Virus record (IMG/VR): IMGVR_UViG_3300043409_000415
Location: 830 to 64,829 of that record
DNA length: 64,000 bases
Direction: 5' to 3' (one strand)
Source: a virus
Taxonomy: Duplodnaviria; Caudoviricetes
Shown: one piece after another, positions 1 to 64,000 of the stretch
Layout of the letters: each line of letters begins with the position of its first letter
Numbering within the stretch: the first letter of the stretch is position 1
The notes under the pieces: generated by a model
What the model was told of the DNA's origin: nothing
Database searches by the model: none
What the model saw: only the letters and a program-made list of their open reading frames with translations
Program-made: the position numbers and the translations under genes

Positions 1-471
1 CATATTGGTGGATTGAACCTTGCGAGCACGGGCGAGCGCGGCATGGGGATAGTCCCCAAGGCACTCAATAATGGCGCTATATCGCTCGCCACAGTCTGGA
101 CCTGCAACGGTCCGGGCCCAGCGCTTTGACGCAGGGCCATCGGGCAATAAGCCCATCGCAGTGCAAACCGCACCATAAGTACTGTTTAACCCCATCGCAC
201 CATCAGCCGCATGCGATAGCTGCGCCAATAGCTCAAGAAAAACCTCAGCCGGGTCCGCGAGTTCCGGGCTGATCATTGTCTCGATACTGCCATCGGCAGA
301 CTCGATATCCGCATGGGTTTCCCCAAGGGTTCCACTGCGCGAGGCAGTATAGGGATACCCGCAGGTAACCCTTATCGCCTGGGCGATTGGTTGATTAGCT
401 GCGTCAAACATGGGGCGAAGCTCGGCCACCGCCGCATTGAGCCACTCTTCACGGGTAGTAAATAGAATCAT
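1..471 (-). CDS. SprT-like metalloprotease-fold protein, partial (runs off left edge), HExxH degenerate
   Basis: Not in ORF track. Manual translation from ATG 471 (RBS GAAGGTGA): MILFTTREEWLNAAVAELRPMF...IRVTCGYP...LGETH...ISPEL...LELLAQLSHAA...LGDYPHAAL; open to position 1. Confidence 0.6.
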   Translation of the reverse strand, partial: MILFTTREEWLNAAVAELRPMFDAANQPIAQAIRVTCGYPYTASRSGTLGETHADIESADGSIETMISPELADPAEVFLELLAQLSHAADGAMGLNSTYGAVCTAMGLLPDGPASKRWARTVAGPDCGERYSAIIECLGDYPHAALARARKVQSTNM

Positions 472-891
472 TTAAATCACCTTCAAACACTGCGGATTGC
501 AGTTGGCAAATACCATAAGAATCTGCCAACTAAAATCCCCTATTAGGGTAAACCCTACCCTCCCATCCCCTTCGCCCCCCGCAGGCATTTTCTGCGCTGC
601 TAGCGCTATTCGGGCATTTAGGCGATTGCATTTGTTCATCGCTTGCACCGCCTGCGATTGACTAGAGCTATTGGGTGCGAACATGCCAGCACCAGGGCAA
701 ACCATCGGCCAACTAGATGACAAGGTGCGCGCGCGGGGAGCATGGTCCGTGCCAGGGTTGGCAGGGTTTACACCTAAGCTAAGGGTAAGCACCTAGATAA
801 GGTCGAGCCGTTTAAAAGCCCGTAGAGCGCTTGAAACCCTCTACCCTTACAGACCCCTAGGGTGCTCTGCGTTGCACATTGTGAAACGACT

Positions 892-987
892 TTATGCACA
901 GGTTATCCCCAGGGTTATACAGTCTTTGTCCCCGGAATTGTCCACAGGGTCTTATATAAGAGTTGGTTATCCACAGGCTTATCCACA
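892..987 (+). promoter_or_regulatory. Array of co-oriented DnaA boxes
   Basis: TTATCCACA at 967-975 and 979-987 (perfect); TTATGCACA 892-900, TTATCCCCA 903-911, TTGTCCACA 938-946; weaker matches at 915 and 926. Confidence 0.75.
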
Positions 988-988
988 G

Positions 989-997
989 TGCTAGAAT
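989..997 (+). promoter_or_regulatory. Extended -10 promoter upstream of terS
   Basis: TGcTAGAAT; the -35 position is occupied by a DnaA box. Confidence 0.55.
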
Positions 998-1004
998 GCG
1001 AACA

Positions 1005-1024
1005 GACTGTATGGGTGTACAGTA
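1005..1024. promoter_or_regulatory. LexA (SOS) box, beta/gammaproteobacterial type
   Basis: gaCTGTatgggtgtACAGta = CTGT-N8-ACAG, lying between the -10 and the terS RBS. Confidence 0.65.
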
Positions 1025-1056
1025 CTGTGCTTTTAACCAGAATTGAGGAAAGCTAT

Positions 1057-1683
1057 ATGAGCAAGATCGGCAATAGGGATTACCTATCGGAGCTTGAAGG
1101 GCCCGAGCGCCAGGATGACGGGGATGGCCTGGACAGTGAGGTAGACGATAGCGAAGCGGCACAGTCAGCAAGATCCGCCCCAGGTCCGCACCGAAGACAA
1201 GATGGACAGGTATTAGGTTCTGCAGCGTCAAGATTGAAACCATTAACACCAGCGCAACTAATGTTTGCCCAAGGCGTTATAGCTGGGCAAACCCTTCGCC
1301 AAGCGTATAAGGATGCATACCCTGGTGACAACACAAGTGATCAAGCTATAAGCGCCTCAGCATGGCGATTAAGTAAACGCCCCAAGGTCGCTGCTATGTT
1401 AGAGGCGGCTTGGGGTCAGACCGCTGAGGTTCTATCGTCTGACCTTGCAGCTACTAGGTTATGGGTTATGAGACAGTTGGTTGCACATAGTCGCGAAGAC
1501 AAACAGGAAGGCTCACGCCTCAAAGCACTAGAGCTACTCGGCAAAGCATCAGGGGTATTCACCCAAGCCACAGTAATCGCACCCGAGGCAGTAACCGCCG
1601 ATCAGTTAAAGAAAGAGTTGAGCGGACACCTAAAGCTATTGGACAACGTCAAGCCTATCAAGACAGGGACAGATAAGGGCTAG
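1057..1683 (+). CDS. terS: Terminase small subunit
   Basis: LTPAQLMFAQGV...QAYKDAY...ASAWRLSKRPKV HTH and RLKALELLGK motif; RBS GAGGA before ATG 1057 (ORF track start 862 is over-extended). Confidence 0.75.
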   Translation: MSKIGNRDYLSELEGPERQDDGDGLDSEVDDSEAAQSARSAPGPHRRQDGQVLGSAASRLKPLTPAQLMFAQGVIAGQTLRQAYKDAYPGDNTSDQAISASAWRLSKRPKVAAMLEAAWGQTAEVLSSDLAATRLWVMRQLVAHSREDKQEGSRLKALELLGKASGVFTQATVIAPEAVTADQLKKELSGHLKLLDNVKPIKTGTDKG

Positions 1684-1903
1684 CAGTATGGGCGATGGGG
1701 TATGGTGATGATGTAAATGAGGGGGTGAAGAGGGTTAAATGGGGATGTGCTGGACCCACCCACCGGAGGGGGGCCCCGATGTACCGCTCGTCACCCGTCA
1801 GCCTGTAACGCTGTAATCCACTCATCCCATACAAAGTGTACGCATCACCCCCCCCTTTCCTCCCCACCTCCCCACCCCCCCTACATATATTTTTAGAAAA
1901 CAA

Positions 1904-1933
1904 TTGTATGCAGATACACTTGTATGCTACACT
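1904..1933 (+). promoter_or_regulatory. Sigma70-like promoter
   Basis: TTGTAT-N18-TACACT with extended TG, followed by AAGGAG RBS and ATG 1951. Confidence 0.55.
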
Positions 1934-1950
1934 GATTTAAAGGAGAGATC

Positions 1951-2142
1951 ATGGCAAAAGACGAACTATGGAAATCGGTTAAGCCTGGGCTGAACTACCT
2001 TGTAGTAGGGCATGACAAGAGTTGTTCGGGATGGGGTTACCCAGAGCTTTGTAAGTGTGAAATAAGGTATGAGCTTGTTACGAAAGAAGAATACGAGCTG
2101 GCTTTAGAAGAGCAAAAGCTCTTGGAGGAGGAAGGTGATTGA
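1951..2142 (+). CDS. Hypothetical protein
   Basis: 63 aa, strong RBS, H-x2-SC-x8-CKC possible metal-binding motif. Confidence 0.6.
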   Translation: MAKDELWKSVKPGLNYLVVGHDKSCSGWGYPELCKCEIRYELVTKEEYELALEEQKLLEEEGD

Positions 2143-2311
2143 TGATTACGCAATGCCCACGATGATGGCAGAGAACGCATTAAAGGAGCTTCACTGGGCT
2201 GCTTGCAAGAGGGACTATGACAAGGCTTTAGATGAGTCATGGAAGGCTTTGGAGGCTTGTAAAGAGATCTACAGGGCTTTGGCAAAGATGAAGGAGAGGG
2301 ATAAGGAATGA
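2135..2311 (+). CDS. Hypothetical helical protein (58 aa)
   Basis: Manual: GTG start after GGAGGA, VIDDYAMPTMMAENALKELH...; stop overlaps next ATG (ATGA). Confidence 0.55.
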   Translation: MIDDYAMPTMMAENALKELHWAACKRDYDKALDESWKALEACKEIYRALAKMKERDKE

Positions 2312-2538
2312 CTCCGAGATGGCAGATTGTTCTAGATTTCATCAAGGCTTACACAAAGATCCACGGGATTGGGCCTTCCTACGCGGTATTGGCAAGTGGG
2401 TTGAAGATGAAATCTAGGGCAAACATGCACAGGATTGTGATGAGATTAGAGAAGGATGGGCATTTGGAGACCAAGACCAGGAAGTATTACTCTATTAAGT
2501 TAGTGGACAAGTCTATTAACGATATAGTGAACCTATGA
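2308..2538 (+). CDS. LexA-like winged-HTH DNA-binding protein lacking the peptidase domain
   Basis: MTPRWQIVLDFIKAY...GIGPSYAVLASGLKMKSRANMHRIVMRLEKDGHL...SIKL matches the LexA N-terminal domain pattern; only 76 aa. Confidence 0.75.
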   Translation: MTPRWQIVLDFIKAYTKIHGIGPSYAVLASGLKMKSRANMHRIVMRLEKDGHLETKTRKYYSIKLVDKSINDIVNL

Positions 2539-4031
2539 CATTGCTCACTAAGAAAGAGATCGCGGGGTACTTGGCTATAGTGGACAAGGTACCTGAGAAC
2601 GAGAGAAACAAGATCTTTGCGCTTATGGAGATGGACAGGGTTGAGCGTTGTAGGGAATCCTATCTTTTCTTTGTTCAACAGATGTGGCCCATTTTTATCT
2701 CAGGCAAGCATCACCAGATCATGGCAGATGCTTTTGAAAGGGTGGCTTCTGGGGATTTGAAGAGGTTAATCATCAATATGCCTCCTAGGCATACCAAGTC
2801 AGAGTTTGCGTCCTTTCTTCTTCCTTCTTGGTTTTTAGGGAAGTTCCCTGAGAAGAAGATCATCCAAACGGCGCACACCGCAGAGCTAGCAGTGGGTTTT
2901 GGCCGGAAGGTCAGGAACTTAGTATCTTCAGAGCAGTACTCTAAAGTCTTTGATACCAAGCTTTCTAGTGATTCCAAAGCAGCAGGCAGATGGAACACTG
3001 ATAAGGGGGGAGATTACTTCGCTATTGGTGTTGGAGGTGCTGTAACGGGTAAGGGCGCTGATCTTTTGATCATTGATGACCCTCACAGTGAGCAAGAAGC
3101 TAAGCAGGGTAACCCTGCCATCTTTGATAACGTGTATGAGTGGTACACATCAGGTCCAAGACAGCGTCTTCAGCCTGGGGGCGCGATCATCATTGTTATG
3201 ACCCGATGGTCAAAGCGTGATCTGACGGGTCAAATTCTTAAGTCTTCTAGTAAAACAGGCGTAGATGACTGGGAAATCATAGAATTCCCGGCAATTCTTC
3301 CTTCGGGCACTCCCTTATGGCCTGCGTTCTGGAGTAAAGAGGAGCTTGAGGCTCTTAAAGCTGAACTTCCTGTGTCCAAATGGGAGGCGCAGTACCAACA
3401 GAACCCTACTTCGGAAGAAGGGGCGATCATTAAGAGGGATCAATGGCAGATATGGAAGCATGAAGATCCTCCAGAGTGCAGTTATGTAATTCAATCCTGG
3501 GATACAGCGTTTGAGAAGACCAACAGGTCAGACTATTCTGCTTGTACGACATGGGGAGTCTTTACACACCCTGATAAGCATGGGAATCTCAAGCAAAACA
3601 TCATCTTGCTGAACGCTTTTAAAGAGCGGATGGAGTTCCCGGACCTAAAGAAAGCTGCTTTAGAGATGTGGCTTGAATGGAAACCTGACACCTTGATCGT
3701 TGAGAAGAAAGCCGCTGGCGCTCCTCTTATCTATGAGATGAGGAAGATGGGTATCCCCTTGTCTGAGTACACACCGGGCAAAGGAAGCGATAAGATAGCC
3801 CGTGTAAACTCTATATCTGACCTTTTTGCTTCTGGAATTGTGTGGTGTCCAGAGAAAAGGTGGGCAGATGAGGTTATGGAAGAGATGGCCTCTTTCCCCA
3901 ATGGGGACCATGATGACCTTGTGGACTCTTCTAGTCAGGCCTTGATCAGGTTCAGGCAGGGTGGATTTATCACCATCGAATCTGACGAGAAAGATTACGA
4001 TCTCCCCCGGCGACGGGTCGAATACTACTAA
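2535..4031 (+). CDS. terL: Terminase large subunit
   Basis: Walker A IINMPPRHTKSE, Walker B LIIDDP, nuclease QSWDTA and FPNGDHDDLVDS. Confidence 0.95.
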   Translation: MTLLTKKEIAGYLAIVDKVPENERNKIFALMEMDRVERCRESYLFFVQQMWPIFISGKHHQIMADAFERVASGDLKRLIINMPPRHTKSEFASFLLPSWFLGKFPEKKIIQTAHTAELAVGFGRKVRNLVSSEQYSKVFDTKLSSDSKAAGRWNTDKGGDYFAIGVGGAVTGKGADLLIIDDPHSEQEAKQGNPAIFDNVYEWYTSGPRQRLQPGGAIIIVMTRWSKRDLTGQILKSSSKTGVDDWEIIEFPAILPSGTPLWPAFWSKEELEALKAELPVSKWEAQYQQNPTSEEGAIIKRDQWQIWKHEDPPECSYVIQSWDTAFEKTNRSDYSACTTWGVFTHPDKHGNLKQNIILLNAFKERMEFPDLKKAALEMWLEWKPDTLIVEKKAAGAPLIYEMRKMGIPLSEYTPGKGSDKIARVNSISDLFASGIVWCPEKRWADEVMEEMASFPNGDHDDLVDSSSQALIRFRQGGFITIESDEKDYDLPRRRVEYY

Positions 4032-4040
4032 GGATTAAAG

Positions 4041-6503
4041 ATGGCTACGAACTTTGACAAAGCTATGGTTCCCTACAGCACAGACGCAGGGATGGACGAA
4101 GGCCCGGACATTGAGATTGAGATTGATAACCCAGATGCTGTTCATATTGGCATGGATGGGTTGGAAATTGACATTATTCCGGACGGAGAAGGTGATTTTG
4201 ATGCTAACTTAGCTGAAGAAATGACCAGCGGGGAGCTTCAGTCCATTGCTTCTGAGCTAATTGATCTTGTTGAGACTGACATTAACAGCCGCAAAGACTG
4301 GGTTGATGCGTTCGTTAAAGGCCTAGATGTTCTAGGAATGAAGTATGAAGAGCGTACAGAGCCCTGGAATGGGGCTTGTGGAGTCTTTTCAACCCTTCTT
4401 TCTGAAGCTGCGATCAGGTTCCAAGCTGAGATGATCACCGAGACTTTCCCGGCACAAGGCCCGGTGAAGACCCAGATCATCGGGGCGATAGACAAGATGA
4501 AGGAAGAAGCAGCGGAACGTGTCAAAGATGACATGAACTACCAATTGACAGAGGTGATGACCGAATATCGCCCGGAGCATGAGCGACTTCTGTATAGCTT
4601 AGGACTATCCGGCGCGGCATTTAAGAAGGTCTACTACGATCCCGCCCAAGGACGGCAGACTGCGATCTTCCTTCCTGCTGAAGATATGGTCATGCCTTAC
4701 GGGGCAAGCAACATATACAACGCAGAACGGGTTACCCATGTAATGCGCAAGACGCAGAACGAAGTTAGGAAACTGCAAGTTGCAGGGTTCTATCTGGATG
4801 TGGATCTAGGAGATCCGGTCCATATCTTCTCTGACGTTGAAAAGAAAAAGGCAGAAGAGCAAGGGTATTCCCTTAGTGACGATGACCGTTATCAATTGCT
4901 TGAGATCCATGCGGACTTTGATCTGCCTGGATTTGAGGATGAAGATGGTATAGCATTGCCTTACGTTATTACTATCGAGCGAGGGACGCAGGAAGTATTG
5001 TCAATTCGCCGGAATTGGGAGCAAGATGACAAACAAAGACTCAAGCGTCAACACTTTGTTCAGTACACTTATATTCCTGGTTTCGGTGCTTATGGCTTGG
5101 GCCTTATTCATCTTATTGGTGGGTATGCTAGGGCTGGTACTTCTCTTATTCGTCAGCTAGTTGACGCGGGTTCCCTTAGTAACCTGCCGGGTGGTTTGAA
5201 AGCCCGTGGCTTGAGGATTAAAGGAGATGACACTCCTATTGCTCCGGGCGAGTTTAGGGATGTAGACGTTCCTAGCGGGACTGTGCGTGACAACATCATG
5301 CCGCTTCCCTATAAGGAACCTAGCCAAACTCTGCTTGCTTTGCTGAACCAGATCACTGAAGAGGGCCGGAGGCTCGGTGCTATCAGCGATATGAACATCA
5401 GCGACATGAGTTCTAACGCTCCTGTCGGAACCACCCTGGCGTTGCTTGAGCGCACTTTAAAGACCATGAGCGCTGTTCAGGCTCGTGTCCATGCCTCCAT
5501 GAGGATGGAATTTAAACTTCTCCGAGGGATCATCCGCGACTTTGCCCCTACGTCATATAGCTATACGCCAGAAAGCGGTGACCGTAAGGCCAAGCAATCG
5601 GATTACGACACGACGGAAGTTATCCCTGTTAGCGATCCAAACGCAGCCACGATGGCTCAGCGGATCATGCAGTATCAAGCTGCTATTCAATTGGCCCAGG
5701 GCGCTCCTCAGATCTATGACCTTCCCCAACTTCACCGGCAGATGTTGGAAGTGCTGGGAATCAAGAACGCAGATAAGCTTGTTCCAATTGAGGATGACCA
5801 AACGCCAAAAGACCCAATCAGCGAGAACATGGCATTTCTTGTGGGCAAGCCGACCAAAGCCTTTATATATCAAGACCATGATGCACATATCTCCACGCAC
5901 ATGGCAATGATGCAAGACCCTTCTGTAATGGCAATGATCGGGCAAAGCCCTATGGCTCAGCAAGTCCAAGGGGCAATTCAGTCTCATATTGCTCAGCACT
6001 TGGCCTTTGCTTACCGGGCAAATGTGGAAAAGCAGTTGGGAGTTGAGATCCCCGCTCCTGATTCTGAACTCACCCCCGATGAGGAAGTGCAGTTGTCTAG
6101 GCTAGTGGCAAAAGCTTCTCAACAATTGGCCCAGGTTAACCAGCAAAAAGCCCAGCAGCAACAGGCTCTGCAAAAGGCTCAAGACCCGGTGATGCAGCTT
6201 CAACAAGCTGAACTCCAGATTCAACAGCAGGATTTGCAGCGCAAGCAGCAGAAAGACCTAGCCGATAACCAGCTAGCTCAACAGCGCTTGGCCCTCGATG
6301 CACAGCGGATTCAAGCTGACATTGAGAAGGAAAAGATGCGGGTTCAGTCTGATGCACATAAGTATGTTGTGCAAAACCAGAATGATTCACAAAATGAATC
6401 TATGAGGCTAGCTGCGCAACAACGCCAACATAACCAAAAGATCCAAGCAGATCTGGTTAATAACCTTACCCGAAACCAAACTCAAAAGCCTGGGGTTAAA
6501 TGA
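4041..6503 (+). CDS. Portal protein (P22-like, long C-terminal coiled-coil barrel)
   Basis: 820 aa directly after terL; GAAFKKVYYD and YGLGLIHLIGG motifs; Q-rich C-terminus. Confidence 0.85.
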   Translation: MATNFDKAMVPYSTDAGMDEGPDIEIEIDNPDAVHIGMDGLEIDIIPDGEGDFDANLAEEMTSGELQSIASELIDLVETDINSRKDWVDAFVKGLDVLGMKYEERTEPWNGACGVFSTLLSEAAIRFQAEMITETFPAQGPVKTQIIGAIDKMKEEAAERVKDDMNYQLTEVMTEYRPEHERLLYSLGLSGAAFKKVYYDPAQGRQTAIFLPAEDMVMPYGASNIYNAERVTHVMRKTQNEVRKLQVAGFYLDVDLGDPVHIFSDVEKKKAEEQGYSLSDDDRYQLLEIHADFDLPGFEDEDGIALPYVITIERGTQEVLSIRRNWEQDDKQRLKRQHFVQYTYIPGFGAYGLGLIHLIGGYARAGTSLIRQLVDAGSLSNLPGGLKARGLRIKGDDTPIAPGEFRDVDVPSGTVRDNIMPLPYKEPSQTLLALLNQITEEGRRLGAISDMNISDMSSNAPVGTTLALLERTLKTMSAVQARVHASMRMEFKLLRGIIRDFAPTSYSYTPESGDRKAKQSDYDTTEVIPVSDPNAATMAQRIMQYQAAIQLAQGAPQIYDLPQLHRQMLEVLGIKNADKLVPIEDDQTPKDPISENMAFLVGKPTKAFIYQDHDAHISTHMAMMQDPSVMAMIGQSPMAQQVQGAIQSHIAQHLAFAYRANVEKQLGVEIPAPDSELTPDEEVQLSRLVAKASQQLAQVNQQKAQQQQALQKAQDPVMQLQQAELQIQQQDLQRKQQKDLADNQLAQQRLALDAQRIQADIEKEKMRVQSDAHKYVVQNQNDSQNESMRLAAQQRQHNQKIQADLVNNLTRNQTQKPGVK

Positions 6504-6694
6504 TGGATAAGTATCTAGACTATCTAGTTAAACAGATTAAAGACAGGCAAGAGCATTTAACTGAGGCATTGGCCGATGGTGCGGCTAAGTCCTACGATGG
6601 ATATGTAATGTTGGTGGGGGAGATCCGGGGTCTTTCCTTCACACAACAATGTGTAAATGACCTCGTGCGTAAATTGGAACATGATGATGAGTGA
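6500..6694 (+). CDS. Small head-cluster protein
   Basis: 64 aa, YVMLVGEIRGL, translationally coupled between portal and groES. Confidence 0.7.
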   Translation: MMDKYLDYLVKQIKDRQEHLTEALADGAAKSYDGYVMLVGEIRGLSFTQQCVNDLVRKLEHDDE

Positions 6695-7091
6695 AACCTT
6701 GATAGCACCTAGTTTGTTTAGTATTCCCGCATCTTTGCCAGATGTAACTATGGATAAGGCTAAGCAATTACCTGAACCAGCTACCTATCATCTACTTTGT
6801 GTTATTCCGGAAACTGAGGAGAAATACGACAGTGGATTGATTAAATCTGGTCAGACTATGCACTTTGAAGAGGTGCTATCCCCTGTTTTATTCGTAGTTA
6901 AGATGGGTCCAGATTGCTATGGCGATAAGAAACGCTTTCCTAGTGGGGCTTCTTGCAAGGTTGGAGATTTCGTTCTGGTGCGTCCTAACTCAGGCACTAG
7001 GGTGAAAATCCACGGGCGGGAGTTCCGCATCATCAACGATGACTCAGTTGAGGCAATTGTTGAAGATCCCCGTGGCATTAGCCGCGCATAA
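6687..7091 (+). CDS. groES: GroES/Cpn10-like co-chaperonin
   Basis: SGLIK mobile loop, VVKMGPDCY, CKVGDFVLV...GTRVKIHGREFRIINDDSVEAIV. Confidence 0.85.
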   Translation: MSETLIAPSLFSIPASLPDVTMDKAKQLPEPATYHLLCVIPETEEKYDSGLIKSGQTMHFEEVLSPVLFVVKMGPDCYGDKKRFPSGASCKVGDFVLVRPNSGTRVKIHGREFRIINDDSVEAIVEDPRGISRA

Positions 7092-7100
7092 GGAGCAATC

Positions 7101-8033
7101 ATGGCAGATACCGACTTTAAATTTCCCGATGAGCAAGTGGTTAACAATAAGGAAACCGCAGGAACGGAAATAGAAATAGAGATCGCAGAAGACACGCCAG
7201 AAGATGATCGTCACCATACCCCTGCTCAAATGGCAGAAGCTCCGGCTGAAGCATCAGATGAAGAGCTAGGACAGTACAGCGAGAGCGTCAGGAAGCGTAT
7301 CCAGCGCTTTTCTAGGGGATACCATGAAGAGCGCCGATCTAAAGAAGCTGCCGTTCGGGAGCGGGAAGAGGCTGTAAATCTCGCACGAAACCTTGTCGAA
7401 GAGAATAAACGCCTGCAAGGATCTCTTGGTCAAGGACAAGCCGCTTTACTAGATCAAGCGCAGAAAGCAGCAGGTATTGACCTTAATACCGCAGAGCGAG
7501 AAGTAAAGGCTGCTTATGAGGCTGGAGATTCAGAAGCCTTTGTAAAGGCTAATACAGCCCTAACAAAAGCAACAATTAAGGCAGATCATGTAAATAACAT
7601 CAAGTTACCCCCTTTACAAGACCGTGAAGTTGATGTACAAACGCAATCACGGGCTGTAAATGCACCATCAGTTCCTCAAGTCGATACCAAAGCAAGAGCG
7701 TGGCAGGACAAAAATCCTTGGTTTGGGTCAGATGATGAGATGACTGCTGTTGCGTTAACAGTACACAAAAAACTTGTTGAAAGCAATATTGACCCTACCA
7801 GCGATGAGTACTACGAGAAAATCAACTCCCGTGTACAACAGCTTTTCCCAGATGCGTTCACCTCTGAGAAACCTGTCAAAAAGTCAACGGTCGTGGCAAG
7901 TGCTACCCGCAGTACAGCACCGCGCAAAATCGTGCTAACTCAATCACAAGTCAATATCGCCAAGCGGCTAGGTGTTCCGTTGGAAGCTTATGCTAAGCAG
8001 GTTGCGTCAGATTTAAGGAAACAGAATGGCTGA
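7101..8033 (+). CDS. Capsid scaffolding protein
   Basis: Acidic N-terminus, coiled coil, WQDKNPWFG, C-terminal AKRLGVPLEAYAK; position upstream of capsid. Confidence 0.7.
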   Translation: MADTDFKFPDEQVVNNKETAGTEIEIEIAEDTPEDDRHHTPAQMAEAPAEASDEELGQYSESVRKRIQRFSRGYHEERRSKEAAVREREEAVNLARNLVEENKRLQGSLGQGQAALLDQAQKAAGIDLNTAEREVKAAYEAGDSEAFVKANTALTKATIKADHVNNIKLPPLQDREVDVQTQSRAVNAPSVPQVDTKARAWQDKNPWFGSDDEMTAVALTVHKKLVESNIDPTSDEYYEKINSRVQQLFPDAFTSEKPVKKSTVVASATRSTAPRKIVLTQSQVNIAKRLGVPLEAYAKQVASDLRKQNG

Positions 8034-8475
8034 TATCCGTACCCCCCGAGAACTTGAAACCCGTGCAATCTTTGAGCGCCCTAAAAGCTGGGCACCTCCA
8101 GAGAAGCTCCCTAGTCCTAACCCCGTCCCTGGTTATGACTTTCGATGGGTTCGTGTTAGTACGTTAGGCACAGATGATCCCATGAACATTTCTGGAAAGC
8201 TACGCGAAGGCTGGGAACCTGTTAAAGCAGCAGATCACCCTGAACTAGGCATTATGGCTATCGGTCGTGGCCGGTATCCGGACAGTGTCGAAATCGGCGG
8301 ATTGATGCTTTGCAAAATCCCGAAGGAGTTTATGGAACAGCGTGCTGCGTACTATCAACAGCAATCTGATACCCAAATGAACTCGATTGACAATAACTTC
8401 ATGCGCGAAAACGATCCTCGTATGCCTCTCTTTAAAGAGCGAAGCAGCAAGGTTAGTTTTGGCAAAGGTATTTAA
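8026..8475 (+). CDS. Conserved head-cluster protein
   Basis: PGYDFRWVRV...LREGWEPV...GGLMLCKIP. Confidence 0.7.
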   Translation: MADIRTPRELETRAIFERPKSWAPPEKLPSPNPVPGYDFRWVRVSTLGTDDPMNISGKLREGWEPVKAADHPELGIMAIGRGRYPDSVEIGGLMLCKIPKEFMEQRAAYYQQQSDTQMNSIDNNFMRENDPRMPLFKERSSKVSFGKGI

Positions 8476-8491
8476 CTTACAGGAGTCTTAA

Positions 8492-9373
8492 ATGGCTTAC
8501 CCTACGATCGACGCCCCCTACGGGCTAAAGCCAATCAATTTGATTGGTGGTCAGGTGTTTGCGGGTTCCACCCGTAACCTCCCGATCCAATACGGCTATG
8601 CTACCAATATCGGTTATGGCGATGTTGTTGGTCTGGTGCGCGGCTTTGCTACTCGTCTGGTTACTACCACCGGTGCTACCGCTCCGACTGGTGGACCCGG
8701 CTCTGGCATGGTCGGTGTGTTCCTTGGTTGCTCGTACACGAACCCGCTGACGAAACAGAAGCAGTTCTCGCAGTATTGGCCCGCTTCAACGCTGGCTGGT
8801 GATGCAGTTGCTATCGTTTGCGATGATCCGGATACGATCTTCAAAGCGGTTGTTTGCTCAGCTACCACTGTTATTGCTTCTGGTAATAACGCGATGGTTG
8901 GTCAGAACTACCAAGGCATTGACAACGCGCCTAACGTCAACAACGGCAATTCGGTCAACGCTCTGCTGTACTCGGCGACGATTGCTACTGCTGCGTTCCC
9001 GTTCCGTGTTATTGGTGTGAATCCTGACACCGCTGTGGCACTGGGTACGGCTACTTGGGCTTCGGGTACTACTACCCTGACCACCCAGGCAAACGTTGGT
9101 TTCGCTGTTCCGCTTGGTACTGATGTTTCGTTCATCGCTGCTAACGGTCAAGTGATCAACACCGGTTCGTTCGTTACCACTGCCATCGCTGCTAACGCAA
9201 CGACCAGCGTGGTTCTGAATGCTCAGTATGGCGTGGTTACTGCTGGTGGTACTGCTGCAACTGCAACTGTTGTGCCTTCGGTTGGTACGCAGATTGTGTT
9301 TACACAATACCCGGAAATGCTTGTGAAGCTGAATTTCAGCAACCATGAGTACTACTACGCTACCCCATTCTAA
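8492..9373 (+). CDS. Capsid decoration/minor capsid protein
   Basis: Beta-rich A/T/G composition, APYGLKP start, directly upstream of MCP. Confidence 0.6.
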   Translation: MAYPTIDAPYGLKPINLIGGQVFAGSTRNLPIQYGYATNIGYGDVVGLVRGFATRLVTTTGATAPTGGPGSGMVGVFLGCSYTNPLTKQKQFSQYWPASTLAGDAVAIVCDDPDTIFKAVVCSATTVIASGNNAMVGQNYQGIDNAPNVNNGNSVNALLYSATIATAAFPFRVIGVNPDTAVALGTATWASGTTTLTTQANVGFAVPLGTDVSFIAANGQVINTGSFVTTAIAANATTSVVLNAQYGVVTAGGTAATATVVPSVGTQIVFTQYPEMLVKLNFSNHEYYYATPF

Positions 9374-9384
9374 GGAGCTAAATC

Positions 9385-10296
9385 ATGGCTATTTCACGCG
9401 CACAACTACTTAAAGAACTCCTGCCGGGCCTGAACGCTCTGTTTGGTCTGGAATATGCTCGTTATGGCGAAGAGCATAAGGAAATCTACGACACCGAAAC
9501 TTCGGAACGTTCGTTTGAAGAGGAAACCAAGCTGTCTGGATTCTCTGCCGCTCCGGTGAAGAACGAAGGCTCTGCCATTGCTTATGACAATGGTCAGGAA
9601 GCTTGGACCGCTCGCTACAACCACGAAACCATTGCTCTGGGTTTCTCCATCACTGAAGAGGCGATGGAAGATAACTTGTACGACAGCTTGTCTGCTCGTT
9701 ACACCAAGGCTCTGGCTCGCGGTATGGCGTATACGAAGCAGGTTAAAGCTGCTGCTGTAATTAACAACGGGTTTACCTCGGCTGTTACTTACGGTGACGG
9801 TGTTTCCCTGTTCTCGACGGCTCATCCGCTCGTCTCCGGTGGCACTAACAGCAATCGCCCTGCGGTCGCTGCTGACCTGAACGAAACCTCGCTGGAAAGC
9901 GCTGTGATTCAAATCGCAGCATGGACCGATGAGCGTTCGTTGCTGATCGCTGCTAAGCCCAAGAAGCTGATCATCCCGCCTGCTCTGATGTTCGTTGCTA
10001 CTCGTCTGTTGGAAACGTCGCTGCGTGTTGGCACGACCGACAACGATATCAACGCCATCAAGAACAACGGCTCGATCCCTGAAGGCTATACGGTCAATCA
10101 CTTCTTGACTGATGCTAACGGCTGGTATCTGACCACCGACGTTCCTAACGGCCTGAAGCACTTTGTGCGGACCCCGTTGAGCACTTCGATGGACGGTGAC
10201 TTTGACACGGGTAATACCCGCTACAAAGCCCGTGAGCGTTATAGCTTCGGTGTCAGCGATCCGCTGGGTATCTTTGGTTCGCCCGGTTCGGCCTGA
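9385..10296 (+). CDS. Major capsid protein (HK97 fold, Mu gpT-like)
   Basis: MAISRAQLLKELLPGLNALFGLEY..., ARYNHETIALGFSITEEA, KARERYSFGVSD; strong RBS; terminator follows. Confidence 0.9.
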   Translation: MAISRAQLLKELLPGLNALFGLEYARYGEEHKEIYDTETSERSFEEETKLSGFSAAPVKNEGSAIAYDNGQEAWTARYNHETIALGFSITEEAMEDNLYDSLSARYTKALARGMAYTKQVKAAAVINNGFTSAVTYGDGVSLFSTAHPLVSGGTNSNRPAVAADLNETSLESAVIQIAAWTDERSLLIAAKPKKLIIPPALMFVATRLLETSLRVGTTDNDINAIKNNGSIPEGYTVNHFLTDANGWYLTTDVPNGLKHFVRTPLSTSMDGDFDTGNTRYKARERYSFGVSDPLGIFGSPGSA

Positions 10297-10360
10297 TAGT
10301 TTAGTCGCTTACCCGTTGATGACTTAAAAAGAACAAACGGCAAAGGGGTGAGAAGCCCCT

Positions 10361-10382
10361 GCCCACTTCGGTGGGCTTTTTT
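10361..10382 (+). terminator. Rho-independent terminator
   Basis: GCCCAC-TTCG-GTGGGC followed by TTTTTT. Confidence 0.9.
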
Positions 10383-10395
10383 ACGCCTATACTTG

Positions 10396-10424
10396 TTGTG
10401 TTTAAAGCATAACTGTGCTATAAA
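10396..10424 (+). promoter_or_regulatory. Sigma70-like promoter restarting transcription of virion genes
   Basis: TTGTGT-N17-TATAAA with extended TG. Confidence 0.6.
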
Positions 10425-10429
10425 CAGTT

Positions 10430-10503
10430 ACCGGACCCCCGGTACATCAAGCCGTTCCGGTCGGACGACATGCAGATTGATGTACTTATCTCGCATGTGA
10501 GGA
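10430..10503 (+). ncRNA. Double-pseudoknot structured leader RNA
   Basis: GTACATCAA/TTGATGTAC stem; CCG/CGG hairpin whose loop TCCGGT pairs with 5' ACCGGA; ACATGC pairs with GCATGT next to the SD. Confidence 0.6.
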
Positions 10504-10511
10504 AAATTCAA

Positions 10512-10985
10512 ATGGCTGTAGCTACCCACCTTGGCCCCTGGTTGCTTGGTACTGTCAAAGACACGACCGGAACCACCGCAGGCACGATCCGCAATATCGG
10601 CGCAACGCCGGTTATCCAAACGAAGACTGTTGCTTACGCTGACACAACTGCGCAGACGGTCCTAGCTGTCATCCCTGCGGGCTCGATGATCCAGAATCTC
10701 CAGTTCATGGCGACGACGGCTTACACGACCACTGGTCCTACCTTCACTATTTTTGTGAACGGTGTTCAGATTAACACTGGCGCAGCGCTGTCATTGGTTG
10801 GTAGCACGGGCCTTACTCTCGGCACGAACAACGCAGCGGGTGCGACTCTGGTGTCCAACGTTGGTACAGCCGACGCAATCATTAGCTTCACGCAATCTAA
10901 CGGTGGTGGTGGCACTGGTGCTGGCACGATGGTTCTTGCGTATCTGGTTCGTAACGCTGACGGTACTGCTGGCGCTAACCCGTAA
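10512..10985 (+). CDS. Virion structural protein
   Basis: MAVATHLGPW..., T/G/A-rich; ATG 10512 after GAGGA (track start 10470 lies in the RNA leader). Confidence 0.7.
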   Translation: MAVATHLGPWLLGTVKDTTGTTAGTIRNIGATPVIQTKTVAYADTTAQTVLAVIPAGSMIQNLQFMATTAYTTTGPTFTIFVNGVQINTGAALSLVGSTGLTLGTNNAAGATLVSNVGTADAIISFTQSNGGGGTGAGTMVLAYLVRNADGTAGANP

Positions 10986-10995
10986 GGAGTAGATC

Positions 10996-11253
10996 ATGGG
11001 TAAACAGACTAATTACAGTCCTACGTTCCCCATGTTCCCTGCGGGAGCGGCACTGGTTACCACTAGCGACACGGTAAACCTACCCAACCCCTCAGTGATC
11101 TATGTTGGGGGTGGGGGTGCTGTTCAAGTGACCACCGCAAACGGGGATGTTGTGCTTTTCAGTGGCCTAGCTGCTGGAAGTGTGCTCCCTGTGCAGGTTA
11201 TTCGTGTGTGGACGACAGGTCTTACAGCATCCCTGCTGATTAGGATTTACTAA
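10996..11253 (+). CDS. Small virion protein, possible spike-base/adaptor
   Basis: IYVGGGGAVQV...GSVLPVQVIRVWTTG; strong RBS. Confidence 0.65.
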   Translation: MGKQTNYSPTFPMFPAGAALVTTSDTVNLPNPSVIYVGGGGAVQVTTANGDVVLFSGLAAGSVLPVQVIRVWTTGLTASLLIRIY

Positions 11254-13452
11254 GTGGCCCTCGGGTTTAACTTTGGTATCCCCTCTTTTGGGTGGCGGGC
11301 CGGTGGCGGTGGTGGCGGTGCCACTGACCCTTATTGGCCCTATGTCTCCATGCTCCTGCACGGGGATGGGACCAACGCGGCGCAGAACAACACGTTCCTA
11401 GACGGTAGCACCAACAACTTCACCGTCACCCGCAACGGTAACACGACCCAAGGCTCGTTCAATCCGTTCGTCTCTACCTACCCCTACTCTGTTGCTACTA
11501 ACGGTGGGTCTGGGTACTTTGATGGGACGGGGGATTATCTTACTGTTCCTGATAGTACGGCTTTTACGTTTGGGACTAATGACTTTACTATTGAGTGTTG
11601 GATATATAGTTCACTTGCTGGCAACTATGGGATTATGAGTAATTGCGACAGTGCTACTAGCACTAGTTCCATGAGCTTTTATCTCGCTGCATTTGGGACT
11701 GGGGTGCAAGCAAATGCAGCGTATGGGTCAACTTTGGTTGGTGCTGGCGCACCGGCGCTTACGCCGAATGCGTGGAACCACATAGCCTTTGTCCGTGATG
11801 GAACAGTAACTAGAGCATATACCAATGGGGTACAGGGGTCAGGCACTGGCGCTATAGGTACAAACGCACTGAATGATTCAGTTAACCCCATGACTGTCGG
11901 TAGGTTGGGGAACTACGCAGCGTTGTACTTTAATGGATACATCTCTAATCTTCGTATAGTCAACGGCACCTGCCTCTACCCCAGCGGTACGACGTTCACA
12001 CCCCCCACAGCGCCACTGACCGCAGTCACGAACACTGCACTGCTGCTGGGCATGAGCAACGCAGCCATCTTTGACAACGCGATACTCAATAACCTTGAGA
12101 CGGTGGCTTCGGCGCAGATCAGTACTAGTGTGTTTAAGTATGGCACTGGGTCTATGAAGTTTGGTGGTACTGCCACAGATTACATGCCTACTCGTAAAAC
12201 TTCTGCTCTTACGTTGGGTAGTAGCGACTTCACTATTGAATGTTGGGTTAACTTCGCATCAGCTACCGCCAACGGATATTTTGCCGGGGATTACGACGGA
12301 ACCGCTAATTTTAACTTCTATATGTATGTTGCTAGTGGAACATTGCAGAATACTTGGAGACAATCTGGCGGAGGAAATATAGCCTGTATTAGTTCTGCTG
12401 GCGCTATAGTTATTAACACTTGGTATCATATTGCCTTTGTTAGAGACGGGAATACAAATCGTCAATACATCAATGGCGTACAAAATGGGACAGTAAGCGT
12501 TACTGGGTTAACAGCAGATACTAACGCCAATCCTTTGGCTATTGGTGCTGTTGGTTCTACCCCCCTTGCCCCATACTTCAACGGATACATAGACGACTTC
12601 CGCTTCACCAAGGGCATCTGCCGCTATCCTAGTGGGACCACGTTCACCCCGCCGACTGCTGCGTTCCCGAACCAAGGCTTGGCTCCTTTTGCTGGTGGCA
12701 CTCTTCAAACCCTTGTTGTTGCTGGTGGCGGTGGCGGTGGCGCTCCGCAAAGTGTTTTTGCGGCTGGAGGTGGCGCAGGGGGTTACTTAACAACCACAGG
12801 ACTTGGTGTGCCTTCTGGTGTTTCTCTCCCTGTGATTGTGGGGTCAGGTGGAGCAGTGGGCAGTGCTTCAGCAGGTGCAAATGGCGGTAACTCAAGTTTC
12901 TGGTCTTCATTAGCCTATGGCGGTGGTGGTGGTGGGTTAAGCGTAACTGTTGCTGGTCCCCCTTACACTAGTAATGCCGATGGTTCGGCGGGGCTATCTG
13001 GTGGGTCTGGAGGTGGTGGGGGTAGTCAATATTATCCATATGGTATAGGTTATGCCGCAGGGGCGGGGATAGCAGGTCAGGGATATGCCGGGGCGGTTGG
13101 TGGAGTTACTAGTACTGGGCCAAACGGTAGTGGTGGTGGTGGAGCAGGTGGTTCTCCTGTCGCGTCAACCGGAACGGGCGGTGCGGGGGTGGTTTCTTCT
13201 ATAACCGGAAGTTCTGTTACTTACGCCAAAGGTGGTATAGGAGATCTGGGCCCAAATACCACTCCCGCTGTAAATACGGGGTCTGGTGGTGGTGGGTATT
13301 CAACTGCAACAGCAGGAGCATCAGGCATTGTTGTGATCCGATATGCAGACTCATATCCAGCGGCAACTGCGACTACAGGTTCACCAACCATAACTGTAGC
13401 TGGTGGGTATCGCGTTTACAAATTCACCGCTACTGGCTCGATTACTTTCTAA
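11254..13452 (+). CDS. LamG/concanavalin-like plus glycine-rich domain virion protein
   Basis: Two DFTIECW...W[NY]HIAFVRDG...FNGYI[SD] LamG repeats and a C-terminal LVVAGGGGGG...SGIVVIRY glycine-rich domain. Confidence 0.85.
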   Translation: MALGFNFGIPSFGWRAGGGGGGATDPYWPYVSMLLHGDGTNAAQNNTFLDGSTNNFTVTRNGNTTQGSFNPFVSTYPYSVATNGGSGYFDGTGDYLTVPDSTAFTFGTNDFTIECWIYSSLAGNYGIMSNCDSATSTSSMSFYLAAFGTGVQANAAYGSTLVGAGAPALTPNAWNHIAFVRDGTVTRAYTNGVQGSGTGAIGTNALNDSVNPMTVGRLGNYAALYFNGYISNLRIVNGTCLYPSGTTFTPPTAPLTAVTNTALLLGMSNAAIFDNAILNNLETVASAQISTSVFKYGTGSMKFGGTATDYMPTRKTSALTLGSSDFTIECWVNFASATANGYFAGDYDGTANFNFYMYVASGTLQNTWRQSGGGNIACISSAGAIVINTWYHIAFVRDGNTNRQYINGVQNGTVSVTGLTADTNANPLAIGAVGSTPLAPYFNGYIDDFRFTKGICRYPSGTTFTPPTAAFPNQGLAPFAGGTLQTLVVAGGGGGGAPQSVFAAGGGAGGYLTTTGLGVPSGVSLPVIVGSGGAVGSASAGANGGNSSFWSSLAYGGGGGGLSVTVAGPPYTSNADGSAGLSGGSGGGGGSQYYPYGIGYAAGAGIAGQGYAGAVGGVTSTGPNGSGGGGAGGSPVASTGTGGAGVVSSITGSSVTYAKGGIGDLGPNTTPAVNTGSGGGGYSTATAGASGIVVIRYADSYPAATATTGSPTITVAGGYRVYKFTATGSITF

Positions 13453-13456
13453 CCAT

Positions 13457-14389
13457 ATGGCACTCGGATTTAACTTTGGCATTGCTTCTTATGGGTGGAA
13501 GGGCGGTGGCGCAAGCCCAAGTGCCCCAGCCACTCAAAGAGCCATTGTTGCTTTTGGTAACGCCAGTGATGGACTTGCTAATTGGGTTAGCATAGCTAAT
13601 CTTATCTCTAATACAGGCGTTGTTGCTACAGATACGGCAACTGTTGCGTCTGGCAAAGGTTGGGGCGGTGCCGCTACTTATGGTGGTGATAAAGCTATAT
13701 TTGGGTTTGGTACTAATGGCGGTGTCAACCTAACGGTTACAAATCTGGTGTCTAGTAGCGGGGTTGTTGCTGCGGATACAGCTACTTCTGGTACTACTGG
13801 AAGAATAGCATTAGTAGCCGCTGGCTACGACGCAGATAAAGCAATCTTTTGTTTTGGTACTACTGCTGCAACAAATTTGGTATCGAATACTGGGGTAGTA
13901 GCTTCAGATGTGACGTTTACCGCTGGGACCGTTAGAACTGGTCTTTGTGGTGTCAGATATGGTGGTGATAAAGCCATGCTCATTGGCAGTGGCATAGTTA
14001 ATTATATATCCAACACAGGTGTGATCGGAGCCGATGTATCTATAGTCTCTATTACGAATAGAAGTGGTGCAGGCGCAGGGCCATATGGTAGTACAGGGCA
14101 AGCAATAATGGCTTTTGGTTTTGATGCTGGATATATAACCACTGTAAATTTAATTTCCAATACGGGAGTTGTAGCTGCTACTACCGCAGGCGCAGGTAGC
14201 GGTAGAAATGGTCCCGTTTATTCTGGATACGGTGGAGATAAAGCCATAATAGGTTTTGGATCTAACAGTGCTGGTAATAAAACTGGATTGACTAATCTAA
14301 TATCTAACACAGGTGTTGTTGCTGCGGATACTGCGGCTGTTGGTACTGCTCGCGGGCTTACCTGCGCTGCTGGTTATTCTCTTACATAA
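13457..14389 (+). CDS. Repeat (putative beta-propeller) virion protein
   Basis: About 7 repeats of AIFGFG...NL[IV]SNTGVVA.DT...R...YGGDK; ATG 13457. Confidence 0.75.
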   Translation: MALGFNFGIASYGWKGGGASPSAPATQRAIVAFGNASDGLANWVSIANLISNTGVVATDTATVASGKGWGGAATYGGDKAIFGFGTNGGVNLTVTNLVSSSGVVAADTATSGTTGRIALVAAGYDADKAIFCFGTTAATNLVSNTGVVASDVTFTAGTVRTGLCGVRYGGDKAMLIGSGIVNYISNTGVIGADVSIVSITNRSGAGAGPYGSTGQAIMAFGFDAGYITTVNLISNTGVVAATTAGAGSGRNGPVYSGYGGDKAIIGFGSNSAGNKTGLTNLISNTGVVAADTAAVGTARGLTCAAGYSLT

Positions 14390-14392
14390 ATC

Positions 14393-14980
14393 ATGGCTTC
14401 TAAATTCAACTCAGAATTCAACTACCGATACCAAGTCATCGGGGAGACACCTTGGGAGAAGATCAAGACTCTCAAGGGTTTCCTAGAAGGCCGGGTACGG
14501 GCTGCTGCGCTGGAGAAAGTAGCTGATCTGAAGCATCAAGCTCTGGTCTTGGAGATTGAGCACCTCATCCGCATTGATGCTCTGCCCCATGTGATCCTAG
14601 TCAAACAGGCTGAACTGCTAGAACTTGAGTCTCACCTACCCGCCCAGACAGAAGCCTTCCAGTTGAACCGGGAAGAGATTGAGATGCTGAAACGTCTCTT
14701 GGCTGAGTTGTACGAGATTGCAGAACGCATCCCAGGTTACACCGATGAACAGATGTTTGAAGCAAACGCAGCAAACGAATTCACCATGACTATCGGCAAG
14801 GACATTCAAGCTGAGATCCTTGCCAACGGTAGACCGTCCCCTGCCAAGCTCCGTAATGCCATGAGCAACCCGCACACCTTTGCTGCGTTAAAACAATGTG
14901 GTCTTCTTCCTCCAGAAGCTGTTATGCTGATAGGTAGTGATAACCCGTTGCAAATTGAGTTAAAACAAAATGGCACTTGA
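14393..14980 (+). CDS. Hypothetical helical protein
   Basis: 195 aa ORF coupled to the repeat-protein gene. Confidence 0.7.
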   Translation: MASKFNSEFNYRYQVIGETPWEKIKTLKGFLEGRVRAAALEKVADLKHQALVLEIEHLIRIDALPHVILVKQAELLELESHLPAQTEAFQLNREEIEMLKRLLAELYEIAERIPGYTDEQMFEANAANEFTMTIGKDIQAEILANGRPSPAKLRNAMSNPHTFAALKQCGLLPPEAVMLIGSDNPLQIELKQNGT

Positions 14981-15218
14981 ATCTATCATTGCATTCGTTG
15001 GCGCAGCGTTCCTTCCAGTTCTGGGGTACTTCTTGAAAACAGTCATTGAAGATGTTAAAGAGCTACGGCATGATCTAGCGAACTTCAAGGCAGAGGTTCC
15101 CAAGGTATATACTCCCAAGACAGAGTTTGACCGGGACTTCAATCGGATCATGGAGCGCTTTGATCGCTTAGACCAGAAGCTCGACAGTGTTATTGCCGGT
15201 CGGCGCAAAGAAGACTGA
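14970..15218 (+). CDS. Small membrane-anchored coiled-coil protein
   Basis: N-terminal hydrophobic helix IIAFVGAAFLPVLGYFL, then heptads RFDRLDQKLD. Confidence 0.6.
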   Translation: MALESIIAFVGAAFLPVLGYFLKTVIEDVKELRHDLANFKAEVPKVYTPKTEFDRDFNRIMERFDRLDQKLDSVIAGRRKED

Positions 15219-15219
15219 A

Positions 15220-15585
15220 ATGCCCAGCACAAGCAAAAAGCAGCATAATTTTATGGAAGCTATTGCTCACAGTCCCTCCTTCGCAAAGAAGGCAGGAGTT
15301 CCCCAGAGCGTAGGCTCTGATTTCGCCAAGGCCGATAAGGGCCGTAAATTTGCAAAAGGTGGTGATACTATGGCTACTAAAGGTGTTAACCCATTCGCTC
15401 AAAAATCCAAGAAAGCTGGAGAAGCTAAGGGCAAGCCCAAAATGGGCGGTATGCCCATGAAGGATGGGGGCGGTGTCAAGAAGATGGCTGCTGGCGGTAT
15501 GTTCCGTTCGTCGGCTAATGGCATTGCCCAACGTGGTAAAACCAAAGCTGCTCAGCCTAAGATGGCTGGTGGCGGTAAGTGCTAA
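15220..15585 (+). CDS. Basic K/G-rich protein with xAxGG motifs
   Basis: MPSTSKKQHNFM...FAKGG...MKDGG...MAAGG...GIAQRGKTK...MAGGG. Confidence 0.75.
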   Translation: MPSTSKKQHNFMEAIAHSPSFAKKAGVPQSVGSDFAKADKGRKFAKGGDTMATKGVNPFAQKSKKAGEAKGKPKMGGMPMKDGGGVKKMAAGGMFRSSANGIAQRGKTKAAQPKMAGGGKC

Positions 15586-15596
15586 GAGGATAAATC

Positions 15597-16610
15597 ATGG
15601 CTAAACCTGTAAATAGGCTTACAGGCGATGCGCCTGATGGTCAAAATCCGAACAAAAAGTATGTCCCCACCAAGGAGGGTAGTTTTAAATACACTCCACC
15701 GCCACCGCCTAAGCCTGATCCAAGAGATGCTAATATCTTTACAGAAGAGAAGCTTCAGCGCTCAGGTGGCAAGATGAAAGAGCCCCCAATGGGCTTAGAT
15801 AGCAAGAAAAAAGGCGGTGTCATCAAGAAGCGTTTTGCCCGTGGCGGTGAAATTATGGATGACGCAGGCATGGACGCAGAGGAAGCATCTAGTAAAGCAT
15901 CTGGTCTTAAAGCCTCCAAGGGTGAGGATGTAGGGTTCTTTAAGCGGCTGATGATGGGAAATATTGACGCTCCTGGCTCTGAAGCTTATAACAAGTTTGG
16001 TGCTGGTCGAGGCAGAGTTGAGAACATGCCTGTTCCTGTCCGAGAAGCTAAACGTCTTTTAGATGATGTAGTTAAATCAGAAGTTACTAAGCAACCAGAG
16101 CGGTTCACCCCAAACGATACAAGCTCTGATGTAGAGAACACTTTTGCTTCCTCAAGTACTTCATCTAAGAAAGAACCTGCAAAGCAAGAAGCTGTAAAGC
16201 AGGTTAAGAAACCCACTCGGGTGGTAAAGAATCTTGATGGAGAAGCTAGAGAAGGCCCAGCAGCCCAGCTTGCTGCGGACAAGATGGATTACGTTTCACG
16301 CTCCGATACCATGAGGAGTAAAGGCAGGCCTGGGTCTATTTCTGAGTCAGATAAACCTAAACCTCCCGTTGGCTCTATGCGTGGTTATGGTGAAATTGCT
16401 AATTTAAATACCCTTGCAGAGCGCGACAAGAAATCCAAAGAAATGATGAAAGATGCTGATGAGCGAGATAGTTTCAAACGCAGAATAAGCAGTCTTTCTG
16501 GGGGTTTCAAAAGCGGTGGAGCTACTAAGGCCTATGCCCAAGGTGGTTCAGTCTCTAGTCGCGGCGATGGCTGTGCTCAACGGGGTAAGACTCGCGGGAA
16601 AGTCCTGTAA
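15597..16610 (+). CDS. Low-complexity protein with xAxGG motifs
   Basis: KKKGG, FARGG, FKSGG, YAQGG; C-terminal GCAQRGKTRGK. Confidence 0.7.
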   Translation: MAKPVNRLTGDAPDGQNPNKKYVPTKEGSFKYTPPPPPKPDPRDANIFTEEKLQRSGGKMKEPPMGLDSKKKGGVIKKRFARGGEIMDDAGMDAEEASSKASGLKASKGEDVGFFKRLMMGNIDAPGSEAYNKFGAGRGRVENMPVPVREAKRLLDDVVKSEVTKQPERFTPNDTSSDVENTFASSSTSSKKEPAKQEAVKQVKKPTRVVKNLDGEAREGPAAQLAADKMDYVSRSDTMRSKGRPGSISESDKPKPPVGSMRGYGEIANLNTLAERDKKSKEMMKDADERDSFKRRISSLSGGFKSGGATKAYAQGGSVSSRGDGCAQRGKTRGKVL

Positions 16611-16612
16611 TC

Positions 16613-16972
16613 ATGCGTGCTAGCCGAGGAATGGGGGATATCAATCCCTCTAAAATGCCTAAAGGTAAACGAGTTCAACGTCGGGATGATACCGACATTG
16701 AACAGTTTGCTGAAGGTGGCTCGGTTAGCCCCGCATGGCAAAGGAAAGCAGGCAAGTCTGAGAGCGGTGGTTTAAATGCTGCTGGGCGCGCATCTTATAA
16801 TAGAGCAAACCCCGGCAAGCCTGGACTGAAAGCTCCGCAACCAGAGGGTGGTTCCCGTAAAGATTCATTCTGTGCCCGAATGTCAGGCATGAAGAAGAAG
16901 TTAACTTCTAAGAAAACAGCGGATGACCCGGATAGCAGGATTAACAAAAGCCTTAGAAAATGGAAATGTTAA
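16613..16972 (+). CDS. Basic protein, C-terminal half DUF6321-like
   Basis: FAEGG junction then GGLNAAGRASYN...SFCARM...SLRKWKC. Confidence 0.65.
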   Translation: MRASRGMGDINPSKMPKGKRVQRRDDTDIEQFAEGGSVSPAWQRKAGKSESGGLNAAGRASYNRANPGKPGLKAPQPEGGSRKDSFCARMSGMKKKLTSKKTADDPDSRINKSLRKWKC

Positions 16973-17665
16973 ATGTCTACATCTGGTGTTCAATCATTCA
17001 ATCTAGACCTCAGCGAGATCGTTGAAGAAGCCTTTGAGCGCTGTGGTGCAGAGCTTAGGACAGGCTATGATTTACGCACTGCTCGTAGAAGTCTTAACTT
17101 ATTGTTCGCTGATTGGGCTAATCGCGGCATTAATATGTGGACTATTGAGCAAGGGTCTATCACTCTTGTTCCGGGCACAGCGACGTATGACCTACCAATC
17201 TATACCGTTGATCTCATGGAGCATGTTATCCGCACAGGAGCAGGTAACGCTTCCACGCAGGCAGATTTAAACATCACCCGCATCAGCGTTTCTACCTACG
17301 CTACTATCCCTAACAAGCTGACCCAGGCTAGGCCCATTCAGGTCTACATTGATCGCTTGTCACCCACACCCACGATCACTGTCTGGCCCACTCCTGACAA
17401 TGTCCAGACCTACACTTTTGTGTACTGGAGACTGCGCCGGATTCAAGACGCAGGCAGTGGTGTAAATACGATGGATGTACCGTTCCGGTTCCTGCCCTGC
17501 ATGATTGCTGGCTTAGCTGCGTATCTTTCTTTAAAGATCCCAGGAGGCTTAGAACGCAATCAAATGCTCCAAGCGCAGTATGATGCTGCATGGGAGCTAG
17601 CTGCTGGTGAAGACCGTGAGAAAGCCGCAGTAAGGTTTGTTCCTCGGCAGATGTTTATTAACTAA
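16973..17665 (+). CDS. Head-tail adaptor/tail tubular protein
   Basis: EEAFERCG...ARRSLNLLFADWANRG...VWPTPD pattern; position. Confidence 0.65.
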   Translation: MSTSGVQSFNLDLSEIVEEAFERCGAELRTGYDLRTARRSLNLLFADWANRGINMWTIEQGSITLVPGTATYDLPIYTVDLMEHVIRTGAGNASTQADLNITRISVSTYATIPNKLTQARPIQVYIDRLSPTPTITVWPTPDNVQTYTFVYWRLRRIQDAGSGVNTMDVPFRFLPCMIAGLAAYLSLKIPGGLERNQMLQAQYDAAWELAAGEDREKAAVRFVPRQMFIN

Positions 17666-17667
17666 TC

Positions 17668-18057
17668 ATGGGCAATAGGTTTACTCAGGGCAAACGGGCG
17701 ATATCGGAGTGTGACCGATGTGGATTCCGTTTTAAGCTCAAGAACCTTAAAGGCCTAGTTGTTAAGACTAAGTTCATTCAAGTGATGGTTTGTCCAGAAT
17801 GCTGGGACCCAGATCACCCGCAGCTTCTTCTTGGAATGTATCCGGTCGATGACCCTCAAGCTTTGCGCAATCCTAGGCCAGATCGCAGCTATGTTACTTC
17901 TGGGCTTTTGTCTAGCGGATACTTAGGAGAAGGTAGCAGAAGTATCTTCTGGGGATGGAACCCAGTCGGTGGGGCTAGGTTGTTTGATACAGCATTAACT
18001 CCAAATCCTCTAGTCGCCGTTGGATCAATCGGCACTGTCACTGTAAGCATAACGTAA
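17668..18057 (+). CDS. Conserved protein with CxxC...CxxC
   Basis: ECDRCGF...VCPECWDPDHPQL...RNPRPD. Confidence 0.7.
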   Translation: MGNRFTQGKRAISECDRCGFRFKLKNLKGLVVKTKFIQVMVCPECWDPDHPQLLLGMYPVDDPQALRNPRPDRSYVTSGLLSSGYLGEGSRSIFWGWNPVGGARLFDTALTPNPLVAVGSIGTVTVSIT

Positions 18058-18066
18058 GGAAATACC

Positions 18067-18246
18067 ATGAAATCAGATATGGCTCAAGATAAGTCCATGA
18101 TCAAAAAGGCGTTTAAGCAACACGACGCGCAGAAACACGGAGGCGGTAAAGGCACATCTTTAAAGCTTAAAAAAGGTGGACCGACTACTGATGACCGTAT
18201 GAAGTTTGGTCGCAACATGTCCCGCGCTAACAACCAAGGAGACTAA
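18067..18246 (+). CDS. Small basic protein (59 aa)
   Basis: Manual: RBS TAAGGA, MKSDMAQDKSMIKKAFKQHD...LKLKKGG...GRNMSRANNQGD. Confidence 0.65.
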   Translation: MKSDMAQDKSMIKKAFKQHDAQKHGGGKGTSLKLKKGGPTTDDRMKFGRNMSRANNQGD

Positions 18247-18248
18247 TC

Positions 18249-18521
18249 ATGGCTAAATTCAGTAAGAAGATGGGTGGCAAAGAAGTGGGGGACGCAGCGG
18301 TCTACGCTAAACCTCATACCATGTCTGGCGCTTCTGGGGCAAAGCCTTCTAAGTCCCTGCAAGATAAAGCCGCAGTGAATGTCTTTGGTGATAAGGATGT
18401 TGTCAAGCACAGCACTCCTGTGACCATTGGCCCGCTGAAGGAAGCAACAACTGCTGGAATCAAGATGCGTGGCTCTGGTGCTGCAACTCGTGGATTCATG
18501 TCACGTGGACCGATGGCGTAA
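18249..18521 (+). CDS. Small basic protein
   Basis: C-terminal GIKMRGSGAATRGFMSRGPMA. Confidence 0.7.
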   Translation: MAKFSKKMGGKEVGDAAVYAKPHTMSGASGAKPSKSLQDKAAVNVFGDKDVVKHSTPVTIGPLKEATTAGIKMRGSGAATRGFMSRGPMA

Positions 18522-18524
18522 ATT

Positions 18525-19175
18525 ATGGACTACACCCAGTTGAAAACCGCAGTAGAAGATTACTGCGAGAACACTTTTACCGACGTTGACTTCGCCACTA
18601 TGACGCAGTTGGCAGAGCAAAAGATATTTAACTCGGTGCAGCTTCCTGTTTCACGCCAGAACGTCACTGGTCTGCTAACAGCTAACAATAAATACTTGAC
18701 CCTGCCTACCGGGTTCTTATCTATTTTTAGTTTAGCTGTTATTGACACCTTGGGCATGTATTCTTACTTGCTTAACAAGGATGTTAACTTTATCCGGGAA
18801 GCATATCCTTCTCCGGCAGATCTTGGTACTCCCAAGTACTATGCTGTTTTCGGCCCAGATAACACAGCACCGCTGTACACAACGTTAATCCTAGGGCCAA
18901 CGCCTAGTGCTGCGTTAACTGCTGAGCTTCATTATTCTGCGTACCCCACATCTATTGTGATTGATGGGACTACTTGGCTTGGTGATAACTTTGACTCTGT
19001 CCTGTTCAATGCCACAATGGTTGAGGCAATTAGATTTATGAAGGGCGAGGATGATATGGTCAAGTTATACGCTGACGCTTATAAACAGTCCCTTACTCTT
19101 ATCAAGAACCTGAGCGACGGTAAGTTGCGGCAGGATGCTTATCGTAGCGGTCAAGTCCGTACACAGGTGATCTAA
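18525..19175 (+). CDS. Head-tail connector/adaptor protein
   Basis: MDYTQLKTAVEDY...GTPKYYA...LGPTP...TTWL. Confidence 0.65.
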   Translation: MDYTQLKTAVEDYCENTFTDVDFATMTQLAEQKIFNSVQLPVSRQNVTGLLTANNKYLTLPTGFLSIFSLAVIDTLGMYSYLLNKDVNFIREAYPSPADLGTPKYYAVFGPDNTAPLYTTLILGPTPSAALTAELHYSAYPTSIVIDGTTWLGDNFDSVLFNATMVEAIRFMKGEDDMVKLYADAYKQSLTLIKNLSDGKLRQDAYRSGQVRTQVI

Positions 19176-19176
19176 C

Positions 19177-19629
19177 ATGGCTTTTACTGGCAATGCTTTC
19201 TGTACGTCAGCTAAGGCTGGTTTCCTCCTGGGAACGTTTACGCCTCAAGTTGACGATATTAAAATAGCTTTATATAACAACAATGCTACTTTAGACGCAA
19301 CTACCACTGTTTATATAGCTCCGGTCAATCCAGCTTCTCCTACTACAGGTGAGATCTCCAACACCGGGACTAACTACACAACGGGCGGGAAAATCCTACA
19401 AGGCACGGCTGTAAGTAGCGCTAATGGAGTAGCTTGGTTAACGTTCGATACCATCAGTTGGCTCTCATCATCATTTACAGCCCGTGGTGCATTAATCTAT
19501 GACTCCTCTAAGGGCAATCTAGCCATTGCAGTTCTTGACTTCGGTGCTGATAAAACTGTTGCTACGGGGACATTCACTGTCCAAATGCCTGTTGCTTCTT
19601 CGACCACTGCGTTGATTCGTATCGCGTAA
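19177..19629 (+). CDS. Tail structural protein
   Basis: KIALY...YTTGGK...FTARGALIY...VLDFGADK...GTFTVQMP. Confidence 0.7.
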   Translation: MAFTGNAFCTSAKAGFLLGTFTPQVDDIKIALYNNNATLDATTTVYIAPVNPASPTTGEISNTGTNYTTGGKILQGTAVSSANGVAWLTFDTISWLSSSFTARGALIYDSSKGNLAIAVLDFGADKTVATGTFTVQMPVASSTTALIRIA

Positions 19630-19638
19630 GGACACAAA

Positions 19639-20370
19639 ATGGCTGTTACTGTAGCTCATTCTTTTCTTAGCACGATCCCCGATGATCCGCTTACCCCTAC
19701 GCTAGTTAAACCATCAAACTGGAACGCAGCGCATGTGGTCACAGGGACCACTGATGTAGTCAACGGAGGCACAGGCCTTTCTGCTGGCACTTCGGGTGGT
19801 GTGCTTGCATTTACAGCAACGGGGACCATAGCCTCTTCTACGGCTCTAGCTGCTAATGCTCTTGTCATTGGAGGTGGGGCAGGGGTTGCTCCTTCTACTG
19901 TCACTACAGCTACAGGGGCTTTAACATTCCTTGGTACACCGACAAGTGCTAACTTCGCTGCGTTGTTGACTGATGAGACTGGCACAGGCTTAAATGTCTT
20001 TGCCACATCACCAACGCTAACTACCCCAACAATTTCAGGCTATACAGAGTCAGTGGTTGCTTGTGGCACAGCAGGGGTGGTAGGAGCTTCGTTCACGTTT
20101 GTGATTACTGCGGGGACGGTTCTAACGGCTATCCTGACTGCTTCTACCCCTTGCACGTTCACAATGCCTGCATCGCCGGTAGCGGGTCAGTCCTTTGTTC
20201 TGCGACTTACCAACTCTGCAACGGGCATGACCACAGCTACCTTTACAGGGGTTAAATGGCCCGGTGGCACTGTCCCTGTTATCACAGCAACGGCAAGCGC
20301 AGTAGACATTATTAGCTTTGTCTACATTGGTACTAGCTGGTACGGTAACGCAGCACAGGCATACGCATAA
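19639..20370 (+). CDS. Tail fiber-like protein
   Basis: T/A/G-rich; VNGGTG; C-terminal VKWPGGTVP...VDIISF. Confidence 0.7.
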   Translation: MAVTVAHSFLSTIPDDPLTPTLVKPSNWNAAHVVTGTTDVVNGGTGLSAGTSGGVLAFTATGTIASSTALAANALVIGGGAGVAPSTVTTATGALTFLGTPTSANFAALLTDETGTGLNVFATSPTLTTPTISGYTESVVACGTAGVVGASFTFVITAGTVLTAILTASTPCTFTMPASPVAGQSFVLRLTNSATGMTTATFTGVKWPGGTVPVITATASAVDIISFVYIGTSWYGNAAQAYA

Positions 20371-21596
20371 TGTTTGCTTCGCTGAACCAACTGTTAGCAA
20401 GAAGGCCACCGTCTAAGCCGGGAGCGCCCACAATTGGAACAGCAACAGCAACTGGAACATCGAGTGCTACGGTCGCGTTTACTCAACCTGCTAACAATGG
20501 CGGGTCTATTATTATCAGTTACACAGCGACCAGCAGTCCTAGTGGGATTACCGGAGTTCTAGTCCAAGCGGGTTCAGGAACAATTACAGTTAATGGGCTT
20601 GCTGCTTCTACGGCATATACATTTACTGTTACCGCTACCAATGCAATTGGAACAAGCGTAGCAAGTGCAGCAAGCAACTCTATTACGACTTCTGCTGCAA
20701 CGTCTACCCAGCGGGCTATATTTGGGTTTGGTTATGATGGTTCTTTGCTTTCAGTAACCAACTTGGTTTCTAATACTGGGGTTGTAGCAACAAACACTAC
20801 GGGAGTTGGCAGTGCTAGGTCTGCTCTTTCTGGCGCAACTTATGGGGTCGATAAAGGTATTTTTGGGTTTGGAAACACTGGCGTATCCACGGCCATAACC
20901 AATAAAGTTTCTAATACGGGGGTAGTAGCTACTGATACCGCAGGTGTTGGCACTGCTAGGTATTACACCGCCGCTGCGGGATATGGTGGTGATAAAGCCA
21001 TATTTGGTTTTGGAACCACTAGCTATGGGTCTAGTGGTTCTCCCCCTAATTATTCTTTGACTAACCTTGTGTCTAACACGGGCGTAGTAGCCACTGACAC
21101 CACAGGTGTAGGAACTGCAAGAGCAGGGTTAGCTGCTGCTAGATACAGTACTGATAAAGCAATATTTGGGTTTGGTAACCAAGGTGGTGGTACTCGCAAT
21201 GCTCAAACTAATTTGGTGTCCAATACTGGCGTTGTAGCGTCGGATACAACTGGAGTTGGTACGGCAAGAGACTTCTTAGCTGCTGCTAGTTATGGCACCG
21301 GCACTGCTATATTTGGGTTTGGTACTTCGCCAGCCGCTGTTTCAATAACCAACTTAGTGTCTAACACTGGTGTGGTCGCAACTGATACAACAGGTGTTGG
21401 TACTGATAGGTCTGCTCTTGCTGCGTCATCTTATGGCGGCGATAAAGCCTTGTTTGGCTTTGGTGTTGACGGTTCCGGCACAGTCAATCTTTCAATGACA
21501 AACTTGGTGTCCAACACTGGTGTAGTTGCTACAGACACTACAGGCGTCGGTACTGCCAGATTCTCCCTTGCAGCAGCAGGTTACTCATCCGTATAA
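20370..21596 (+). CDS. Fibronectin type III plus repeat (putative beta-propeller) protein
   Basis: FN3 PGAPTIG...YTFTVTATNAIG, then 7 AIFGFG...TNLVSNTGVVATDTTGVGTAR repeats. Confidence 0.8.
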   Translation: MFASLNQLLARRPPSKPGAPTIGTATATGTSSATVAFTQPANNGGSIIISYTATSSPSGITGVLVQAGSGTITVNGLAASTAYTFTVTATNAIGTSVASAASNSITTSAATSTQRAIFGFGYDGSLLSVTNLVSNTGVVATNTTGVGSARSALSGATYGVDKGIFGFGNTGVSTAITNKVSNTGVVATDTAGVGTARYYTAAAGYGGDKAIFGFGTTSYGSSGSPPNYSLTNLVSNTGVVATDTTGVGTARAGLAAARYSTDKAIFGFGNQGGGTRNAQTNLVSNTGVVASDTTGVGTARDFLAAASYGTGTAIFGFGTSPAAVSITNLVSNTGVVATDTTGVGTDRSALAASSYGGDKALFGFGVDGSGTVNLSMTNLVSNTGVVATDTTGVGTARFSLAAAGYSSV

Positions 21597-21615
21597 ATTA
21601 CGATAGTCAAACTAA

Positions 21616-21795
21616 ATGGCTAATGCTTTCCAACCCAACGCTTTCCAGCCTGCGTTTCAGGAACAAATATCCGTTACGGTCACACTAACTGGAGTTGTTG
21701 CTGTTGGAAGTATTGGCAATGTCACTATTTACATCCCTACCTGGGGATTAGTAGACACTGCGCAGAATCCTAATTGGCAAATCATCATAACGTAA
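21616..21795 (+). CDS. Small tail protein (59 aa)
   Basis: Manual: MANAFQPNAFQPAFQ...TLTGVVAVGSIGNV...WGLVDTAQNPNW. Confidence 0.6.
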   Translation: MANAFQPNAFQPAFQEQISVTVTLTGVVAVGSIGNVTIYIPTWGLVDTAQNPNWQIIIT

Positions 21796-21804
21796 GAGCA
21801 CAAT

Positions 21805-22380
21805 ATGCCTACCTCATATACCACATCACTCGGCCTTGCTCTTCCAGTACAAGGGGACTTAGTTAATTCCTGGGGGGATGTTGTAAACAACAGCATTACT
21901 ACCCTGGTAGATACCGCAGTTGCTGGTTATCTAAGTATTGCTATAACAGGTGACCATACCCTTACCACCACAGCGGGCGCTACCAATCAAGCCCGCAACA
22001 TGATGTTGAACTTCACGGGCACGTTAGGAGCGGCTAGCACCATCACTGCCCCTGCTGTTAGCAAGCTTTACATCATTACCAACTCTACAGTTGGAAGTTT
22101 TGCCATTACGCTAAAGACCGCTACGGGGATTGGTGTTTCAATTTCCAGCGGGATTACAAAAGCCATAATCTGCAACGGCACAGACATGACGGAGGTAACC
22201 TCCAGTGGCGGTGGTGGCGGTGGCGCTTCAGGTGATGGTCTTCTGTACGAGAACAATACAATCGCAGCGACTAGCTATACAATCACCGCTGGCAAGAATG
22301 CCATGAGCGCTGGTCCCATCACAGTCAACTCTGGCGTGGTTATCACCGTCCCAGTTGGTTCTGTTTACACAATTGTCTAA
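21805..22380 (+). CDS. Tail fiber anchor/adaptor protein
   Basis: MPTSYTTSLGLALP...WGDVVN anchor; C-terminal YTITAGKNAMSAGPITV. Confidence 0.7.
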   Translation: MPTSYTTSLGLALPVQGDLVNSWGDVVNNSITTLVDTAVAGYLSIAITGDHTLTTTAGATNQARNMMLNFTGTLGAASTITAPAVSKLYIITNSTVGSFAITLKTATGIGVSISSGITKAIICNGTDMTEVTSSGGGGGGASGDGLLYENNTIAATSYTITAGKNAMSAGPITVNSGVVITVPVGSVYTIV

Positions 22381-22389
22381 GGGCAGATT

Positions 22390-25170
22390 ATGAGTGTCTC
22401 AATCAACGGAAATGGTACGGTCCTTGGTGTTACAGGGGTCATCCCGTCTTCTGCGTCCACTTACACCTCAGCAGGTGCAGGCGCAGTTGCTACTACTGTT
22501 CAAACAAAGTTACGTCAAATAGTAAACGTAACAGACTATGGCGCAGACCCTACTGGTTTCGTGCCATGCGATACGGCTTTTGCTGCTGCGGTTACTTACG
22601 CAAAAACACTGTCCGCTCCTGAGTTGGTTATTAACGCTGGTGCATATACTGCAACAGGATCACTTACGTTTGATCTCCCAAACTACTCCACCATTACATT
22701 CATTGGAGTTATAACTTCAAACGTTGTAAGTGATGCGGCAGTTAGAATTGGAAGCACAGCCACCAATACATTTGGATTGTCTGTTAGAGGGATCAAAGTT
22801 CAAAGATCTGTCACTGATACGTCTGGCGGGTCTTCTGGGGTGCAACTTAGAAATCTTTCTTGCAGTTATGTAGATATTCGCCTTTGCACGGGATTTCAAG
22901 ACGGTGTGTTCTGCTATGGTGACAAACCTAACGGGGGCTTTAGTTACAACGAAGTCCACATGGGACTTATCCATGACAACAAGCGCAATGTTTACCTAAA
23001 CGCAGGGACTACAGGGTATTGCAACGAGAACAACTTCTATGGCGGTACGTTTAACCATAGCAGTACTTACCCTGCAATTGCCACTACCAACTTAGAAATT
23101 GCCAATTACGCTCCGGCCACGTTAAACAACAATCGTTTCTACGGACCATCGTTTGAAGACAATAGTACGTTAGCAACTGCTGCTGTAATCTGTGGTAGTA
23201 ACAATGTAATCTATTGGCCCCGGATGGAGAACCCCGCAAATCAAACAGGGTATCAAATCCAGTTTACTGTTAATGCTATTGAGTGCAGAGTTATTGGTCA
23301 TGGGTTCACAATGGTGGATTCAAACATTAGCGACCTTGGTTCTGGAAATATGTATGAAACCCGAGAGGGCGCAGTAATACGTTATCAAACCCCAGCAACC
23401 GCTGGGAAAGCTGTTCTAAAGCTTCAAAGCTACTTTACAAGTGGGGCTAAAGCACTATCCATACTTGACTCTGGCGGTGTAGAAAGAGCTTACGTTACCG
23501 GCGATGGTGATGCTACTTTCCATTCTGTAAACACTTCTATCCCTACGCCGACAGGGAATTTTGTTACCGTAACCGCATCGAGTAACGTTCTCGTTGGCGC
23601 TACTACTAGTGCCTATACGCAAGGCCTACAGCTTTACGGGACAGCGGCTAATGGTTCATCTAACGCTTTTCAATGGCAATACTCGGCCAACACCTCCGCT
23701 GCAAACTTGCTATTTGTCAAAACTCGCGGCACTACTGCTACAGTTTTAACCCCTGTTATCAGCGGTGATTTGTTAGGCACTATCGCATTTGCTGGCCCAA
23801 ATAGCAGTTCTGCAATAGTAAGTGCTGCTGGTATTACCGCTGGCGTTGATGGTGCTGTAACTGCTACAGATGTTCCTACCTCGTTATCTTTCCAAACTGG
23901 AACGACTACAGGTAACACAAGAATGACTATCAGCAGTGCTGGGTTAGTTACTGTTAATGGAACTCTAGCTGCTAGCAGTCTTACACCAACCAACCCATTG
24001 GATGTGGCTTACGGTGGAACAAACATCGCCAGCTACACCATTGGGGATATCCCTTACGCTTCTGCATCAGGTGTGCTTTCCAAGTTGGCAGATGTTGCTA
24101 CGGGTAATGCAATCATTTCAGGTGGTGTTGGTGTTGCGCCAAGCTATGGGAAGATTGGTCTTACTACTCATGTAAATGGAACATTGCCTGTTGCTAATGG
24201 CGGGACAAACGCGACTACGGCTAGCATCACATCATTTAATAACATCACGGGCTATACAGCTTCTGGTGCAACAGGAACGACAAGTACTAACTTAGTATTC
24301 TCTGCATCCCCAACCATTACTGGCACATTGGGCGCAGCAGCAATAACAGCTAGTTCAACGTTACAAGTCACAGGTGACGCATTTTTAAATTCTAGAGTAC
24401 TTGTTGGCGGGCCAACTACTAGTGCATTTTTACAAGGCTTACAGCTTTTTGGTAGCGCTGCAAACAGCACACAAAATGCATTTCAATGGTGCTATAGCAC
24501 AACAAATACTGCAACAACCTATCTTATTCGCTCTAGAGCAACAACACCAACTGGGAATACAGCCGTTATAAATGGCGATACTTTAGGTAGTTATGCGTTT
24601 GGTGGTACAGATGGAACAAACGTTGGTGGTAATCCCAATGTTGTAGCTACTACTGCTATTACTTCTATAGTTGATAATACGGTATCTGCTAACACAATTC
24701 CTTCTTCTTTAGTGTTTTCAACAGGAACAACTGTTGCTACTTCAAGGATGGTAATTAGCAGTGCTGGTGTTGTTACCATGTCAAACTATGGCGCGGGCAC
24801 AGCAACCTTCTCTGCTAGCGGTGTAATTAGCTCTGTCTCCGATGAGACACTGAAGATCAAAGATGGGGTGATTGCTGATCCTATTCCCATGATCATGGCA
24901 CTAGAGCCTGGGTACTACTTTGGTAAGCCAGAAGCTAATATGGGCGACGGTAGGCAACTGGGGTTTTACGCCCAGAACGTCCGCGCTGCTATTGGCCCAG
25001 AAGCTGCTCCTGATCCAGATTCCAAAACGCTGGAAGATGGCACTGTCATCACCAAACCTTGGGGTTACTTTGACCGGTCTGTATTGGCAGTGGCAGTTGA
25101 GGCTATCAAAGCACAGCAAGCACAAATTACTGCGCTAACTGCCCGTATTGCAGCGCTAGAAGCAAAATGA
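22390..25170 (+). CDS. Tailspike (pectate-lyase-like beta-helix) with C-terminal S74-type chaperone
   Basis: TVQTKLRQIVNVTDYGADPTG; SDETLKIK...GFYAQNV...coiled-coil end. Confidence 0.8.
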   Translation: MSVSINGNGTVLGVTGVIPSSASTYTSAGAGAVATTVQTKLRQIVNVTDYGADPTGFVPCDTAFAAAVTYAKTLSAPELVINAGAYTATGSLTFDLPNYSTITFIGVITSNVVSDAAVRIGSTATNTFGLSVRGIKVQRSVTDTSGGSSGVQLRNLSCSYVDIRLCTGFQDGVFCYGDKPNGGFSYNEVHMGLIHDNKRNVYLNAGTTGYCNENNFYGGTFNHSSTYPAIATTNLEIANYAPATLNNNRFYGPSFEDNSTLATAAVICGSNNVIYWPRMENPANQTGYQIQFTVNAIECRVIGHGFTMVDSNISDLGSGNMYETREGAVIRYQTPATAGKAVLKLQSYFTSGAKALSILDSGGVERAYVTGDGDATFHSVNTSIPTPTGNFVTVTASSNVLVGATTSAYTQGLQLYGTAANGSSNAFQWQYSANTSAANLLFVKTRGTTATVLTPVISGDLLGTIAFAGPNSSSAIVSAAGITAGVDGAVTATDVPTSLSFQTGTTTGNTRMTISSAGLVTVNGTLAASSLTPTNPLDVAYGGTNIASYTIGDIPYASASGVLSKLADVATGNAIISGGVGVAPSYGKIGLTTHVNGTLPVANGGTNATTASITSFNNITGYTASGATGTTSTNLVFSASPTITGTLGAAAITASSTLQVTGDAFLNSRVLVGGPTTSAFLQGLQLFGSAANSTQNAFQWCYSTTNTATTYLIRSRATTPTGNTAVINGDTLGSYAFGGTDGTNVGGNPNVVATTAITSIVDNTVSANTIPSSLVFSTGTTVATSRMVISSAGVVTMSNYGAGTATFSASGVISSVSDETLKIKDGVIADPIPMIMALEPGYYFGKPEANMGDGRQLGFYAQNVRAAIGPEAAPDPDSKTLEDGTVITKPWGYFDRSVLAVAVEAIKAQQAQITALTARIAALEAK

Positions 25171-25199
25171 CAATCACCTTCTTGGTGTAAGGATAAATT

Positions 25200-26636
25200 A
25201 TGACTGTATCAATTGATGGCGCAGGGGTACTTACAGGAGTTACTTCTGGGCCTAGCTATTCTGCTTCTGGCACAGGAGCAACAGCCATAACGGTTCAAAC
25301 GAAGCTTCAGCAATCAGTAAGCGCAGCGGATTTTGGGTTCCTCCCATCCGCTACAGCCGCTACTAATGCTGCTGCGTTTGCTGCTGCGTTTACAGCATCT
25401 ACTCAACTAACCATCCCTGCCGGGACGTACAGCGTTACCTCTCTTCCTAATCTTGCCGTGCGTGGCACTCGGATTCAGGGCATTGGGCGTGTTGTGCTGA
25501 ACATCACAGGCGCAGGACCGGGATTGGTTATTGATGCTGGTGCAGCGCCATCTACAACGGTAGTGCAGGATATTGTTATTGATAACCTGACAATTGATGG
25601 TCGGTATTCTGCGGCAGGAAACGTTGGTATCTTTATCCGAGGGATTACACACAGTCAGTTTAATCGCATCCGTCCTATTAACTGGATAGGTTCTGCGATG
25701 TACTGCATGTTTATGGTGTCCAATTCGTTCTATGACTTTTGCTATTCGGGGAACGAACCCGGTATTACGATTTTAACTGCTGTAGGTATTTCCCTTACAA
25801 ATCGCAATGCTACGGATGCGTGCTCCAACTGCACTTGGATAAATCCTGTCATTGAGGGAACAAGCACTAACGGGATTGCCGCAGCAGCAGCTATTGCCAA
25901 TACTTTTGTTGGCGGGACTGTTGAAGGATGCGGGTACACCTCTGGATACGGTGGTATTTATCTTGGCCCAAATACTGCTGAAAATAGTTTTATTGGTACT
26001 GATTTAGAACAGAATGGAATTCTTGGAGACGCTACTACGTTTCACATAAAAAACTATGGCTCTCGTAATTCTTTTACCAATATCTTTGCGGATGATGTTT
26101 TAACTCAATTGATATGGTTGGCCGGCGGAAACACTACATTAATTTCCGGGGGAGCAATAGGCAGTTTGAGGATTGATGCTGGTGTCTTAAATACAGTTAC
26201 TAATGCTCTTGCTTGGAATCTTAACGGAACTAGCGTTATTACAGATGGTAGCGGTACAACTCGTCACATACAGTTATACAATATAAATGTTGGAACAACG
26301 CTTCCTGACTCTTACGTCACCAAAAATACTTGGACTCCTGTCCCAACAGGTTTGACGGTTGTTGGAACCCCAACATATACGGGCACTTATGAACGTGTTG
26401 GTGATCTGGTTTGTTTTACCATCCGCGTAACCAGCACAACGTCTACCGCATCAACTGCGGGGGCAACTAGTTTTGCTGCGCCAACATCTACTATTGTGCC
26501 GGGTACTTGCACCGCTTCATCTGCTAATACAGTGGCTAGTTACGGTGTGGGATTGTGTATTAGCAATCAACTTTACATGCCAACTTGGAGCGCTGACAGT
26601 AACGTGGTTATTTCCGGCCAATACTTTGCAGCATAA
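25200..26636 (+). CDS. Tailspike/depolymerase (beta-helix)
   Basis: TVQTKLQQSVSAADFG...IPAGTY; beta-helix composition. Confidence 0.75.
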   Translation: MTVSIDGAGVLTGVTSGPSYSASGTGATAITVQTKLQQSVSAADFGFLPSATAATNAAAFAAAFTASTQLTIPAGTYSVTSLPNLAVRGTRIQGIGRVVLNITGAGPGLVIDAGAAPSTTVVQDIVIDNLTIDGRYSAAGNVGIFIRGITHSQFNRIRPINWIGSAMYCMFMVSNSFYDFCYSGNEPGITILTAVGISLTNRNATDACSNCTWINPVIEGTSTNGIAAAAAIANTFVGGTVEGCGYTSGYGGIYLGPNTAENSFIGTDLEQNGILGDATTFHIKNYGSRNSFTNIFADDVLTQLIWLAGGNTTLISGGAIGSLRIDAGVLNTVTNALAWNLNGTSVITDGSGTTRHIQLYNINVGTTLPDSYVTKNTWTPVPTGLTVVGTPTYTGTYERVGDLVCFTIRVTSTTSTASTAGATSFAAPTSTIVPGTCTASSANTVASYGVGLCISNQLYMPTWSADSNVVISGQYFAA

Positions 26637-26646
26637 GGGATAAAAA

Positions 26647-28773
26647 ATGTCAGCTAGTCTTGCCTTTAAAACAACGTCCGGTGGCTCAATTACCGTTACC
26701 CCTACGGATACGGCTAGTAACTACACCCTTACTTTGCCATTAGGTTCTGGGACATTGGCCGGACCTAGTTCAACTCCGGTCAGTGTAATTGACTACGGGG
26801 CAGATCCTACGGGCGTAGCTGACTCTACCACTGCGATCCAAGCTGCACTTACAGCTTCAACGTATGTGACCTTTGGTAAGGCAGGTAACACTTACAAGGT
26901 TAGTTCAGCGCTGACAGTTCAGACTGGTAGTACATTGGTTTTTAACGGCGCTACAGTTACTCAAACAGCAACGCAGACTCCAATGTTTGATGTGCGCAGC
27001 ACAACTGGTGTAGTTATATCAGGCGGTAACTTCATTGGCAAAGCAGAGTCTCCATTCACCAACTCAGCATCGTCTCTTGCTATCTGCGTTCGTGGAGCAT
27101 CTGCTACCAACCTGTCAGTCCGCAATAACACGTTCACTGGGTTTTGCTACTCCCCCTTGATGGTGGCGCTACCGGGTACAAACATCGAGTTCATCGACAA
27201 CTTTGTTACCGGCCCAGGTGCTGCTGTTCTTGGTATTCCTTCTGCTGGTAACCGTAATTGCACAGGTGTCACGATCCTTGGTAATGGTGTAACCATCCGA
27301 GGAAACACAATCCAAGAAACCAGCGAAGGTATCATTGTTGGTCAACAGTCTACGGATGTGGTGATTGACGCTAACATCATTAAGAACACGGTAGTAGAGC
27401 ATGGCATTTACTGTGACACAGGCATTCAACGCCTGACAATTAGCAACAACCTGATCCACAACACTTGTGGCATTGGTATGAAAGTGCAGTGGTACAACGA
27501 CCCTGTGCTGACGCAAATTCCTAGTGACATGACCATCATTGGTAACGTCATTGAAAACACCGGTACAGCAGCGCCCTTTATTAGCGGCGATGGCATTTTG
27601 GTGTACAACTCTGCCCCAGCTACTGCGGGCACTCTTTCTGGCGTAACAGCGGCTAATCCAGCAGTGTTTACGACGGTAGCTGCTCATGGCCTTGTGGCGG
27701 GTGACGTTATAAGCATCAGCGGTGTTGTTGGAATGGTTGCTCCTAGCAGCGCTGTAGCTAATGTTTTAAATGATAGTTGGGTGGTTGCTACTACTCCATT
27801 GTCTACAACATTTACAGTTACAAACTATCTAGAAGCTGTACTTAGTACTGTTGGTTGGAGTGCTTGGTCTAGCGGTGGAACTATCACCAAAGCCATGTAT
27901 GGTAACAACATCGCCATTACCGGCAATTCAATTCGCACTATTAACCAAGATGGCATTAGCCTACGGTACGTTAAAAATGCTGTGGTTTCTGGCAATGTGG
28001 TCGATACCTGCGGGCGTAATGGCTTATACGGCTTGTACATTGCAAACGTGGATTTCTTAGACAACAACGTGTCCAACATTCAGTACAACGGTGTTGCTGT
28101 GTATGCCCCCCTGCGTCCTTGCCGGGTAAGGAACAATACCCTTATCAATCCAGGCGCAGCAGGTATTGACACTAGCGGTGGAAGCTCCGGGATATTGCTT
28201 GACAGTAACGGTGGAGTTGATTGCTCGTATAACACAATCATTGGTGAAGTTACCCAGACCAAGATGTTCTATGGTATCCAGCTTGCCTCTGGTGACAAAC
28301 GCCAATACACGATGGATCGCAACATCATCCAACGTGCTGAGAGTGCTGGTATAGCTCTTTGGAACGACACTCCCAATGTCTATCCCCTGAAGTCTTTGTT
28401 CAACAACAATAGTTCTTCTGCTGTAGGGCCAAACTCTTACACAGGTATAACCACAGCAACTCCTGGGCGGGGCACTTCACAACGAGACTTCTTTGGGGAT
28501 GCTGCTCCTAGTACCGGAACCTGGGGGCAAGGAGACAAGTTCTGGGCGCAGTTCCCTGCTGCTGGTGGACCGCTAGGGTGGGTTTGTTTGTCCGGTGGAA
28601 CTCCCGGCACTTGGTATCCTTTTGGCGCAGTGCAGGGGAGTAATGCTTATAGCGTCACTGGCGGGGCAACTGACCGGGCACTTAGCCCTGCCGTAGATAC
28701 ACTGCAAGCTGGCCTTAATGTGCTGGGTACGTTAATAGCCGATCTTCAAGCCGCTGGTATTCTGAGAACCTAA
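26647..28773 (+). CDS. Tailspike/depolymerase (right-handed beta-helix)
   Basis: VSVIDYGADPTGVADSTTAIQAAL; I.GN.I repeats; C-terminal GWVCLSGGTPGTW. Confidence 0.8.
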   Translation: MSASLAFKTTSGGSITVTPTDTASNYTLTLPLGSGTLAGPSSTPVSVIDYGADPTGVADSTTAIQAALTASTYVTFGKAGNTYKVSSALTVQTGSTLVFNGATVTQTATQTPMFDVRSTTGVVISGGNFIGKAESPFTNSASSLAICVRGASATNLSVRNNTFTGFCYSPLMVALPGTNIEFIDNFVTGPGAAVLGIPSAGNRNCTGVTILGNGVTIRGNTIQETSEGIIVGQQSTDVVIDANIIKNTVVEHGIYCDTGIQRLTISNNLIHNTCGIGMKVQWYNDPVLTQIPSDMTIIGNVIENTGTAAPFISGDGILVYNSAPATAGTLSGVTAANPAVFTTVAAHGLVAGDVISISGVVGMVAPSSAVANVLNDSWVVATTPLSTTFTVTNYLEAVLSTVGWSAWSSGGTITKAMYGNNIAITGNSIRTINQDGISLRYVKNAVVSGNVVDTCGRNGLYGLYIANVDFLDNNVSNIQYNGVAVYAPLRPCRVRNNTLINPGAAGIDTSGGSSGILLDSNGGVDCSYNTIIGEVTQTKMFYGIQLASGDKRQYTMDRNIIQRAESAGIALWNDTPNVYPLKSLFNNNSSSAVGPNSYTGITTATPGRGTSQRDFFGDAAPSTGTWGQGDKFWAQFPAAGGPLGWVCLSGGTPGTWYPFGAVQGSNAYSVTGGATDRALSPAVDTLQAGLNVLGTLIADLQAAGILRT

Positions 28774-29069
28774 TGAACCTACCTCAACTCCCTACGGACA
28801 AAGCCAACCATCTTTTCTATGGCGCGGTGATGTTTAACTTTGCGTTGATCGTTGCCCACTTTTCTTTTCCAGCCCATCAGTTTGTAATTGCCTGTGCATT
28901 TACATTCTTTATGGCAATAGGCAAAGAAATTAGCGATGCAGTGATAAACTTGCGGGCAACTGGCGATCTGATGCGCGGACCCCACGGGGTAGAAGTCCTT
29001 GATGCAGTAGCAACTTGCGCTGGTGGTGTTCTCGTTGCTTTGCCTCTGCTCATCACAAAGCTTGTGTGA
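28773..29069 (+). CDS. Small multi-pass membrane protein (VanZ-like motif)
   Basis: DKANHLFYG...GKEISD...DAVATCAGG with three hydrophobic stretches. Confidence 0.6.
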   Translation: MNLPQLPTDKANHLFYGAVMFNFALIVAHFSFPAHQFVIACAFTFFMAIGKEISDAVINLRATGDLMRGPHGVEVLDAVATCAGGVLVALPLLITKLV

Positions 29070-29083
29070 TTTAAGGTCATGCC

Positions 29084-31261
29084 ATGCCGCTGCAAAAAAT
29101 AACGCTCAAGCCTGGGGTCAATCGGGAAAACACTCGGTACACCAATGAGGGCGGTTGGTATGACTGCGACAAAGTGCGTTTCCGTCAAGGAACCCCGGAG
29201 AAGATCGGTGGATGGTCACGGGTTAACTCTGGAGCACCATACCTAGGTATCTGTCGTTCCCTTTGGCCTTGGGCTGCTTTGTCCGGACAAAAGTATCTAG
29301 GGGCTGGGACAAACCTCAAGTACTACATTATGCTTGGTGGTGCGTACAATGATATTACGCCCATTAGATCTACAACAGCACCTGGGGATGTAAAATTTAG
29401 CGGGACTATTCCTGGGCAATCCACTGTCACGGTAACTGACGCTGCTAATGGCGCTGTTGTAAATGACTTCGTTACGTTCTCGGGCGCAGTAGATCTTGGC
29501 GGTAATATCACAGCCGCAGTACTGAATCAAGAATATCAAATAACGTCCATACTAACAGCCAATACATACACCATATCGGTTGGTGTTCTTGCTACTGCAT
29601 CTGATGCAGGAGATGGCGGGGCTAATACAGTTGGCGTTTATCAAATAAATACAGGTTCAGTAATACAAGTTCCTGCGTTTGGATGGGGTGCTGGGCCTTG
29701 GGGTGGGGGAGCTTGGGGGTATGGCCTTTCCGGGTACTCAACAATTCGGATCTGGAACGCGCAGAACTTTGGTCAAGATTTAATCTATGGCCCTAAAGAT
29801 GGCCCTTTGTATTATTGGTATGCTTCTAATAGCAATCCTTTAATTAATCCTTTAACAATTCGGGGCGTTGCTTTATCCTCTTTGGGTGGAGCAGTTACTC
29901 TGCCCTATGTTGCTGGTCAACCTGTGCTAATGGGCTTGTCCACCTTCTTTACAGAAGGAACTCCAGTCACATTAGGTGTAAATGCTGGGGGAACGTTCCC
30001 CACAGGGATAAATGGCACAACAACTTACTATCTGTCAAATGTAAATACCAACGCGCTGGCCTGTAATCTGTCCACTACGCCCGGTGGGACTACTCTTGTA
30101 ACCCCTACTGGAGCAGGCTCAGGAACGTTCTACATTGCTGATTTACTAGATGTTCCAAGAGAGCAAATCCTAACGCTTGTTTCAGATGTGTCCCGGTTTG
30201 TCATCTGCTTTGGCACGAATGACTACTACAGCACTGAACAAGATCCCATGCTTGTCCGCTGGTCGGATCAGGAAAGCGCAATTGATTGGACTTCTTCAGT
30301 AACCAATCAAGCAGGCAGTATTAGACTGTCCCACGGCTCAACCATCGTTGCAGTAACGCAGACTAAGCAAGAAATCCTTATCTGGACGGATACTTCCCTG
30401 TACTCATTGCAGTATGTTGGTGCGCCTTTTGTTTGGGTTCCTAAACTGCTCAGCGATAACGTAACTATCTTGAGCGACAGGGCTTTTTCTACTGCTGCTG
30501 GTGTTACCTATTGGATGGGGGAAGACAAGTTTTACTCCTACGATGGTCGTGTAAATACCATGATCTGCGATCTTCGTCAGTATGTGTTTGACGATGTGCC
30601 GGGGATGAACAACGAACAACCGCAGCAAATCTTTGCTTCAACTGTCGAGAAGTTCAATGAAGTTTGGTGGTTCTATTGTTCAAATGACGTTACTACTATT
30701 GACCAATATGTAGTTTATAACTACATTGAAAAGCTTTGGTACTACGGAACAATGGCTCGATCAGCATGGACAGACGCAGGAATTATTAGCCATTTCCCAG
30801 TTAGCGCAAGCAGTGCTGGTAGTTTGTTGTTGTACCAAGAAAGCGGTACTAATAACAATGAAACCAACAATAACACACCTATTGTTTCGTATATCACCTC
30901 ATCTGAGTTTGACCTTGATGATGGTAATAACTTTGCTTTTGTGTGGAGAATGCTTCCTGACATTACCTTCCGGGGCTCTGAAGCTGCAAATCCTTCTGTA
31001 AATATGTACCTCCTGCCTTTGACCAACTCTGGCTCTGGGTACAACAACAACACCTCGACAAACAGCAACCAGTCTGTAGCGGATCAAAGCTTTGCGCCGA
31101 TCACTAGGTCTGCAATTTATCCTGTTGAGCAATTTACAGGACAAGTGTTCACAAGAGTTCGTGGACGGCAAATGTCAATCAAAGTAGAATCCACCGCAGC
31201 AGGAGTTCAGTGGCAACTTGGTTCTCCCCGGATAGATATCAGGAAAGATGGCAGGAGATAA
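29084..31261 (+). CDS. Tail nozzle/stabilisation protein (P22 gp10/T7 gp12-like)
   Basis: KPGVNRE...VRFRQG.PEKIGGW; VRWSDQE; NEVWWFY; ends DGRR. Confidence 0.75.
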   Translation: MPLQKITLKPGVNRENTRYTNEGGWYDCDKVRFRQGTPEKIGGWSRVNSGAPYLGICRSLWPWAALSGQKYLGAGTNLKYYIMLGGAYNDITPIRSTTAPGDVKFSGTIPGQSTVTVTDAANGAVVNDFVTFSGAVDLGGNITAAVLNQEYQITSILTANTYTISVGVLATASDAGDGGANTVGVYQINTGSVIQVPAFGWGAGPWGGGAWGYGLSGYSTIRIWNAQNFGQDLIYGPKDGPLYYWYASNSNPLINPLTIRGVALSSLGGAVTLPYVAGQPVLMGLSTFFTEGTPVTLGVNAGGTFPTGINGTTTYYLSNVNTNALACNLSTTPGGTTLVTPTGAGSGTFYIADLLDVPREQILTLVSDVSRFVICFGTNDYYSTEQDPMLVRWSDQESAIDWTSSVTNQAGSIRLSHGSTIVAVTQTKQEILIWTDTSLYSLQYVGAPFVWVPKLLSDNVTILSDRAFSTAAGVTYWMGEDKFYSYDGRVNTMICDLRQYVFDDVPGMNNEQPQQIFASTVEKFNEVWWFYCSNDVTTIDQYVVYNYIEKLWYYGTMARSAWTDAGIISHFPVSASSAGSLLLYQESGTNNNETNNNTPIVSYITSSEFDLDDGNNFAFVWRMLPDITFRGSEAANPSVNMYLLPLTNSGSGYNNNTSTNSNQSVADQSFAPITRSAIYPVEQFTGQVFTRVRGRQMSIKVESTAAGVQWQLGSPRIDIRKDGRR

Positions 31262-31264
31262 GTT

Positions 31265-31450
31265 ATGTCGATTCCTGTTGGCTTTGTAGCTCCCCATCTT
31301 CCTATAGCTGTAGATCAGTACGATAGGTCTAGCGAGGATCGATTCATCAATGCGCTTCGGCTGTACTTTGGTCTTCTGGACAATCAAAACCAGACTTTAA
31401 ATACCCAAGTCTCCACGAATCAAACCTTGATCTGGTTGAGCAATGGCTAA
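31265..31450 (+). CDS. Small tail needle-like protein
   Basis: APHLP...LRLYFGLLD; 61 aa. Confidence 0.6.
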   Translation: MSIPVGFVAPHLPIAVDQYDRSSEDRFINALRLYFGLLDNQNQTLNTQVSTNQTLIWLSNG

Positions 31451-31778
31451 TTTTCAAAACGTTTCCCCTGTCAAGCTTGGACAAAAAGCACTGACTGCTA
31501 CCTATGCTCAGTTGTACATCACACCTGGGATCACACGCACTTATGTGAAGCAGTTTGATATTTCCAACACTTCGGCTACTCCGGGGACGTTCTACATCCA
31601 CATCGTCCCTACGGGTGGCACAGCGGATGTGACCAACTCTATCTTCTACAACGCTCCCATTGCGGGTAATACCACTGTGCAGTGGACGGGGGTAGAGATT
31701 ATGAACACCAGCGACACCATACAGATCAAAGGTTCTACGACTTGCGCTGTCACTGCTAGTGGAGGTGAGGCGGTATGA
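31443..31778 (+). CDS. Virion protein
   Basis: Beta-rich 111 aa, coupled overlaps. Confidence 0.65.
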   Translation: MANFQNVSPVKLGQKALTATYAQLYITPGITRTYVKQFDISNTSATPGTFYIHIVPTGGTADVTNSIFYNAPIAGNTTVQWTGVEIMNTSDTIQIKGSTTCAVTASGGEAV

Positions 31779-33043
31779 TCACAGTCTACCCACCGCTTGG
31801 TGCTACGCCTGGGAACCCCACGGTTGTAACCTTTAACGGGACAACTGCGCTTGATGCGTTTGGTAGGCTCCGGGTAAGCGAGCCTTACACGCTGTTTGAT
31901 AGCCAGAACAGGTACGCAGCAGACAATCAGTTTGATACTAGCACTGCCTCTGGCGGTGCTTTTGCGTTCCTGCCGAATGAGTCAAGCTGCTCAATGACAG
32001 TAAACACTACCAGCGGTAGTGAAGTTGTTCGTCAGACGTTCCGCACTTTCCCCTACCAGCCGGGTAAAAGCTTGCTGATGATGGGGACGTTTACATTTGC
32101 CGCTGGGAAAGTAAACCTACGGCAACGGGTTGGATACTTCAGTACGCAGAACGGCTGCTTCTTCATGCAGGACGGTGGGACCGGCACTACGCTGTCTTTC
32201 ACCATTCGTACCTATGTGTCTGGGGCTGTGAGTGATGTAAACACAGTAACTCAAGCGAATTGGAACGGGGACAAGCTGGACGGGACTGGGCCTAGCGGAC
32301 TGCTGTTGGATGTAACCAAGACGCAGATTCTGTTCATGGACTTTGAGTGGCTAGGAGCAGGTAACGTCCGCTGCGGCTTTGTCCTTAACGGTGTGTTTGT
32401 CGTAGCGCATACGTTCCAGAACGCCAATCAAACGGGCAGTACAGCCGTTTACATGACCACTGCGATCCTGCCTATACGGTATGAGATCACCAACACAGGG
32501 GTTACAGCGTCGACTTCTGTGATGAAGCAGATTTGCTCTACGGTTCTTAGTGAAGGCGGGTATGCTCAACTAACTGCCGACACTGTTGCTAGGCGCACTG
32601 CGGTCCTTGCCAACATAGACACTACGTTCTTGCCGATGCTATCAATCCGGCTGAATGCTTCAACGCTTGGTGCTGTGGTGTTGATAAAGCAAATAAACGT
32701 ACTGCCTACCACGACCCAGAACTATGAAACGGTCTTGGTGAAGAACTCAGTTCTTACTGGAGCTTCATGGGTTACAGGTACTTTCCAGAACGTAGACTAT
32801 GATGTAACTGCTACGGCAATGACTGTGCCCACTGCAACGTCTATTGTGCAAAGTGACTTTGGGACTTCAACATCGCAAGGCCGGAATGTCTTAGCTGGAA
32901 GCACAGGGTACAACTTTGACTATCAGCTTGGCGCATCAATTGCCGGTACAAGCGACATTTACACCATAGGCATTAGGACGGTATCCGGCGCTACCAAAGG
33001 CGATGCTTTCGCTTCCCTTGTCTTCTACGACCTGACGTTCTAA
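31775..33043 (+). CDS. Virion protein (lectin-like fold likely)
   Basis: DAFGRLRVS.P.TLFD...YQPGKS...EWLGAGNVRCGF. Confidence 0.7.
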   Translation: MITVYPPLGATPGNPTVVTFNGTTALDAFGRLRVSEPYTLFDSQNRYAADNQFDTSTASGGAFAFLPNESSCSMTVNTTSGSEVVRQTFRTFPYQPGKSLLMMGTFTFAAGKVNLRQRVGYFSTQNGCFFMQDGGTGTTLSFTIRTYVSGAVSDVNTVTQANWNGDKLDGTGPSGLLLDVTKTQILFMDFEWLGAGNVRCGFVLNGVFVVAHTFQNANQTGSTAVYMTTAILPIRYEITNTGVTASTSVMKQICSTVLSEGGYAQLTADTVARRTAVLANIDTTFLPMLSIRLNASTLGAVVLIKQINVLPTTTQNYETVLVKNSVLTGASWVTGTFQNVDYDVTATAMTVPTATSIVQSDFGTSTSQGRNVLAGSTGYNFDYQLGASIAGTSDIYTIGIRTVSGATKGDAFASLVFYDLTF

Positions 33044-33050
33044 GGTAAAT

Positions 33051-35948
33051 ATGGCAACTACCCCAGCCAAACCCATAGCACAAGTTGTTTCGCCTAATGT
33101 AGCGGCTCCTTTTGTAGAGCCTGATTACGGTCAAATGATGTTTGGCAGTGGTCAAGATGCTTCTCTTGGAAATACTCCTTTGGGGATAGGTAGAAGCGCT
33201 GCTGTAGACGCTTTGCTTGGAAAGGGCTGGTCAAATAGTACGGATTTTGAACAGTATGTAACTAGTGGAAACGGGCAAGATGTTTATACCGGGCCAATGG
33301 TGGGGAGAGACAATCCAGACTATGTCCCGTTTAATGCTTCACAAGCAAGCGGCAAAGCCCAGCAAAGAATTAGCCCAACTCAATATGCAGAACAAAGCTA
33401 TGGCCCTGGGGGCAAGCTTGCAGGTGATGTTGTTATTAAAGACTACCCCAAAGAGGATCTTATATTTGGGTTGCTTATTAACGCCGGCATGGCCGGGGTT
33501 CTTGGCCCATTAGCAGGACAAATTGGTGCTGGATTAAGCGGCGCAGTTGGATTGGGGGAGGCTGGGTTAACTGCTGCTGAACTTGCAACCCTTGGCGAAC
33601 TTGGCATTAACACTGCCATGTTGGATGCTGGAGCAATATCAGCTTTGGGCGCTGGAGCAACAAACGCAGGAATGACTGCTTTAAGAGGCGGTGATTTTGG
33701 CGATGTGCTTACGTCTGGAGCTACTGGTGGCATTGGAAGTTACGCCGGCTCTAGTGTTAACAGCTACATCCCTTCTGACATTACCGGTACGGGTATAGAC
33801 TCTTTAAATGCCGGTGCAACTGGGGCAATTAAGGGCGCTACAAGTGGTGGTGTAGGGGCTCTGCTTCGCGGTGATGATATTGGCGAAGCTGCTTTAATGG
33901 GTGGTTTGGGTGGTGGTTTTAACAGTGCTATGGAGAGTACTTTAAAAGGCATGGGTATTCCACGCACAGCAATTAAACTCTTAGGCCCAGCAGCAATTGC
34001 CACCATGTTGAATAAAGATCCCACTGGGGCTTTAATTAAAGCTGCTATCAGCCAAATACCTACAGGCAAAGCTAGCGGTGGGTCTATCCAAGGAAACAAT
34101 ATGCGCACGAAATACTATGACGGTGATGATGAGAGTTTTGTTGAAAACGACGATCCTGATTCTTATCCAATTTATGATCCTAGCAATGTTGAAAACGACG
34201 ACCCTGATTCTTATCCAATTTATAATCCTAAAGACCCGCTAAACAACATCACTATTACAGATCCAGATGTTGATCCTAATGCGGCTAAAGATCCTTATGC
34301 TACTTGGGGCAGTGATCAAACAAAAGATGCTAACGGAAATGTTATTCCTCAGAGGGATGTTTCTGTAGTTACTCCTGATAAAGGCTTTGGAAGCACAGAC
34401 TGGGCCAAGAACCTTCTAGGTAAAGCTGTAACTCCGGGTGGTATTGCTGCTCTAATGGCTGCTGTTGCAGGGGCTAGGGGCGCTAATGATCCTTCTACTC
34501 AAGGGTATCAGGGTGTTTTAAATCCTAAAGCTCTCACCGCAACGCAGACTCAACTTAAACAGCCTGCGTATGTTCCCTACAGTGGTGAAGCTGTGATGGG
34601 TAGGAGACAGTTAAGCGACATGGTGTACGCTCCTCCTGCCCCTCCTCCTCCTCCCCCTGATATGGCTACTGTGCTTGGGACTCCCGCCACGCAAGAACCA
34701 ATAGTACCTCCCCCTAGTGGGATTGTCGGTCCAATTAAAAACCCAACACTAAAGGATTCATATGCAATGGGCGGTATTGCGGACTTAGCTGGTGGTGGTA
34801 GCACAGGTCAACCTCGATACCTTCGGGGGCATACTGACGGAATGGCAGATAAGATTGATACAGACATTGATGGCAAGCAAGCAGCTAAGCTAAGTCATGG
34901 AGAGTTTGTAATCCCTGCGGATGTTGTATCTCACCTAGGTAACGGGAACTCTGATGCTGGTGCTAAGGTGTTGTACAAGATGATGGATCGGGTACGACAT
35001 GCTCGCACTGGGAATTCCAAGCAAGGCAAGGAGATCAATCCTGCCAAATTCATGCCGGGTGGATTAGCTAGTCTTTCTGAGTACGCTGATGGGGGCGCTG
35101 TTGCTTTCCAAACAGGTGGTACTGCACCGCCTATTGCAGCAGGCTCAACTACACCTGTGTCTACCATAGGTAATCTTTCTACATGGTCTGCTCCGGGCGT
35201 TGTTGATTACATCAATAAAGGCACTGCGCTTTCTAACACGCCATATCAGGCTTATGAAGGCCCGTTAACTGCCGGGTATTCTCCATTGCAGAAGCAGGCG
35301 TTTGATACTGCTAGCAATATCAACATCCCTACGGCTAAGATGGGCGCATACACACCGGGTACATTTGATGCAGCTACAGCGCAGACGATGATGAACCCTT
35401 ACCTGCAAGCATCGCTTGATCCTCAGTTGGCTGCTGCAAAGCGTCAATCTGAGATTAGTCAAGTAAACAATGCGGGTAAAGCCACTCAAGCTGGAGCATT
35501 TGGCGGGAGCAGGGGGGCAATTATGGGGGCTGAAAGTGAACGTGCTCTTGGGGCTAATCTGGCTAACATTACAGGCCAGGGATACAATACTGCGTTTACA
35601 AATGCTCAGAATCAGTTCAACACTCAAGTAGGTCAACAGCAAACAGCGCAGAATGCAACAAATGCATATGGTCTTCAAGCTTTGGGTAATGTTGCTGGGC
35701 TTGGTGCAACACAACGGGGTATTGAAGCTGAAGGTATTGGTGCTCTGAAGAATCAGTTTGAAGAAGAGCGTAACGACCCGTACAAGAAGCTGGCGCTGGA
35801 GCAAAGTCTGTACGCTGGCCTGCCAGTCTCTACCGGGACCACCACGCCAAACCTTTCTGCGGCTCAAAAGGTTAACGCTATTCTTAGCGGCGTTACTGGC
35901 GTTTATGATAATGTAAAAGCTAATGTTGACAAGCTTGTTGGCCCTTAA
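33051..35948 (+). CDS. Internal virion/DNA-ejection protein
   Basis: G/A-rich hydrophobic segments, xAxGG motifs, LSHGEFVIPADVV domain, MNPY...AGAFGGSR Q-rich pilot-like region. Confidence 0.7.
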   Translation: MATTPAKPIAQVVSPNVAAPFVEPDYGQMMFGSGQDASLGNTPLGIGRSAAVDALLGKGWSNSTDFEQYVTSGNGQDVYTGPMVGRDNPDYVPFNASQASGKAQQRISPTQYAEQSYGPGGKLAGDVVIKDYPKEDLIFGLLINAGMAGVLGPLAGQIGAGLSGAVGLGEAGLTAAELATLGELGINTAMLDAGAISALGAGATNAGMTALRGGDFGDVLTSGATGGIGSYAGSSVNSYIPSDITGTGIDSLNAGATGAIKGATSGGVGALLRGDDIGEAALMGGLGGGFNSAMESTLKGMGIPRTAIKLLGPAAIATMLNKDPTGALIKAAISQIPTGKASGGSIQGNNMRTKYYDGDDESFVENDDPDSYPIYDPSNVENDDPDSYPIYNPKDPLNNITITDPDVDPNAAKDPYATWGSDQTKDANGNVIPQRDVSVVTPDKGFGSTDWAKNLLGKAVTPGGIAALMAAVAGARGANDPSTQGYQGVLNPKALTATQTQLKQPAYVPYSGEAVMGRRQLSDMVYAPPAPPPPPPDMATVLGTPATQEPIVPPPSGIVGPIKNPTLKDSYAMGGIADLAGGGSTGQPRYLRGHTDGMADKIDTDIDGKQAAKLSHGEFVIPADVVSHLGNGNSDAGAKVLYKMMDRVRHARTGNSKQGKEINPAKFMPGGLASLSEYADGGAVAFQTGGTAPPIAAGSTTPVSTIGNLSTWSAPGVVDYINKGTALSNTPYQAYEGPLTAGYSPLQKQAFDTASNINIPTAKMGAYTPGTFDAATAQTMMNPYLQASLDPQLAAAKRQSEISQVNNAGKATQAGAFGGSRGAIMGAESERALGANLANITGQGYNTAFTNAQNQFNTQVGQQQTAQNATNAYGLQALGNVAGLGATQRGIEAEGIGALKNQFEEERNDPYKKLALEQSLYAGLPVSTGTTTPNLSAAQKVNAILSGVTGVYDNVKANVDKLVGP
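34140..34230 (+). repeat. 48-bp-period tandem duplication (VENDDPDSYPIY.P x2)
   Basis: gttgaaaacgacga[tc]cctgattcttatccaatttat[ga]atccta at 34140 and 34188. Confidence 0.9.
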
Positions 35949-35960
35949 GGAAATAAGAAA

Positions 35961-37772
35961 ATGAACAAAGGAATTGTTTCTTCTGGCCTTAAAAGTCTGA
36001 TGCTTATAAATGAAGGACTTCGACAGTTAGAAGAAAGTCAAGTCTCTCCTCAAGGCCCGGAGGGTCTTCCCACATTAGCTAAGCAATTGGCTATGGCGGG
36101 ACAACAAGCTCAAGGCCAACAAGTTTCTCTTCCTTCTGGTGTGGCTCAACCCATCATGGATGATGTTGCTAAGAAATCAACCATTGGCGCATCTGTCACT
36201 GCGCCTATTGAAGGTTTGCCCCAACCGGTTCCTCCACCTGCGCAAGCAATGGCTCAAGGTGGCATTGCCGGGTTACGCGCAGACAATATGCGCAGCTTTA
36301 AAGAAGGCGGTGTGTTGGGATTTGCGGATGGAGAAGAGGTTCCTAAAGCCAAAGAAGAATCCTCATCTCCTGTTGGAAGATTCTTTAAAGGTATAACAGA
36401 TGATTTTTCCCAAAGGAGCGAACGGGATGAGTTGGCTCAAAAGGTAGAAGATTTGTATTACAAGAAAGCAACTTTCCCTGGGTTGTTTATGGATCAAACA
36501 GGGGAAGAAAGAGAAAATGCCAAGAAGGTAATGGCGCGTTTGCCTAAAATGAGTATTGGAGAATTAAAGGCAATAGCTAGTGGGGAACCACAAAAAGCTC
36601 CTTTAATTAAAGACAGTCCTACAGAAGAAGCTTTACTTAAATACATGCGGCTTAATAAAGACAAGCAACCAAACAGGGAACCTTTGCCCCCAGAAGTTAT
36701 TGCTCGTCAGAATCAAGAAGCATTACAAACAATCAATTATCAAGACCCAAACAGAGCCCGTCTTGATACTCAAGCAGCATACACTCCTCCGGTAGCTCCT
36801 ACTGCGCCTCGTCCCGGCCCAGTAGGCCCAGCAGCTTCTCAAGGCATTGCTGGCCTTGCCCCTGCGGGTTTTGATCTAGCAGCGGCAATGAAACAAATGC
36901 CTCCTGAATTAACCCAGTCTTCAAAAGACTATCAAGATGCTATAAGGAACAAGATTGACTTTAGTGGTCAGCAGCTTTCCAACCTTGACCAAACCCGGCA
37001 GGAAATGTTGGCTAATCGGGCAAGGCAAGATAAGGAAGCTCCCTATCTCAACCTTCAGAAGATGTTTGCTCAAGGTGCTAAGTCTGGCTATGCTGGCATG
37101 GGCGAAGCTAACATCGCTGCTAAGGAAGCTCAACAGACCCTGATGGAAGCTCGTGCTGCGCAGGATGCATTGGCCCGCGATAAGATCGTTGCAATTAAAG
37201 CAGCGAATCAAGCTGAGAAGATTGGTGATAAGGCTGGTATCCTAGCGGCTAATAAAGATCTTGCTGTTATTGGTGTTGATATGGCAAAGATTAACGCCCA
37301 GATTGAAGCGGCTAAGATCTCTGCTGCTGCTAGCATCGAACATGCGAACATCATGGCTAAAGCCTCTGCGGCTAATTCTGCTCTTAATGCCTCGATTGAG
37401 CGCGATAAGATGGAGATGAAGAATGAAGAGATGAAGATGGCTAAGGCAGATGCTAGCTATAAGGCCATGAACGATTCCATAGGAAACTACATGGCTAAGA
37501 AACAAGCTGTGTTGGCTAATTCTGATAAGATCTTTGCGCTTGAAAAGGATAGTTTAATGAAGATGGCTGGAACAAATGAAGATTCCAAGAAAGAATTTGA
37601 AGAAGCTAAGCTTGCGCATGAGGCAAAGAAAATAAGAGAAGGCGCTGTTTATGATCAATACATAAACAATGTTGAAGATGTTATGCACAAAAGGTTTGGG
37701 GTATCACATGGTGTTCCAGCCCGTCTTGATCAAAAAGCATTAGCAGCACCCACAAAAACCTACAAGTACTAA
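35961..37772 (+). CDS. Internal virion/ejection protein
   Basis: MAQGG, FKEGG, FADGE motifs; helical A/K-rich; directly upstream of the giant gene. Confidence 0.65.
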   Translation: MNKGIVSSGLKSLMLINEGLRQLEESQVSPQGPEGLPTLAKQLAMAGQQAQGQQVSLPSGVAQPIMDDVAKKSTIGASVTAPIEGLPQPVPPPAQAMAQGGIAGLRADNMRSFKEGGVLGFADGEEVPKAKEESSSPVGRFFKGITDDFSQRSERDELAQKVEDLYYKKATFPGLFMDQTGEERENAKKVMARLPKMSIGELKAIASGEPQKAPLIKDSPTEEALLKYMRLNKDKQPNREPLPPEVIARQNQEALQTINYQDPNRARLDTQAAYTPPVAPTAPRPGPVGPAASQGIAGLAPAGFDLAAAMKQMPPELTQSSKDYQDAIRNKIDFSGQQLSNLDQTRQEMLANRARQDKEAPYLNLQKMFAQGAKSGYAGMGEANIAAKEAQQTLMEARAAQDALARDKIVAIKAANQAEKIGDKAGILAANKDLAVIGVDMAKINAQIEAAKISAAASIEHANIMAKASAANSALNASIERDKMEMKNEEMKMAKADASYKAMNDSIGNYMAKKQAVLANSDKIFALEKDSLMKMAGTNEDSKKEFEEAKLAHEAKKIREGAVYDQYINNVEDVMHKRFGVSHGVPARLDQKALAAPTKTYKY

Positions 37773-37779
37773 GGCAGAT

Positions 37780-40700
37780 ATGGCATACAACATTGAGTTG
37801 CCTGATGGTAGTATTGTTGAGGACATTCCAGATAGTGTTCCTTTAGCAGAAGCTAAGAAAAATATTGCTATTAGGTTTCCTCAATTTGCGCCTAAACCCG
37901 ATGAAAGTAAATCAGGATTTATACCTGCTTTACAGGCTGGATTTAAAGGTTTAAAAGGGGACGTTGCTGCGCTTGCTGGTCGGACTGGAGTAATGGATGT
38001 TGGTGCGGCTGAGAAGTACATAGCTGAACAACAGAAGCAGGCAGATAAGATCTTCCAGCCCACGCAAGATGAATGGTCAGAATCTCCGTGGAAGAAGATT
38101 AAAGAACTTGCCGGTGGATCTGCCGCATACATGGCTGCTCCGGCGCTTGCTGGTGCTGCTACGCTAGCTCTTCCTGCCTCAGTTGCTCCAGCAGTTGCTA
38201 CTGGCATAGGCCTGGGTATTACAGGACTTGTATCTGGGGCTCAATTTACCGGATCAGGCCTTACCCGGCAAGTTGAAGAAGGCACTCCTTTAGCTCAGAC
38301 TGACCTTACCGCCGCTGCATTAGCCGCTATTCCTCAAGCCGCTCTGGACGTTGTGTCTTTAAAGATGATCCCTGGTGTTAGGGGAATCTTTGGTGCTGCT
38401 GGCAAGAAGATGACGGCAGAACAAGCTGAGGCTATTGCTACCCAAGGTTTAAAGAAGACCGTTGCAGACTATGCCTTGTCCACCGGCACAGCAATGGGCG
38501 CAGAAGGTTTAACTGAAGCTGCTCAACAAGTCTTTGAACGATTACAAGCGGGCCTAAGCCTCACAGATGAGAACGCGCAGAAGGAATACCTAGACAGTTT
38601 CCTTGGCGGTGCTATCTTGGGCGGTGCTATTGCTCCTGCTGGGCGATACCTTGAGCGAGGCAGGGAACAGCGGGAAGCTGAGGTTGTTGGGGCTATGCCG
38701 GGTCAACGTCCCGGTGAGTCCTTAGCTGACGCTGCTCAGCGGTTAAAGAATGAAATAGACGCAGAGAAGCTGAGCTTAAATCCTCCTGCTCCTCCTGTTG
38801 ATCCCAATGCCACCCCCTTGATGGACAAGGAAGCATTAGGGATGGTTCTTGATTCTGAGAACGGTTATGGAAAGCTTGATAATTACAAGCGGGCGCTTAT
38901 GGCAATGCCCCAGACCGATGAGATCAAGAACTCCCTTGCGGAAGTAAAAGAACTCCAAGCCGCATCCAATGTGAACTTGGTGTACGGACAAGTAGCGGAC
39001 AAGCTTGCTCAACAAGCAGTTCCTGAAGGCAATGCAGCGCTAAGTCTTCTGCCTGCTGATCTGTCCACTGTTATCACACCAGAACTAGCCAACACGATGG
39101 GGCTTGTTCAGAATAGGTTCAAGAACAATATCTTTAACCAGATTGTTGGTAAGGATATGTCTGTCCCGGCTGATGTAAATACAGTTAGGTCAGTCCTTGA
39201 GTCTTACATTGCTACTGCAAAGCCTGGGGATACACCATCCAAGATCGCTACGTTCTTGAAGTCCATCCCGCCCACAACAGAAATTGCCCCGGAGTCTGTA
39301 AATGTTGGAACAACTGACACAGCCCCAAGTGGAGAAAGCACTGTCGTGGCTAGCGAGCCCGGTGCAGGAACCCCCCCCGCAGGAGTTGGAACCCCTGAGT
39401 CAAGTGGAGTGGTTTCTACTGGGGAGGATGTTACAGGCACTGTTGGAGGAGAAGCAGCAGCACCCCCTCCAGTAATCACGCAAAGCGCTAAAGATTTGCT
39501 AGAGAGCATTGATGTTGGTGGTGGTACGCCAGCGTTTATGACTAACAAACTAAAGCAAATTGCTGCTGACAATGGTATTGAAGTTCTGTCAAGTGACACG
39601 CCAAACTCTGTCATTGACAAAATCCGGGACAAAGTTAAACCTCCTGTTACTAAACCAGAAGTCCTTGAAGGAGGGATGAACAAAGATCAGTGGATTAATT
39701 CTCTTCTTGGACAGAACAGAATTGCCAAAGAAAAATTTGGGATAACTTTAGACGTTACCCCCGAGGGCAAGTTAAACTTTACCGGTGACATTAGGAAAAC
39801 CAAACAAGGAAAAGCTTTTGCTGCATCCCTAGAATCTGCTTATAAGGCCGGTGCTACAGAGAAGGAAATCGCAGCAGCTATAAAGTCTGCTCCTAGCGCT
39901 CCTGTTAAAGAGTTCTTCTCCAAGCGTAAACCCAAAGCAGCACCTAAGCCCAAAGCAGAACTCTCTGAAGTTGAAAAGCAAGATGCTGAAGCTATAGCGG
40001 CGTTTAAAGCTGAAGGCCCTGCTCGGATCGCCGAGAAGACAGAGCAGATCAAGAACATCATGGGCAAGATCCTTAACCGGATGGGCCTTAAGGATGTTGC
40101 AGTAAAGATCATGGACGATATTGAGTCCAAGGAAGCAGGAGGATCTTACTCAGAAAAGCTCATCAAGATTGCACTGGACGAAGCAAGGCCTGTAAGCACT
40201 CTGCGCCATGAGGCTATCCATGCCCTGAAGGAGCTTGGTTTCTTTAGTGAAAGCCAATGGAACACCTTGGTTAAGCAGGCCAAGGAAGGGTGGATTGACA
40301 CCTATTTAAAGAGCCGCGATGTTAATGGCGGGCCTTTAAAAGAGGGTGAGAAGTCCAGGTACGACATTTACATGGAGCGTCCTGAATTCAAGTCTGACCC
40401 TAATGCCATCATTGAAGAAGCAATCGCAGATGCATTTGGGGACTTCGATACCAACGGCGCTCCTCCTGGGATGCTCAAGGCAATCCTAAACAGGCTGATT
40501 AGCTTCTTTGACGCGATTAAGAGTGCTTTACAGGGCAATGGGATCTACACCTCTGAGCAAGCCGCTAGGCAAGTCTTTGGCAAGATTGCAAGGGGTGAGC
40601 TTAAGGCTGGGGAAACCAAGGCTAGTGGAGTTAAGTTTAGCCTTAAATCAGTTCCTAATGAGCCGGGTACAGAACCTATCCCTGAAGGCCATGTTCGGTT

Positions 40701-43700
40701 GTACCATCAAACAGATAAAGATTCTTTAGAGAAAATAGCTAAAGAAGGATTGTTACTTAAGTATGCAAGAGGAATTGAAGGGCCAAAAGCTATATACGCA
40801 GGGGAAACCCCGTTTTATCGCCCTGCTACAAAAAGTCCAACTCTAGAGTTCCATGTTCCAAAGGATCAATGGGATTCTCCTTTTGTTTTAGGTGATGTAA
40901 CGCCGGATAAAATAATTGCGGCACATCAACCTTGGCACATGCTTGCTAGATATCTTGAAGATAACCCTAAATCAAAAGAACAAGCATTGTCTGGTAAGTT
41001 TGATGACCTTGAAGACGATTACAAAAAAGCCGTTGACTATATTAAAGAAAAGTATAAACCAGCAAAGCTAAGCCTTCGTGCTCCTAACACTAAAGAATTT
41101 AAACAGTTCTTTGGCGATAGCAAGGTAGTGGATGAGAATGGTGAGCCGTTGGTGATGTACCACGGTACTCCTTATGACTTTGTTTCAGGTCGGGATCAAG
41201 GTGTGTTTAACACCAAGGACTTTGGTGCTCTGTTAGGTAAAGGGGCTTACTTTACCGCTGATCCCAAAGATGCTGAACAGTATGCTGGGAAAACAGCTTA
41301 CGGTAAACCTAACTTAATCCCAGCGTACATAAGTTTAGAGAACCCGTTAATTGTTGAATCCGTAACGGGGAAAATACCCAATCAAGCTGAGTTAATTAAA
41401 CAAGGATTTGATGGTGTTTTATTAAAAAATGAAGATGGCTCTGTTAAATGGGCGGTTGCTTTTGAGCCTAATCAAATTAAGTCTGCCACTGGAAACATAG
41501 GCACATACTCCAAAGAAAACCCTGATATCAGGTATAGCCTGCGTGCGCCCGACACTAAAGAATTTTACCGGTTCTTTGATGACAGCAAAGTGGTGGATGA
41601 GGACGGTGATCCGTTAGTTGTTTATCACGCAACTTACTCTGACATAGATAAATTTAAAACAACGCACCCGGAAGATGAAGAAAGTCGATTTGGCGCACAT
41701 TTTGGCCCAACGGAAGCGGCTGAGAATAAATTTGAATTAAAACTAGCAGAAGACAAGAGAGATAACAGATCTAGTGGAAAAGTTGGTGCTAATATGGTCC
41801 CTGTATTTTTAAGCATACAGAACCCGTTGCGGCTGGAAGAAAACCGTTCTGGGCGGTGGGGGGTAGATGATGTTTTTCAAGCTATTGCAAAAGCTGTTGA
41901 ACAAGACAAATTTGCCGGTATTTCCCCCAAGGGTGATTGGATAGATGCTTTTTATGAAGACAACTCACAACTAGAATATGAGGCAGGATTAACAAACGAA
42001 GAAGATAGCAGATCTTGGCAAGAAACATACTTATGGAAACCGGGTGAGCGCAGTAAGATATTAAAGGCATGGTTAAAGACTTATGGCTATGACGGCATAG
42101 TTTATGATAACAAGTTTGAAGGTGGCGGCGATAGCTATATTGCTTTATATCCAGGGCAAATCAAATCTGCCATTGGAAACATAGGCACATACGACAGGAA
42201 AAATCCTGACATTAGGTATAGCCTGCGTACCATTCCTGATACCAAAGAGTTTAAACAGTGGTCGCGTGATGCGCCTGTTATCCGCTATGAGGAAACTGAG
42301 AAATACAAAGGTGGGCCTGCTGTATTCCAAGCTTTTCATGGCACAACGCATACCGGCATAGAAACCTTTGATGTATACAAAGGAAGTGCAGATGGCGCAT
42401 TAGGTGCAGGCTCTTACCTGACTACAAGCCCGGAAGATGCTAGCGCAAATTACGCTGGTGTTGGGCCTGACCTAACCGCAAGGATAGCTATAGAAGAAGA
42501 ATCTCTTAGCGACTCATTTAATGATGATGCTTACAACGCATCAGAAATGTTAAATGATTACTTTCAAGATAACAAAATAGACAACGAAGTTACGGATGAT
42601 AACTTTGATGAGCTAAAGGATGAGTATGGTGAAAAGGCCATACATCATGCAGCGCAGAAATCTTTAAAAGGTGATTCAGAAGGCTTGGTCATGCCTACAT
42701 ATGTTCGCATGTTAAAGCCATTTGATATGCGTCCTAAAGGATTATTCTTAGACTATTCTTATAAAACAGATGAAGAAGGTGATCCAATAGATGGTTCAGA
42801 ACAAGGGGCATTGATTGACTTCTTAGAAGCTGCCCGTAATGTATTAGAGGCTTACGGCCCTAATGAATTCACATCAACTGTTTTGGATGAAGCGGCTGAT
42901 GGCATTAGCGCAAAAGAAATATTTGATATAGCCACAAAAACACTGTCTAATAACTATGATGACAATGGCCTTGTTTCTATTGGGCATATTGTTCAAGAAA
43001 TAGCCAGGGAAGCTGGGTATGATGGTTTAATCCAAGATGCAAACTCATACTTTGGAACAGGTAGAAAAGGTTTTGGTGGGTTAAGGGTTCCCAGCATGGT
43101 CGGGGTCCAAGAAGGTGTTTTGCATTTAATGCCTTTTAAGGACAATCAGATTAAATCTGCCATAGGTAACCAAGGAACCTATAGTGAAAAAGGAAACATC
43201 AAGTTTAGCCTGCGCACAATAGACTTGGAAAAGTCTAAGCGCATGGATGAGGCTTTGCGCGGCAAACCTTATGTTGAAGCTCTTGATCTTGCCATTAAGA
43301 AAGCAACAGACGCAGGCCAAAAATCCATACTTGAGAAGGTCAAGGTTAGGTATGAAGATCTAAAGGCCCGTGGCTTTGAGTTTAAGTTTGCGCTGACCCC
43401 TGTAAATAAACAACTTACCGGGAAGTATGGGGTTGTTGAGCTTACCTATAAGAAGCTAGGTTCTCCCACCCAAATAGAAATGACCGTTAATGGGTTTAAT
43501 GATAATCAATCATCATTAAACCCTGAGACTTTGGCGCATGAGTTTGTCCATACTGTAACTGCTGCTCAAATAGCATTTGTTCCAGAAAGCGGGCCCACTA
43601 GGGAGCTTTATAAGCTTTACGATGATGTTGTTACTCATTTCAATGAGCAATATAAATCTGGGAAACTTGATAAAGATCTTGAAGCTGATATTAGGATATG

Positions 43701-46700
43701 GATTGCTGATCCTGATGAGCTTATTGCTTATGGTTTAACCAGCCCAAATGCCCAGAATTGGTTAGCATCTATACAAGATAAGTCAGGTAAGACTTGGCTT
43801 AGTAAGTTGTTTGATGTTATATCAAAGGTCTTAAACTTAACTGGCGCAGAGAAATCTGTGTTAGCTAGGTTGATGACGGTATCTGAAGATATCTTTACAG
43901 AAGAACTCACTCCTCAGACAGAGAAAGCCAACCTTAAAGGTTTTTCTTTTGGTAAGCAAGAGAACAAGACTGGCAAACCTACTTGGACACTTGGTCAAGG
44001 TGATTTAGCCTGGGTTGAAAACAACATCGCCCTGTTCACTGCCAAGTCCATGATTGGCGATAAGACTCTTTATGTTGCTAGTAAAGAGGGGCAAGGACAA
44101 ACCAGGGTAGATATCCGGAAGTACACCGGAACAATGTTCACCCCGGAGGAGCTTGCTCGTTTAAAGGACAAGGCCGATGAACTAAGCAGTGCTCCGGAAA
44201 CCAAGTTCAGTCTGCGTTCTACTTGGAGTCCGTCCATGAATGCAGCGATTGATCGCACATCAGTTGCTCGCATAGAAGAAGGCTGGGCTGCTAGGCTCCT
44301 GAGCGCAATCTCTCCCAAGAACTTCTCAGAGTACCGTCAGGTCTGGTTAAATCGTTACAACCAGCTTGGTGTCTATGACAAGATGCGGGCTGATCGGATG
44401 GGCGGGTACGGTCTTCTTGCAGATGCAAGCGCAGAAGCTGCTGCGATGATGTCAGACTACGGTGCAGGATTGACCGCTGCTGTGTTCAGTAAATCCGGTG
44501 GAGTCCCTGTCTTTGCCAATGGCATGACCACTGTCAGTACTTTAAATGGCACTATCAAAGGCCCCTTGGAGATCTTCTCAGAGCTTACCAAGCTGGGCAA
44601 AGGTGACTCATCCATTTACAGGGCTTACCAGCTTTGGGCTGGTGTAAAGCGTGGTAAGAGGTTAATGCCTTCACGGACCAACCCTAATGGTACTGAAGTA
44701 AATTACACCCCAGCGGACATAGCCGAGGCTAAGAAGTTCTGCGCTTTAGATCCGGGAGATCCTCCGGGGCTGTACCCTGAGTTTGCCAGTGTCCAGAAAG
44801 AGTGGATCAAGTACAACAATCAGTTGGCGAAGTACTTGGTGGACACGGGAGTTATCAGCGGCAAGGCTAGAGCGGAATGGATCAAGTACGCAGACTACAT
44901 CCCGTTCTACCGTCAGGTGGATGATGAGCAAACCCTTGGGCCTAAGCTGTTCCAGTCTCTTACCGGTGTAAAGCCACCTAAGAAGCTTAAAGGTGGATCA
45001 ACAGCAGAGGTGTCTGATTTCCTTGAGACTATCATCCGTAACACTCAGTCTGCTATCCAGATGGGGATCAAGAACACGGCTGGTCAGAAGGCAGTGAACG
45101 TTGCTCTAAGCTTAAATGCTCCAGGGCAGACTGATGTGCTAGAGCCATTGGCCTATGTATCCACTGATCCTAATAGCATCACCATTCTTGTTAACGGCCA
45201 GAAGAAGTCATTTAAATCTTCTGATCGTCTGTGGTTGCAAGCGGTGACCAGCTTGAATCTGCCTGATGTTCCCTTCATGGGACTCTTCTCTAAGCCTGCT
45301 CAGTTGCTGCGTACTCTTATCACTAAAGAGCCTGGGTTCATGCTAGCTAACATGATCCGGGATTCAATGTCTTCGTATGTTACCTCTGGGGTAGGCAGTG
45401 TGAACCCGGCGACTACGATCAGGAACTTTGCCGCAGCTATCGCTGGCAAGTCACCTGAGTTCCAGGCTCTGTTTAACGCAGGTATCTTGGGAGGACATGA
45501 GTACTCCAAGGACGTTATCCAAAGCGGTAACAAGTTTGCCAGTGATCTGCGCAAGACTGCTGGATACAGGACTGCGAACGAAAAGGTTTTCAGCCCAGTG
45601 ACTGGACTCTGGGAAGCTCTTGAGGTAGGAACTACTGCGTCTGATGCAGCAACCCGGATGCAGGTTTACAGAGAAGTCTTAGCCAAGACTGGCAACGAAG
45701 CAGAAGCTATTTACAGGGCTGTTGAGGTGATGAACTTCAACCGCAAGGGTAACTCTGCCATCGTCCGAGTCCTGACTGCTGCGATCCCGTTCTTAAATGC
45801 TCGGATGCAAGGCCTGGATGTTTTCTACCGTGCGGCGTTTGGTAAAGGAACAAATCAACGAAGCGCAGAAGAAATCCAGAAGAAGTTCTTTATTCGTGGT
45901 GCAACCATGATGGCAATGTCCTGCATGTACTGGGCCTTGACGCATGATGATGATGATTACAAAAAGCAGGAGCAGGAAACAAAGGACAACTACTGGCTTC
46001 TGCCATCGTTGGGCATAAAGCTTCCTATCCCGTTTGAGGTGGGTATCTTATTTAAAGTGATCCCGGAACGGATCATGGCTCGCACCTTTGGTACGGATAC
46101 CAACAAGGACTTTACAGACTCGATGGTTAGGCAATTGGTTAACACCCTGTCTTTAAATCCTATCCCTCAAGTTGCAAAGCCTTTTATTGAGTACAACACC
46201 AACTACAACTTCTTTACAGGAAGACCTATCGTTGGTCAGGGCATGGAAGGTGTTGAGTCCGGTTACCAGACTGGGCCAAACACAACTGCGATTGCTGCGG
46301 ACATTGGCAAACTCACCGGCATGTCACCTTTAAAGCTAGACCACTTGGTCGGTGGGTTCGTAGGGACTATGGGCATGTACGCCTTCAGTCTCATGGACAC
46401 AATTTACAAGATCAACGGGGATTCCATTGATGCATCTAAGCGGTTTGAACAGACCCCGGTCATCAAAAGGTTCTTGCTTGATCCTGAAGCGCGGGGGACG
46501 GTCAGTGCCTACTACGAGATTAAGAATGCAACAGCCGCAGCGGTTCGTACAGCTAGTCTTTTAGAGCGCACTCAGAACTTCAAGGAGTGGGGACCGTACA
46601 TGAAGGAACACGGGAAGATGCTGGCTACTCACGATTACATTCTTGATCTTGAGAAGACCATGAAAGATTTCCGTGAAATGAAGATGCTTATCCGCGCATC

Positions 46701-46803
46701 TAAGATGGACCCTGACAAGAAGCGGGATGCTCTCTTGGGCGTAACCAAGGCAGAGAACAGCCTTACCGCCAACATTCAGATCATCAAGAAGAACATACAG
46801 TAA
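37780..46803 (+). CDS. Giant polyvalent virion protein: two HExxH metallopeptidases, four ADP-ribosyltransferase-like modules, LPD38-like C-terminus
   Basis: HEAIH (40207) and HEFVH (43537); LYHQT, MYHGT, VYHAT, AFHGT modules, three with G[FY]DG...QIKSA.GN.GTY; C-terminal PFLNARMQGLD...KLPIPFEVG...NFFTGRPIV. Confidence 0.85.
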   Translation: MAYNIELPDGSIVEDIPDSVPLAEAKKNIAIRFPQFAPKPDESKSGFIPALQAGFKGLKGDVAALAGRTGVMDVGAAEKYIAEQQKQADKIFQPTQDEWSESPWKKIKELAGGSAAYMAAPALAGAATLALPASVAPAVATGIGLGITGLVSGAQFTGSGLTRQVEEGTPLAQTDLTAAALAAIPQAALDVVSLKMIPGVRGIFGAAGKKMTAEQAEAIATQGLKKTVADYALSTGTAMGAEGLTEAAQQVFERLQAGLSLTDENAQKEYLDSFLGGAILGGAIAPAGRYLERGREQREAEVVGAMPGQRPGESLADAAQRLKNEIDAEKLSLNPPAPPVDPNATPLMDKEALGMVLDSENGYGKLDNYKRALMAMPQTDEIKNSLAEVKELQAASNVNLVYGQVADKLAQQAVPEGNAALSLLPADLSTVITPELANTMGLVQNRFKNNIFNQIVGKDMSVPADVNTVRSVLESYIATAKPGDTPSKIATFLKSIPPTTEIAPESVNVGTTDTAPSGESTVVASEPGAGTPPAGVGTPESSGVVSTGEDVTGTVGGEAAAPPPVITQSAKDLLESIDVGGGTPAFMTNKLKQIAADNGIEVLSSDTPNSVIDKIRDKVKPPVTKPEVLEGGMNKDQWINSLLGQNRIAKEKFGITLDVTPEGKLNFTGDIRKTKQGKAFAASLESAYKAGATEKEIAAAIKSAPSAPVKEFFSKRKPKAAPKPKAELSEVEKQDAEAIAAFKAEGPARIAEKTEQIKNIMGKILNRMGLKDVAVKIMDDIESKEAGGSYSEKLIKIALDEARPVSTLRHEAIHALKELGFFSESQWNTLVKQAKEGWIDTYLKSRDVNGGPLKEGEKSRYDIYMERPEFKSDPNAIIEEAIADAFGDFDTNGAPPGMLKAILNRLISFFDAIKSALQGNGIYTSEQAARQVFGKIARGELKAGETKASGVKFSLKSVPNEPGTEPIPEGHVRLYHQTDKDSLEKIAKEGLLLKYARGIEGPKAIYAGETPFYRPATKSPTLEFHVPKDQWDSPFVLGDVTPDKIIAAHQPWHMLARYLEDNPKSKEQALSGKFDDLEDDYKKAVDYIKEKYKPAKLSLRAPNTKEFKQFFGDSKVVDENGEPLVMYHGTPYDFVSGRDQGVFNTKDFGALLGKGAYFTADPKDAEQYAGKTAYGKPNLIPAYISLENPLIVESVTGKIPNQAELIKQGFDGVLLKNEDGSVKWAVAFEPNQIKSATGNIGTYSKENPDIRYSLRAPDTKEFYRFFDDSKVVDEDGDPLVVYHATYSDIDKFKTTHPEDEESRFGAHFGPTEAAENKFELKLAEDKRDNRSSGKVGANMVPVFLSIQNPLRLEENRSGRWGVDDVFQAIAKAVEQDKFAGISPKGDWIDAFYEDNSQLEYEAGLTNEEDSRSWQETYLWKPGERSKILKAWLKTYGYDGIVYDNKFEGGGDSYIALYPGQIKSAIGNIGTYDRKNPDIRYSLRTIPDTKEFKQWSRDAPVIRYEETEKYKGGPAVFQAFHGTTHTGIETFDVYKGSADGALGAGSYLTTSPEDASANYAGVGPDLTARIAIEEESLSDSFNDDAYNASEMLNDYFQDNKIDNEVTDDNFDELKDEYGEKAIHHAAQKSLKGDSEGLVMPTYVRMLKPFDMRPKGLFLDYSYKTDEEGDPIDGSEQGALIDFLEAARNVLEAYGPNEFTSTVLDEAADGISAKEIFDIATKTLSNNYDDNGLVSIGHIVQEIAREAGYDGLIQDANSYFGTGRKGFGGLRVPSMVGVQEGVLHLMPFKDNQIKSAIGNQGTYSEKGNIKFSLRTIDLEKSKRMDEALRGKPYVEALDLAIKKATDAGQKSILEKVKVRYEDLKARGFEFKFALTPVNKQLTGKYGVVELTYKKLGSPTQIEMTVNGFNDNQSSLNPETLAHEFVHTVTAAQIAFVPESGPTRELYKLYDDVVTHFNEQYKSGKLDKDLEADIRIWIADPDELIAYGLTSPNAQNWLASIQDKSGKTWLSKLFDVISKVLNLTGAEKSVLARLMTVSEDIFTEELTPQTEKANLKGFSFGKQENKTGKPTWTLGQGDLAWVENNIALFTAKSMIGDKTLYVASKEGQGQTRVDIRKYTGTMFTPEELARLKDKADELSSAPETKFSLRSTWSPSMNAAIDRTSVARIEEGWAARLLSAISPKNFSEYRQVWLNRYNQLGVYDKMRADRMGGYGLLADASAEAAAMMSDYGAGLTAAVFSKSGGVPVFANGMTTVSTLNGTIKGPLEIFSELTKLGKGDSSIYRAYQLWAGVKRGKRLMPSRTNPNGTEVNYTPADIAEAKKFCALDPGDPPGLYPEFASVQKEWIKYNNQLAKYLVDTGVISGKARAEWIKYADYIPFYRQVDDEQTLGPKLFQSLTGVKPPKKLKGGSTAEVSDFLETIIRNTQSAIQMGIKNTAGQKAVNVALSLNAPGQTDVLEPLAYVSTDPNSITILVNGQKKSFKSSDRLWLQAVTSLNLPDVPFMGLFSKPAQLLRTLITKEPGFMLANMIRDSMSSYVTSGVGSVNPATTIRNFAAAIAGKSPEFQALFNAGILGGHEYSKDVIQSGNKFASDLRKTAGYRTANEKVFSPVTGLWEALEVGTTASDAATRMQVYREVLAKTGNEAEAIYRAVEVMNFNRKGNSAIVRVLTAAIPFLNARMQGLDVFYRAAFGKGTNQRSAEEIQKKFFIRGATMMAMSCMYWALTHDDDDYKKQEQETKDNYWLLPSLGIKLPIPFEVGILFKVIPERIMARTFGTDTNKDFTDSMVRQLVNTLSLNPIPQVAKPFIEYNTNYNFFTGRPIVGQGMEGVESGYQTGPNTTAIAADIGKLTGMSPLKLDHLVGGFVGTMGMYAFSLMDTIYKINGDSIDASKRFEQTPVIKRFLLDPEARGTVSAYYEIKNATAAAVRTASLLERTQNFKEWGPYMKEHGKMLATHDYILDLEKTMKDFREMKMLIRASKMDPDKKRDALLGVTKAENSLTANIQIIKKNIQ

Positions 46804-47077
46804 GAAGGCCATTGTCAAACAGCCATCCAACGGTCTTACGGTGAGCCTCTTCCCAGATCTCAACCCGTTCGGCCTTGGACAGCTTACTGCCTTGGTCTAT
46901 ATCGAAGTGACATGTAAAGCAGAGAGCAGCGATCCTATAGTCCTGCGCCTTTAAACCTCTGCCTTTACCGTCCCGTAGCTGGTTGGAGTGAGCAGCTACT
47001 ACAGTGCCATCACTTACCCCGCAATTTTGGCAGGGGGACAGGCGTACTGTCTTTAGAAGATGCGTGTTCCTGTACAA
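46784..47077 (-). CDS. DUF1364/YbcO-like HNH-fold nuclease
   Basis: PCQNCG...TVVAAHSN...GKGRGLKA.D...AALCFTCHFDID. Confidence 0.7.
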   Translation of the reverse strand: MYRNTHLLKTVRLSPCQNCGVSDGTVVAAHSNQLRDGKGRGLKAQDYRIAALCFTCHFDIDQGSKLSKAERVEIWEEAHRKTVGWLFDNGLLTVCSS

Positions 47078-47201
47078 GGATTTGCTCCAGGGTTGTGAAC
47101 CTGTGCCCGTTATAACACGTTCTTCTTCTAAGTATCCCAGGCTCTGTAACCTTTGTCCGTAGGACTTGGTTCTGTTCTATCTTACAGACTGGACAATTCA
47201 C
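47010..47201 (-). CDS. NrdR-type zinc-ribbon protein
   Basis: GTG start, NCPVCK...VLRT...RRRTCYNGHRFTTLE. Confidence 0.65.
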   Translation of the reverse strand: MNCPVCKIEQNQVLRTKVTEPGILRRRTCYNGHRFTTLEQILVQEHASSKDSTPVPLPKLRGK

Positions 47202-47370
47202 CAGGGACCCAGGTCTTCTCTGCCAGTGCCTTAGCGCACTCTGGTTGCTCACAGAAGTAGGAGCAGTTCTCTGCCTCTATCCTGCCTTTGTACTTGTGCT
47301 TCAAGTTCTTTAGCTCCATCCGGAGGCTGATGTTGGCAAGCTTTAAATCTAGTATTTCAAGATCAGTCAT
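47182..47370 (-). CDS. Hypothetical protein
   Basis: 62 aa, RBS AAAGGA, CSYFCEQPEC. Confidence 0.55.
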   Translation of the reverse strand: MTDLEILDLKLANISLRMELKNLKHKYKGRIEAENCSYFCEQPECAKALAEKTWVPGELSSL

Positions 47371-47380
47371 GTTTGTCCTT

Positions 47381-47465
47381 TGGTACCTGAGACCGGACTC
47401 GAACCGGTAAGCCGTGAGGCGAGGGATTTTAAGTCCCTAGTGTTTACCAATTTCACCACTCAGGC
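47381..47465 (-). tRNA. trnL: tRNA-Leu (anticodon TAA)
   Basis: GCCTGAG acceptor, TGGTGAAATTGGTAAACAC D-arm, AGGGA-CTTAAAA-TCCCT anticodon arm, long variable arm, GTTCGAGTCC, encoded CCA. Confidence 0.95.
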
Positions 47466-47552
47466 AGGGGGGATGTGTACCGTCCACATATAGCAGTGTT
47501 TGTGCTATGTCATCAACCAAGCGGCGCTAACCCGCTACACGGCACACATCCC

Positions 47553-47969
47553 TTATACGAAGTCTGCGTACTGCCAGACACTGTTTGGAGCGTTTACATT
47601 GATGCTCCTGGCGTTCTTCTTGTTCCCTACCATGTGAGCAGTGGGCCATTTGTATGGTACTGCATTTTCTGCTGCTTTCTTTGCTGCTTTCCGCTTCGGT
47701 GCCCGCTTGTGGTAAGCAACCCTCTTCATCATTCTAGTTCTATCAGCGGCATTTAAACGCAGAGCTTCGTAGAACTGTGCCTCTACCCAATCCACCCCTG
47801 ACAGCTTTAAGATCCCAAGGTTACGGTTGATCCGTAGCAGCCTGTTGGTCTTGTCCTTGCTGAACCCCAGTAACGCAGCTATTGCTGTACAGCGTATCCC
47901 CTGGGGCAGGCCTAGGACAAAGGAAGCGCAGCGGGAAACTTCCGGGTTATCGTTCTTGATCTGTGACAT
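47553..47969 (-). CDS. Putative HTH DNA-binding protein
   Basis: GIRCTAIAALLGFSKDKTNRLL; basic tail; ATG 47969 overlaps upstream stop. Confidence 0.5.
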   Translation of the reverse strand: MSQIKNDNPEVSRCASFVLGLPQGIRCTAIAALLGFSKDKTNRLLRINRNLGILKLSGVDWVEAQFYEALRLNAADRTRMMKRVAYHKRAPKRKAAKKAAENAVPYKWPTAHMVGNKKNARSINVNAPNSVWQYADFV

Positions 47970-48256
47970 TACACACACTGCGTCATATAGTCTAAATACC
48001 ACGCCGCTTTTTCAATGGACTCTGTGCCACCCTTGTGCCGCTCCCTCCAAATGTATTTTAAAGCGTTACCTTTGCAGTAGCCCCGGAACTCTTCCTCAGT
48101 CAGCGCTGATTGAATAGCCTCGATACACTCAATCGCCCCCTGCTTGTAGTGCGGTGGGTTGTATACGCTTTCCTGCGCCTCCCGGTGAGCAGCCCGCTCC
48201 GCCGAGTCGGCAACGTACGTGTCAGGCCAGGGTTGTGTAACTTGTTCGCGTGTCAT
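47969..48256 (-). CDS. DUF3310/SaV-like protein (T7 gp1.7-like)
   Basis: VYNPPHYKQGAIECIEAI...GYCKGNALKYIWR...KGGTESIEKAAWYL. Confidence 0.85.
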   Translation of the reverse strand: MTREQVTQPWPDTYVADSAERAAHREAQESVYNPPHYKQGAIECIEAIQSALTEEEFRGYCKGNALKYIWRERHKGGTESIEKAAWYLDYMTQCV

Positions 48257-48516
48257 TTTCCGTCATCCGTTATTGAGTTGATATGTCTAAGGGCGCATTC
48301 GTAGTGACGCGGACCAAACGTCCAACACTCCGGCCCGTGTGTACCAATCCATCCTTCCCGATCGTCTTGGTAAGTAAGTCGCTTCTTGAGAGTGGTAACT
48401 TCAGCCAATGCGAAAGCTGTTGCATTGACAAGGTAGGCGTTTGCTTTCCGGTACTTTTCGTTTTCAGCAAGTGCGTCTCCTAAAAGTAAATCCAATTTAC
48501 GTTCGGTTTCAGTCAT
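48253..48516 (-). CDS. Hypothetical protein
   Basis: Coiled coil then IGTHGPECWTFGPRHYECA. Confidence 0.55.
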   Translation of the reverse strand: MTETERKLDLLLGDALAENEKYRKANAYLVNATAFALAEVTTLKKRLTYQDDREGWIGTHGPECWTFGPRHYECALRHINSITDDGK

Positions 48517-48593
48517 GTCACCACCTATGCCAGAGAACAATAATGATCCCGGCAGCTATGCCGATAACGCCACCAGCAATTGCAAGTAAAACT

Positions 48594-48830
48594 TCAGCCA
48601 CCGTTCTTCCCCTGTAGTTTTGCTTCTATTTCAAGACACAGATCATGCGTCCCTAGTTTCATATTCTCAAACTCCTCAAGTTCATCATCCGTCAGCCCCT
48701 GCCATTGAGTAATGAACTTGTACGCATCAAGCATACGAATAACAAGGATAGCCCGGCCATCGCTGTCATCGTAAATGGTTTCATACATACACTTGGCGCG
48801 TACAAAGTCTAGAAATTCCTCGTAGGTCAT
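48594..48830 (-). CDS. Hypothetical protein with WQGLTD.E motif
   Basis: WQGLTDDE...IEAKL. Confidence 0.6.
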   Translation of the reverse strand: MTYEEFLDFVRAKCMYETIYDDSDGRAILVIRMLDAYKFITQWQGLTDDELEEFENMKLGTHDLCLEIEAKLQGKNGG

Positions 48831-49042
48831 GCGTTCTTCTCCTTGAGCTTTGCTTCTGCTCGTCTAATAAAGTCCACAACATCACTCCTAAAAGCAATAA
48901 CATCTTTTGTAAGTTCATCTATTTCAGCATCCGTCAACCCTTGCCATAGGGGTTTCTTGTACAGAGGTCTGTTATCTTCGCTAGTCCAGATCGTACCGCC
49001 CACGGCTTGCCAAGCGTATGGTTTGTCAGTGTTTTCGTTCAT
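48827..49042 (-). CDS. Hypothetical protein with WQGLTD.E motif
   Basis: KPYAW...PLY...WQGLTDAE...AEAKLKEKN. Confidence 0.6.
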   Translation of the reverse strand: MNENTDKPYAWQAVGGTIWTSEDNRPLYKKPLWQGLTDAEIDELTKDVIAFRSDVVDFIRRAEAKLKEKNA

Positions 49043-49261
49043 CGTTCTTCCCCATCCGAGCGGTGTCATCTAAAACCCCTCTTGCGTTGTTCTCGTTCAT
49101 ACCGCGCATCATCCCAGAGCAGTATGCCGATATACACAGCTACAACTATTACTATTCCCAACATTACCATCCAAGTTTTCATTGCCTAAACTTCCTATAG
49201 TCACCTAGCCGAGTACTGAGCCAGACGGACAACGGCTTGCACTCATCCTGCATTAGCCAAG

Positions 49262-49543
49262 TCATGGAAAGACATACGGTTTTTCATCCGTAACCTTCTT
49301 CTTACCCTTTGCCAGCGTAGCAACAATGTTTGTTTCCAACTTGCCCTGCTCGTACCCAATAAGGTACATCTCTACTAGTGACCAGTCATATAACCGGGCA
49401 ATGACAACGTCTTTGCCGTAGGGCGGCTTATCTGCAACAATGTTGATGGTGTTATTACCATCTCCACGCTCAAGACGGAACCCATTTTGTTTGGCTCTGT
49501 CTTTGCAGTATTCAATGCGGGATTCAATGATCCAGGGGTTCAT
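49262..49543 (-). CDS. Hypothetical protein
   Basis: ATGA-coupled ORF MNPWIIESRIEY. Confidence 0.55.
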   Translation of the reverse strand: MNPWIIESRIEYCKDRAKQNGFRLERGDGNNTINIVADKPPYGKDVVIARLYDWSLVEMYLIGYEQGKLETNIVATLAKGKKKVTDEKPYVFP

Positions 49544-49764
49544 TCTGAAATCTCCATCAGTGCGCGCTTTGCTTTTTCCATCCACCACAACGCACTACCG
49601 CCGTCAGATACTGAGGACGAGAAATACAAGCCACCATCCGCGTCCTCACCAATCACCCACACCTGTTTTAGCTCGCCGTCAATGGCTGCTTGCAAAACTC
49701 GCCCCACGTCAAGGTCTAGGGTTGTTATGACTGGCAGAACAAGCACCTTGTCTACTAACTTCAT
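49540..49764 (-). CDS. Hypothetical protein
   Basis: LPVITTLDL...VIGEDADGGLYFSSS..DG...W.MEKAK. Confidence 0.65.
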   Translation of the reverse strand: MKLVDKVLVLPVITTLDLDVGRVLQAAIDGELKQVWVIGEDADGGLYFSSSVSDGGSALWWMEKAKRALMEISE

Positions 49765-49979
49765 GGCTCAATCATCCTTCTCATCTTGTCAGCCCAATCG
49801 TCAGCACTATCATCTGGCGAGTAGCAGTTGACACATTCCCGAACAATCAACTGGGCAAACTTCTCAATCTCTGGGCTGTACTCATCAAACTGTGTTATAG
49901 GTCTACAGAAAAAGAGTTGTTCTTTCTCCCCCGTCATCAACCCAGCTTGTATCCCAAGCTCTATTAGTTGTTTGTTCAT
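49761..49979 (-). CDS. MNERIKEL-family small protein, copy 4
   Basis: MNKQLIELGIQAG...EKFAQLIVREC. Confidence 0.65.
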   Translation of the reverse strand: MNKQLIELGIQAGLMTGEKEQLFFCRPITQFDEYSPEIEKFAQLIVRECVNCYSPDDSADDWADKMRRMIEP

Positions 49980-50182
49980 GGCTCAACTCCAAAATGAATC
50001 CGTATTGCATTAACCCCAATCATTCCGTTGGGACTACTCGCCTTCACCACTCTAACGCATTCCAGCACCACAAGCTCAATGCACTCTTCCAACGCTGCTC
50101 GTTGCACCGGACCAATGCTGGACCAATCATTTAAACGCTCAAGCCCTGGTCGGTCAAGTAACTCTTTAATCCGTAAGTTCAT
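49976..50182 (-). CDS. MNERIKEL-family small protein, copy 3
   Basis: MNLRIKELL...ELVVLEC...IRIHFGVE. Confidence 0.65.
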   Translation of the reverse strand: MNLRIKELLDRPGLERLNDWSSIGPVQRAALEECIELVVLECVRVVKASSPNGMIGVNAIRIHFGVEP

Positions 50183-50185
50183 GGC

Positions 50186-50446
50186 TTAACTCCAGAAAGT
50201 AAAAAACCTACGCTTGATCATTTCAGCACAGCTATTAGCCACTGATTTAAACCGACGTGCTTCTTCACCGTCATACGTCGCCTCAATGACCATCCCAATA
50301 CCCTGACATTGTTCTATGCAGTCCTGCAATATCAGCATGGCAAACTTCTCAATACCGGCGTAGTCGGCTGTACATTCCTCACGCCCCCGACTGTCAACGG
50401 TAACGTCAAAGCAGCCTTTCATAAGCTCTTTAATCCGTTCATTCAT
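50186..50446 (-). CDS. MNERIKEL-family small protein, copy 2
   Basis: MNERIKELM...EKFAMLILQDC...IKRRF. Confidence 0.65.
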   Translation of the reverse strand: MNERIKELMKGCFDVTVDSRGREECTADYAGIEKFAMLILQDCIEQCQGIGMVIEATYDGEEARRFKSVANSCAEMIKRRFFTFWS

Positions 50447-50652
50447 TCTGTTACCCCAAAGTGTTCTTTGATCCGGGCCACTACCTGATCGGCTTTGTCC
50501 CAGTCAAGAATAGACTGCACCTCATCCCTAGCTTCTTTACAGCACTCCTTAACAATAGCCTCAGCAGCCCGCTCAACAGTCTCCCGCCACCCGAAGATCA
50601 TGTCTTCGTAATGGAGTAGCTCCCCGCACAGCTTCTGGATGTTCTCGTTCAT
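50443..50652 (-). CDS. MNERIKEL-family small protein, copy 1
   Basis: MNENIQKL...EAIVKEC...IKEHFGVTE. Confidence 0.65.
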   Translation of the reverse strand: MNENIQKLCGELLHYEDMIFGWRETVERAAEAIVKECCKEARDEVQSILDWDKADQVVARIKEHFGVTE

Positions 50653-50855
50653 GCCACCCCCATCAGTTGACGAACAATGCGTACACGCACAATCTCCATC
50701 GTCCCGCGCATCGTTGGTTTCACTGCCTCTATATACTCTTTAGCCGAGATTAAGCTCAAATACGTTTGCACAACGCATGTGGTGTAATTCTCCCGATTGG
50801 TTGGCATAAACCAAACTTCAAAAACTTCTGTTTCACCAAGGTTAAATTCTTTCAC
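50649..50855 (-). CDS. Hypothetical protein
   Basis: 68 aa, overlapping start/stop junctions on both sides. Confidence 0.5.
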   Translation of the reverse strand: MKEFNLGETEVFEVWFMPTNRENYTTCVVQTYLSLISAKEYIEAVKPTMRGTMEIVRVRIVRQLMGVA

Positions 50856-51172
50856 CGGCTCACCTCCACTTGTGCTTCTGGGTTGTTCCTACAGGCCTGT
50901 AAATAGTCCGCACAGAATGGCAGGAAATGAACCCACATGCCCCAGCCATTCGGAGAATTGAACTTCTCAAACCGGTCTTTCTCCGTAGCTAACAAAGCCA
51001 CACCCTTGGTCAGTGGCTCAATCATCTGCTTGGCATGGGTGATACCAATCTCTTCTGGTCTCCACAGGCACATGTAAATGTCAGCCTCCTGGGCCATCCT
51101 GCCCACGTTGTGCGTGATGTTCCGGCTGTAAAGCTCAACACCATCATCCTTAAGCATTACGTCTAAGCTCAT
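50852..51172 (-). CDS. Conserved phage protein
   Basis: MSLDV...NITHNVGRMA...LWRPEE...FNSPNGWG. Confidence 0.65.
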   Translation of the reverse strand: MSLDVMLKDDGVELYSRNITHNVGRMAQEADIYMCLWRPEEIGITHAKQMIEPLTKGVALLATEKDRFEKFNSPNGWGMWVHFLPFCADYLQACRNNPEAQVEVSR

Positions 51173-51360
51173 GTTCCCGTCCTTTGTTTAAGATCTGCGC
51201 TCTCCAACGCATTGCGCACTTCCTCATGCAACTCTTTAAACGGTACAGGTTCAGGACTGCATGAGTGCCACTTAGCATCGTCCTTCATCCTCCAAGCCCC
51301 TTTACATACAGAGCATCTGTAGGTGTGGGGAGCATGAATCTTGATGCGGTAATCGTCCAT
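51169..51360 (-). CDS. Small C2HC zinc-finger-like protein
   Basis: YRCSVCKGAW...AKWHSC. Confidence 0.55.
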   Translation of the reverse strand: MDDYRIKIHAPHTYRCSVCKGAWRMKDDAKWHSCSPEPVPFKELHEEVRNALESADLKQRTGT

Positions 51361-51370
51361 TTGAGCCCCT

Positions 51371-51739
51371 TTATTTCTTTAAAGCTCCGGCTATAGCTGG
51401 CACAACTTTCTCCACGCTGCGTCCTATGACGTAACCGCCAAGCCCCAACTCCACGATGCTCCAGAGTTTTAAGACTTCTGACTCTGTGATATTAGGCGCA
51501 GAGAAACCTAACCAGCGGGCAACGATCAACCCGCCAAAGGTCAGCATAAGGATAGGTCTCCAGCAGGCGGTGAGCCAGTGTTCAGACTGTGCCTCTGCCT
51601 TGACGATCTCTGCCTGACCAGCGTAAATAGCCAGGGCCATCTGCACTTTCTGTCGTTCCATCTCTCCAGCATCAGGCCAGACCTTGTCCAGTATGGCTTT
51701 ACCAGCATCCAACGCAGCGGTAAGAGGGTCGAGGCTCAT
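51371..51739 (-). CDS. Holin (3TM/GTA-holin family)
   Basis: EAQSEHWLTACWRPILM...LGLGGYVIGRSVEK. Confidence 0.8.
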   Translation of the reverse strand: MSLDPLTAALDAGKAILDKVWPDAGEMERQKVQMALAIYAGQAEIVKAEAQSEHWLTACWRPILMLTFGGLIVARWLGFSAPNITESEVLKLWSIVELGLGGYVIGRSVEKVVPAIAGALKK

Positions 51740-51987
51740 TTTGGAAATTCAAACATTCCAGGAAGTTTAAACGACGATGTTTTTCTGTTTTCCGCTTGTA
51801 TCTGGTGGTAGTACATTCCCACCGTTCCAGCAGCTTCGGCTATAGGCCAATCAGCAATAATCCCCAAGTGCGCACACATTGCCGCAGCAGCATTGAATGC
51901 AGTGTCTCGGTCAAGTTCAAGTTCTTCTATCAAATTTTCCATTTGAAAAAACAGTGCGTCAAACTTTTTTTGCGATGCAATATTCAT
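51736..51987 (-). CDS. Hypothetical protein between lysozyme and holin
   Basis: MNIASQKKFDALFF; ATGA-coupled at both ends. Confidence 0.55.
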   Translation of the reverse strand: MNIASQKKFDALFFQMENLIEELELDRDTAFNAAAAMCAHLGIIADWPIAEAAGTVGMYYHQIQAENRKTSSFKLPGMFEFPK

Positions 51988-52403
51988 ACCCATTCTCCTG
52001 ATTCCATTTGATCCGCAAGCCGATGGGCTCGTGTAGGTGTCTGCTTCTCCCACTTACTATCCAGCATGTGCTCAGCCGCTGCTTTGTAGTCCCCGGTCCT
52101 TACAGCGCCCAGCATCCCAGGAAACCCAAGCAGACCGCGTATACCCATCTGGAAGGCCATGTTGATAAGCACAGCCAATCTGGGTTCGTTTAAATCTCGT
52201 GCCCACGGTAAAGCCTCCAGAACCTGCGCGCTTTTCTCGCTAATATCGTTGGCAAGGAGAAAATCAATTTCGCTAGGACTAAGACCACCACTGCGCCTAT
52301 CGTCAATAAGTCGGCCACAGCCGATAGTAAGAAACCCCAAACTGTCTTCATACGCATATCGCACGACTCCTTCATCACGTTTAAGTTGTTCTTTAAGGTT
52401 CAT
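51984..52403 (-). CDS. Endolysin, T4-type lysozyme (GH24)
   Basis: LKRDEG...YEDSLGFLTIGCGR (E-x8-D-x5-T triad); NMAFQMG; MLDSKW..QTP.RA.RL. Confidence 0.9.
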   Translation of the reverse strand: MNLKEQLKRDEGVVRYAYEDSLGFLTIGCGRLIDDRRSGGLSPSEIDFLLANDISEKSAQVLEALPWARDLNEPRLAVLINMAFQMGIRGLLGFPGMLGAVRTGDYKAAAEHMLDSKWEKQTPTRAHRLADQMESGEWV

Positions 52404-52645
52404 TTAAAACTCCATATCAGAAGTAAAACAAACGCAGCAACTACTGCCCCGACACAACCGACTTGAAAGAATCTATTAAATGGGTCGCGGTAATGAACAA
52501 GAGCGCACCCATAATCAGGACCGTAAGGAAACGCCTCATCAAGCGTTCTCGGAAATGTCTTGACTGTCGTGTTTAACTTCAATTTCTTCTCCTGCATAAA
52601 GGGGAAACATGTTCCCGCCTTGTTCTGCCCACTGCCTAGCAGCAA
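52400..52645 (-). CDS. Small protein with C-terminal TM helix (start uncertain)
   Basis: FPRTLDEAF motif and hydrophobic C-terminus. Confidence 0.5.
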   Translation of the reverse strand: MLLGSGQNKAGTCFPFMQEKKLKLNTTVKTFPRTLDEAFPYGPDYGCALVHYRDPFNRFFQVGCVGAVVAAFVLLLIWSFK

Positions 52646-52809
52646 GCTCCCTTTGTGTTAGCAGAATGCAAATGCCATCCACGCTAACCATCCAAGCCAC
52701 TGGTTTCAAACCATCCATGCTATTAGTCCAAACAAAGTTACAAGAGCTACAGACCACAACAAACTGCTTTTAAACATAGACCGGTAGTACTCATAGTCAT
52801 CTTCTTCTG

Positions 52810-53022
52810 TCATGTCTTACTCCTTTCAGGCCAGCTATCGGGCCTTGGAAACCACTGTATGCTTCTGGGATTTTCATCTATCCTGTTTCCATAGATCTCC
52901 ACTTCCCTCATCTTGTCGGTGTCTATACAGGCCCAAGACCACCTTCTTCCATCCCACCACCGAAGCGTATGTTCGCCTGTCGGCCACCATCCCACACTAG
53001 GTGGTTTCCCTATGTTTGCCAT
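52810..53022 (-). CDS. Trp-rich hypothetical protein
   Basis: PPSVGWWP...LRWWDGRRWS...WPERS. Confidence 0.6.
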   Translation of the reverse strand: MANIGKPPSVGWWPTGEHTLRWWDGRRWSWACIDTDKMREVEIYGNRIDENPRSIQWFPRPDSWPERSKT

Positions 53023-53331
53023 TTATTTTTTCTTGTGGAAGGTGTTCCAGTTGTCAAGCCAATTGCGGCGCAGGCTTTCAGGGCACGGATTTACATAGCT
53101 TTTGTACGGGCAATGCTCAATGGGAGTAGCAGGCTGGTCAAAGAACTTACGCTCTTTTAAGGTGTCCTTGGTGTGGAATCTTGCAAAAGGGCTCATCGCT
53201 TGATCTTCTTCAAGGACTTGACCGGGGCTTTGGAAAACTCCGGGTAGGTTCCGGGCTGGGTTCCAATCTTATGATCAGTCCCCCAGGCTCGCACAGCAGC
53301 GTCATTTAAACGCTGTGCTTCGCGTTGTTGT

Positions 53332-53652
53332 TCAATTGTCGGTAGGTTTTTCATCTTCAACTAACAGTAGTTTTTCAAGTTCTTCACAGACAAGTTCGCC
53401 AAAGGATTTCCCGGAAGGGAACCTCATCTGCGATGCTTTGTTGTCTACGGTGCATTGCATAGATGCTTTTACACCAGCATTGAAAGCTGCTGTGTACACA
53501 TCTCCAGATGCGATACGGGCATGGATAGCTTCCCGTACAAGCTGGCTCATGGGAGTCCGCTTCCTCTTGGAGAAAGCTTTCATGTCCTTGTAGACTCCTG
53601 GGTCTAGATAAGCCATGAACGGTTTAAATTTAGGCGAAGGGGTCATTTGCAT
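53332..53652 (-). CDS. Ribbon-helix-helix DNA-binding protein
   Basis: PFMAYLDPGVYKDMKAFSKRKRTPMSQLVREAI. Confidence 0.65.
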   Translation of the reverse strand: MQMTPSPKFKPFMAYLDPGVYKDMKAFSKRKRTPMSQLVREAIHARIASGDVYTAAFNAGVKASMQCTVDNKASQMRFPSGKSFGELVCEELEKLLLVEDEKPTDN

Positions 53653-54016
53653 CCTCGTAGTCTTTTAGTAGTTGATCGAACCTAGCTTGTGCGTCCTTGT
53701 TCCCATGAAGCTCTGTCCTAGACTGAATCCCCAAGGAAACGCAGAGTGTTCCTGCTGCGCCGTCTTCAGTAGCGCATCCCATGAACCTTTGGAACAACTC
53801 TGCCTTGCAAAGAATTGCTGCTTTCTGGGTGCGGCTGTTGTAAATTACCGGGGACTCATCGTCATTGATCCTTACAAGGGCACAGCCGTACCTAGCCCCA
53901 ACGAAATCCCTAAGTAGTTCATCAGGGATCTCATCAGGATGCAAGGACAACGTCAGCACATAACCAGTCCGGTCTTGCTTTAACGCAACCTTGCGAGCTT
54001 CAAACTGGAGTGCCAC
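53630..54016 (-). CDS. Conserved hypothetical protein
   Basis: GTG start, ALQFEARKVALKQD...HPDEIP...LC...IQSRTEL. Confidence 0.65.
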   Translation of the reverse strand: MALQFEARKVALKQDRTGYVLTLSLHPDEIPDELLRDFVGARYGCALVRINDDESPVIYNSRTQKAAILCKAELFQRFMGCATEDGAAGTLCVSLGIQSRTELHGNKDAQARFDQLLKDYEDANDPFA

Positions 54017-54407
54017 GGTGTCCTGCCTGTGAGTCACGCAGACCGATCTGCCATTCAAAGTAGCTAGTCAACACTTGATACCCTTTGACCTCGTCCTTGG
54101 CCTTGTAGAGGCTCTTAGCCATCGCAGCAAGCTCTTCCTTTAAAGTGAAGATGCGGGTAGTAAGCTCCTTCTCCAAATTGGTTTGCTCCCGGATCACATT
54201 CCGGACAGTTTCAATCCCTGGCTTTAAAGGATTGACAGGAGCAATCTTCTTCTTGCCCTTGCGCTTAGGCTTAGCCAGTCCCAAGGCTTGCCTACGGGCA
54301 TAGTAGACATTGGAGCTATGCGAATCAGGAAACGCAGTGATGCATTCCTTGACAGTGGCTTTAGGGTTGTTCTTAAAGAACTCCCTCATCTGTGCTGCTA
54401 CATTCAT
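54000..54407 (-). CDS. HTH plus coiled-coil protein
   Basis: NPKATVKEC...SNVYYAR then heptads. Confidence 0.55.
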   Translation of the reverse strand: MNVAAQMREFFKNNPKATVKECITAFPDSHSSNVYYARRQALGLAKPKRKGKKKIAPVNPLKPGIETVRNVIREQTNLEKELTTRIFTLKEELAAMAKSLYKAKDEVKGYQVLTSYFEWQIGLRDSQAGHRGTPV

Positions 54408-54417
54408 TTAAATCCCC

Positions 54418-54720
54418 TTAGAAAGGAAAGTCTTCTTCTTTCAGATCTGCCTTCTTAGGGGCAGGCGCACTACCATCCGCGACATAGCGGTTGACAGAGA
54501 TGGAGAGGTACGTCGCCCCTGCCTTGGTCTTCTTCTTCCAGCCATTGATCTTGAAGGTCACAAAGCCATCTTCAACCTTAGCCGCAGTCATGTCATCAAT
54601 GTTGATGGCAAGCTCACCAAAGTAGTCTGGCGCTTTTTCATGCAGCTTGGTCTTGCTAGCCATCAACCGGCCAGAGTCCGGGCGCTGCTCAAATGGGGTG
54701 TTGTAATCGCTCATTCTCAT
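54418..54720 (-). CDS. Putative single-stranded DNA-binding protein
   Basis: KAPDYFG...GWKK...YLSISV with acidic DFPF C-terminal tip. Confidence 0.65.
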   Translation of the reverse strand: MRMSDYNTPFEQRPDSGRLMASKTKLHEKAPDYFGELAINIDDMTAAKVEDGFVTFKINGWKKKTKAGATYLSISVNRYVADGSAPAPKKADLKEEDFPF

Positions 54721-55454
54721 TCTCCTTTAGTGGCAGGCAAATCAGCCCGTGCCGTTTTAAACACATGAACAACTTTCTCGTACAGCGCTGCGTTGTTCGC
54801 TTGCAACCTCTCAATTTGCTCCTGATTTGCTTTCCAGTAGCTCATCAAGTCCTGCCCTGATTTACATATCCCTACGAAATCAATCATGCTCTGGCCGAAC
54901 AAGGCGATGTTTGCATCATCCTTATCGTCCCTGACCTTTGCCTCCACGGTCTTGACAGGAGTCTTAACCTCTGGCTTTGCCGGAGCATCCTCTTGCTCAG
55001 GGAGATCTTCCCCGGCATAGATGTAAAGGCCAATCCCATGAAGAGCCAGAGCCTTGGTCATGCACCGCATCAGGCTGGTGTTGACTTGGAACGCATCCGG
55101 CTTTTGGATGGGCTTGTTCCTGTGATCCATGATCGGCAGGAAGCAAGTCATGGGCTTTCCAAACATGGTGACCGTGACCCAGACCATCCCTGTGCCGTTG
55201 ATATCCATGAAAGGCACACCGTTGAACAGAGTTACCTCAAATGAGGCATTTGAATCTGCCTTTAAAGCTTCTGTCCATGCCCAAGCCCAGCTTAGATAGC
55301 TAAGCCCGTTCTTCTTCTCCGTGTGATCCTTAACGTTAAGCTTCAAAAGCTCCAGAATCTTGTCCACCGAGTTCTCGTTGGTACTGATCGCACCACTTGG
55401 CAACTCCACAGAACTCTGCGCAACGCCTTGGTTCTCCTGGTCTGACTTCGACAT
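54717..55454 (-). CDS. sak: Sak-like (DUF1071) single-strand annealing protein; start may be GTG 55367
   Basis: EKKNGLSYLSWAWAW...LPIMD..N...MRCMTKALALHGIGLYIYAGEDLP. Confidence 0.85.
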   Translation of the reverse strand: MSKSDQENQGVAQSSVELPSGAISTNENSVDKILELLKLNVKDHTEKKNGLSYLSWAWAWTEALKADSNASFEVTLFNGVPFMDINGTGMVWVTVTMFGKPMTCFLPIMDHRNKPIQKPDAFQVNTSLMRCMTKALALHGIGLYIYAGEDLPEQEDAPAKPEVKTPVKTVEAKVRDDKDDANIALFGQSMIDFVGICKSGQDLMSYWKANQEQIERLQANNAALYEKVVHVFKTARADLPATKGE

Positions 55455-56220
55455 AACCCTTCTCCTCTTTCGCCCGTTCCCGAGCCTCGTTTAAATCACT
55501 GTAGATCTTGATGGCAGTTTTCCTGCCCTCTCGTTTTACTGCGTACACAGTCTCTGTCATCCACCGTTCTTCTGGGGTGCAATCCCGAAGATCATCACCT
55601 AGATGGTGGGAGATCTTTGAGTCCCGATGTAAATCCAACCTATCCCGTACAAATGTCTCGGCCCTTACCGAGTCCCACATAGGGATCTCAAGGTTCTGAA
55701 CTGGGGCTTTCGGGTAGTTCTCCCGCTTGTCGTTGCGACTCCAGTCCCGGATGATCGCGGTGATGAACAGACCAGAAACCTTCTTGCGCTTCACGGTCTC
55801 CACCAGCCATTTGTAGACGTTAAGCTGCTCCTCCCACTCCTTCTTGTTCTTCATATACGCCCAGGCAGAGGTGGTCTTGAAATCTGTTACCAGAACACCG
55901 CTCTCTGTCTCGTGCTGCAAGTCTATCTGCCCACTCACAACAACGCCATCAACATCAATGAATAACCTTTCTTCCGTAAGGTGATTGTCTGTCTTCGCGT
56001 TCTCCAAGATGTTGTGGATGGCGCTACCGATCAACTGCCACATCATGTCAGCTACATCAGTCTCCATCTCATGGTAGTGCTTGTCTGTTAGCCGCTTGAT
56101 CTTGGGAGATGACATGATCTCCGTGACGCTATACTGACTAGCTCCCTTCGTGTAGGTCTGCTTGTTGGCGAGGGTGACAAAGACCTCTGGCAAGCCGTGT
56201 TTGTTGGTGATCTTCAACAT
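55336..56220 (-). CDS. Cas4-like PD-(D/E)XK exonuclease
   Basis: GSAIH...SGQID...DFKTTS...QLNVY; C-terminal RCAEFC...WC; ATG 56220 after AGGAG. Confidence 0.8.
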   Translation of the reverse strand: MLKITNKHGLPEVFVTLANKQTYTKGASQYSVTEIMSSPKIKRLTDKHYHEMETDVADMMWQLIGSAIHNILENAKTDNHLTEERLFIDVDGVVVSGQIDLQHETESGVLVTDFKTTSAWAYMKNKKEWEEQLNVYKWLVETVKRKKVSGLFITAIIRDWSRNDKRENYPKAPVQNLEIPMWDSVRAETFVRDRLDLHRDSKISHHLGDDLRDCTPEERWMTETVYAVKREGRKTAIKIYSDLNEARERAKEEKGYVEVRPGEPRRCAEFCGVAKWCDQYQRELGGQDSGAFEA

Positions 56221-56237
56221 CTCTCCTAGGAGTTGCA

Positions 56238-56690
56238 ATGCAGGAAACGGATGATAGCACTAGTCTTGAGGACTTGCAAGCCCTATCTCAAACAATTTTT
56301 GGTGAGCCCGCTTCCAAGGCCAACAGCAGGAAGATCGTCAGGTACGGGGGCATGTCTCGGATCATCAAGAGCGCCAAGGCTTTAAATTATGTTGACATAT
56401 TTAAAGCTCAGATCCATCCAGGGTGGACCCCTCTCGACGGGGACGTAGTGGTCACTATGCACATCTACTACGCAAGCCGTAGACCTGACCTAGACGAGTC
56501 CTTGATCCTTGATCTGCTCCAGGGCTCAATGTATTTAAATGACCGTCAGGTCAAGGAGAAACACATCTACTGGCATCTGGACAAGGAGAACCCGCGAGCC
56601 ATCATCGAGGTAAAAAAAAGCCCCTCACTGCAAGGGGGGACAGTGAGGGGCCAAGGGCCGAGGAGGCTAAGCCGTCAACTCGGGAGCTAG
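56238..56690 (+). CDS. rusA: RusA-like Holliday junction resolvase (start uncertain)
   Basis: GEPASKANSR...RRPDLDES.ILD.LQ...Y.NDRQV...DKENPR. Confidence 0.75.
   Translation: MQETDDSTSLEDLQALSQTIFGEPASKANSRKIVRYGGMSRIIKSAKALNYVDIFKAQIHPGWTPLDGDVVVTMHIYYASRRPDLDESLILDLLQGSMYLNDRQVKEKHIYWHLDKENPRAIIEVKKSPSLQGGTVRGQGPRRLSRQLGS
56251..56279 (-). promoter_or_regulatory. Sigma70-like promoter of the leftward operon
   Basis: TTGCAA-N17-TATCAT with extended TG, 30 nt upstream of ATG 56220. Confidence 0.65.
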
Positions 56691-56746
56691 GCGAGAACTA
56701 GCCAACGAAGTGTACCACAGGATCACCCCATGCGCCACTGAGCCTT

Positions 56747-56772
56747 CTATAGCCGACTATAGCCGACTATAG
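56747..56772. repeat. 10-bp tandem repeat (CTATAGCCGA x2.6)
   Basis: ctatagccga ctatagccga ctatag. Confidence 0.8.
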
Positions 56773-56794
56773 AGACCTCTCTCTAAAGAGGGTG

Positions 56795-56824
56795 TTGCAT
56801 TCCTGCGTTGTGTTGTGCTACAGT
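56795..56824 (+). promoter_or_regulatory. Sigma70-like promoter of the replication operon
   Basis: TTGCAT-N18-TACAGT with extended TG. Confidence 0.55.
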
Positions 56825-56826
56825 CT

Positions 56827-56950
56827 CGCCAACGTCGGGGTTGGAAATCCCGGTGGCAAGCCAATAGATTAGACTCTGTGCCCCTGTACTGGGGCGTCTC
56901 GCTCACAAGGCGGGATTTTCCACACAGGGGTCTTATCTATTGGCTTTTTC
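56827..56950 (+). ncRNA. Leader RNA: 5' hairpin plus branched stem ending in a U-tract (attenuator or C4/CI-like)
   Basis: AAGCCAATAGAT-t-AGACTCTGTG / CACAGGGGTCT-t-ATCTATTGGCTT stem enclosing two hairpins; CGGGATTTTCCA is complementary to upstream TGGAAATCCCG. Confidence 0.6.
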
Positions 56951-57212
56951 TATTCCCGGACCCCACCCGTCAGCAAGAGCTATACCGGCTGCGTGGGAGA
57001 ACAGGTACGAGGTATGTCGAAAGACTACGGGGCAACTACCCCCAGAAATCCTCGGGGCTGGGTTTATCTGCAAGCCTAGGGGTCAGGTGACTGACATGCA
57101 GAATCGTCGTGAGACGGGTGACACCTACTCTCTTTTCTCCTGGGCTGGGGAAGGGGGGGTTTTGGGTGATATATACCAGGGAAGAGGGTTTTCCCTACAA
57201 GGGGGCTAAGAA

Positions 57213-57464
57213 ATGCTGGTAGGTTATGACATGTTTTACATGGTCTTCGTCGCGGGTATGAGAATGCCTAAAGTCGTACATGAGACCATCGAGGAAGCAA
57301 GACACGCAGTCAAGCTTTTAAAGGATGCAGGGTACACAAAGGAGATCTTCATCATGGGTGTTGTTGAGAAGACACCGGGGAGGAAGATCCTGACTTTAAA
57401 GCCTTGGGTGACCGTAGAGCCTAGGCCAAAGAAGGAACAACCTTTAAAGAAGGGGAAGAAATGA
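57213..57464 (+). CDS. Hypothetical protein
   Basis: YMVFVAGMRMPKVVHETIEEA. Confidence 0.6.
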   Translation: MLVGYDMFYMVFVAGMRMPKVVHETIEEARHAVKLLKDAGYTKEIFIMGVVEKTPGRKILTLKPWVTVEPRPKKEQPLKKGKK

Positions 57465-57946
57465 TTGAGGTAAAGCTCTCTGCGGATGAGATGTACCAAG
57501 CCGCGATCATTGGTGCTCATCGTCGGATCACCTGCATGTACGGAAGGAACGCAGACAAACGACAACAAGATCGCCGGGGGAACAACTGGACAATAGACAT
57601 AGAGGCATGTGGCGCTGAGATAGCCGTCGCAAAGCTTTTAAATAAGTACTGGGTCGGCGGGTCTTTTGATGGTCAGCAGAAGTACGATGTAGCGAACAAG
57701 CAAGTTCGCCATACCTCGTTCAATGGAGGGGACATGTTCATCTACCCGAGAGATGACCCGTCACATGAGTACATCCTTGTGACCGGCACTGCCCCGGATT
57801 TCAAGGTCATCGGCTCGATCCTTGGAAAAACAGTTCAAAACCTAGGGTATACCCATGACTGGTGGATCTATCCAAAGACTAAACTAGTGCCCTCGTGGTG
57901 GGTTCCGCAAACCGCTTTGATGAAGCTAAAGGAAGATGTAGGATGA
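57461..57946 (+). CDS. Hypothetical protein, possible PD-(D/E)XK-like fold
   Basis: GAEIAVAK...YDV...QVRHT...YILVTG. Confidence 0.55.
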   Translation: MIEVKLSADEMYQAAIIGAHRRITCMYGRNADKRQQDRRGNNWTIDIEACGAEIAVAKLLNKYWVGGSFDGQQKYDVANKQVRHTSFNGGDMFIYPRDDPSHEYILVTGTAPDFKVIGSILGKTVQNLGYTHDWWIYPKTKLVPSWWVPQTALMKLKEDVG

Positions 57947-57986
57947 AAGACCCCGAGGACACCGTAACTTTTGAGCTGGAGCTTAC

Positions 57987-58226
57987 ATGGCAAGAGACTA
58001 CACCCAAGAATACAAGACGCAGCTTTCAAGAGGAGAGCATGAGGCGCGGATGGAAAGACAGAAAGCACGCAGGAAACTTGATTCCAAGGGAGTGTCCCGT
58101 GCAGGAAAGGACGTTGCCCATGTAAAGGCACTGTCCAAGGGAGGTTCAAACTCTGACGGAGTAAGGTTGGAGTCAGCTTCCAAGAACAGGTCATTTAAAA
58201 GGAACGCAGACGGGAGCATGAAGTGA
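57987..58226 (+). CDS. Small HNH-like protein
   Basis: GKDVAHVKALSKGGSN...SASKNRS. Confidence 0.7.
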   Translation: MARDYTQEYKTQLSRGEHEARMERQKARRKLDSKGVSRAGKDVAHVKALSKGGSNSDGVRLESASKNRSFKRNADGSMK

Positions 58227-59941
58227 CACCTGAGTTCGTTGAGCAGTTCCATTTCGGCGAATCAACAAGGGTAAGTTGCCCATCCTGTTCAGGTGACAGG
58301 AAGAAAACAAACAGCAAGGACATGACCCTGACAAGGAAGGCAGACGGTGCTGTTGTGTACCACTGCCATCATTGTTTAGAGACAGGTTCTGTACAGCCTG
58401 AGAAGAAACGGGAGTTCAAATTGTCAGCGGTCCCACAAAAAGAAATCATCAGCAACAAGTTAGAAGCAAAGCACTACAGTTACCTATTAACAAGGGGCAT
58501 TACGCAAGAAACCGCAGACAAGATGAAGTTGTTTGCTGCGGACAAGTTCTTCTCACGTTTAAATAAGGTCACGGACGCGATAGGTTTTCCCTATTACCGG
58601 GACGGGGCATTAGTCGCGGCAAAGTACCGCAGCTTTCCCGAAAAGGACTTTACACAGGACGCGGGCGGGGCACACGATTTCTTTGGGATTCACCTCGTAG
58701 AGAAGGGTAAACCCTTAGTCATCGTAGAAGGTGAGATTGATTGCCTGACATTGATCCAGGCAGGGATAGAAAACGCAGTGAGTGTCCCAGCGGGTGCGCC
58801 TATCAAGGTGGCAGATGGGAAGGTGCTTCCTTCGGAGGATAAGAAGTTCTCCTATGTCTGGAATGCAAGGGAGATCCTGGACGCAGCGCCCTATGTCATC
58901 TTAGCGACAGATCAGGATGCGCCGGGGCAGGCCTTAGCAGAAGAGCTTGCTAGACGGATAGGAAAAGAGAAATGCAGAGTAGCTAAGTTTTCCAAGAAGG
59001 ACTTGAACGAAGTCTATCTCGGTGACCCATCTCAGGAAGGGGGTGACCCATCTCAGGAAGGGCCGAAACGGGTCCGCGATGTGATCGACTCTGCAGTCGC
59101 ATACCCCATCGCAGGCCTGTCCGATGCTTCGACCTATGCCGATCGTTTAAATGACCTATATAACCAGGGCACGGGCAAGGGATTCTCGACCGGATACTCG
59201 TCGGTTGATAGCATTTACACCGTCGCCCCAGGTCAATTAACCGTTGTCACCGGTTATCCATCATCGGGTAAATCTAATTTTGTCGATCAGATTATGGTTA
59301 ACCTAGCCCGAGGGTCAGAATGGAAATTCGCAGTCTGTTCGTTTGAGAATCAACCCGAGATTCACATCAGCCGGTTAATGGAGATTTACACGCGCAAAAG
59401 GTTCTTCGACGGGAAGGACAGGATGACGCAGGCCGAAAAGGACGATGCATTTAAATGGGTCAACGATCACTTCCTGTTTATTGATTCAAACGGCGAAGAG
59501 CCGTCAACCCTCGATAGCGTATTAGAGCGGGCCAGGGTCGCAGTCAAACGCCTGGGGATAAGGGGGCTGATAATCGACCCTTACAATTATCTTGAACTGC
59601 CACGCGAGAATCTAACCGAGACCGAAGCAATCAGCCAGATGCTGACGCGGGTTCAAAAGTTTTGCAAGGCGCATGACGTTCACACGTTCTTCATTGCGCA
59701 CCCCTCGAAAATAAACCGCGCAGGGGTCGATCAGCCAAGGCCTGACGGTATGAGTATCAGCGGATCTATGGCATGGTGGGCGAAGACTGATAACGGGATC
59801 ACAGTCCACCGAGGCGCGGATAAGCTGGTGGAAATAGCAGTATGGAAATGCCGATATCGCTGGGTCGGTGCTCAGGGTGAAACATCCCTGTTATATAATA
59901 AAACATCCGGCACATATGCCGAGAATCTAGATATGTTCTAA
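58223..59941 (+). CDS. Primase-helicase (T7 gp4/Twinkle-like)
   Basis: Zn finger CPSC...CHHC; Toprim VEGEID and TDQDAPG; Walker A GYPSSGKS; IIDPYN; AHPSK. Confidence 0.92.
   Translation: MTPEFVEQFHFGESTRVSCPSCSGDRKKTNSKDMTLTRKADGAVVYHCHHCLETGSVQPEKKREFKLSAVPQKEIISNKLEAKHYSYLLTRGITQETADKMKLFAADKFFSRLNKVTDAIGFPYYRDGALVAAKYRSFPEKDFTQDAGGAHDFFGIHLVEKGKPLVIVEGEIDCLTLIQAGIENAVSVPAGAPIKVADGKVLPSEDKKFSYVWNAREILDAAPYVILATDQDAPGQALAEELARRIGKEKCRVAKFSKKDLNEVYLGDPSQEGGDPSQEGPKRVRDVIDSAVAYPIAGLSDASTYADRLNDLYNQGTGKGFSTGYSSVDSIYTVAPGQLTVVTGYPSSGKSNFVDQIMVNLARGSEWKFAVCSFENQPEIHISRLMEIYTRKRFFDGKDRMTQAEKDDAFKWVNDHFLFIDSNGEEPSTLDSVLERARVAVKRLGIRGLIIDPYNYLELPRENLTETEAISQMLTRVQKFCKAHDVHTFFIAHPSKINRAGVDQPRPDGMSISGSMAWWAKTDNGITVHRGADKLVEIAVWKCRYRWVGAQGETSLLYNKTSGTYAENLDMF
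59021..59062 (+). repeat. Perfect 21-bp in-frame tandem duplication (GDPSQEG x2)
   Basis: ggtgacccatctcaggaaggg twice. Confidence 0.9.
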
Positions 59942-59943
59942 GC

Positions 59944-59978
59944 AAAAGAAAAGGGCCCCGAGGGGCCCTTATTTATTT
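59944..59978. terminator. Bidirectional terminator between convergent arms
   Basis: AAAAGAA-AAGGGCCCC-GA-GGGGCCCTT-ATTTATTT. Confidence 0.8.
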
Positions 59979-60218
59979 ATCTGCCATAAATATCGCATTG
60001 TTTAGATTCTGCGTCGTTCCCTGCCTCACCTTAATATATTCCCCTTTCTCGTGTTTCATTCTCCACACCTGCCATATACCATTCTCCCAAGTAATAAACC
60101 TCTCCCATTTTTTCACAAACCCGTCGTGATCTATTAGCTCGACCCGTTGGTGCGGGTATGTTGCTTTCAAAAACGCAGGGGCTCTATTCGTTACCACCTT
60201 AATACGTTTAAATGTCAT
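59973..60218 (-). CDS. Hypothetical protein
   Basis: 81 aa, starts MTFKR like ORF 60718-61014. Confidence 0.55.
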   Translation of the reverse strand: MTFKRIKVVTNRAPAFLKATYPHQRVELIDHDGFVKKWERFITWENGIWQVWRMKHEKGEYIKVRQGTTQNLNNAIFMADK

Positions 60219-60501
60219 ACCGGTGTTGAATCACACAAATAACCTCATTGGCGTGATCAGTTTGAAACGCCCGCAGGCTAGTGCAGAAATACCCTCCCGC
60301 AGGCGAATGGGTTTCCCGATAAACCAGGGGCAGGAAGGCATTGTGAACCTCGTCCGCGCTTATATCGTCTTGATCGGACCAGAATCTAACCCATTGGTCT
60401 GACCCCTCGCAGCCTAGGTGCATAGTGCTGAGGGTTTCACAAAAAACCTCAAGCGAAGGATATTCAGGATCTGACCTTGGAATTTGAATAGAACCGTTCA
60501 T
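60208..60501 (-). CDS. Hypothetical protein
   Basis: 97 aa, RBS GAGGAG, PAGGYFCT motif. Confidence 0.6.
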   Translation of the reverse strand: MNGSIQIPRSDPEYPSLEVFCETLSTMHLGCEGSDQWVRFWSDQDDISADEVHNAFLPLVYRETHSPAGGYFCTSLRAFQTDHANEVICVIQHRYDI

Positions 60502-60717
60502 TTAAATCTCCTCAGTTAAAATGAGTCGGGGGAAGGGCAAACGGTGGGGCTCAGTTTCCACCATTTGCGACCAATACCTATATCCCAAGTTTTGATTCTC
60601 GCGGTATTGTTTATCCCTTTCCATTTGATCCTGATCGGTATAAACACCGAAAACCACCTCGTCGCCTACGCAGCATTCAAACAGAATCCAGACGGGGATT
60701 GATTGACCTAATTTCAT
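60502..60717 (-). CDS. Hypothetical protein
   Basis: 71 aa, RBS GGAG, abutting TAA-ATG junctions. Confidence 0.55.
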   Translation of the reverse strand: MKLGQSIPVWILFECCVGDEVVFGVYTDQDQMERDKQYRENQNLGYRYWSQMVETEPHRLPFPRLILTEEI

Positions 60718-61014
60718 TTAAATGTCTCCCAATGATGTATAGCCGTGGCCTTGCACCGCTTTGCCGATTGCTTCCAATGCATCGGATATCAGCGGGTCAG
60801 AATAAGGGGCCTGATACGCCTCCACAATCGCCGCGAGGGCCTTCAACAGGTCAGGCGCAGCAGCGCATAGAGCCGCATTCGCCCGCTGAGCCTCTACAGG
60901 GGCCCAGGTCTGCGCACAATCAGCCACCAGGGCGATCCCGTGGCGGGTATGAGACCAAACCGTAGCAGTTTTCGGGGAGCAAGCCCATTCTCCACCTGTT
61001 CGTTTAAATGTCAT
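60718..61014 (-). CDS. Conserved phage protein
   Basis: ANAALCAAAPDLLKAL motif. Confidence 0.7.
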   Translation of the reverse strand: MTFKRTGGEWACSPKTATVWSHTRHGIALVADCAQTWAPVEAQRANAALCAAAPDLLKALAAIVEAYQAPYSDPLISDALEAIGKAVQGHGYTSLGDI

Positions 61015-61241
61015 GCGTCACCTACTGGTTTCATTGCCAAGCGGATATCTTCAAACCCTTCCATCATTCCGATAACATCGCTGCGCGTCGGGCGATACCC
61101 GCCAATAAACCCCTGGGCGATGAAAATCCACGACCCATTGTGCAGAATATAACCCTGCCAGAGCGACCCTTTAATTCCATTAAACCAGCATCGGCCCAGC
61201 GGATTAAACCGAGCCCCGCAAACATAAAATGTTTTGATCAT
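61011..61241 (-). CDS. Hypothetical protein
   Basis: 76 aa, RBS GGAG. Confidence 0.5.
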   Translation of the reverse strand: MIKTFYVCGARFNPLGRCWFNGIKGSLWQGYILHNGSWIFIAQGFIGGYRPTRSDVIGMMEGFEDIRLAMKPVGDA

Positions 61242-61315
61242 TTACCATTCTCCGAAATAAGTAAACCCAATAACAAGCGCCAGAATCAGCGCCCCGAAAT
61301 AAGCCGCGAGGTATA

Positions 61316-63106
61316 TCATGCGGCGAGCTTAATATGTTTAAAAATCATATTGCCCAGGTCGTCGAGGGTATTAACCCGGACAGATTGCGGATAAACATGG
61401 GAAACCGTGTGCAGAATCCCGACACCTATCGTCGTGATCCCTAAGCGCGCACCAGACTCGACCTGAGCGATAGCAGCCTGTACATCGCCATCGCCATCGG
61501 TCAGAGCAAAACAAACCCGCCTGCGGGCACTGTGACGCAACAGCAGCCCATGCGCGTGACTTAGCGCCATCGCGTCATTAGTCCCCCCATATACGTCAAC
61601 CCTGGGCAATAAGCCAATCGCTTTGCGAGCCGTCATCCCCCAGGGTTTAATGATTGATATTTCATCAGCGAATGCGGTGACGCATACATCAACCCCTGCT
61701 GCGGTTAATGTTTCCACCAGCGCAGCGCAGGCAGGTATCGCATAAGTAATCTTAGAATTCCGATTCATTGAAGTACTAAGGTCTAGCATAATTACCACCG
61801 CAGAATCAATACCTTCAGTATCAAGTCTGCGCATAAAAACTTTATCGTTACCTGCGGCAATAGTTTGAAGACGGCCGGTATCTAATGACCCGGCTCGCTT
61901 TCCGCGCTGATATTCGCTCGTCCCGCTATTGTCGAATAGCCGTTTAACCTCGGCCCGTAGTTTTGCTGACATATTGCAATCAGTAGAATATCGCTGACTG
62001 CTGCGCTCATCCTTTAAATGTTTCCCATCGGCCAATATTGCACTGGGGTCGAGCGGTGAACCGCTTTGCGCCTCGCCTGGATTAGTTTGCGGCTCGACTG
62101 GGCGCGATTGTTGACTGCGATCCGGACACCGCCGCGCAGCAGCGTCAGGGGCCCGGTCGATAGGGTCCCCATGCCCGTTACCCTGGCCCTCGCCTTCGCT
62201 TGGTTCGCCCTCGCCGGGTTGACCCTCGCCAGAGCCACCAGCATCGCCCTGCGGGCCCTCGTCGCCCTCGCCTGGGCCCTCGCCCTGGCCTTCGCCCTCG
62301 CCTGGGCCATCTTCGCCCTCGCCTGGGCCCTCGCCCTGGCCTTCGCCTTCGCCTTCGCCGGGTTGACCTTCGCCCTCGCCTTCGCTTGGTTCGCCTTCGC
62401 CGGGTTCACCGGGTTCGCCGGGTTGGCCCTCGTCGCCCTTGTCATCGGGTTTATCTTGCGGTTTATTCTCGGGCTTATTCTCGGGTAATTGCAATTGAGA
62501 CAACACCCATTCCGCGACTGCAAGGGTATCTTGACTATTATTGCAAGTATCAATGCGGATTGAAGCTTCCGCAAATATCCCCTTTAAACCATTTGCAAGG
62601 GGGACAGGGGGTGCATATCGCCTGCCGCATACTGCAAGCGCAAACGGGTATTGAGCCGGGTCAGACCAATCATCAACAGAATCAAGCGCTTCGATTACCA
62701 TGCCACCAATTAACTCAGTCAAAACTGAGGTTATATTGCCCAGTAATCCAGAGTTAATACCCTGCCGCTCGATCCATATATCTTCAACGGCATTATGTAA
62801 TCTGGCAATATAACCGCCTCCGAGCCCGACAGTAAAGTCGGTATACTTGCGGTGAAGCAATTCGTGGATTACAAACCCGACAAACTTAACCAACAGCGCC
62901 CGATTAATCCGCGCATCATCGATGACATTAGTCAGGAAAATCGAGCCGCTGGAATTAATCGCAGCGGTTGATATTCCCGAGGTCCAAGTAACCGAGATTT
63001 TGCCCAAGCCCAAAGCGGCAGAGCTATGATGGGCAAATGACTCAATACCGGCCCTTAATTCCCATCCGAGAATATTAGAACGGGTCAACAGTTTATCTAA
63101 ATTCAT
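61316..63106 (-). CDS. vWA-domain protein with N-terminal HExxH domain (CobT-like)
   Basis: IHELLH...NAVEDIWIE; acidic G/E linker; MIDAS LDLSTSM, GGTND, LTDGDG. Confidence 0.85.
   Translation of the reverse strand: MNLDKLLTRSNILGWELRAGIESFAHHSSAALGLGKISVTWTSGISTAAINSSGSIFLTNVIDDARINRALLVKFVGFVIHELLHRKYTDFTVGLGGGYIARLHNAVEDIWIERQGINSGLLGNITSVLTELIGGMVIEALDSVDDWSDPAQYPFALAVCGRRYAPPVPLANGLKGIFAEASIRIDTCNNSQDTLAVAEWVLSQLQLPENKPENKPQDKPDDKGDEGQPGEPGEPGEGEPSEGEGEGQPGEGEGEGQGEGPGEGEDGPGEGEGQGEGPGEGDEGPQGDAGGSGEGQPGEGEPSEGEGQGNGHGDPIDRAPDAAARRCPDRSQQSRPVEPQTNPGEAQSGSPLDPSAILADGKHLKDERSSQRYSTDCNMSAKLRAEVKRLFDNSGTSEYQRGKRAGSLDTGRLQTIAAGNDKVFMRRLDTEGIDSAVVIMLDLSTSMNRNSKITYAIPACAALVETLTAAGVDVCVTAFADEISIIKPWGMTARKAIGLLPRVDVYGGTNDAMALSHAHGLLLRHSARRRVCFALTDGDGDVQAAIAQVESGARLGITTIGVGILHTVSHVYPQSVRVNTLDDLGNMIFKHIKLAA
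62180..62485 (-). repeat. Low-complexity coding repeats (GEGE/GQPG/GEPS and KPEN)
   Basis: Reiterated cc[ct]tcgcc units; ccctcgcctgggccctcgccctggccttcgcc occurs twice. Confidence 0.85.
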
Positions 63107-63116
63107 TTTATTCCCC

Positions 63117-64000
63117 TTAAATCAAGTTTTTAATGACCGACTCGTCAATCGTCGCGAGCCGCACCGCCTCAAGCGCCACCTGCCCTTCAATGGGTTGACG
63201 CGCAGCTATACAGCTTGCCCAGGCTTGCAATGGACTCATAAGGGCCAGGGCCCGTATATAAGCGATCACGCAGCGAATGCTAGGCGCGTCAACAATATCG
63301 CCGGTCTCGACCTGGGCCCGCAATATCCTGACTGAACTAATAACATGCTTCGCAAGCGCAGGATTACAGCCGGTGTGGTTTACCACCGCCTGAATTTCCT
63401 GTTCCAACGGCAGATAATCGAATTTCATACTAGCGCTAAATCGCTCGCCAAATGCGCTATTCTGAGTTTGGGTTCCGGCATATCTATTAGAATCATCTCC
63501 ATTGCCCATTGTATTATCTGCGGCGATAATAATAACCCCCTGCGCTTTGCGCCAAACATGCCCGCCGATATTAACCGCCGCTTGGGGCTCAAGTAACCCA
63601 TTTAAAGGGGCTAAACAGCCCGGTGATGAATTACTAACCTCGTCAAGTAATATAACGCACCCAGGGGTGGTGTATGCCGATAGAAAATCCTGCGGTTGGA
63701 ATTGGGTATCCCCATTTAATATACCTGTTCCACCGAGATAATCGCTGGGTTCGGTATACTTGTGAAAGTTAATCCTAACGAATTTGCGCCCAGTGCGAGC
63801 CGCAAACTGCTGGGCAGATACCGTCTTGCCCGTGCCCTTGGGACCCCCAAACCAAAGGTTTAGGTTATTACGCTCGGCATATGCTAAATGTAATAATACT
63901 TCAGTGGTCCAGATAAAATTATTATCTATTGCGGGTGACTCGCCGTGATCCCACACCGCAAACTCTACTGGTCTCGCCTTTGGGTCATTTAAAGCAACGC
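63117..64000 (-). CDS. MoxR/CbbQ/CobS-like AAA+ ATPase, partial (5' end beyond window)
   Basis: Walker A GPKGTGKT, Walker B ILLDEV, AADNTMGNGD, ERF; frame stays open to 64000. Confidence 0.85.
   Translation of the reverse strand, partial: VALNDPKARPVEFAVWDHGESPAIDNNFIWTTEVLLHLAYAERNNLNLWFGGPKGTGKTVSAQQFAARTGRKFVRINFHKYTEPSDYLGGTGILNGDTQFQPQDFLSAYTTPGCVILLDEVSNSSPGCLAPLNGLLEPQAAVNIGGHVWRKAQGVIIIAADNTMGNGDDSNRYAGTQTQNSAFGERFSASMKFDYLPLEQEIQAVVNHTGCNPALAKHVISSVRILRAQVETGDIVDAPSIRCVIAYIRALALMSPLQAWASCIAARQPIEGQVALEAVRLATIDESVIKNLI

Follow-up and report, generated by a model that had tools for sequence, protein, structure and literature searches.

MARTX toxins of Vibrio and its relatives carry an in-frame array of effectors in one chain, with a set that varies by strain; a protease within the chain cuts the inter-domain linkers to free the effectors inside the target cell. 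In CdiA and Rhs proteins, short pre-toxin junction motifs (VENN and PxxxxDPxGL, respectively) mark the point at which variable cassettes are exchanged, and the Rhs motif is also a site of self-cleavage. Among phages, the ADP-ribosyltransferase (ART) Alt and the internal proteins of T4, like the inner-body proteins of the phiKZ/SPN3US group, are processed by a head protease at short consensus sites before injection. Phages and conjugative elements also encode polyvalent proteins, for which processing by their own zincin domains has been proposed; such peptidase domains are likewise present in N4 vRNAP, ArdC and TraC1, which are described as delivered uncut (Iyer, Burroughs, Anand, de Souza and Aravind 2017, PMC5512222). 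Proteomics detected one LPD38 polyvalent protein, gp47 of phage phi24B, in virions, and it was put forward as an ejection protein; the accessible part of the preprint does not report its cleavage (bioRxiv 10.64898/2026.04.10.717836). Here we describe a family of polyvalent proteins in which a five-residue motif is a real and explicit module delimiter, and we weigh what this motif might do.

In the 64-kb window of phage DNA that was analysed, a single plus-strand open reading frame downstream of the tail and virion structural genes (37780–46803) encodes P0001, a giant protein of 3,007 amino acids (aa); the parts of P0001 described below lie on the same strand. It belongs to the polyvalent, virion-packaged kind of protein, as supposed in the first-pass annotation, and is probably packaged in this phage as well. 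The variable N-terminal region (aa 1–712; 37780–39915), delimited by sequence and hydropathy, contains Ala/Gly-rich hydrophobic stretches at aa 118–153 and 176–194, as judged by hydropathy, together with a Pro/Gly/Thr-rich linker, and is matched by blastp in only 15–18 of 121 relatives. The conserved C-terminal region (aa 2147–3007; 44218–46800) is common to 106–109 of these relatives and also occurs in large proteins of cultured, mostly short-tailed phages, including PTXU04, Pondi, Vibrio 1.232.O, Pag-Yong1 and the Bacillus Page group. It contains the LPD38-like domain that had been noted after the array, which Pfam places at aa 2724–2894 (45949–46461; 122 bits).

Between these regions, six copies of the strict pattern [KR][FYL]SL[RK] stand at exactly the coordinates first given for them: KFSLK (aa 952–956; 40633–40647), KLSLR (aa 1096–1100; 41065–41079), RYSLR (aa 1251–1255; 41530–41544), RYSLR (aa 1479–1483; 42214–42228), KFSLR (aa 1808–1812; 43201–43215) and KFSLR (aa 2142–2146; 44203–44217). 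Fifty shuffles of the protein gave an expectation of 0.0. When all six frames of the window were scanned with a motif matrix, the six in-frame copies and one hit running through stop codons were returned; three more matches to the strict pattern lie in other frames, none in frame with an open reading frame of at least 150 aa, and no other phage open reading frame in the window, including those for the capsid and candidate scaffold proteins, has the motif. A seventh, degenerate copy had been proposed at FFSKR (aa 712; 39913–39927); it scores under the matrix threshold and was rejected, and a motif in the matching place, 50–160 aa upstream of HExxH, is found in only 5 of 162 relatives. The first copy starts 7 residues past the end of an upstream HExxH module (aa 945 as delimited). 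The last stands 861 aa before the C terminus; the corresponding distance in relatives has a median of 854 aa (89% within 780–900 aa). In AlphaFold2 models, copy 1 falls within a segment with pLDDT below 50, as do four of the five residues of copy 2 and the whole of copy 3, in the N- and C-terminal segments, respectively, of the module 2 model. All three border well-folded cores, and the motif linkers are thus predicted to be disordered for the three copies modelled.

The motif copies bound five modules. Module 1 (aa 957–1095; 40648–41064) is unclassified and has homologues in 15 of the 121 relatives; it had been read as ART-like, a reading that is not supported, with no Pfam match, an hhalign probability of 0.4% against ART-PolyVal and only weak PARP/Tox-ART leads from Atlas. 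The three ART-PolyVal-like domains were borne out by Pfam: module 2 (aa 1101–1250; 41080–41529; 84.9 bits), with YHGT at aa 1127 and GFDG at aa 1209; module 3, which has an insert (aa 1256–1478; 41545–42213; 70.2 bits), with YHAT at aa 1282 and GYDG at aa 1436; and module 4, which has a large insert (aa 1484–1807; 42229–43200; 44.8 bits), with FHGT at aa 1519 and GYDG at aa 1746. The model of module 2 also matches PARP/tankyrase ART domains (Foldseek E = 8.6e-5). Module 5 (aa 1813–2141; 43216–44202) is a second HExxH module, with the expected HEFVH at aa 1920; all six family members retain this HExxH together with an HEL motif further downstream, and the module is unclassified, the proposed zincin class finding no Pfam match and the sequence no PDB match. 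It is unrelated to the upstream HExxH module (hhalign 1.1%), and its type is found in only 8 of the 121 relatives.

The motif extends across the family. In a set of 121 proteins, the strict pattern occurs 2.41 times per protein against 0.027 expected (2.4 against 0.03 for 120 metagenomic homologues), with at least two copies in 83 proteins and none in 22, and the iterated motif matrix scores 425 hits, compared with 3 for a shuffle. By regex signatures, 150 of the 292 strict copies have an ART on neither side and 179 have no ART-PolyVal C terminus before them, so the motif is more than a piece of the ART repeat. The inter-motif segments (n = 314; median 200 aa) fall into 41 sequence clusters, 40 of which, with 121 segments, are non-ART. 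Of the three refutation tests set in the first-pass annotation, two were run and passed. Module number and order vary widely among relatives, with 63 architectures among 106 proteins, and domain borders coincide with the motif, in both the domain-sized segments and the homology breakpoints: 55.8% of 74,139 HSP starts and 59.3% of 58,247 HSP ends, counted over non-independent pairs, lie within 15 aa of a motif, compared with 11.4% of random positions. These comparisons among homologues show that the modules of the P0001 family behave as swappable cassettes that are shuffled at the motif. The motif-bearing form was absent from every cultured phage in the phage collection searched.

Codon usage indicates what has been conserved. 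The motif serine is encoded by AGY in 58 of 59 cases (19 loci and the window) and in 183 of 199 cases (79 loci, partly on the same contigs), compared with 32% gene-wide, and the third positions of the motif Ser, Leu and Arg codons vary, which points to a single origin and to selection on the protein rather than the DNA. With the five residues fixed while synonymous sites and flanks have diverged, the peptide is under purifying selection and is not a product of recent copying. Behind ART modules the motif is composite. Stand-alone ART-PolyVal proteins also carry a DIR[YF] tail but not SLR; they end 8–15 residues past GNxGx[FY], the motif serine being at +10, and the terminal residues of one clade are exactly ..NNI[YF]S. 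The R-[YF] start is therefore the ART domain's own tail, and of the delimiter originally described only S-L-[RK] is array-specific there. Of 206 DIR tails in proteins with the HExxH signature, 138 are followed by S-[LIVM]-[RK], compared with 7 of 54 in those without it, and the lack of S-L-[RK] in stand-alone ARTs ties the motif to being fused.

Ahead of the array lies the upstream HExxH module (aa 744–945; 40009–40614), a putative gluzincin-like peptidase by its sequence motifs, with HEAIH at aa 810 (40207–40221) and EEAIADAF at 40414–40437. The H, E, H and EE..D residues are invariant across sets of 12 and 51 sequences, and the core is modelled by AlphaFold2 with pLDDT above 90 as all-alpha, with HExxH and EE..D both on predicted helices; the model is almost wholly helical, without the beta-sheet that zincins usually have. 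The module of P0001 has no Pfam match and no PDB sequence match, Foldseek finds no solved fold at E < 0.001 for its model, and none of the 51 members matches a Pfam peptidase family at that threshold, M13 and M91 being matched by only 3 and 2 of them at E = 0.04–0.07. The HExxH module noted before the array is present and conserved, its peptidase class has no match in Pfam or among solved zincins, and it is the invariant HExxH and EExxxD motifs that mark it as a putative metallopeptidase. Among 190 non-contained relatives, 162 have the HExxH...EEAIADAF signature ahead of the array; of these 162, 158 have at least one motif, 128 at least three and 4 none, a co-occurrence confounded by common descent. 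Directly behind the module, [KR]xS[LIVM] is found in 138 of the 162, compared with 8.5% by chance; in the AlphaFold2 model this motif is disordered and does not dock into the active site. Ruegeria phage 45A6 encodes a 3,912-aa protein that contains a homologous module (28% identity, HESIH) but lacks the motif.

We propose that the motif is the cleavage site of a built-in metallopeptidase, making P0001 self-processing, and consider this about evenly balanced between right and wrong. P0001 is a polyvalent, probably virion-packaged protein of polyprotein-like build, in which a variable N terminus with hydrophobic stretches is followed by one conserved HExxH...EExxxD module, an array and an 860-residue LPD38 region. 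The array, here one unknown module, three putative ADP-ribosyltransferases and a further HExxH module, consists of exchangeable in-frame cassettes of putative effectors, with [KR]-x-S-L-[RK] in a presumably disordered linker at each joint, beginning where the upstream HExxH module ends and finishing where the C-terminal region begins. The metallopeptidase would recognize this peptide and cut at it, possibly between Ser and Leu, in the capsid or after ejection, yielding free effectors and the N- and C-terminal structural parts; once injected, the ARTs would presumably act on targets of their own, and may serve anti-defence or host takeover as the first-pass annotation proposed.

Disordered linkers and selection as a peptide would fit any linear motif, and it is conceivable, although we consider it unlikely, that the motif is left uncleaved and the protein acts as one chain. 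The motif could then be a docking or handling signal for capsid packing, for threading through portal and tail or for interaction with a partner from host or phage, or a modification site on the invariant serine, for example for phosphorylation or ADP-ribosylation. The [KR]-x-S pattern does resemble basophilic kinase sites, but no kinase domain was found in P0001. Such a reading also accommodates an HExxH module that matches no known peptidase, its presence without the motif in Ruegeria phage 45A6 and the uncut delivery described for the MPTase-bearing N4 vRNAP, ArdC and TraC1 (Iyer et al. 2017, PMC5512222). A docking motif, however, leaves unexplained why it stands at each module border, including behind the HExxH module and before the C-terminal region, and the stand-alone ART proteins without S-L-[RK] tie it to fusion.

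If the motif is cut, the enzyme might instead be an unrecognized head-maturation protease, the HExxH-bearing module 5 or a protease of the host acting after injection, which we regard as improbable. Head proteases cut internal proteins at short motifs in T4 (gp21) and phiKZ-like phages, two proteins of the head module (7101–8033 and 8492–9373) are without assigned function, the upstream module is not classable as a peptidase by Pfam or fold, and 11 proteins lacking its signature, some of them 5′-truncated fragments, have at least three motifs. Yet searches of the head module revealed no protease family, and no head protease was found among the phage's proteins; the motif is in no other open reading frame of the phage, not even capsid or candidate scaffold; and the major capsid protein aligns to its family profile from residue 1, so that no long cleaved N-terminal extension is evident. 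The second HExxH module occurs in only the 8 relatives, whereas the motif is family-wide. That the motif is a functionless conserved seam, hitch-hiking with cassettes as arrays recombine in short conserved ends, chiefly ART tail and ART leader, seems very improbable to us. The breakpoints concentrated at the motif, the single origin indicated by the AGY serine codons and the 24 of 27 bases alike around the junctions at 41530 and 42214 would agree with it, and the lower GC content of the array (0.41–0.44, compared with 0.45–0.50 in adjoining 2-kb windows) suggests imported cassettes. Against it stand the purifying selection that kept five residues while synonymous positions and both flanks diverged, and the conservation of the motif in place away from cassette–cassette joints, both behind the HExxH module and ahead of the C-terminal region.

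Self-processing by a built-in metallopeptidase, the reading that we prefer, was proposed as a general theme for polyvalent proteins, which P0001 resembles in being giant, multidomain and encoded among virion genes, and in combining several ART-PolyVal domains, LPD38 and an HExxH module (Iyer et al. 2017, PMC5512222). The accessible text of that study names no motif for cleavage or for module junctions, and its main text does not use the word 'linker' (PMC5512222). The P0001 HExxH module, which hits no Pfam model, is at most a candidate member of the MPTase family described there. The large proteins of phi24B (gp47), PTXU04, Pondi and Pag-Yong1 belong to the LPD38 family, as P0001 does, and the last three share a homologous C-terminal region (24–28% identity over 67–89% of 861 aa); no motif copy scores above threshold in PTXU04 gp25 or in the Pag-Yong1 protein, and PTXU04 also lacks HExxH. 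In T4 and the phiKZ/SPN3US group, a separate head protease acts at a site shared with capsid and scaffold proteins, whereas in the P0001 phage neither such a protease nor a shared site was found and the candidate enzyme lies within the substrate. As in CdiA and Rhs proteins, a short conserved peptide stands at the point of cassette exchange, although each of those proteins has a single C-terminal toxin where P0001 has several cassettes in an internal array, and their motifs and delivery machinery are unrelated to those of P0001. P0001 has no RTX repeats and no sequence relationship to MARTX toxins, whose protease is an InsP6-activated cysteine protease rather than a putative zinc peptidase, and it would be delivered into a bacterium by a phage virion rather than by secretion; under the processing reading, however, the proposed release of effectors from P0001 would be comparable to that from MARTX.

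A single uninterrupted ORF on the + strand (37780..46803), downstream of the tail and virion structural genes, encodes a giant protein of 3007 aa in which Pfam profiles detect ART-PolyVal (three copies; 164.9 bits, cut-off 31.2) and LPD38 (120.5 bits, cut-off 27). The virus record that carries it is complete (64,829 bp, with direct terminal repeats); the window spans nearly its whole length (bases 830–64829), and terminase, portal, major head protein and tail genes are all encoded there. The size of the giant protein and its combination of at least two unrelated effector or LPD domains are those of polyvalent proteins, and on its domain content it belongs to that class (Iyer et al. 2017). The zincin domains of polyvalent proteins were proposed in 2017 to cut their own chains into separate effectors (PMC5512222). 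The literature searched, including the available parts of Iyer 2017 and PMC9503650, describes no motif at which polyvalent proteins are joined or cleaved, and because no site is given there, the self-cutting idea has so far been hard to test. Packaging is documented solely for a different LPD38 protein, gp47 of phi24B, which is found in virions and proposed to be an ejection protein, with no mention of its cleavage in the available part of the preprint (bioRxiv 10.64898/2026.04.10.717836); the giant gene lies downstream of virion genes.

Several features of the surrounding genome were recorded alongside. Hydrophobic stretches rich in Ala and Gly lie near the N terminus of the giant protein (aa 118–194; window 38131–38361) and may be membrane-inserting segments, as expected for an ejection protein. 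The two ORFs immediately upstream (33051–35948, 965 aa; 35961–37772, 603 aa) have no PHROG or Pfam match and may encode additional internal or ejection proteins. Further away, a 732-aa protein (window 11254–13452) matches repeat regions of very large ‘virion structural’ and ‘baseplate wedge’ PHROG families, two stretches for each of them. Between 48001 and 56000, GC skew is strongly negative (−0.11 to −0.22) and only small ORFs occur, mainly on the minus strand; this is probably an early or replication arm with opposite transcription.

The three ART-PolyVal (PF18760) modules of the giant protein occupy aa 1101–1250, 1256–1478 and 1484–1807 and score 84.9, 70.2 and 44.8 bits singly (cut-off 31.2), and LPD38 lies at aa 2724–2894. 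The AlphaFold2 (AF2) model of module 1101–1250, the single ART module on which the fold was assessed, resembles PARP and tankyrase catalytic domains (best Foldseek E 8.6e-5; 81 matches at E ≤ 0.001). The ART-PolyVal active site has been assigned to H-Y-D residues (Iyer 2017, PMC5512222), and all three modules carry both the His motif ([YF]H[GA]T) and the Asp motif (G[FY]DG). By profile score these three are members of ART-PolyVal, and here, as for LPD38, the first-pass annotation stands. Its assignment of the first module (aa 957–1095) as ART-like does not: with no Pfam or PDB sequence match, an hhalign probability of 0.4% against the ART-PolyVal alignment and only weak leads in the protein Atlas (PARP on 16% of one cluster; Tox-ART-HYD1, score 0.91), this module is unclassified.

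What separates these modules is a five-residue motif, [KR][FYL]SL[RK]. Its six copies in the giant protein start at aa 952, 1096, 1251, 1479, 1808 and 2142, in exact agreement with the nucleotide positions in the first-pass annotation, and shuffles of the same protein give an expectation of 0.0 matches; FFSKR, which had been offered as a further, degenerate copy, is unsupported. A matrix scan of the whole window in six frames recovered the same six in-frame copies plus one match in a stop-filled frame, and the three additional matches to the strict pattern in other frames are at about chance level, none of them in frame with an ORF of at least 150 aa. GC over the cassette array (window 40001–44000) falls to 0.44 and 0.41, compared with 0.45–0.50 in neighbouring 2-kb windows and 0.45–0.53 elsewhere in the window, which is compatible with imported cassettes.

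A search with aa 700–2200 as the query returned 861 related proteins at E ≤ 0.001 among 7999 scored candidates, of which the best 120 were used; nearly all of these 120 are metagenomic, most are 2000–3700 aa long, and most combine ART-PolyVal and LPD38 with a varying set of extra families. Across the query and the best 120 of 861, the strict motif averages 2.41 copies per protein compared with 0.027 in shuffles, with at least two copies in 83 of the 121 proteins and none in 22. An iterated position matrix found 425 copies, compared with 3 in one shuffle of all the proteins. The motif is not simply the end of an ART repeat, because regex signatures place no ART-PolyVal C terminus before 179 of the 292 strict copies and no ART on either side of 150. 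Enrichment of k-mers without a prior motif was dominated by conserved domain cores and was uninformative on the linkers.

Cutting these proteins at the motif yields 314 internal segments (median 200 aa) that fall into 41 sequence clusters, one of them an ART cluster of 192 segments and the other 40 holding 121. They are arranged in 63 distinct architectures among the 106 proteins that yield any internal segment, so that module content varies among homologues, as had been anticipated. The last copy falls exactly where a conserved C-terminal region begins: its distance to the C terminus has a median of 854 aa and lies within 780–900 aa in 89% of 167 proteins. In an all-against-all BLASTP of 219 proteins, 55.8% of 74,139 HSP starts and 59.3% of 58,247 HSP ends lay within 15 residues of a motif, compared with 11.4% of random positions, although HSP pairs are non-independent and the motif itself helps alignments to extend to it; the pile-up is concentrated within 5 residues of the motif, on the side where it would be expected. 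The claim that the motif sits at module boundaries is thereby upheld. Viral contigs supplied 98 related loci, every one of which carries the gene as a single open frame. The first-pass observation is thus not only confirmed but strengthened: the motif is a real and ancient delimiter, acting at the protein level, that bounds effector cassettes and marks their exchange.

G-H-E-G-R-H-R, which occurs 41 times in 219 proteins, is carried by a recurrent cassette of about 165 aa between motif copies. This cassette is present, for example, in the relatives P0003, P0005 and P0007 and at loci L007, L008, L013, L014 and L017, and is often the last one ahead of the C-terminal region. We take its signature to be closer to ParB/sulfiredoxin-type motifs than to a peptidase. 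The Pfam family PF18763 is also present in some relatives.

The coding of the motif points to selection on the peptide. For its serine, the codon is AGC or AGT in 58 of 59 copies from 19 loci plus the window, and in 183 of 199 copies from 79 further loci, some of them on the same contigs; among all serine codons of these genes, the AGY share is 32%. In the few copies where serine is replaced, the residue is Asn (AAY), a single step from AGY. Third codon positions of the motif Ser, Leu and Arg vary freely, and the flanks are unconserved except in ART contexts. The AGY bias and the free third positions therefore indicate one ancestral motif under selection on amino acids rather than on DNA or RNA. 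A DNA-level signal was rejected on the same variation in third positions, and a 2A-like translational skip was dropped for want of any support.

Structure prediction places the motif in flexible linkers for the three of six copies that were modelled. In the AF2 model of aa 744–985 (51-sequence alignment; mean pLDDT 79.6), the core of the HExxH module that precedes the array exceeds 90 and residues 941–965, including KFSLK, fall below 50. In that of aa 1085–1270 (28 sequences; mean pLDDT 72.4), the ART core is predicted with confidence and the motifs flanking ART 1101–1250 lie in segments with pLDDT below 50, four of the five residues in the case of the upstream KLSLR. In a self-processing polyprotein, each junction between domains should bear a short, conserved site within an accessible linker, and this arrangement is found here.

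The candidate enzyme is the HExxH module itself (aa 744–945), which contains HEAIH followed 64 residues later by EEAIADAF. Neither an alignment of 12 nor one of 51 non-redundant relatives shows any change in the H, E, H, EE and D of this signature, which in the model lie on predicted helices (model numbering: H67, E68 and H71 in 67–75; E136/E137 and D141 in 132–149). The arrangement presumably corresponds to the gluzincin pattern, HExxH with a Glu ligand in an ExxxD helix, as in the thermolysin family. The signature occurs in 162 of 190 non-contained relatives, of which 158 contain the motif at least once and 128 at least three times. Directly after the module, [KR]xS[LIVM] is found in 138 of the 162 (8.5% expected by chance for a segment of equal length), and ART tails with D-I-R-x continue into S-[LIVM]-[RK] in 138 of 206 cases in signature-bearing proteins compared with 7 of 54 in proteins without it, an association between module and motif that is confounded by shared ancestry.

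The peptidase and zincin labels of the first-pass annotation found no backing in database comparisons. For the upstream HExxH module, none of 51 members matched Pfam at E < 0.001 (M13 and M91 were matched by just 3 and 2 of the 51, at E 0.04–0.07), phmmer and profile searches of PDB sequences gave nothing below E 0.06, and Foldseek of the model against the PDB gave 0 matches at E ≤ 0.001. Its matches in BFVD are only other giant polyvalent phage proteins, and its AF2 model is almost purely helical. The HEFVH module (aa 1813–2141), the zincin of the first-pass annotation, is likewise unclassified, with no Pfam or PDB sequence match and weak Atlas leads; HExxH and a downstream HEL motif are retained in 6 of 6 relatives, and hhalign finds it unrelated to the upstream module (probabilities of 0.1–1.1% for this module and module 957–1095 against both ART-PolyVal and the upstream module).

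Stand-alone ART-PolyVal proteins suggest where a cut might fall. Of the 73 short proteins of this kind, many are on short contigs. D-I-R-[YF] is retained in several, and none of those tails has S-L-[RK]; they end 8–15 residues past GNxGx[FY], where the motif Ser would be +10. One clade of stand-alone ARTs (P0165, P0172, P0174–P0179, P0184 and P0187; 164–186 aa) ends in N-N-I-[YF]-S, with a terminal Ser equivalent to the motif serine. These ends fit a boundary between Ser and Leu of the motif, which is perhaps the scissile bond; in zincins, a large hydrophobic residue is usual directly after the cut. The N termini of the stand-alone proteins are too variable to locate the boundary on that side. 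Other tails are also found: three giant relatives that carry numerous ART-PolyVal copies and lack any counterpart of the HExxH module (P0009, P0012 and P0046; 4583, 4957 and 3576 aa) have D-I-R-F-[ST]-x-A in place of D-I-R-Y-S-L-R, which may be another junction code, and two distant relatives (P0067 and P0099) have tails of the D-I-R-K-S-x-D-R type.

ALTERNATIVES

In the best available mechanism, the upstream HExxH module would cut the chain at the motif; we give this assignment about even odds. Its main rival is that the motif is never cleaved and serves in docking, threading or modification. The AF2 model of the HExxH module leaves the trailing motif undocked, and a complex prediction of the module with Zn and the 45-residue linker of the first motif, run without controls, gave no verdict (score 0.00, mark 0.32) and counts neither for nor against the reading. 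N4 vRNAP, ArdC and TraC1 bear such peptidase domains and travel uncut (Iyer et al. 2017, PMC5512222). Also weighing against the peptidase reading are the database searches that left the module unmatched, its almost purely helical model, its occurrence in a motif-free protein of Ruegeria phage 45A6 and the shared ancestry behind its association with the motif.

Two further readings account for less. The site could belong to a head protease, but this is unlikely: no protease family was detected in the head module, the motif is absent from every other ORF of the phage, capsid and candidate scaffold included, and the capsid protein matches its family profile from residue 1 onward. A purely recombinational seam would suit the HSP breakpoints, yet it leaves two things unaccounted for: residues that stay fixed while synonymous sites are free, and the copies that keep their places behind the HExxH module and ahead of the C-terminal region.

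Cleavage by the HExxH module extends to a broader proposal, to which we give slightly less than an even chance: that LPD38-family proteins are self-processing polyproteins in which a hitherto unclassified, all-helical HExxH...EExxxD peptidase cuts [KR]-x-S|L-[RK] and frees strain-specific ARTs and other effectors in the infected cell, the site doubling as a seam for cassette exchange between phages.

No cultured model was found, because neither megablast nor tblastn gave a motif-bearing cultured phage. The giant gene had no megablast match among cultured phages, and tblastn of the array region gave scattered ART domains only. With the HExxH module, Ruegeria phage 45A6 was the only cultured phage matched (28% identity); its 3912-aa protein (ANH49087.1; locus L104, 574–12312) has HESIH at aa 2856, near the C-terminal quarter, and no copy of [KR]xSL[RK]. 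Relatives of the C-terminal region occur in cultured, mainly short-tailed phages (PTXU04, Pondi, Vibrio 1.232.O, Pag-Yong1, the Bacillus Page group and Pelagibacter phages). PTXU04 and Pag-Yong1 were considered as motif-bearing cultured relatives and rejected, as both are without the motif and PTXU04 is without any HExxH. The literature search found no experiments on any member of this protein family.

For polyvalent proteins, the family makes the processing hypothesis open to an exact test at the bench, and therein lies its value. It supplies an exact five-residue candidate site, a defined candidate enzyme, defined products (six cuts would leave the giant protein in seven pieces) and more than 100 natural variants that reveal the fixed residues. 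If the site were confirmed, effector boundaries could be read from sequence in hundreds of uncultured phages, a new peptidase family would be defined, and the module-by-module swapping of injected effectors by phages would be explained.

In the proposed reading, the giant protein would work as a self-processing polyprotein whose nearest parallel is the MARTX toxins. MARTX toxins combine an internal protease, cleavage sites in linkers and a variable array of effectors, and the proposed reading of the giant protein has the same three elements. Sequence, protease class and delivery route are all unshared between the two. If the proposal is true, bacteriophages would have in these proteins their own counterpart of MARTX toxins, and the explicit cleavage code would go back to a single evolutionary origin.
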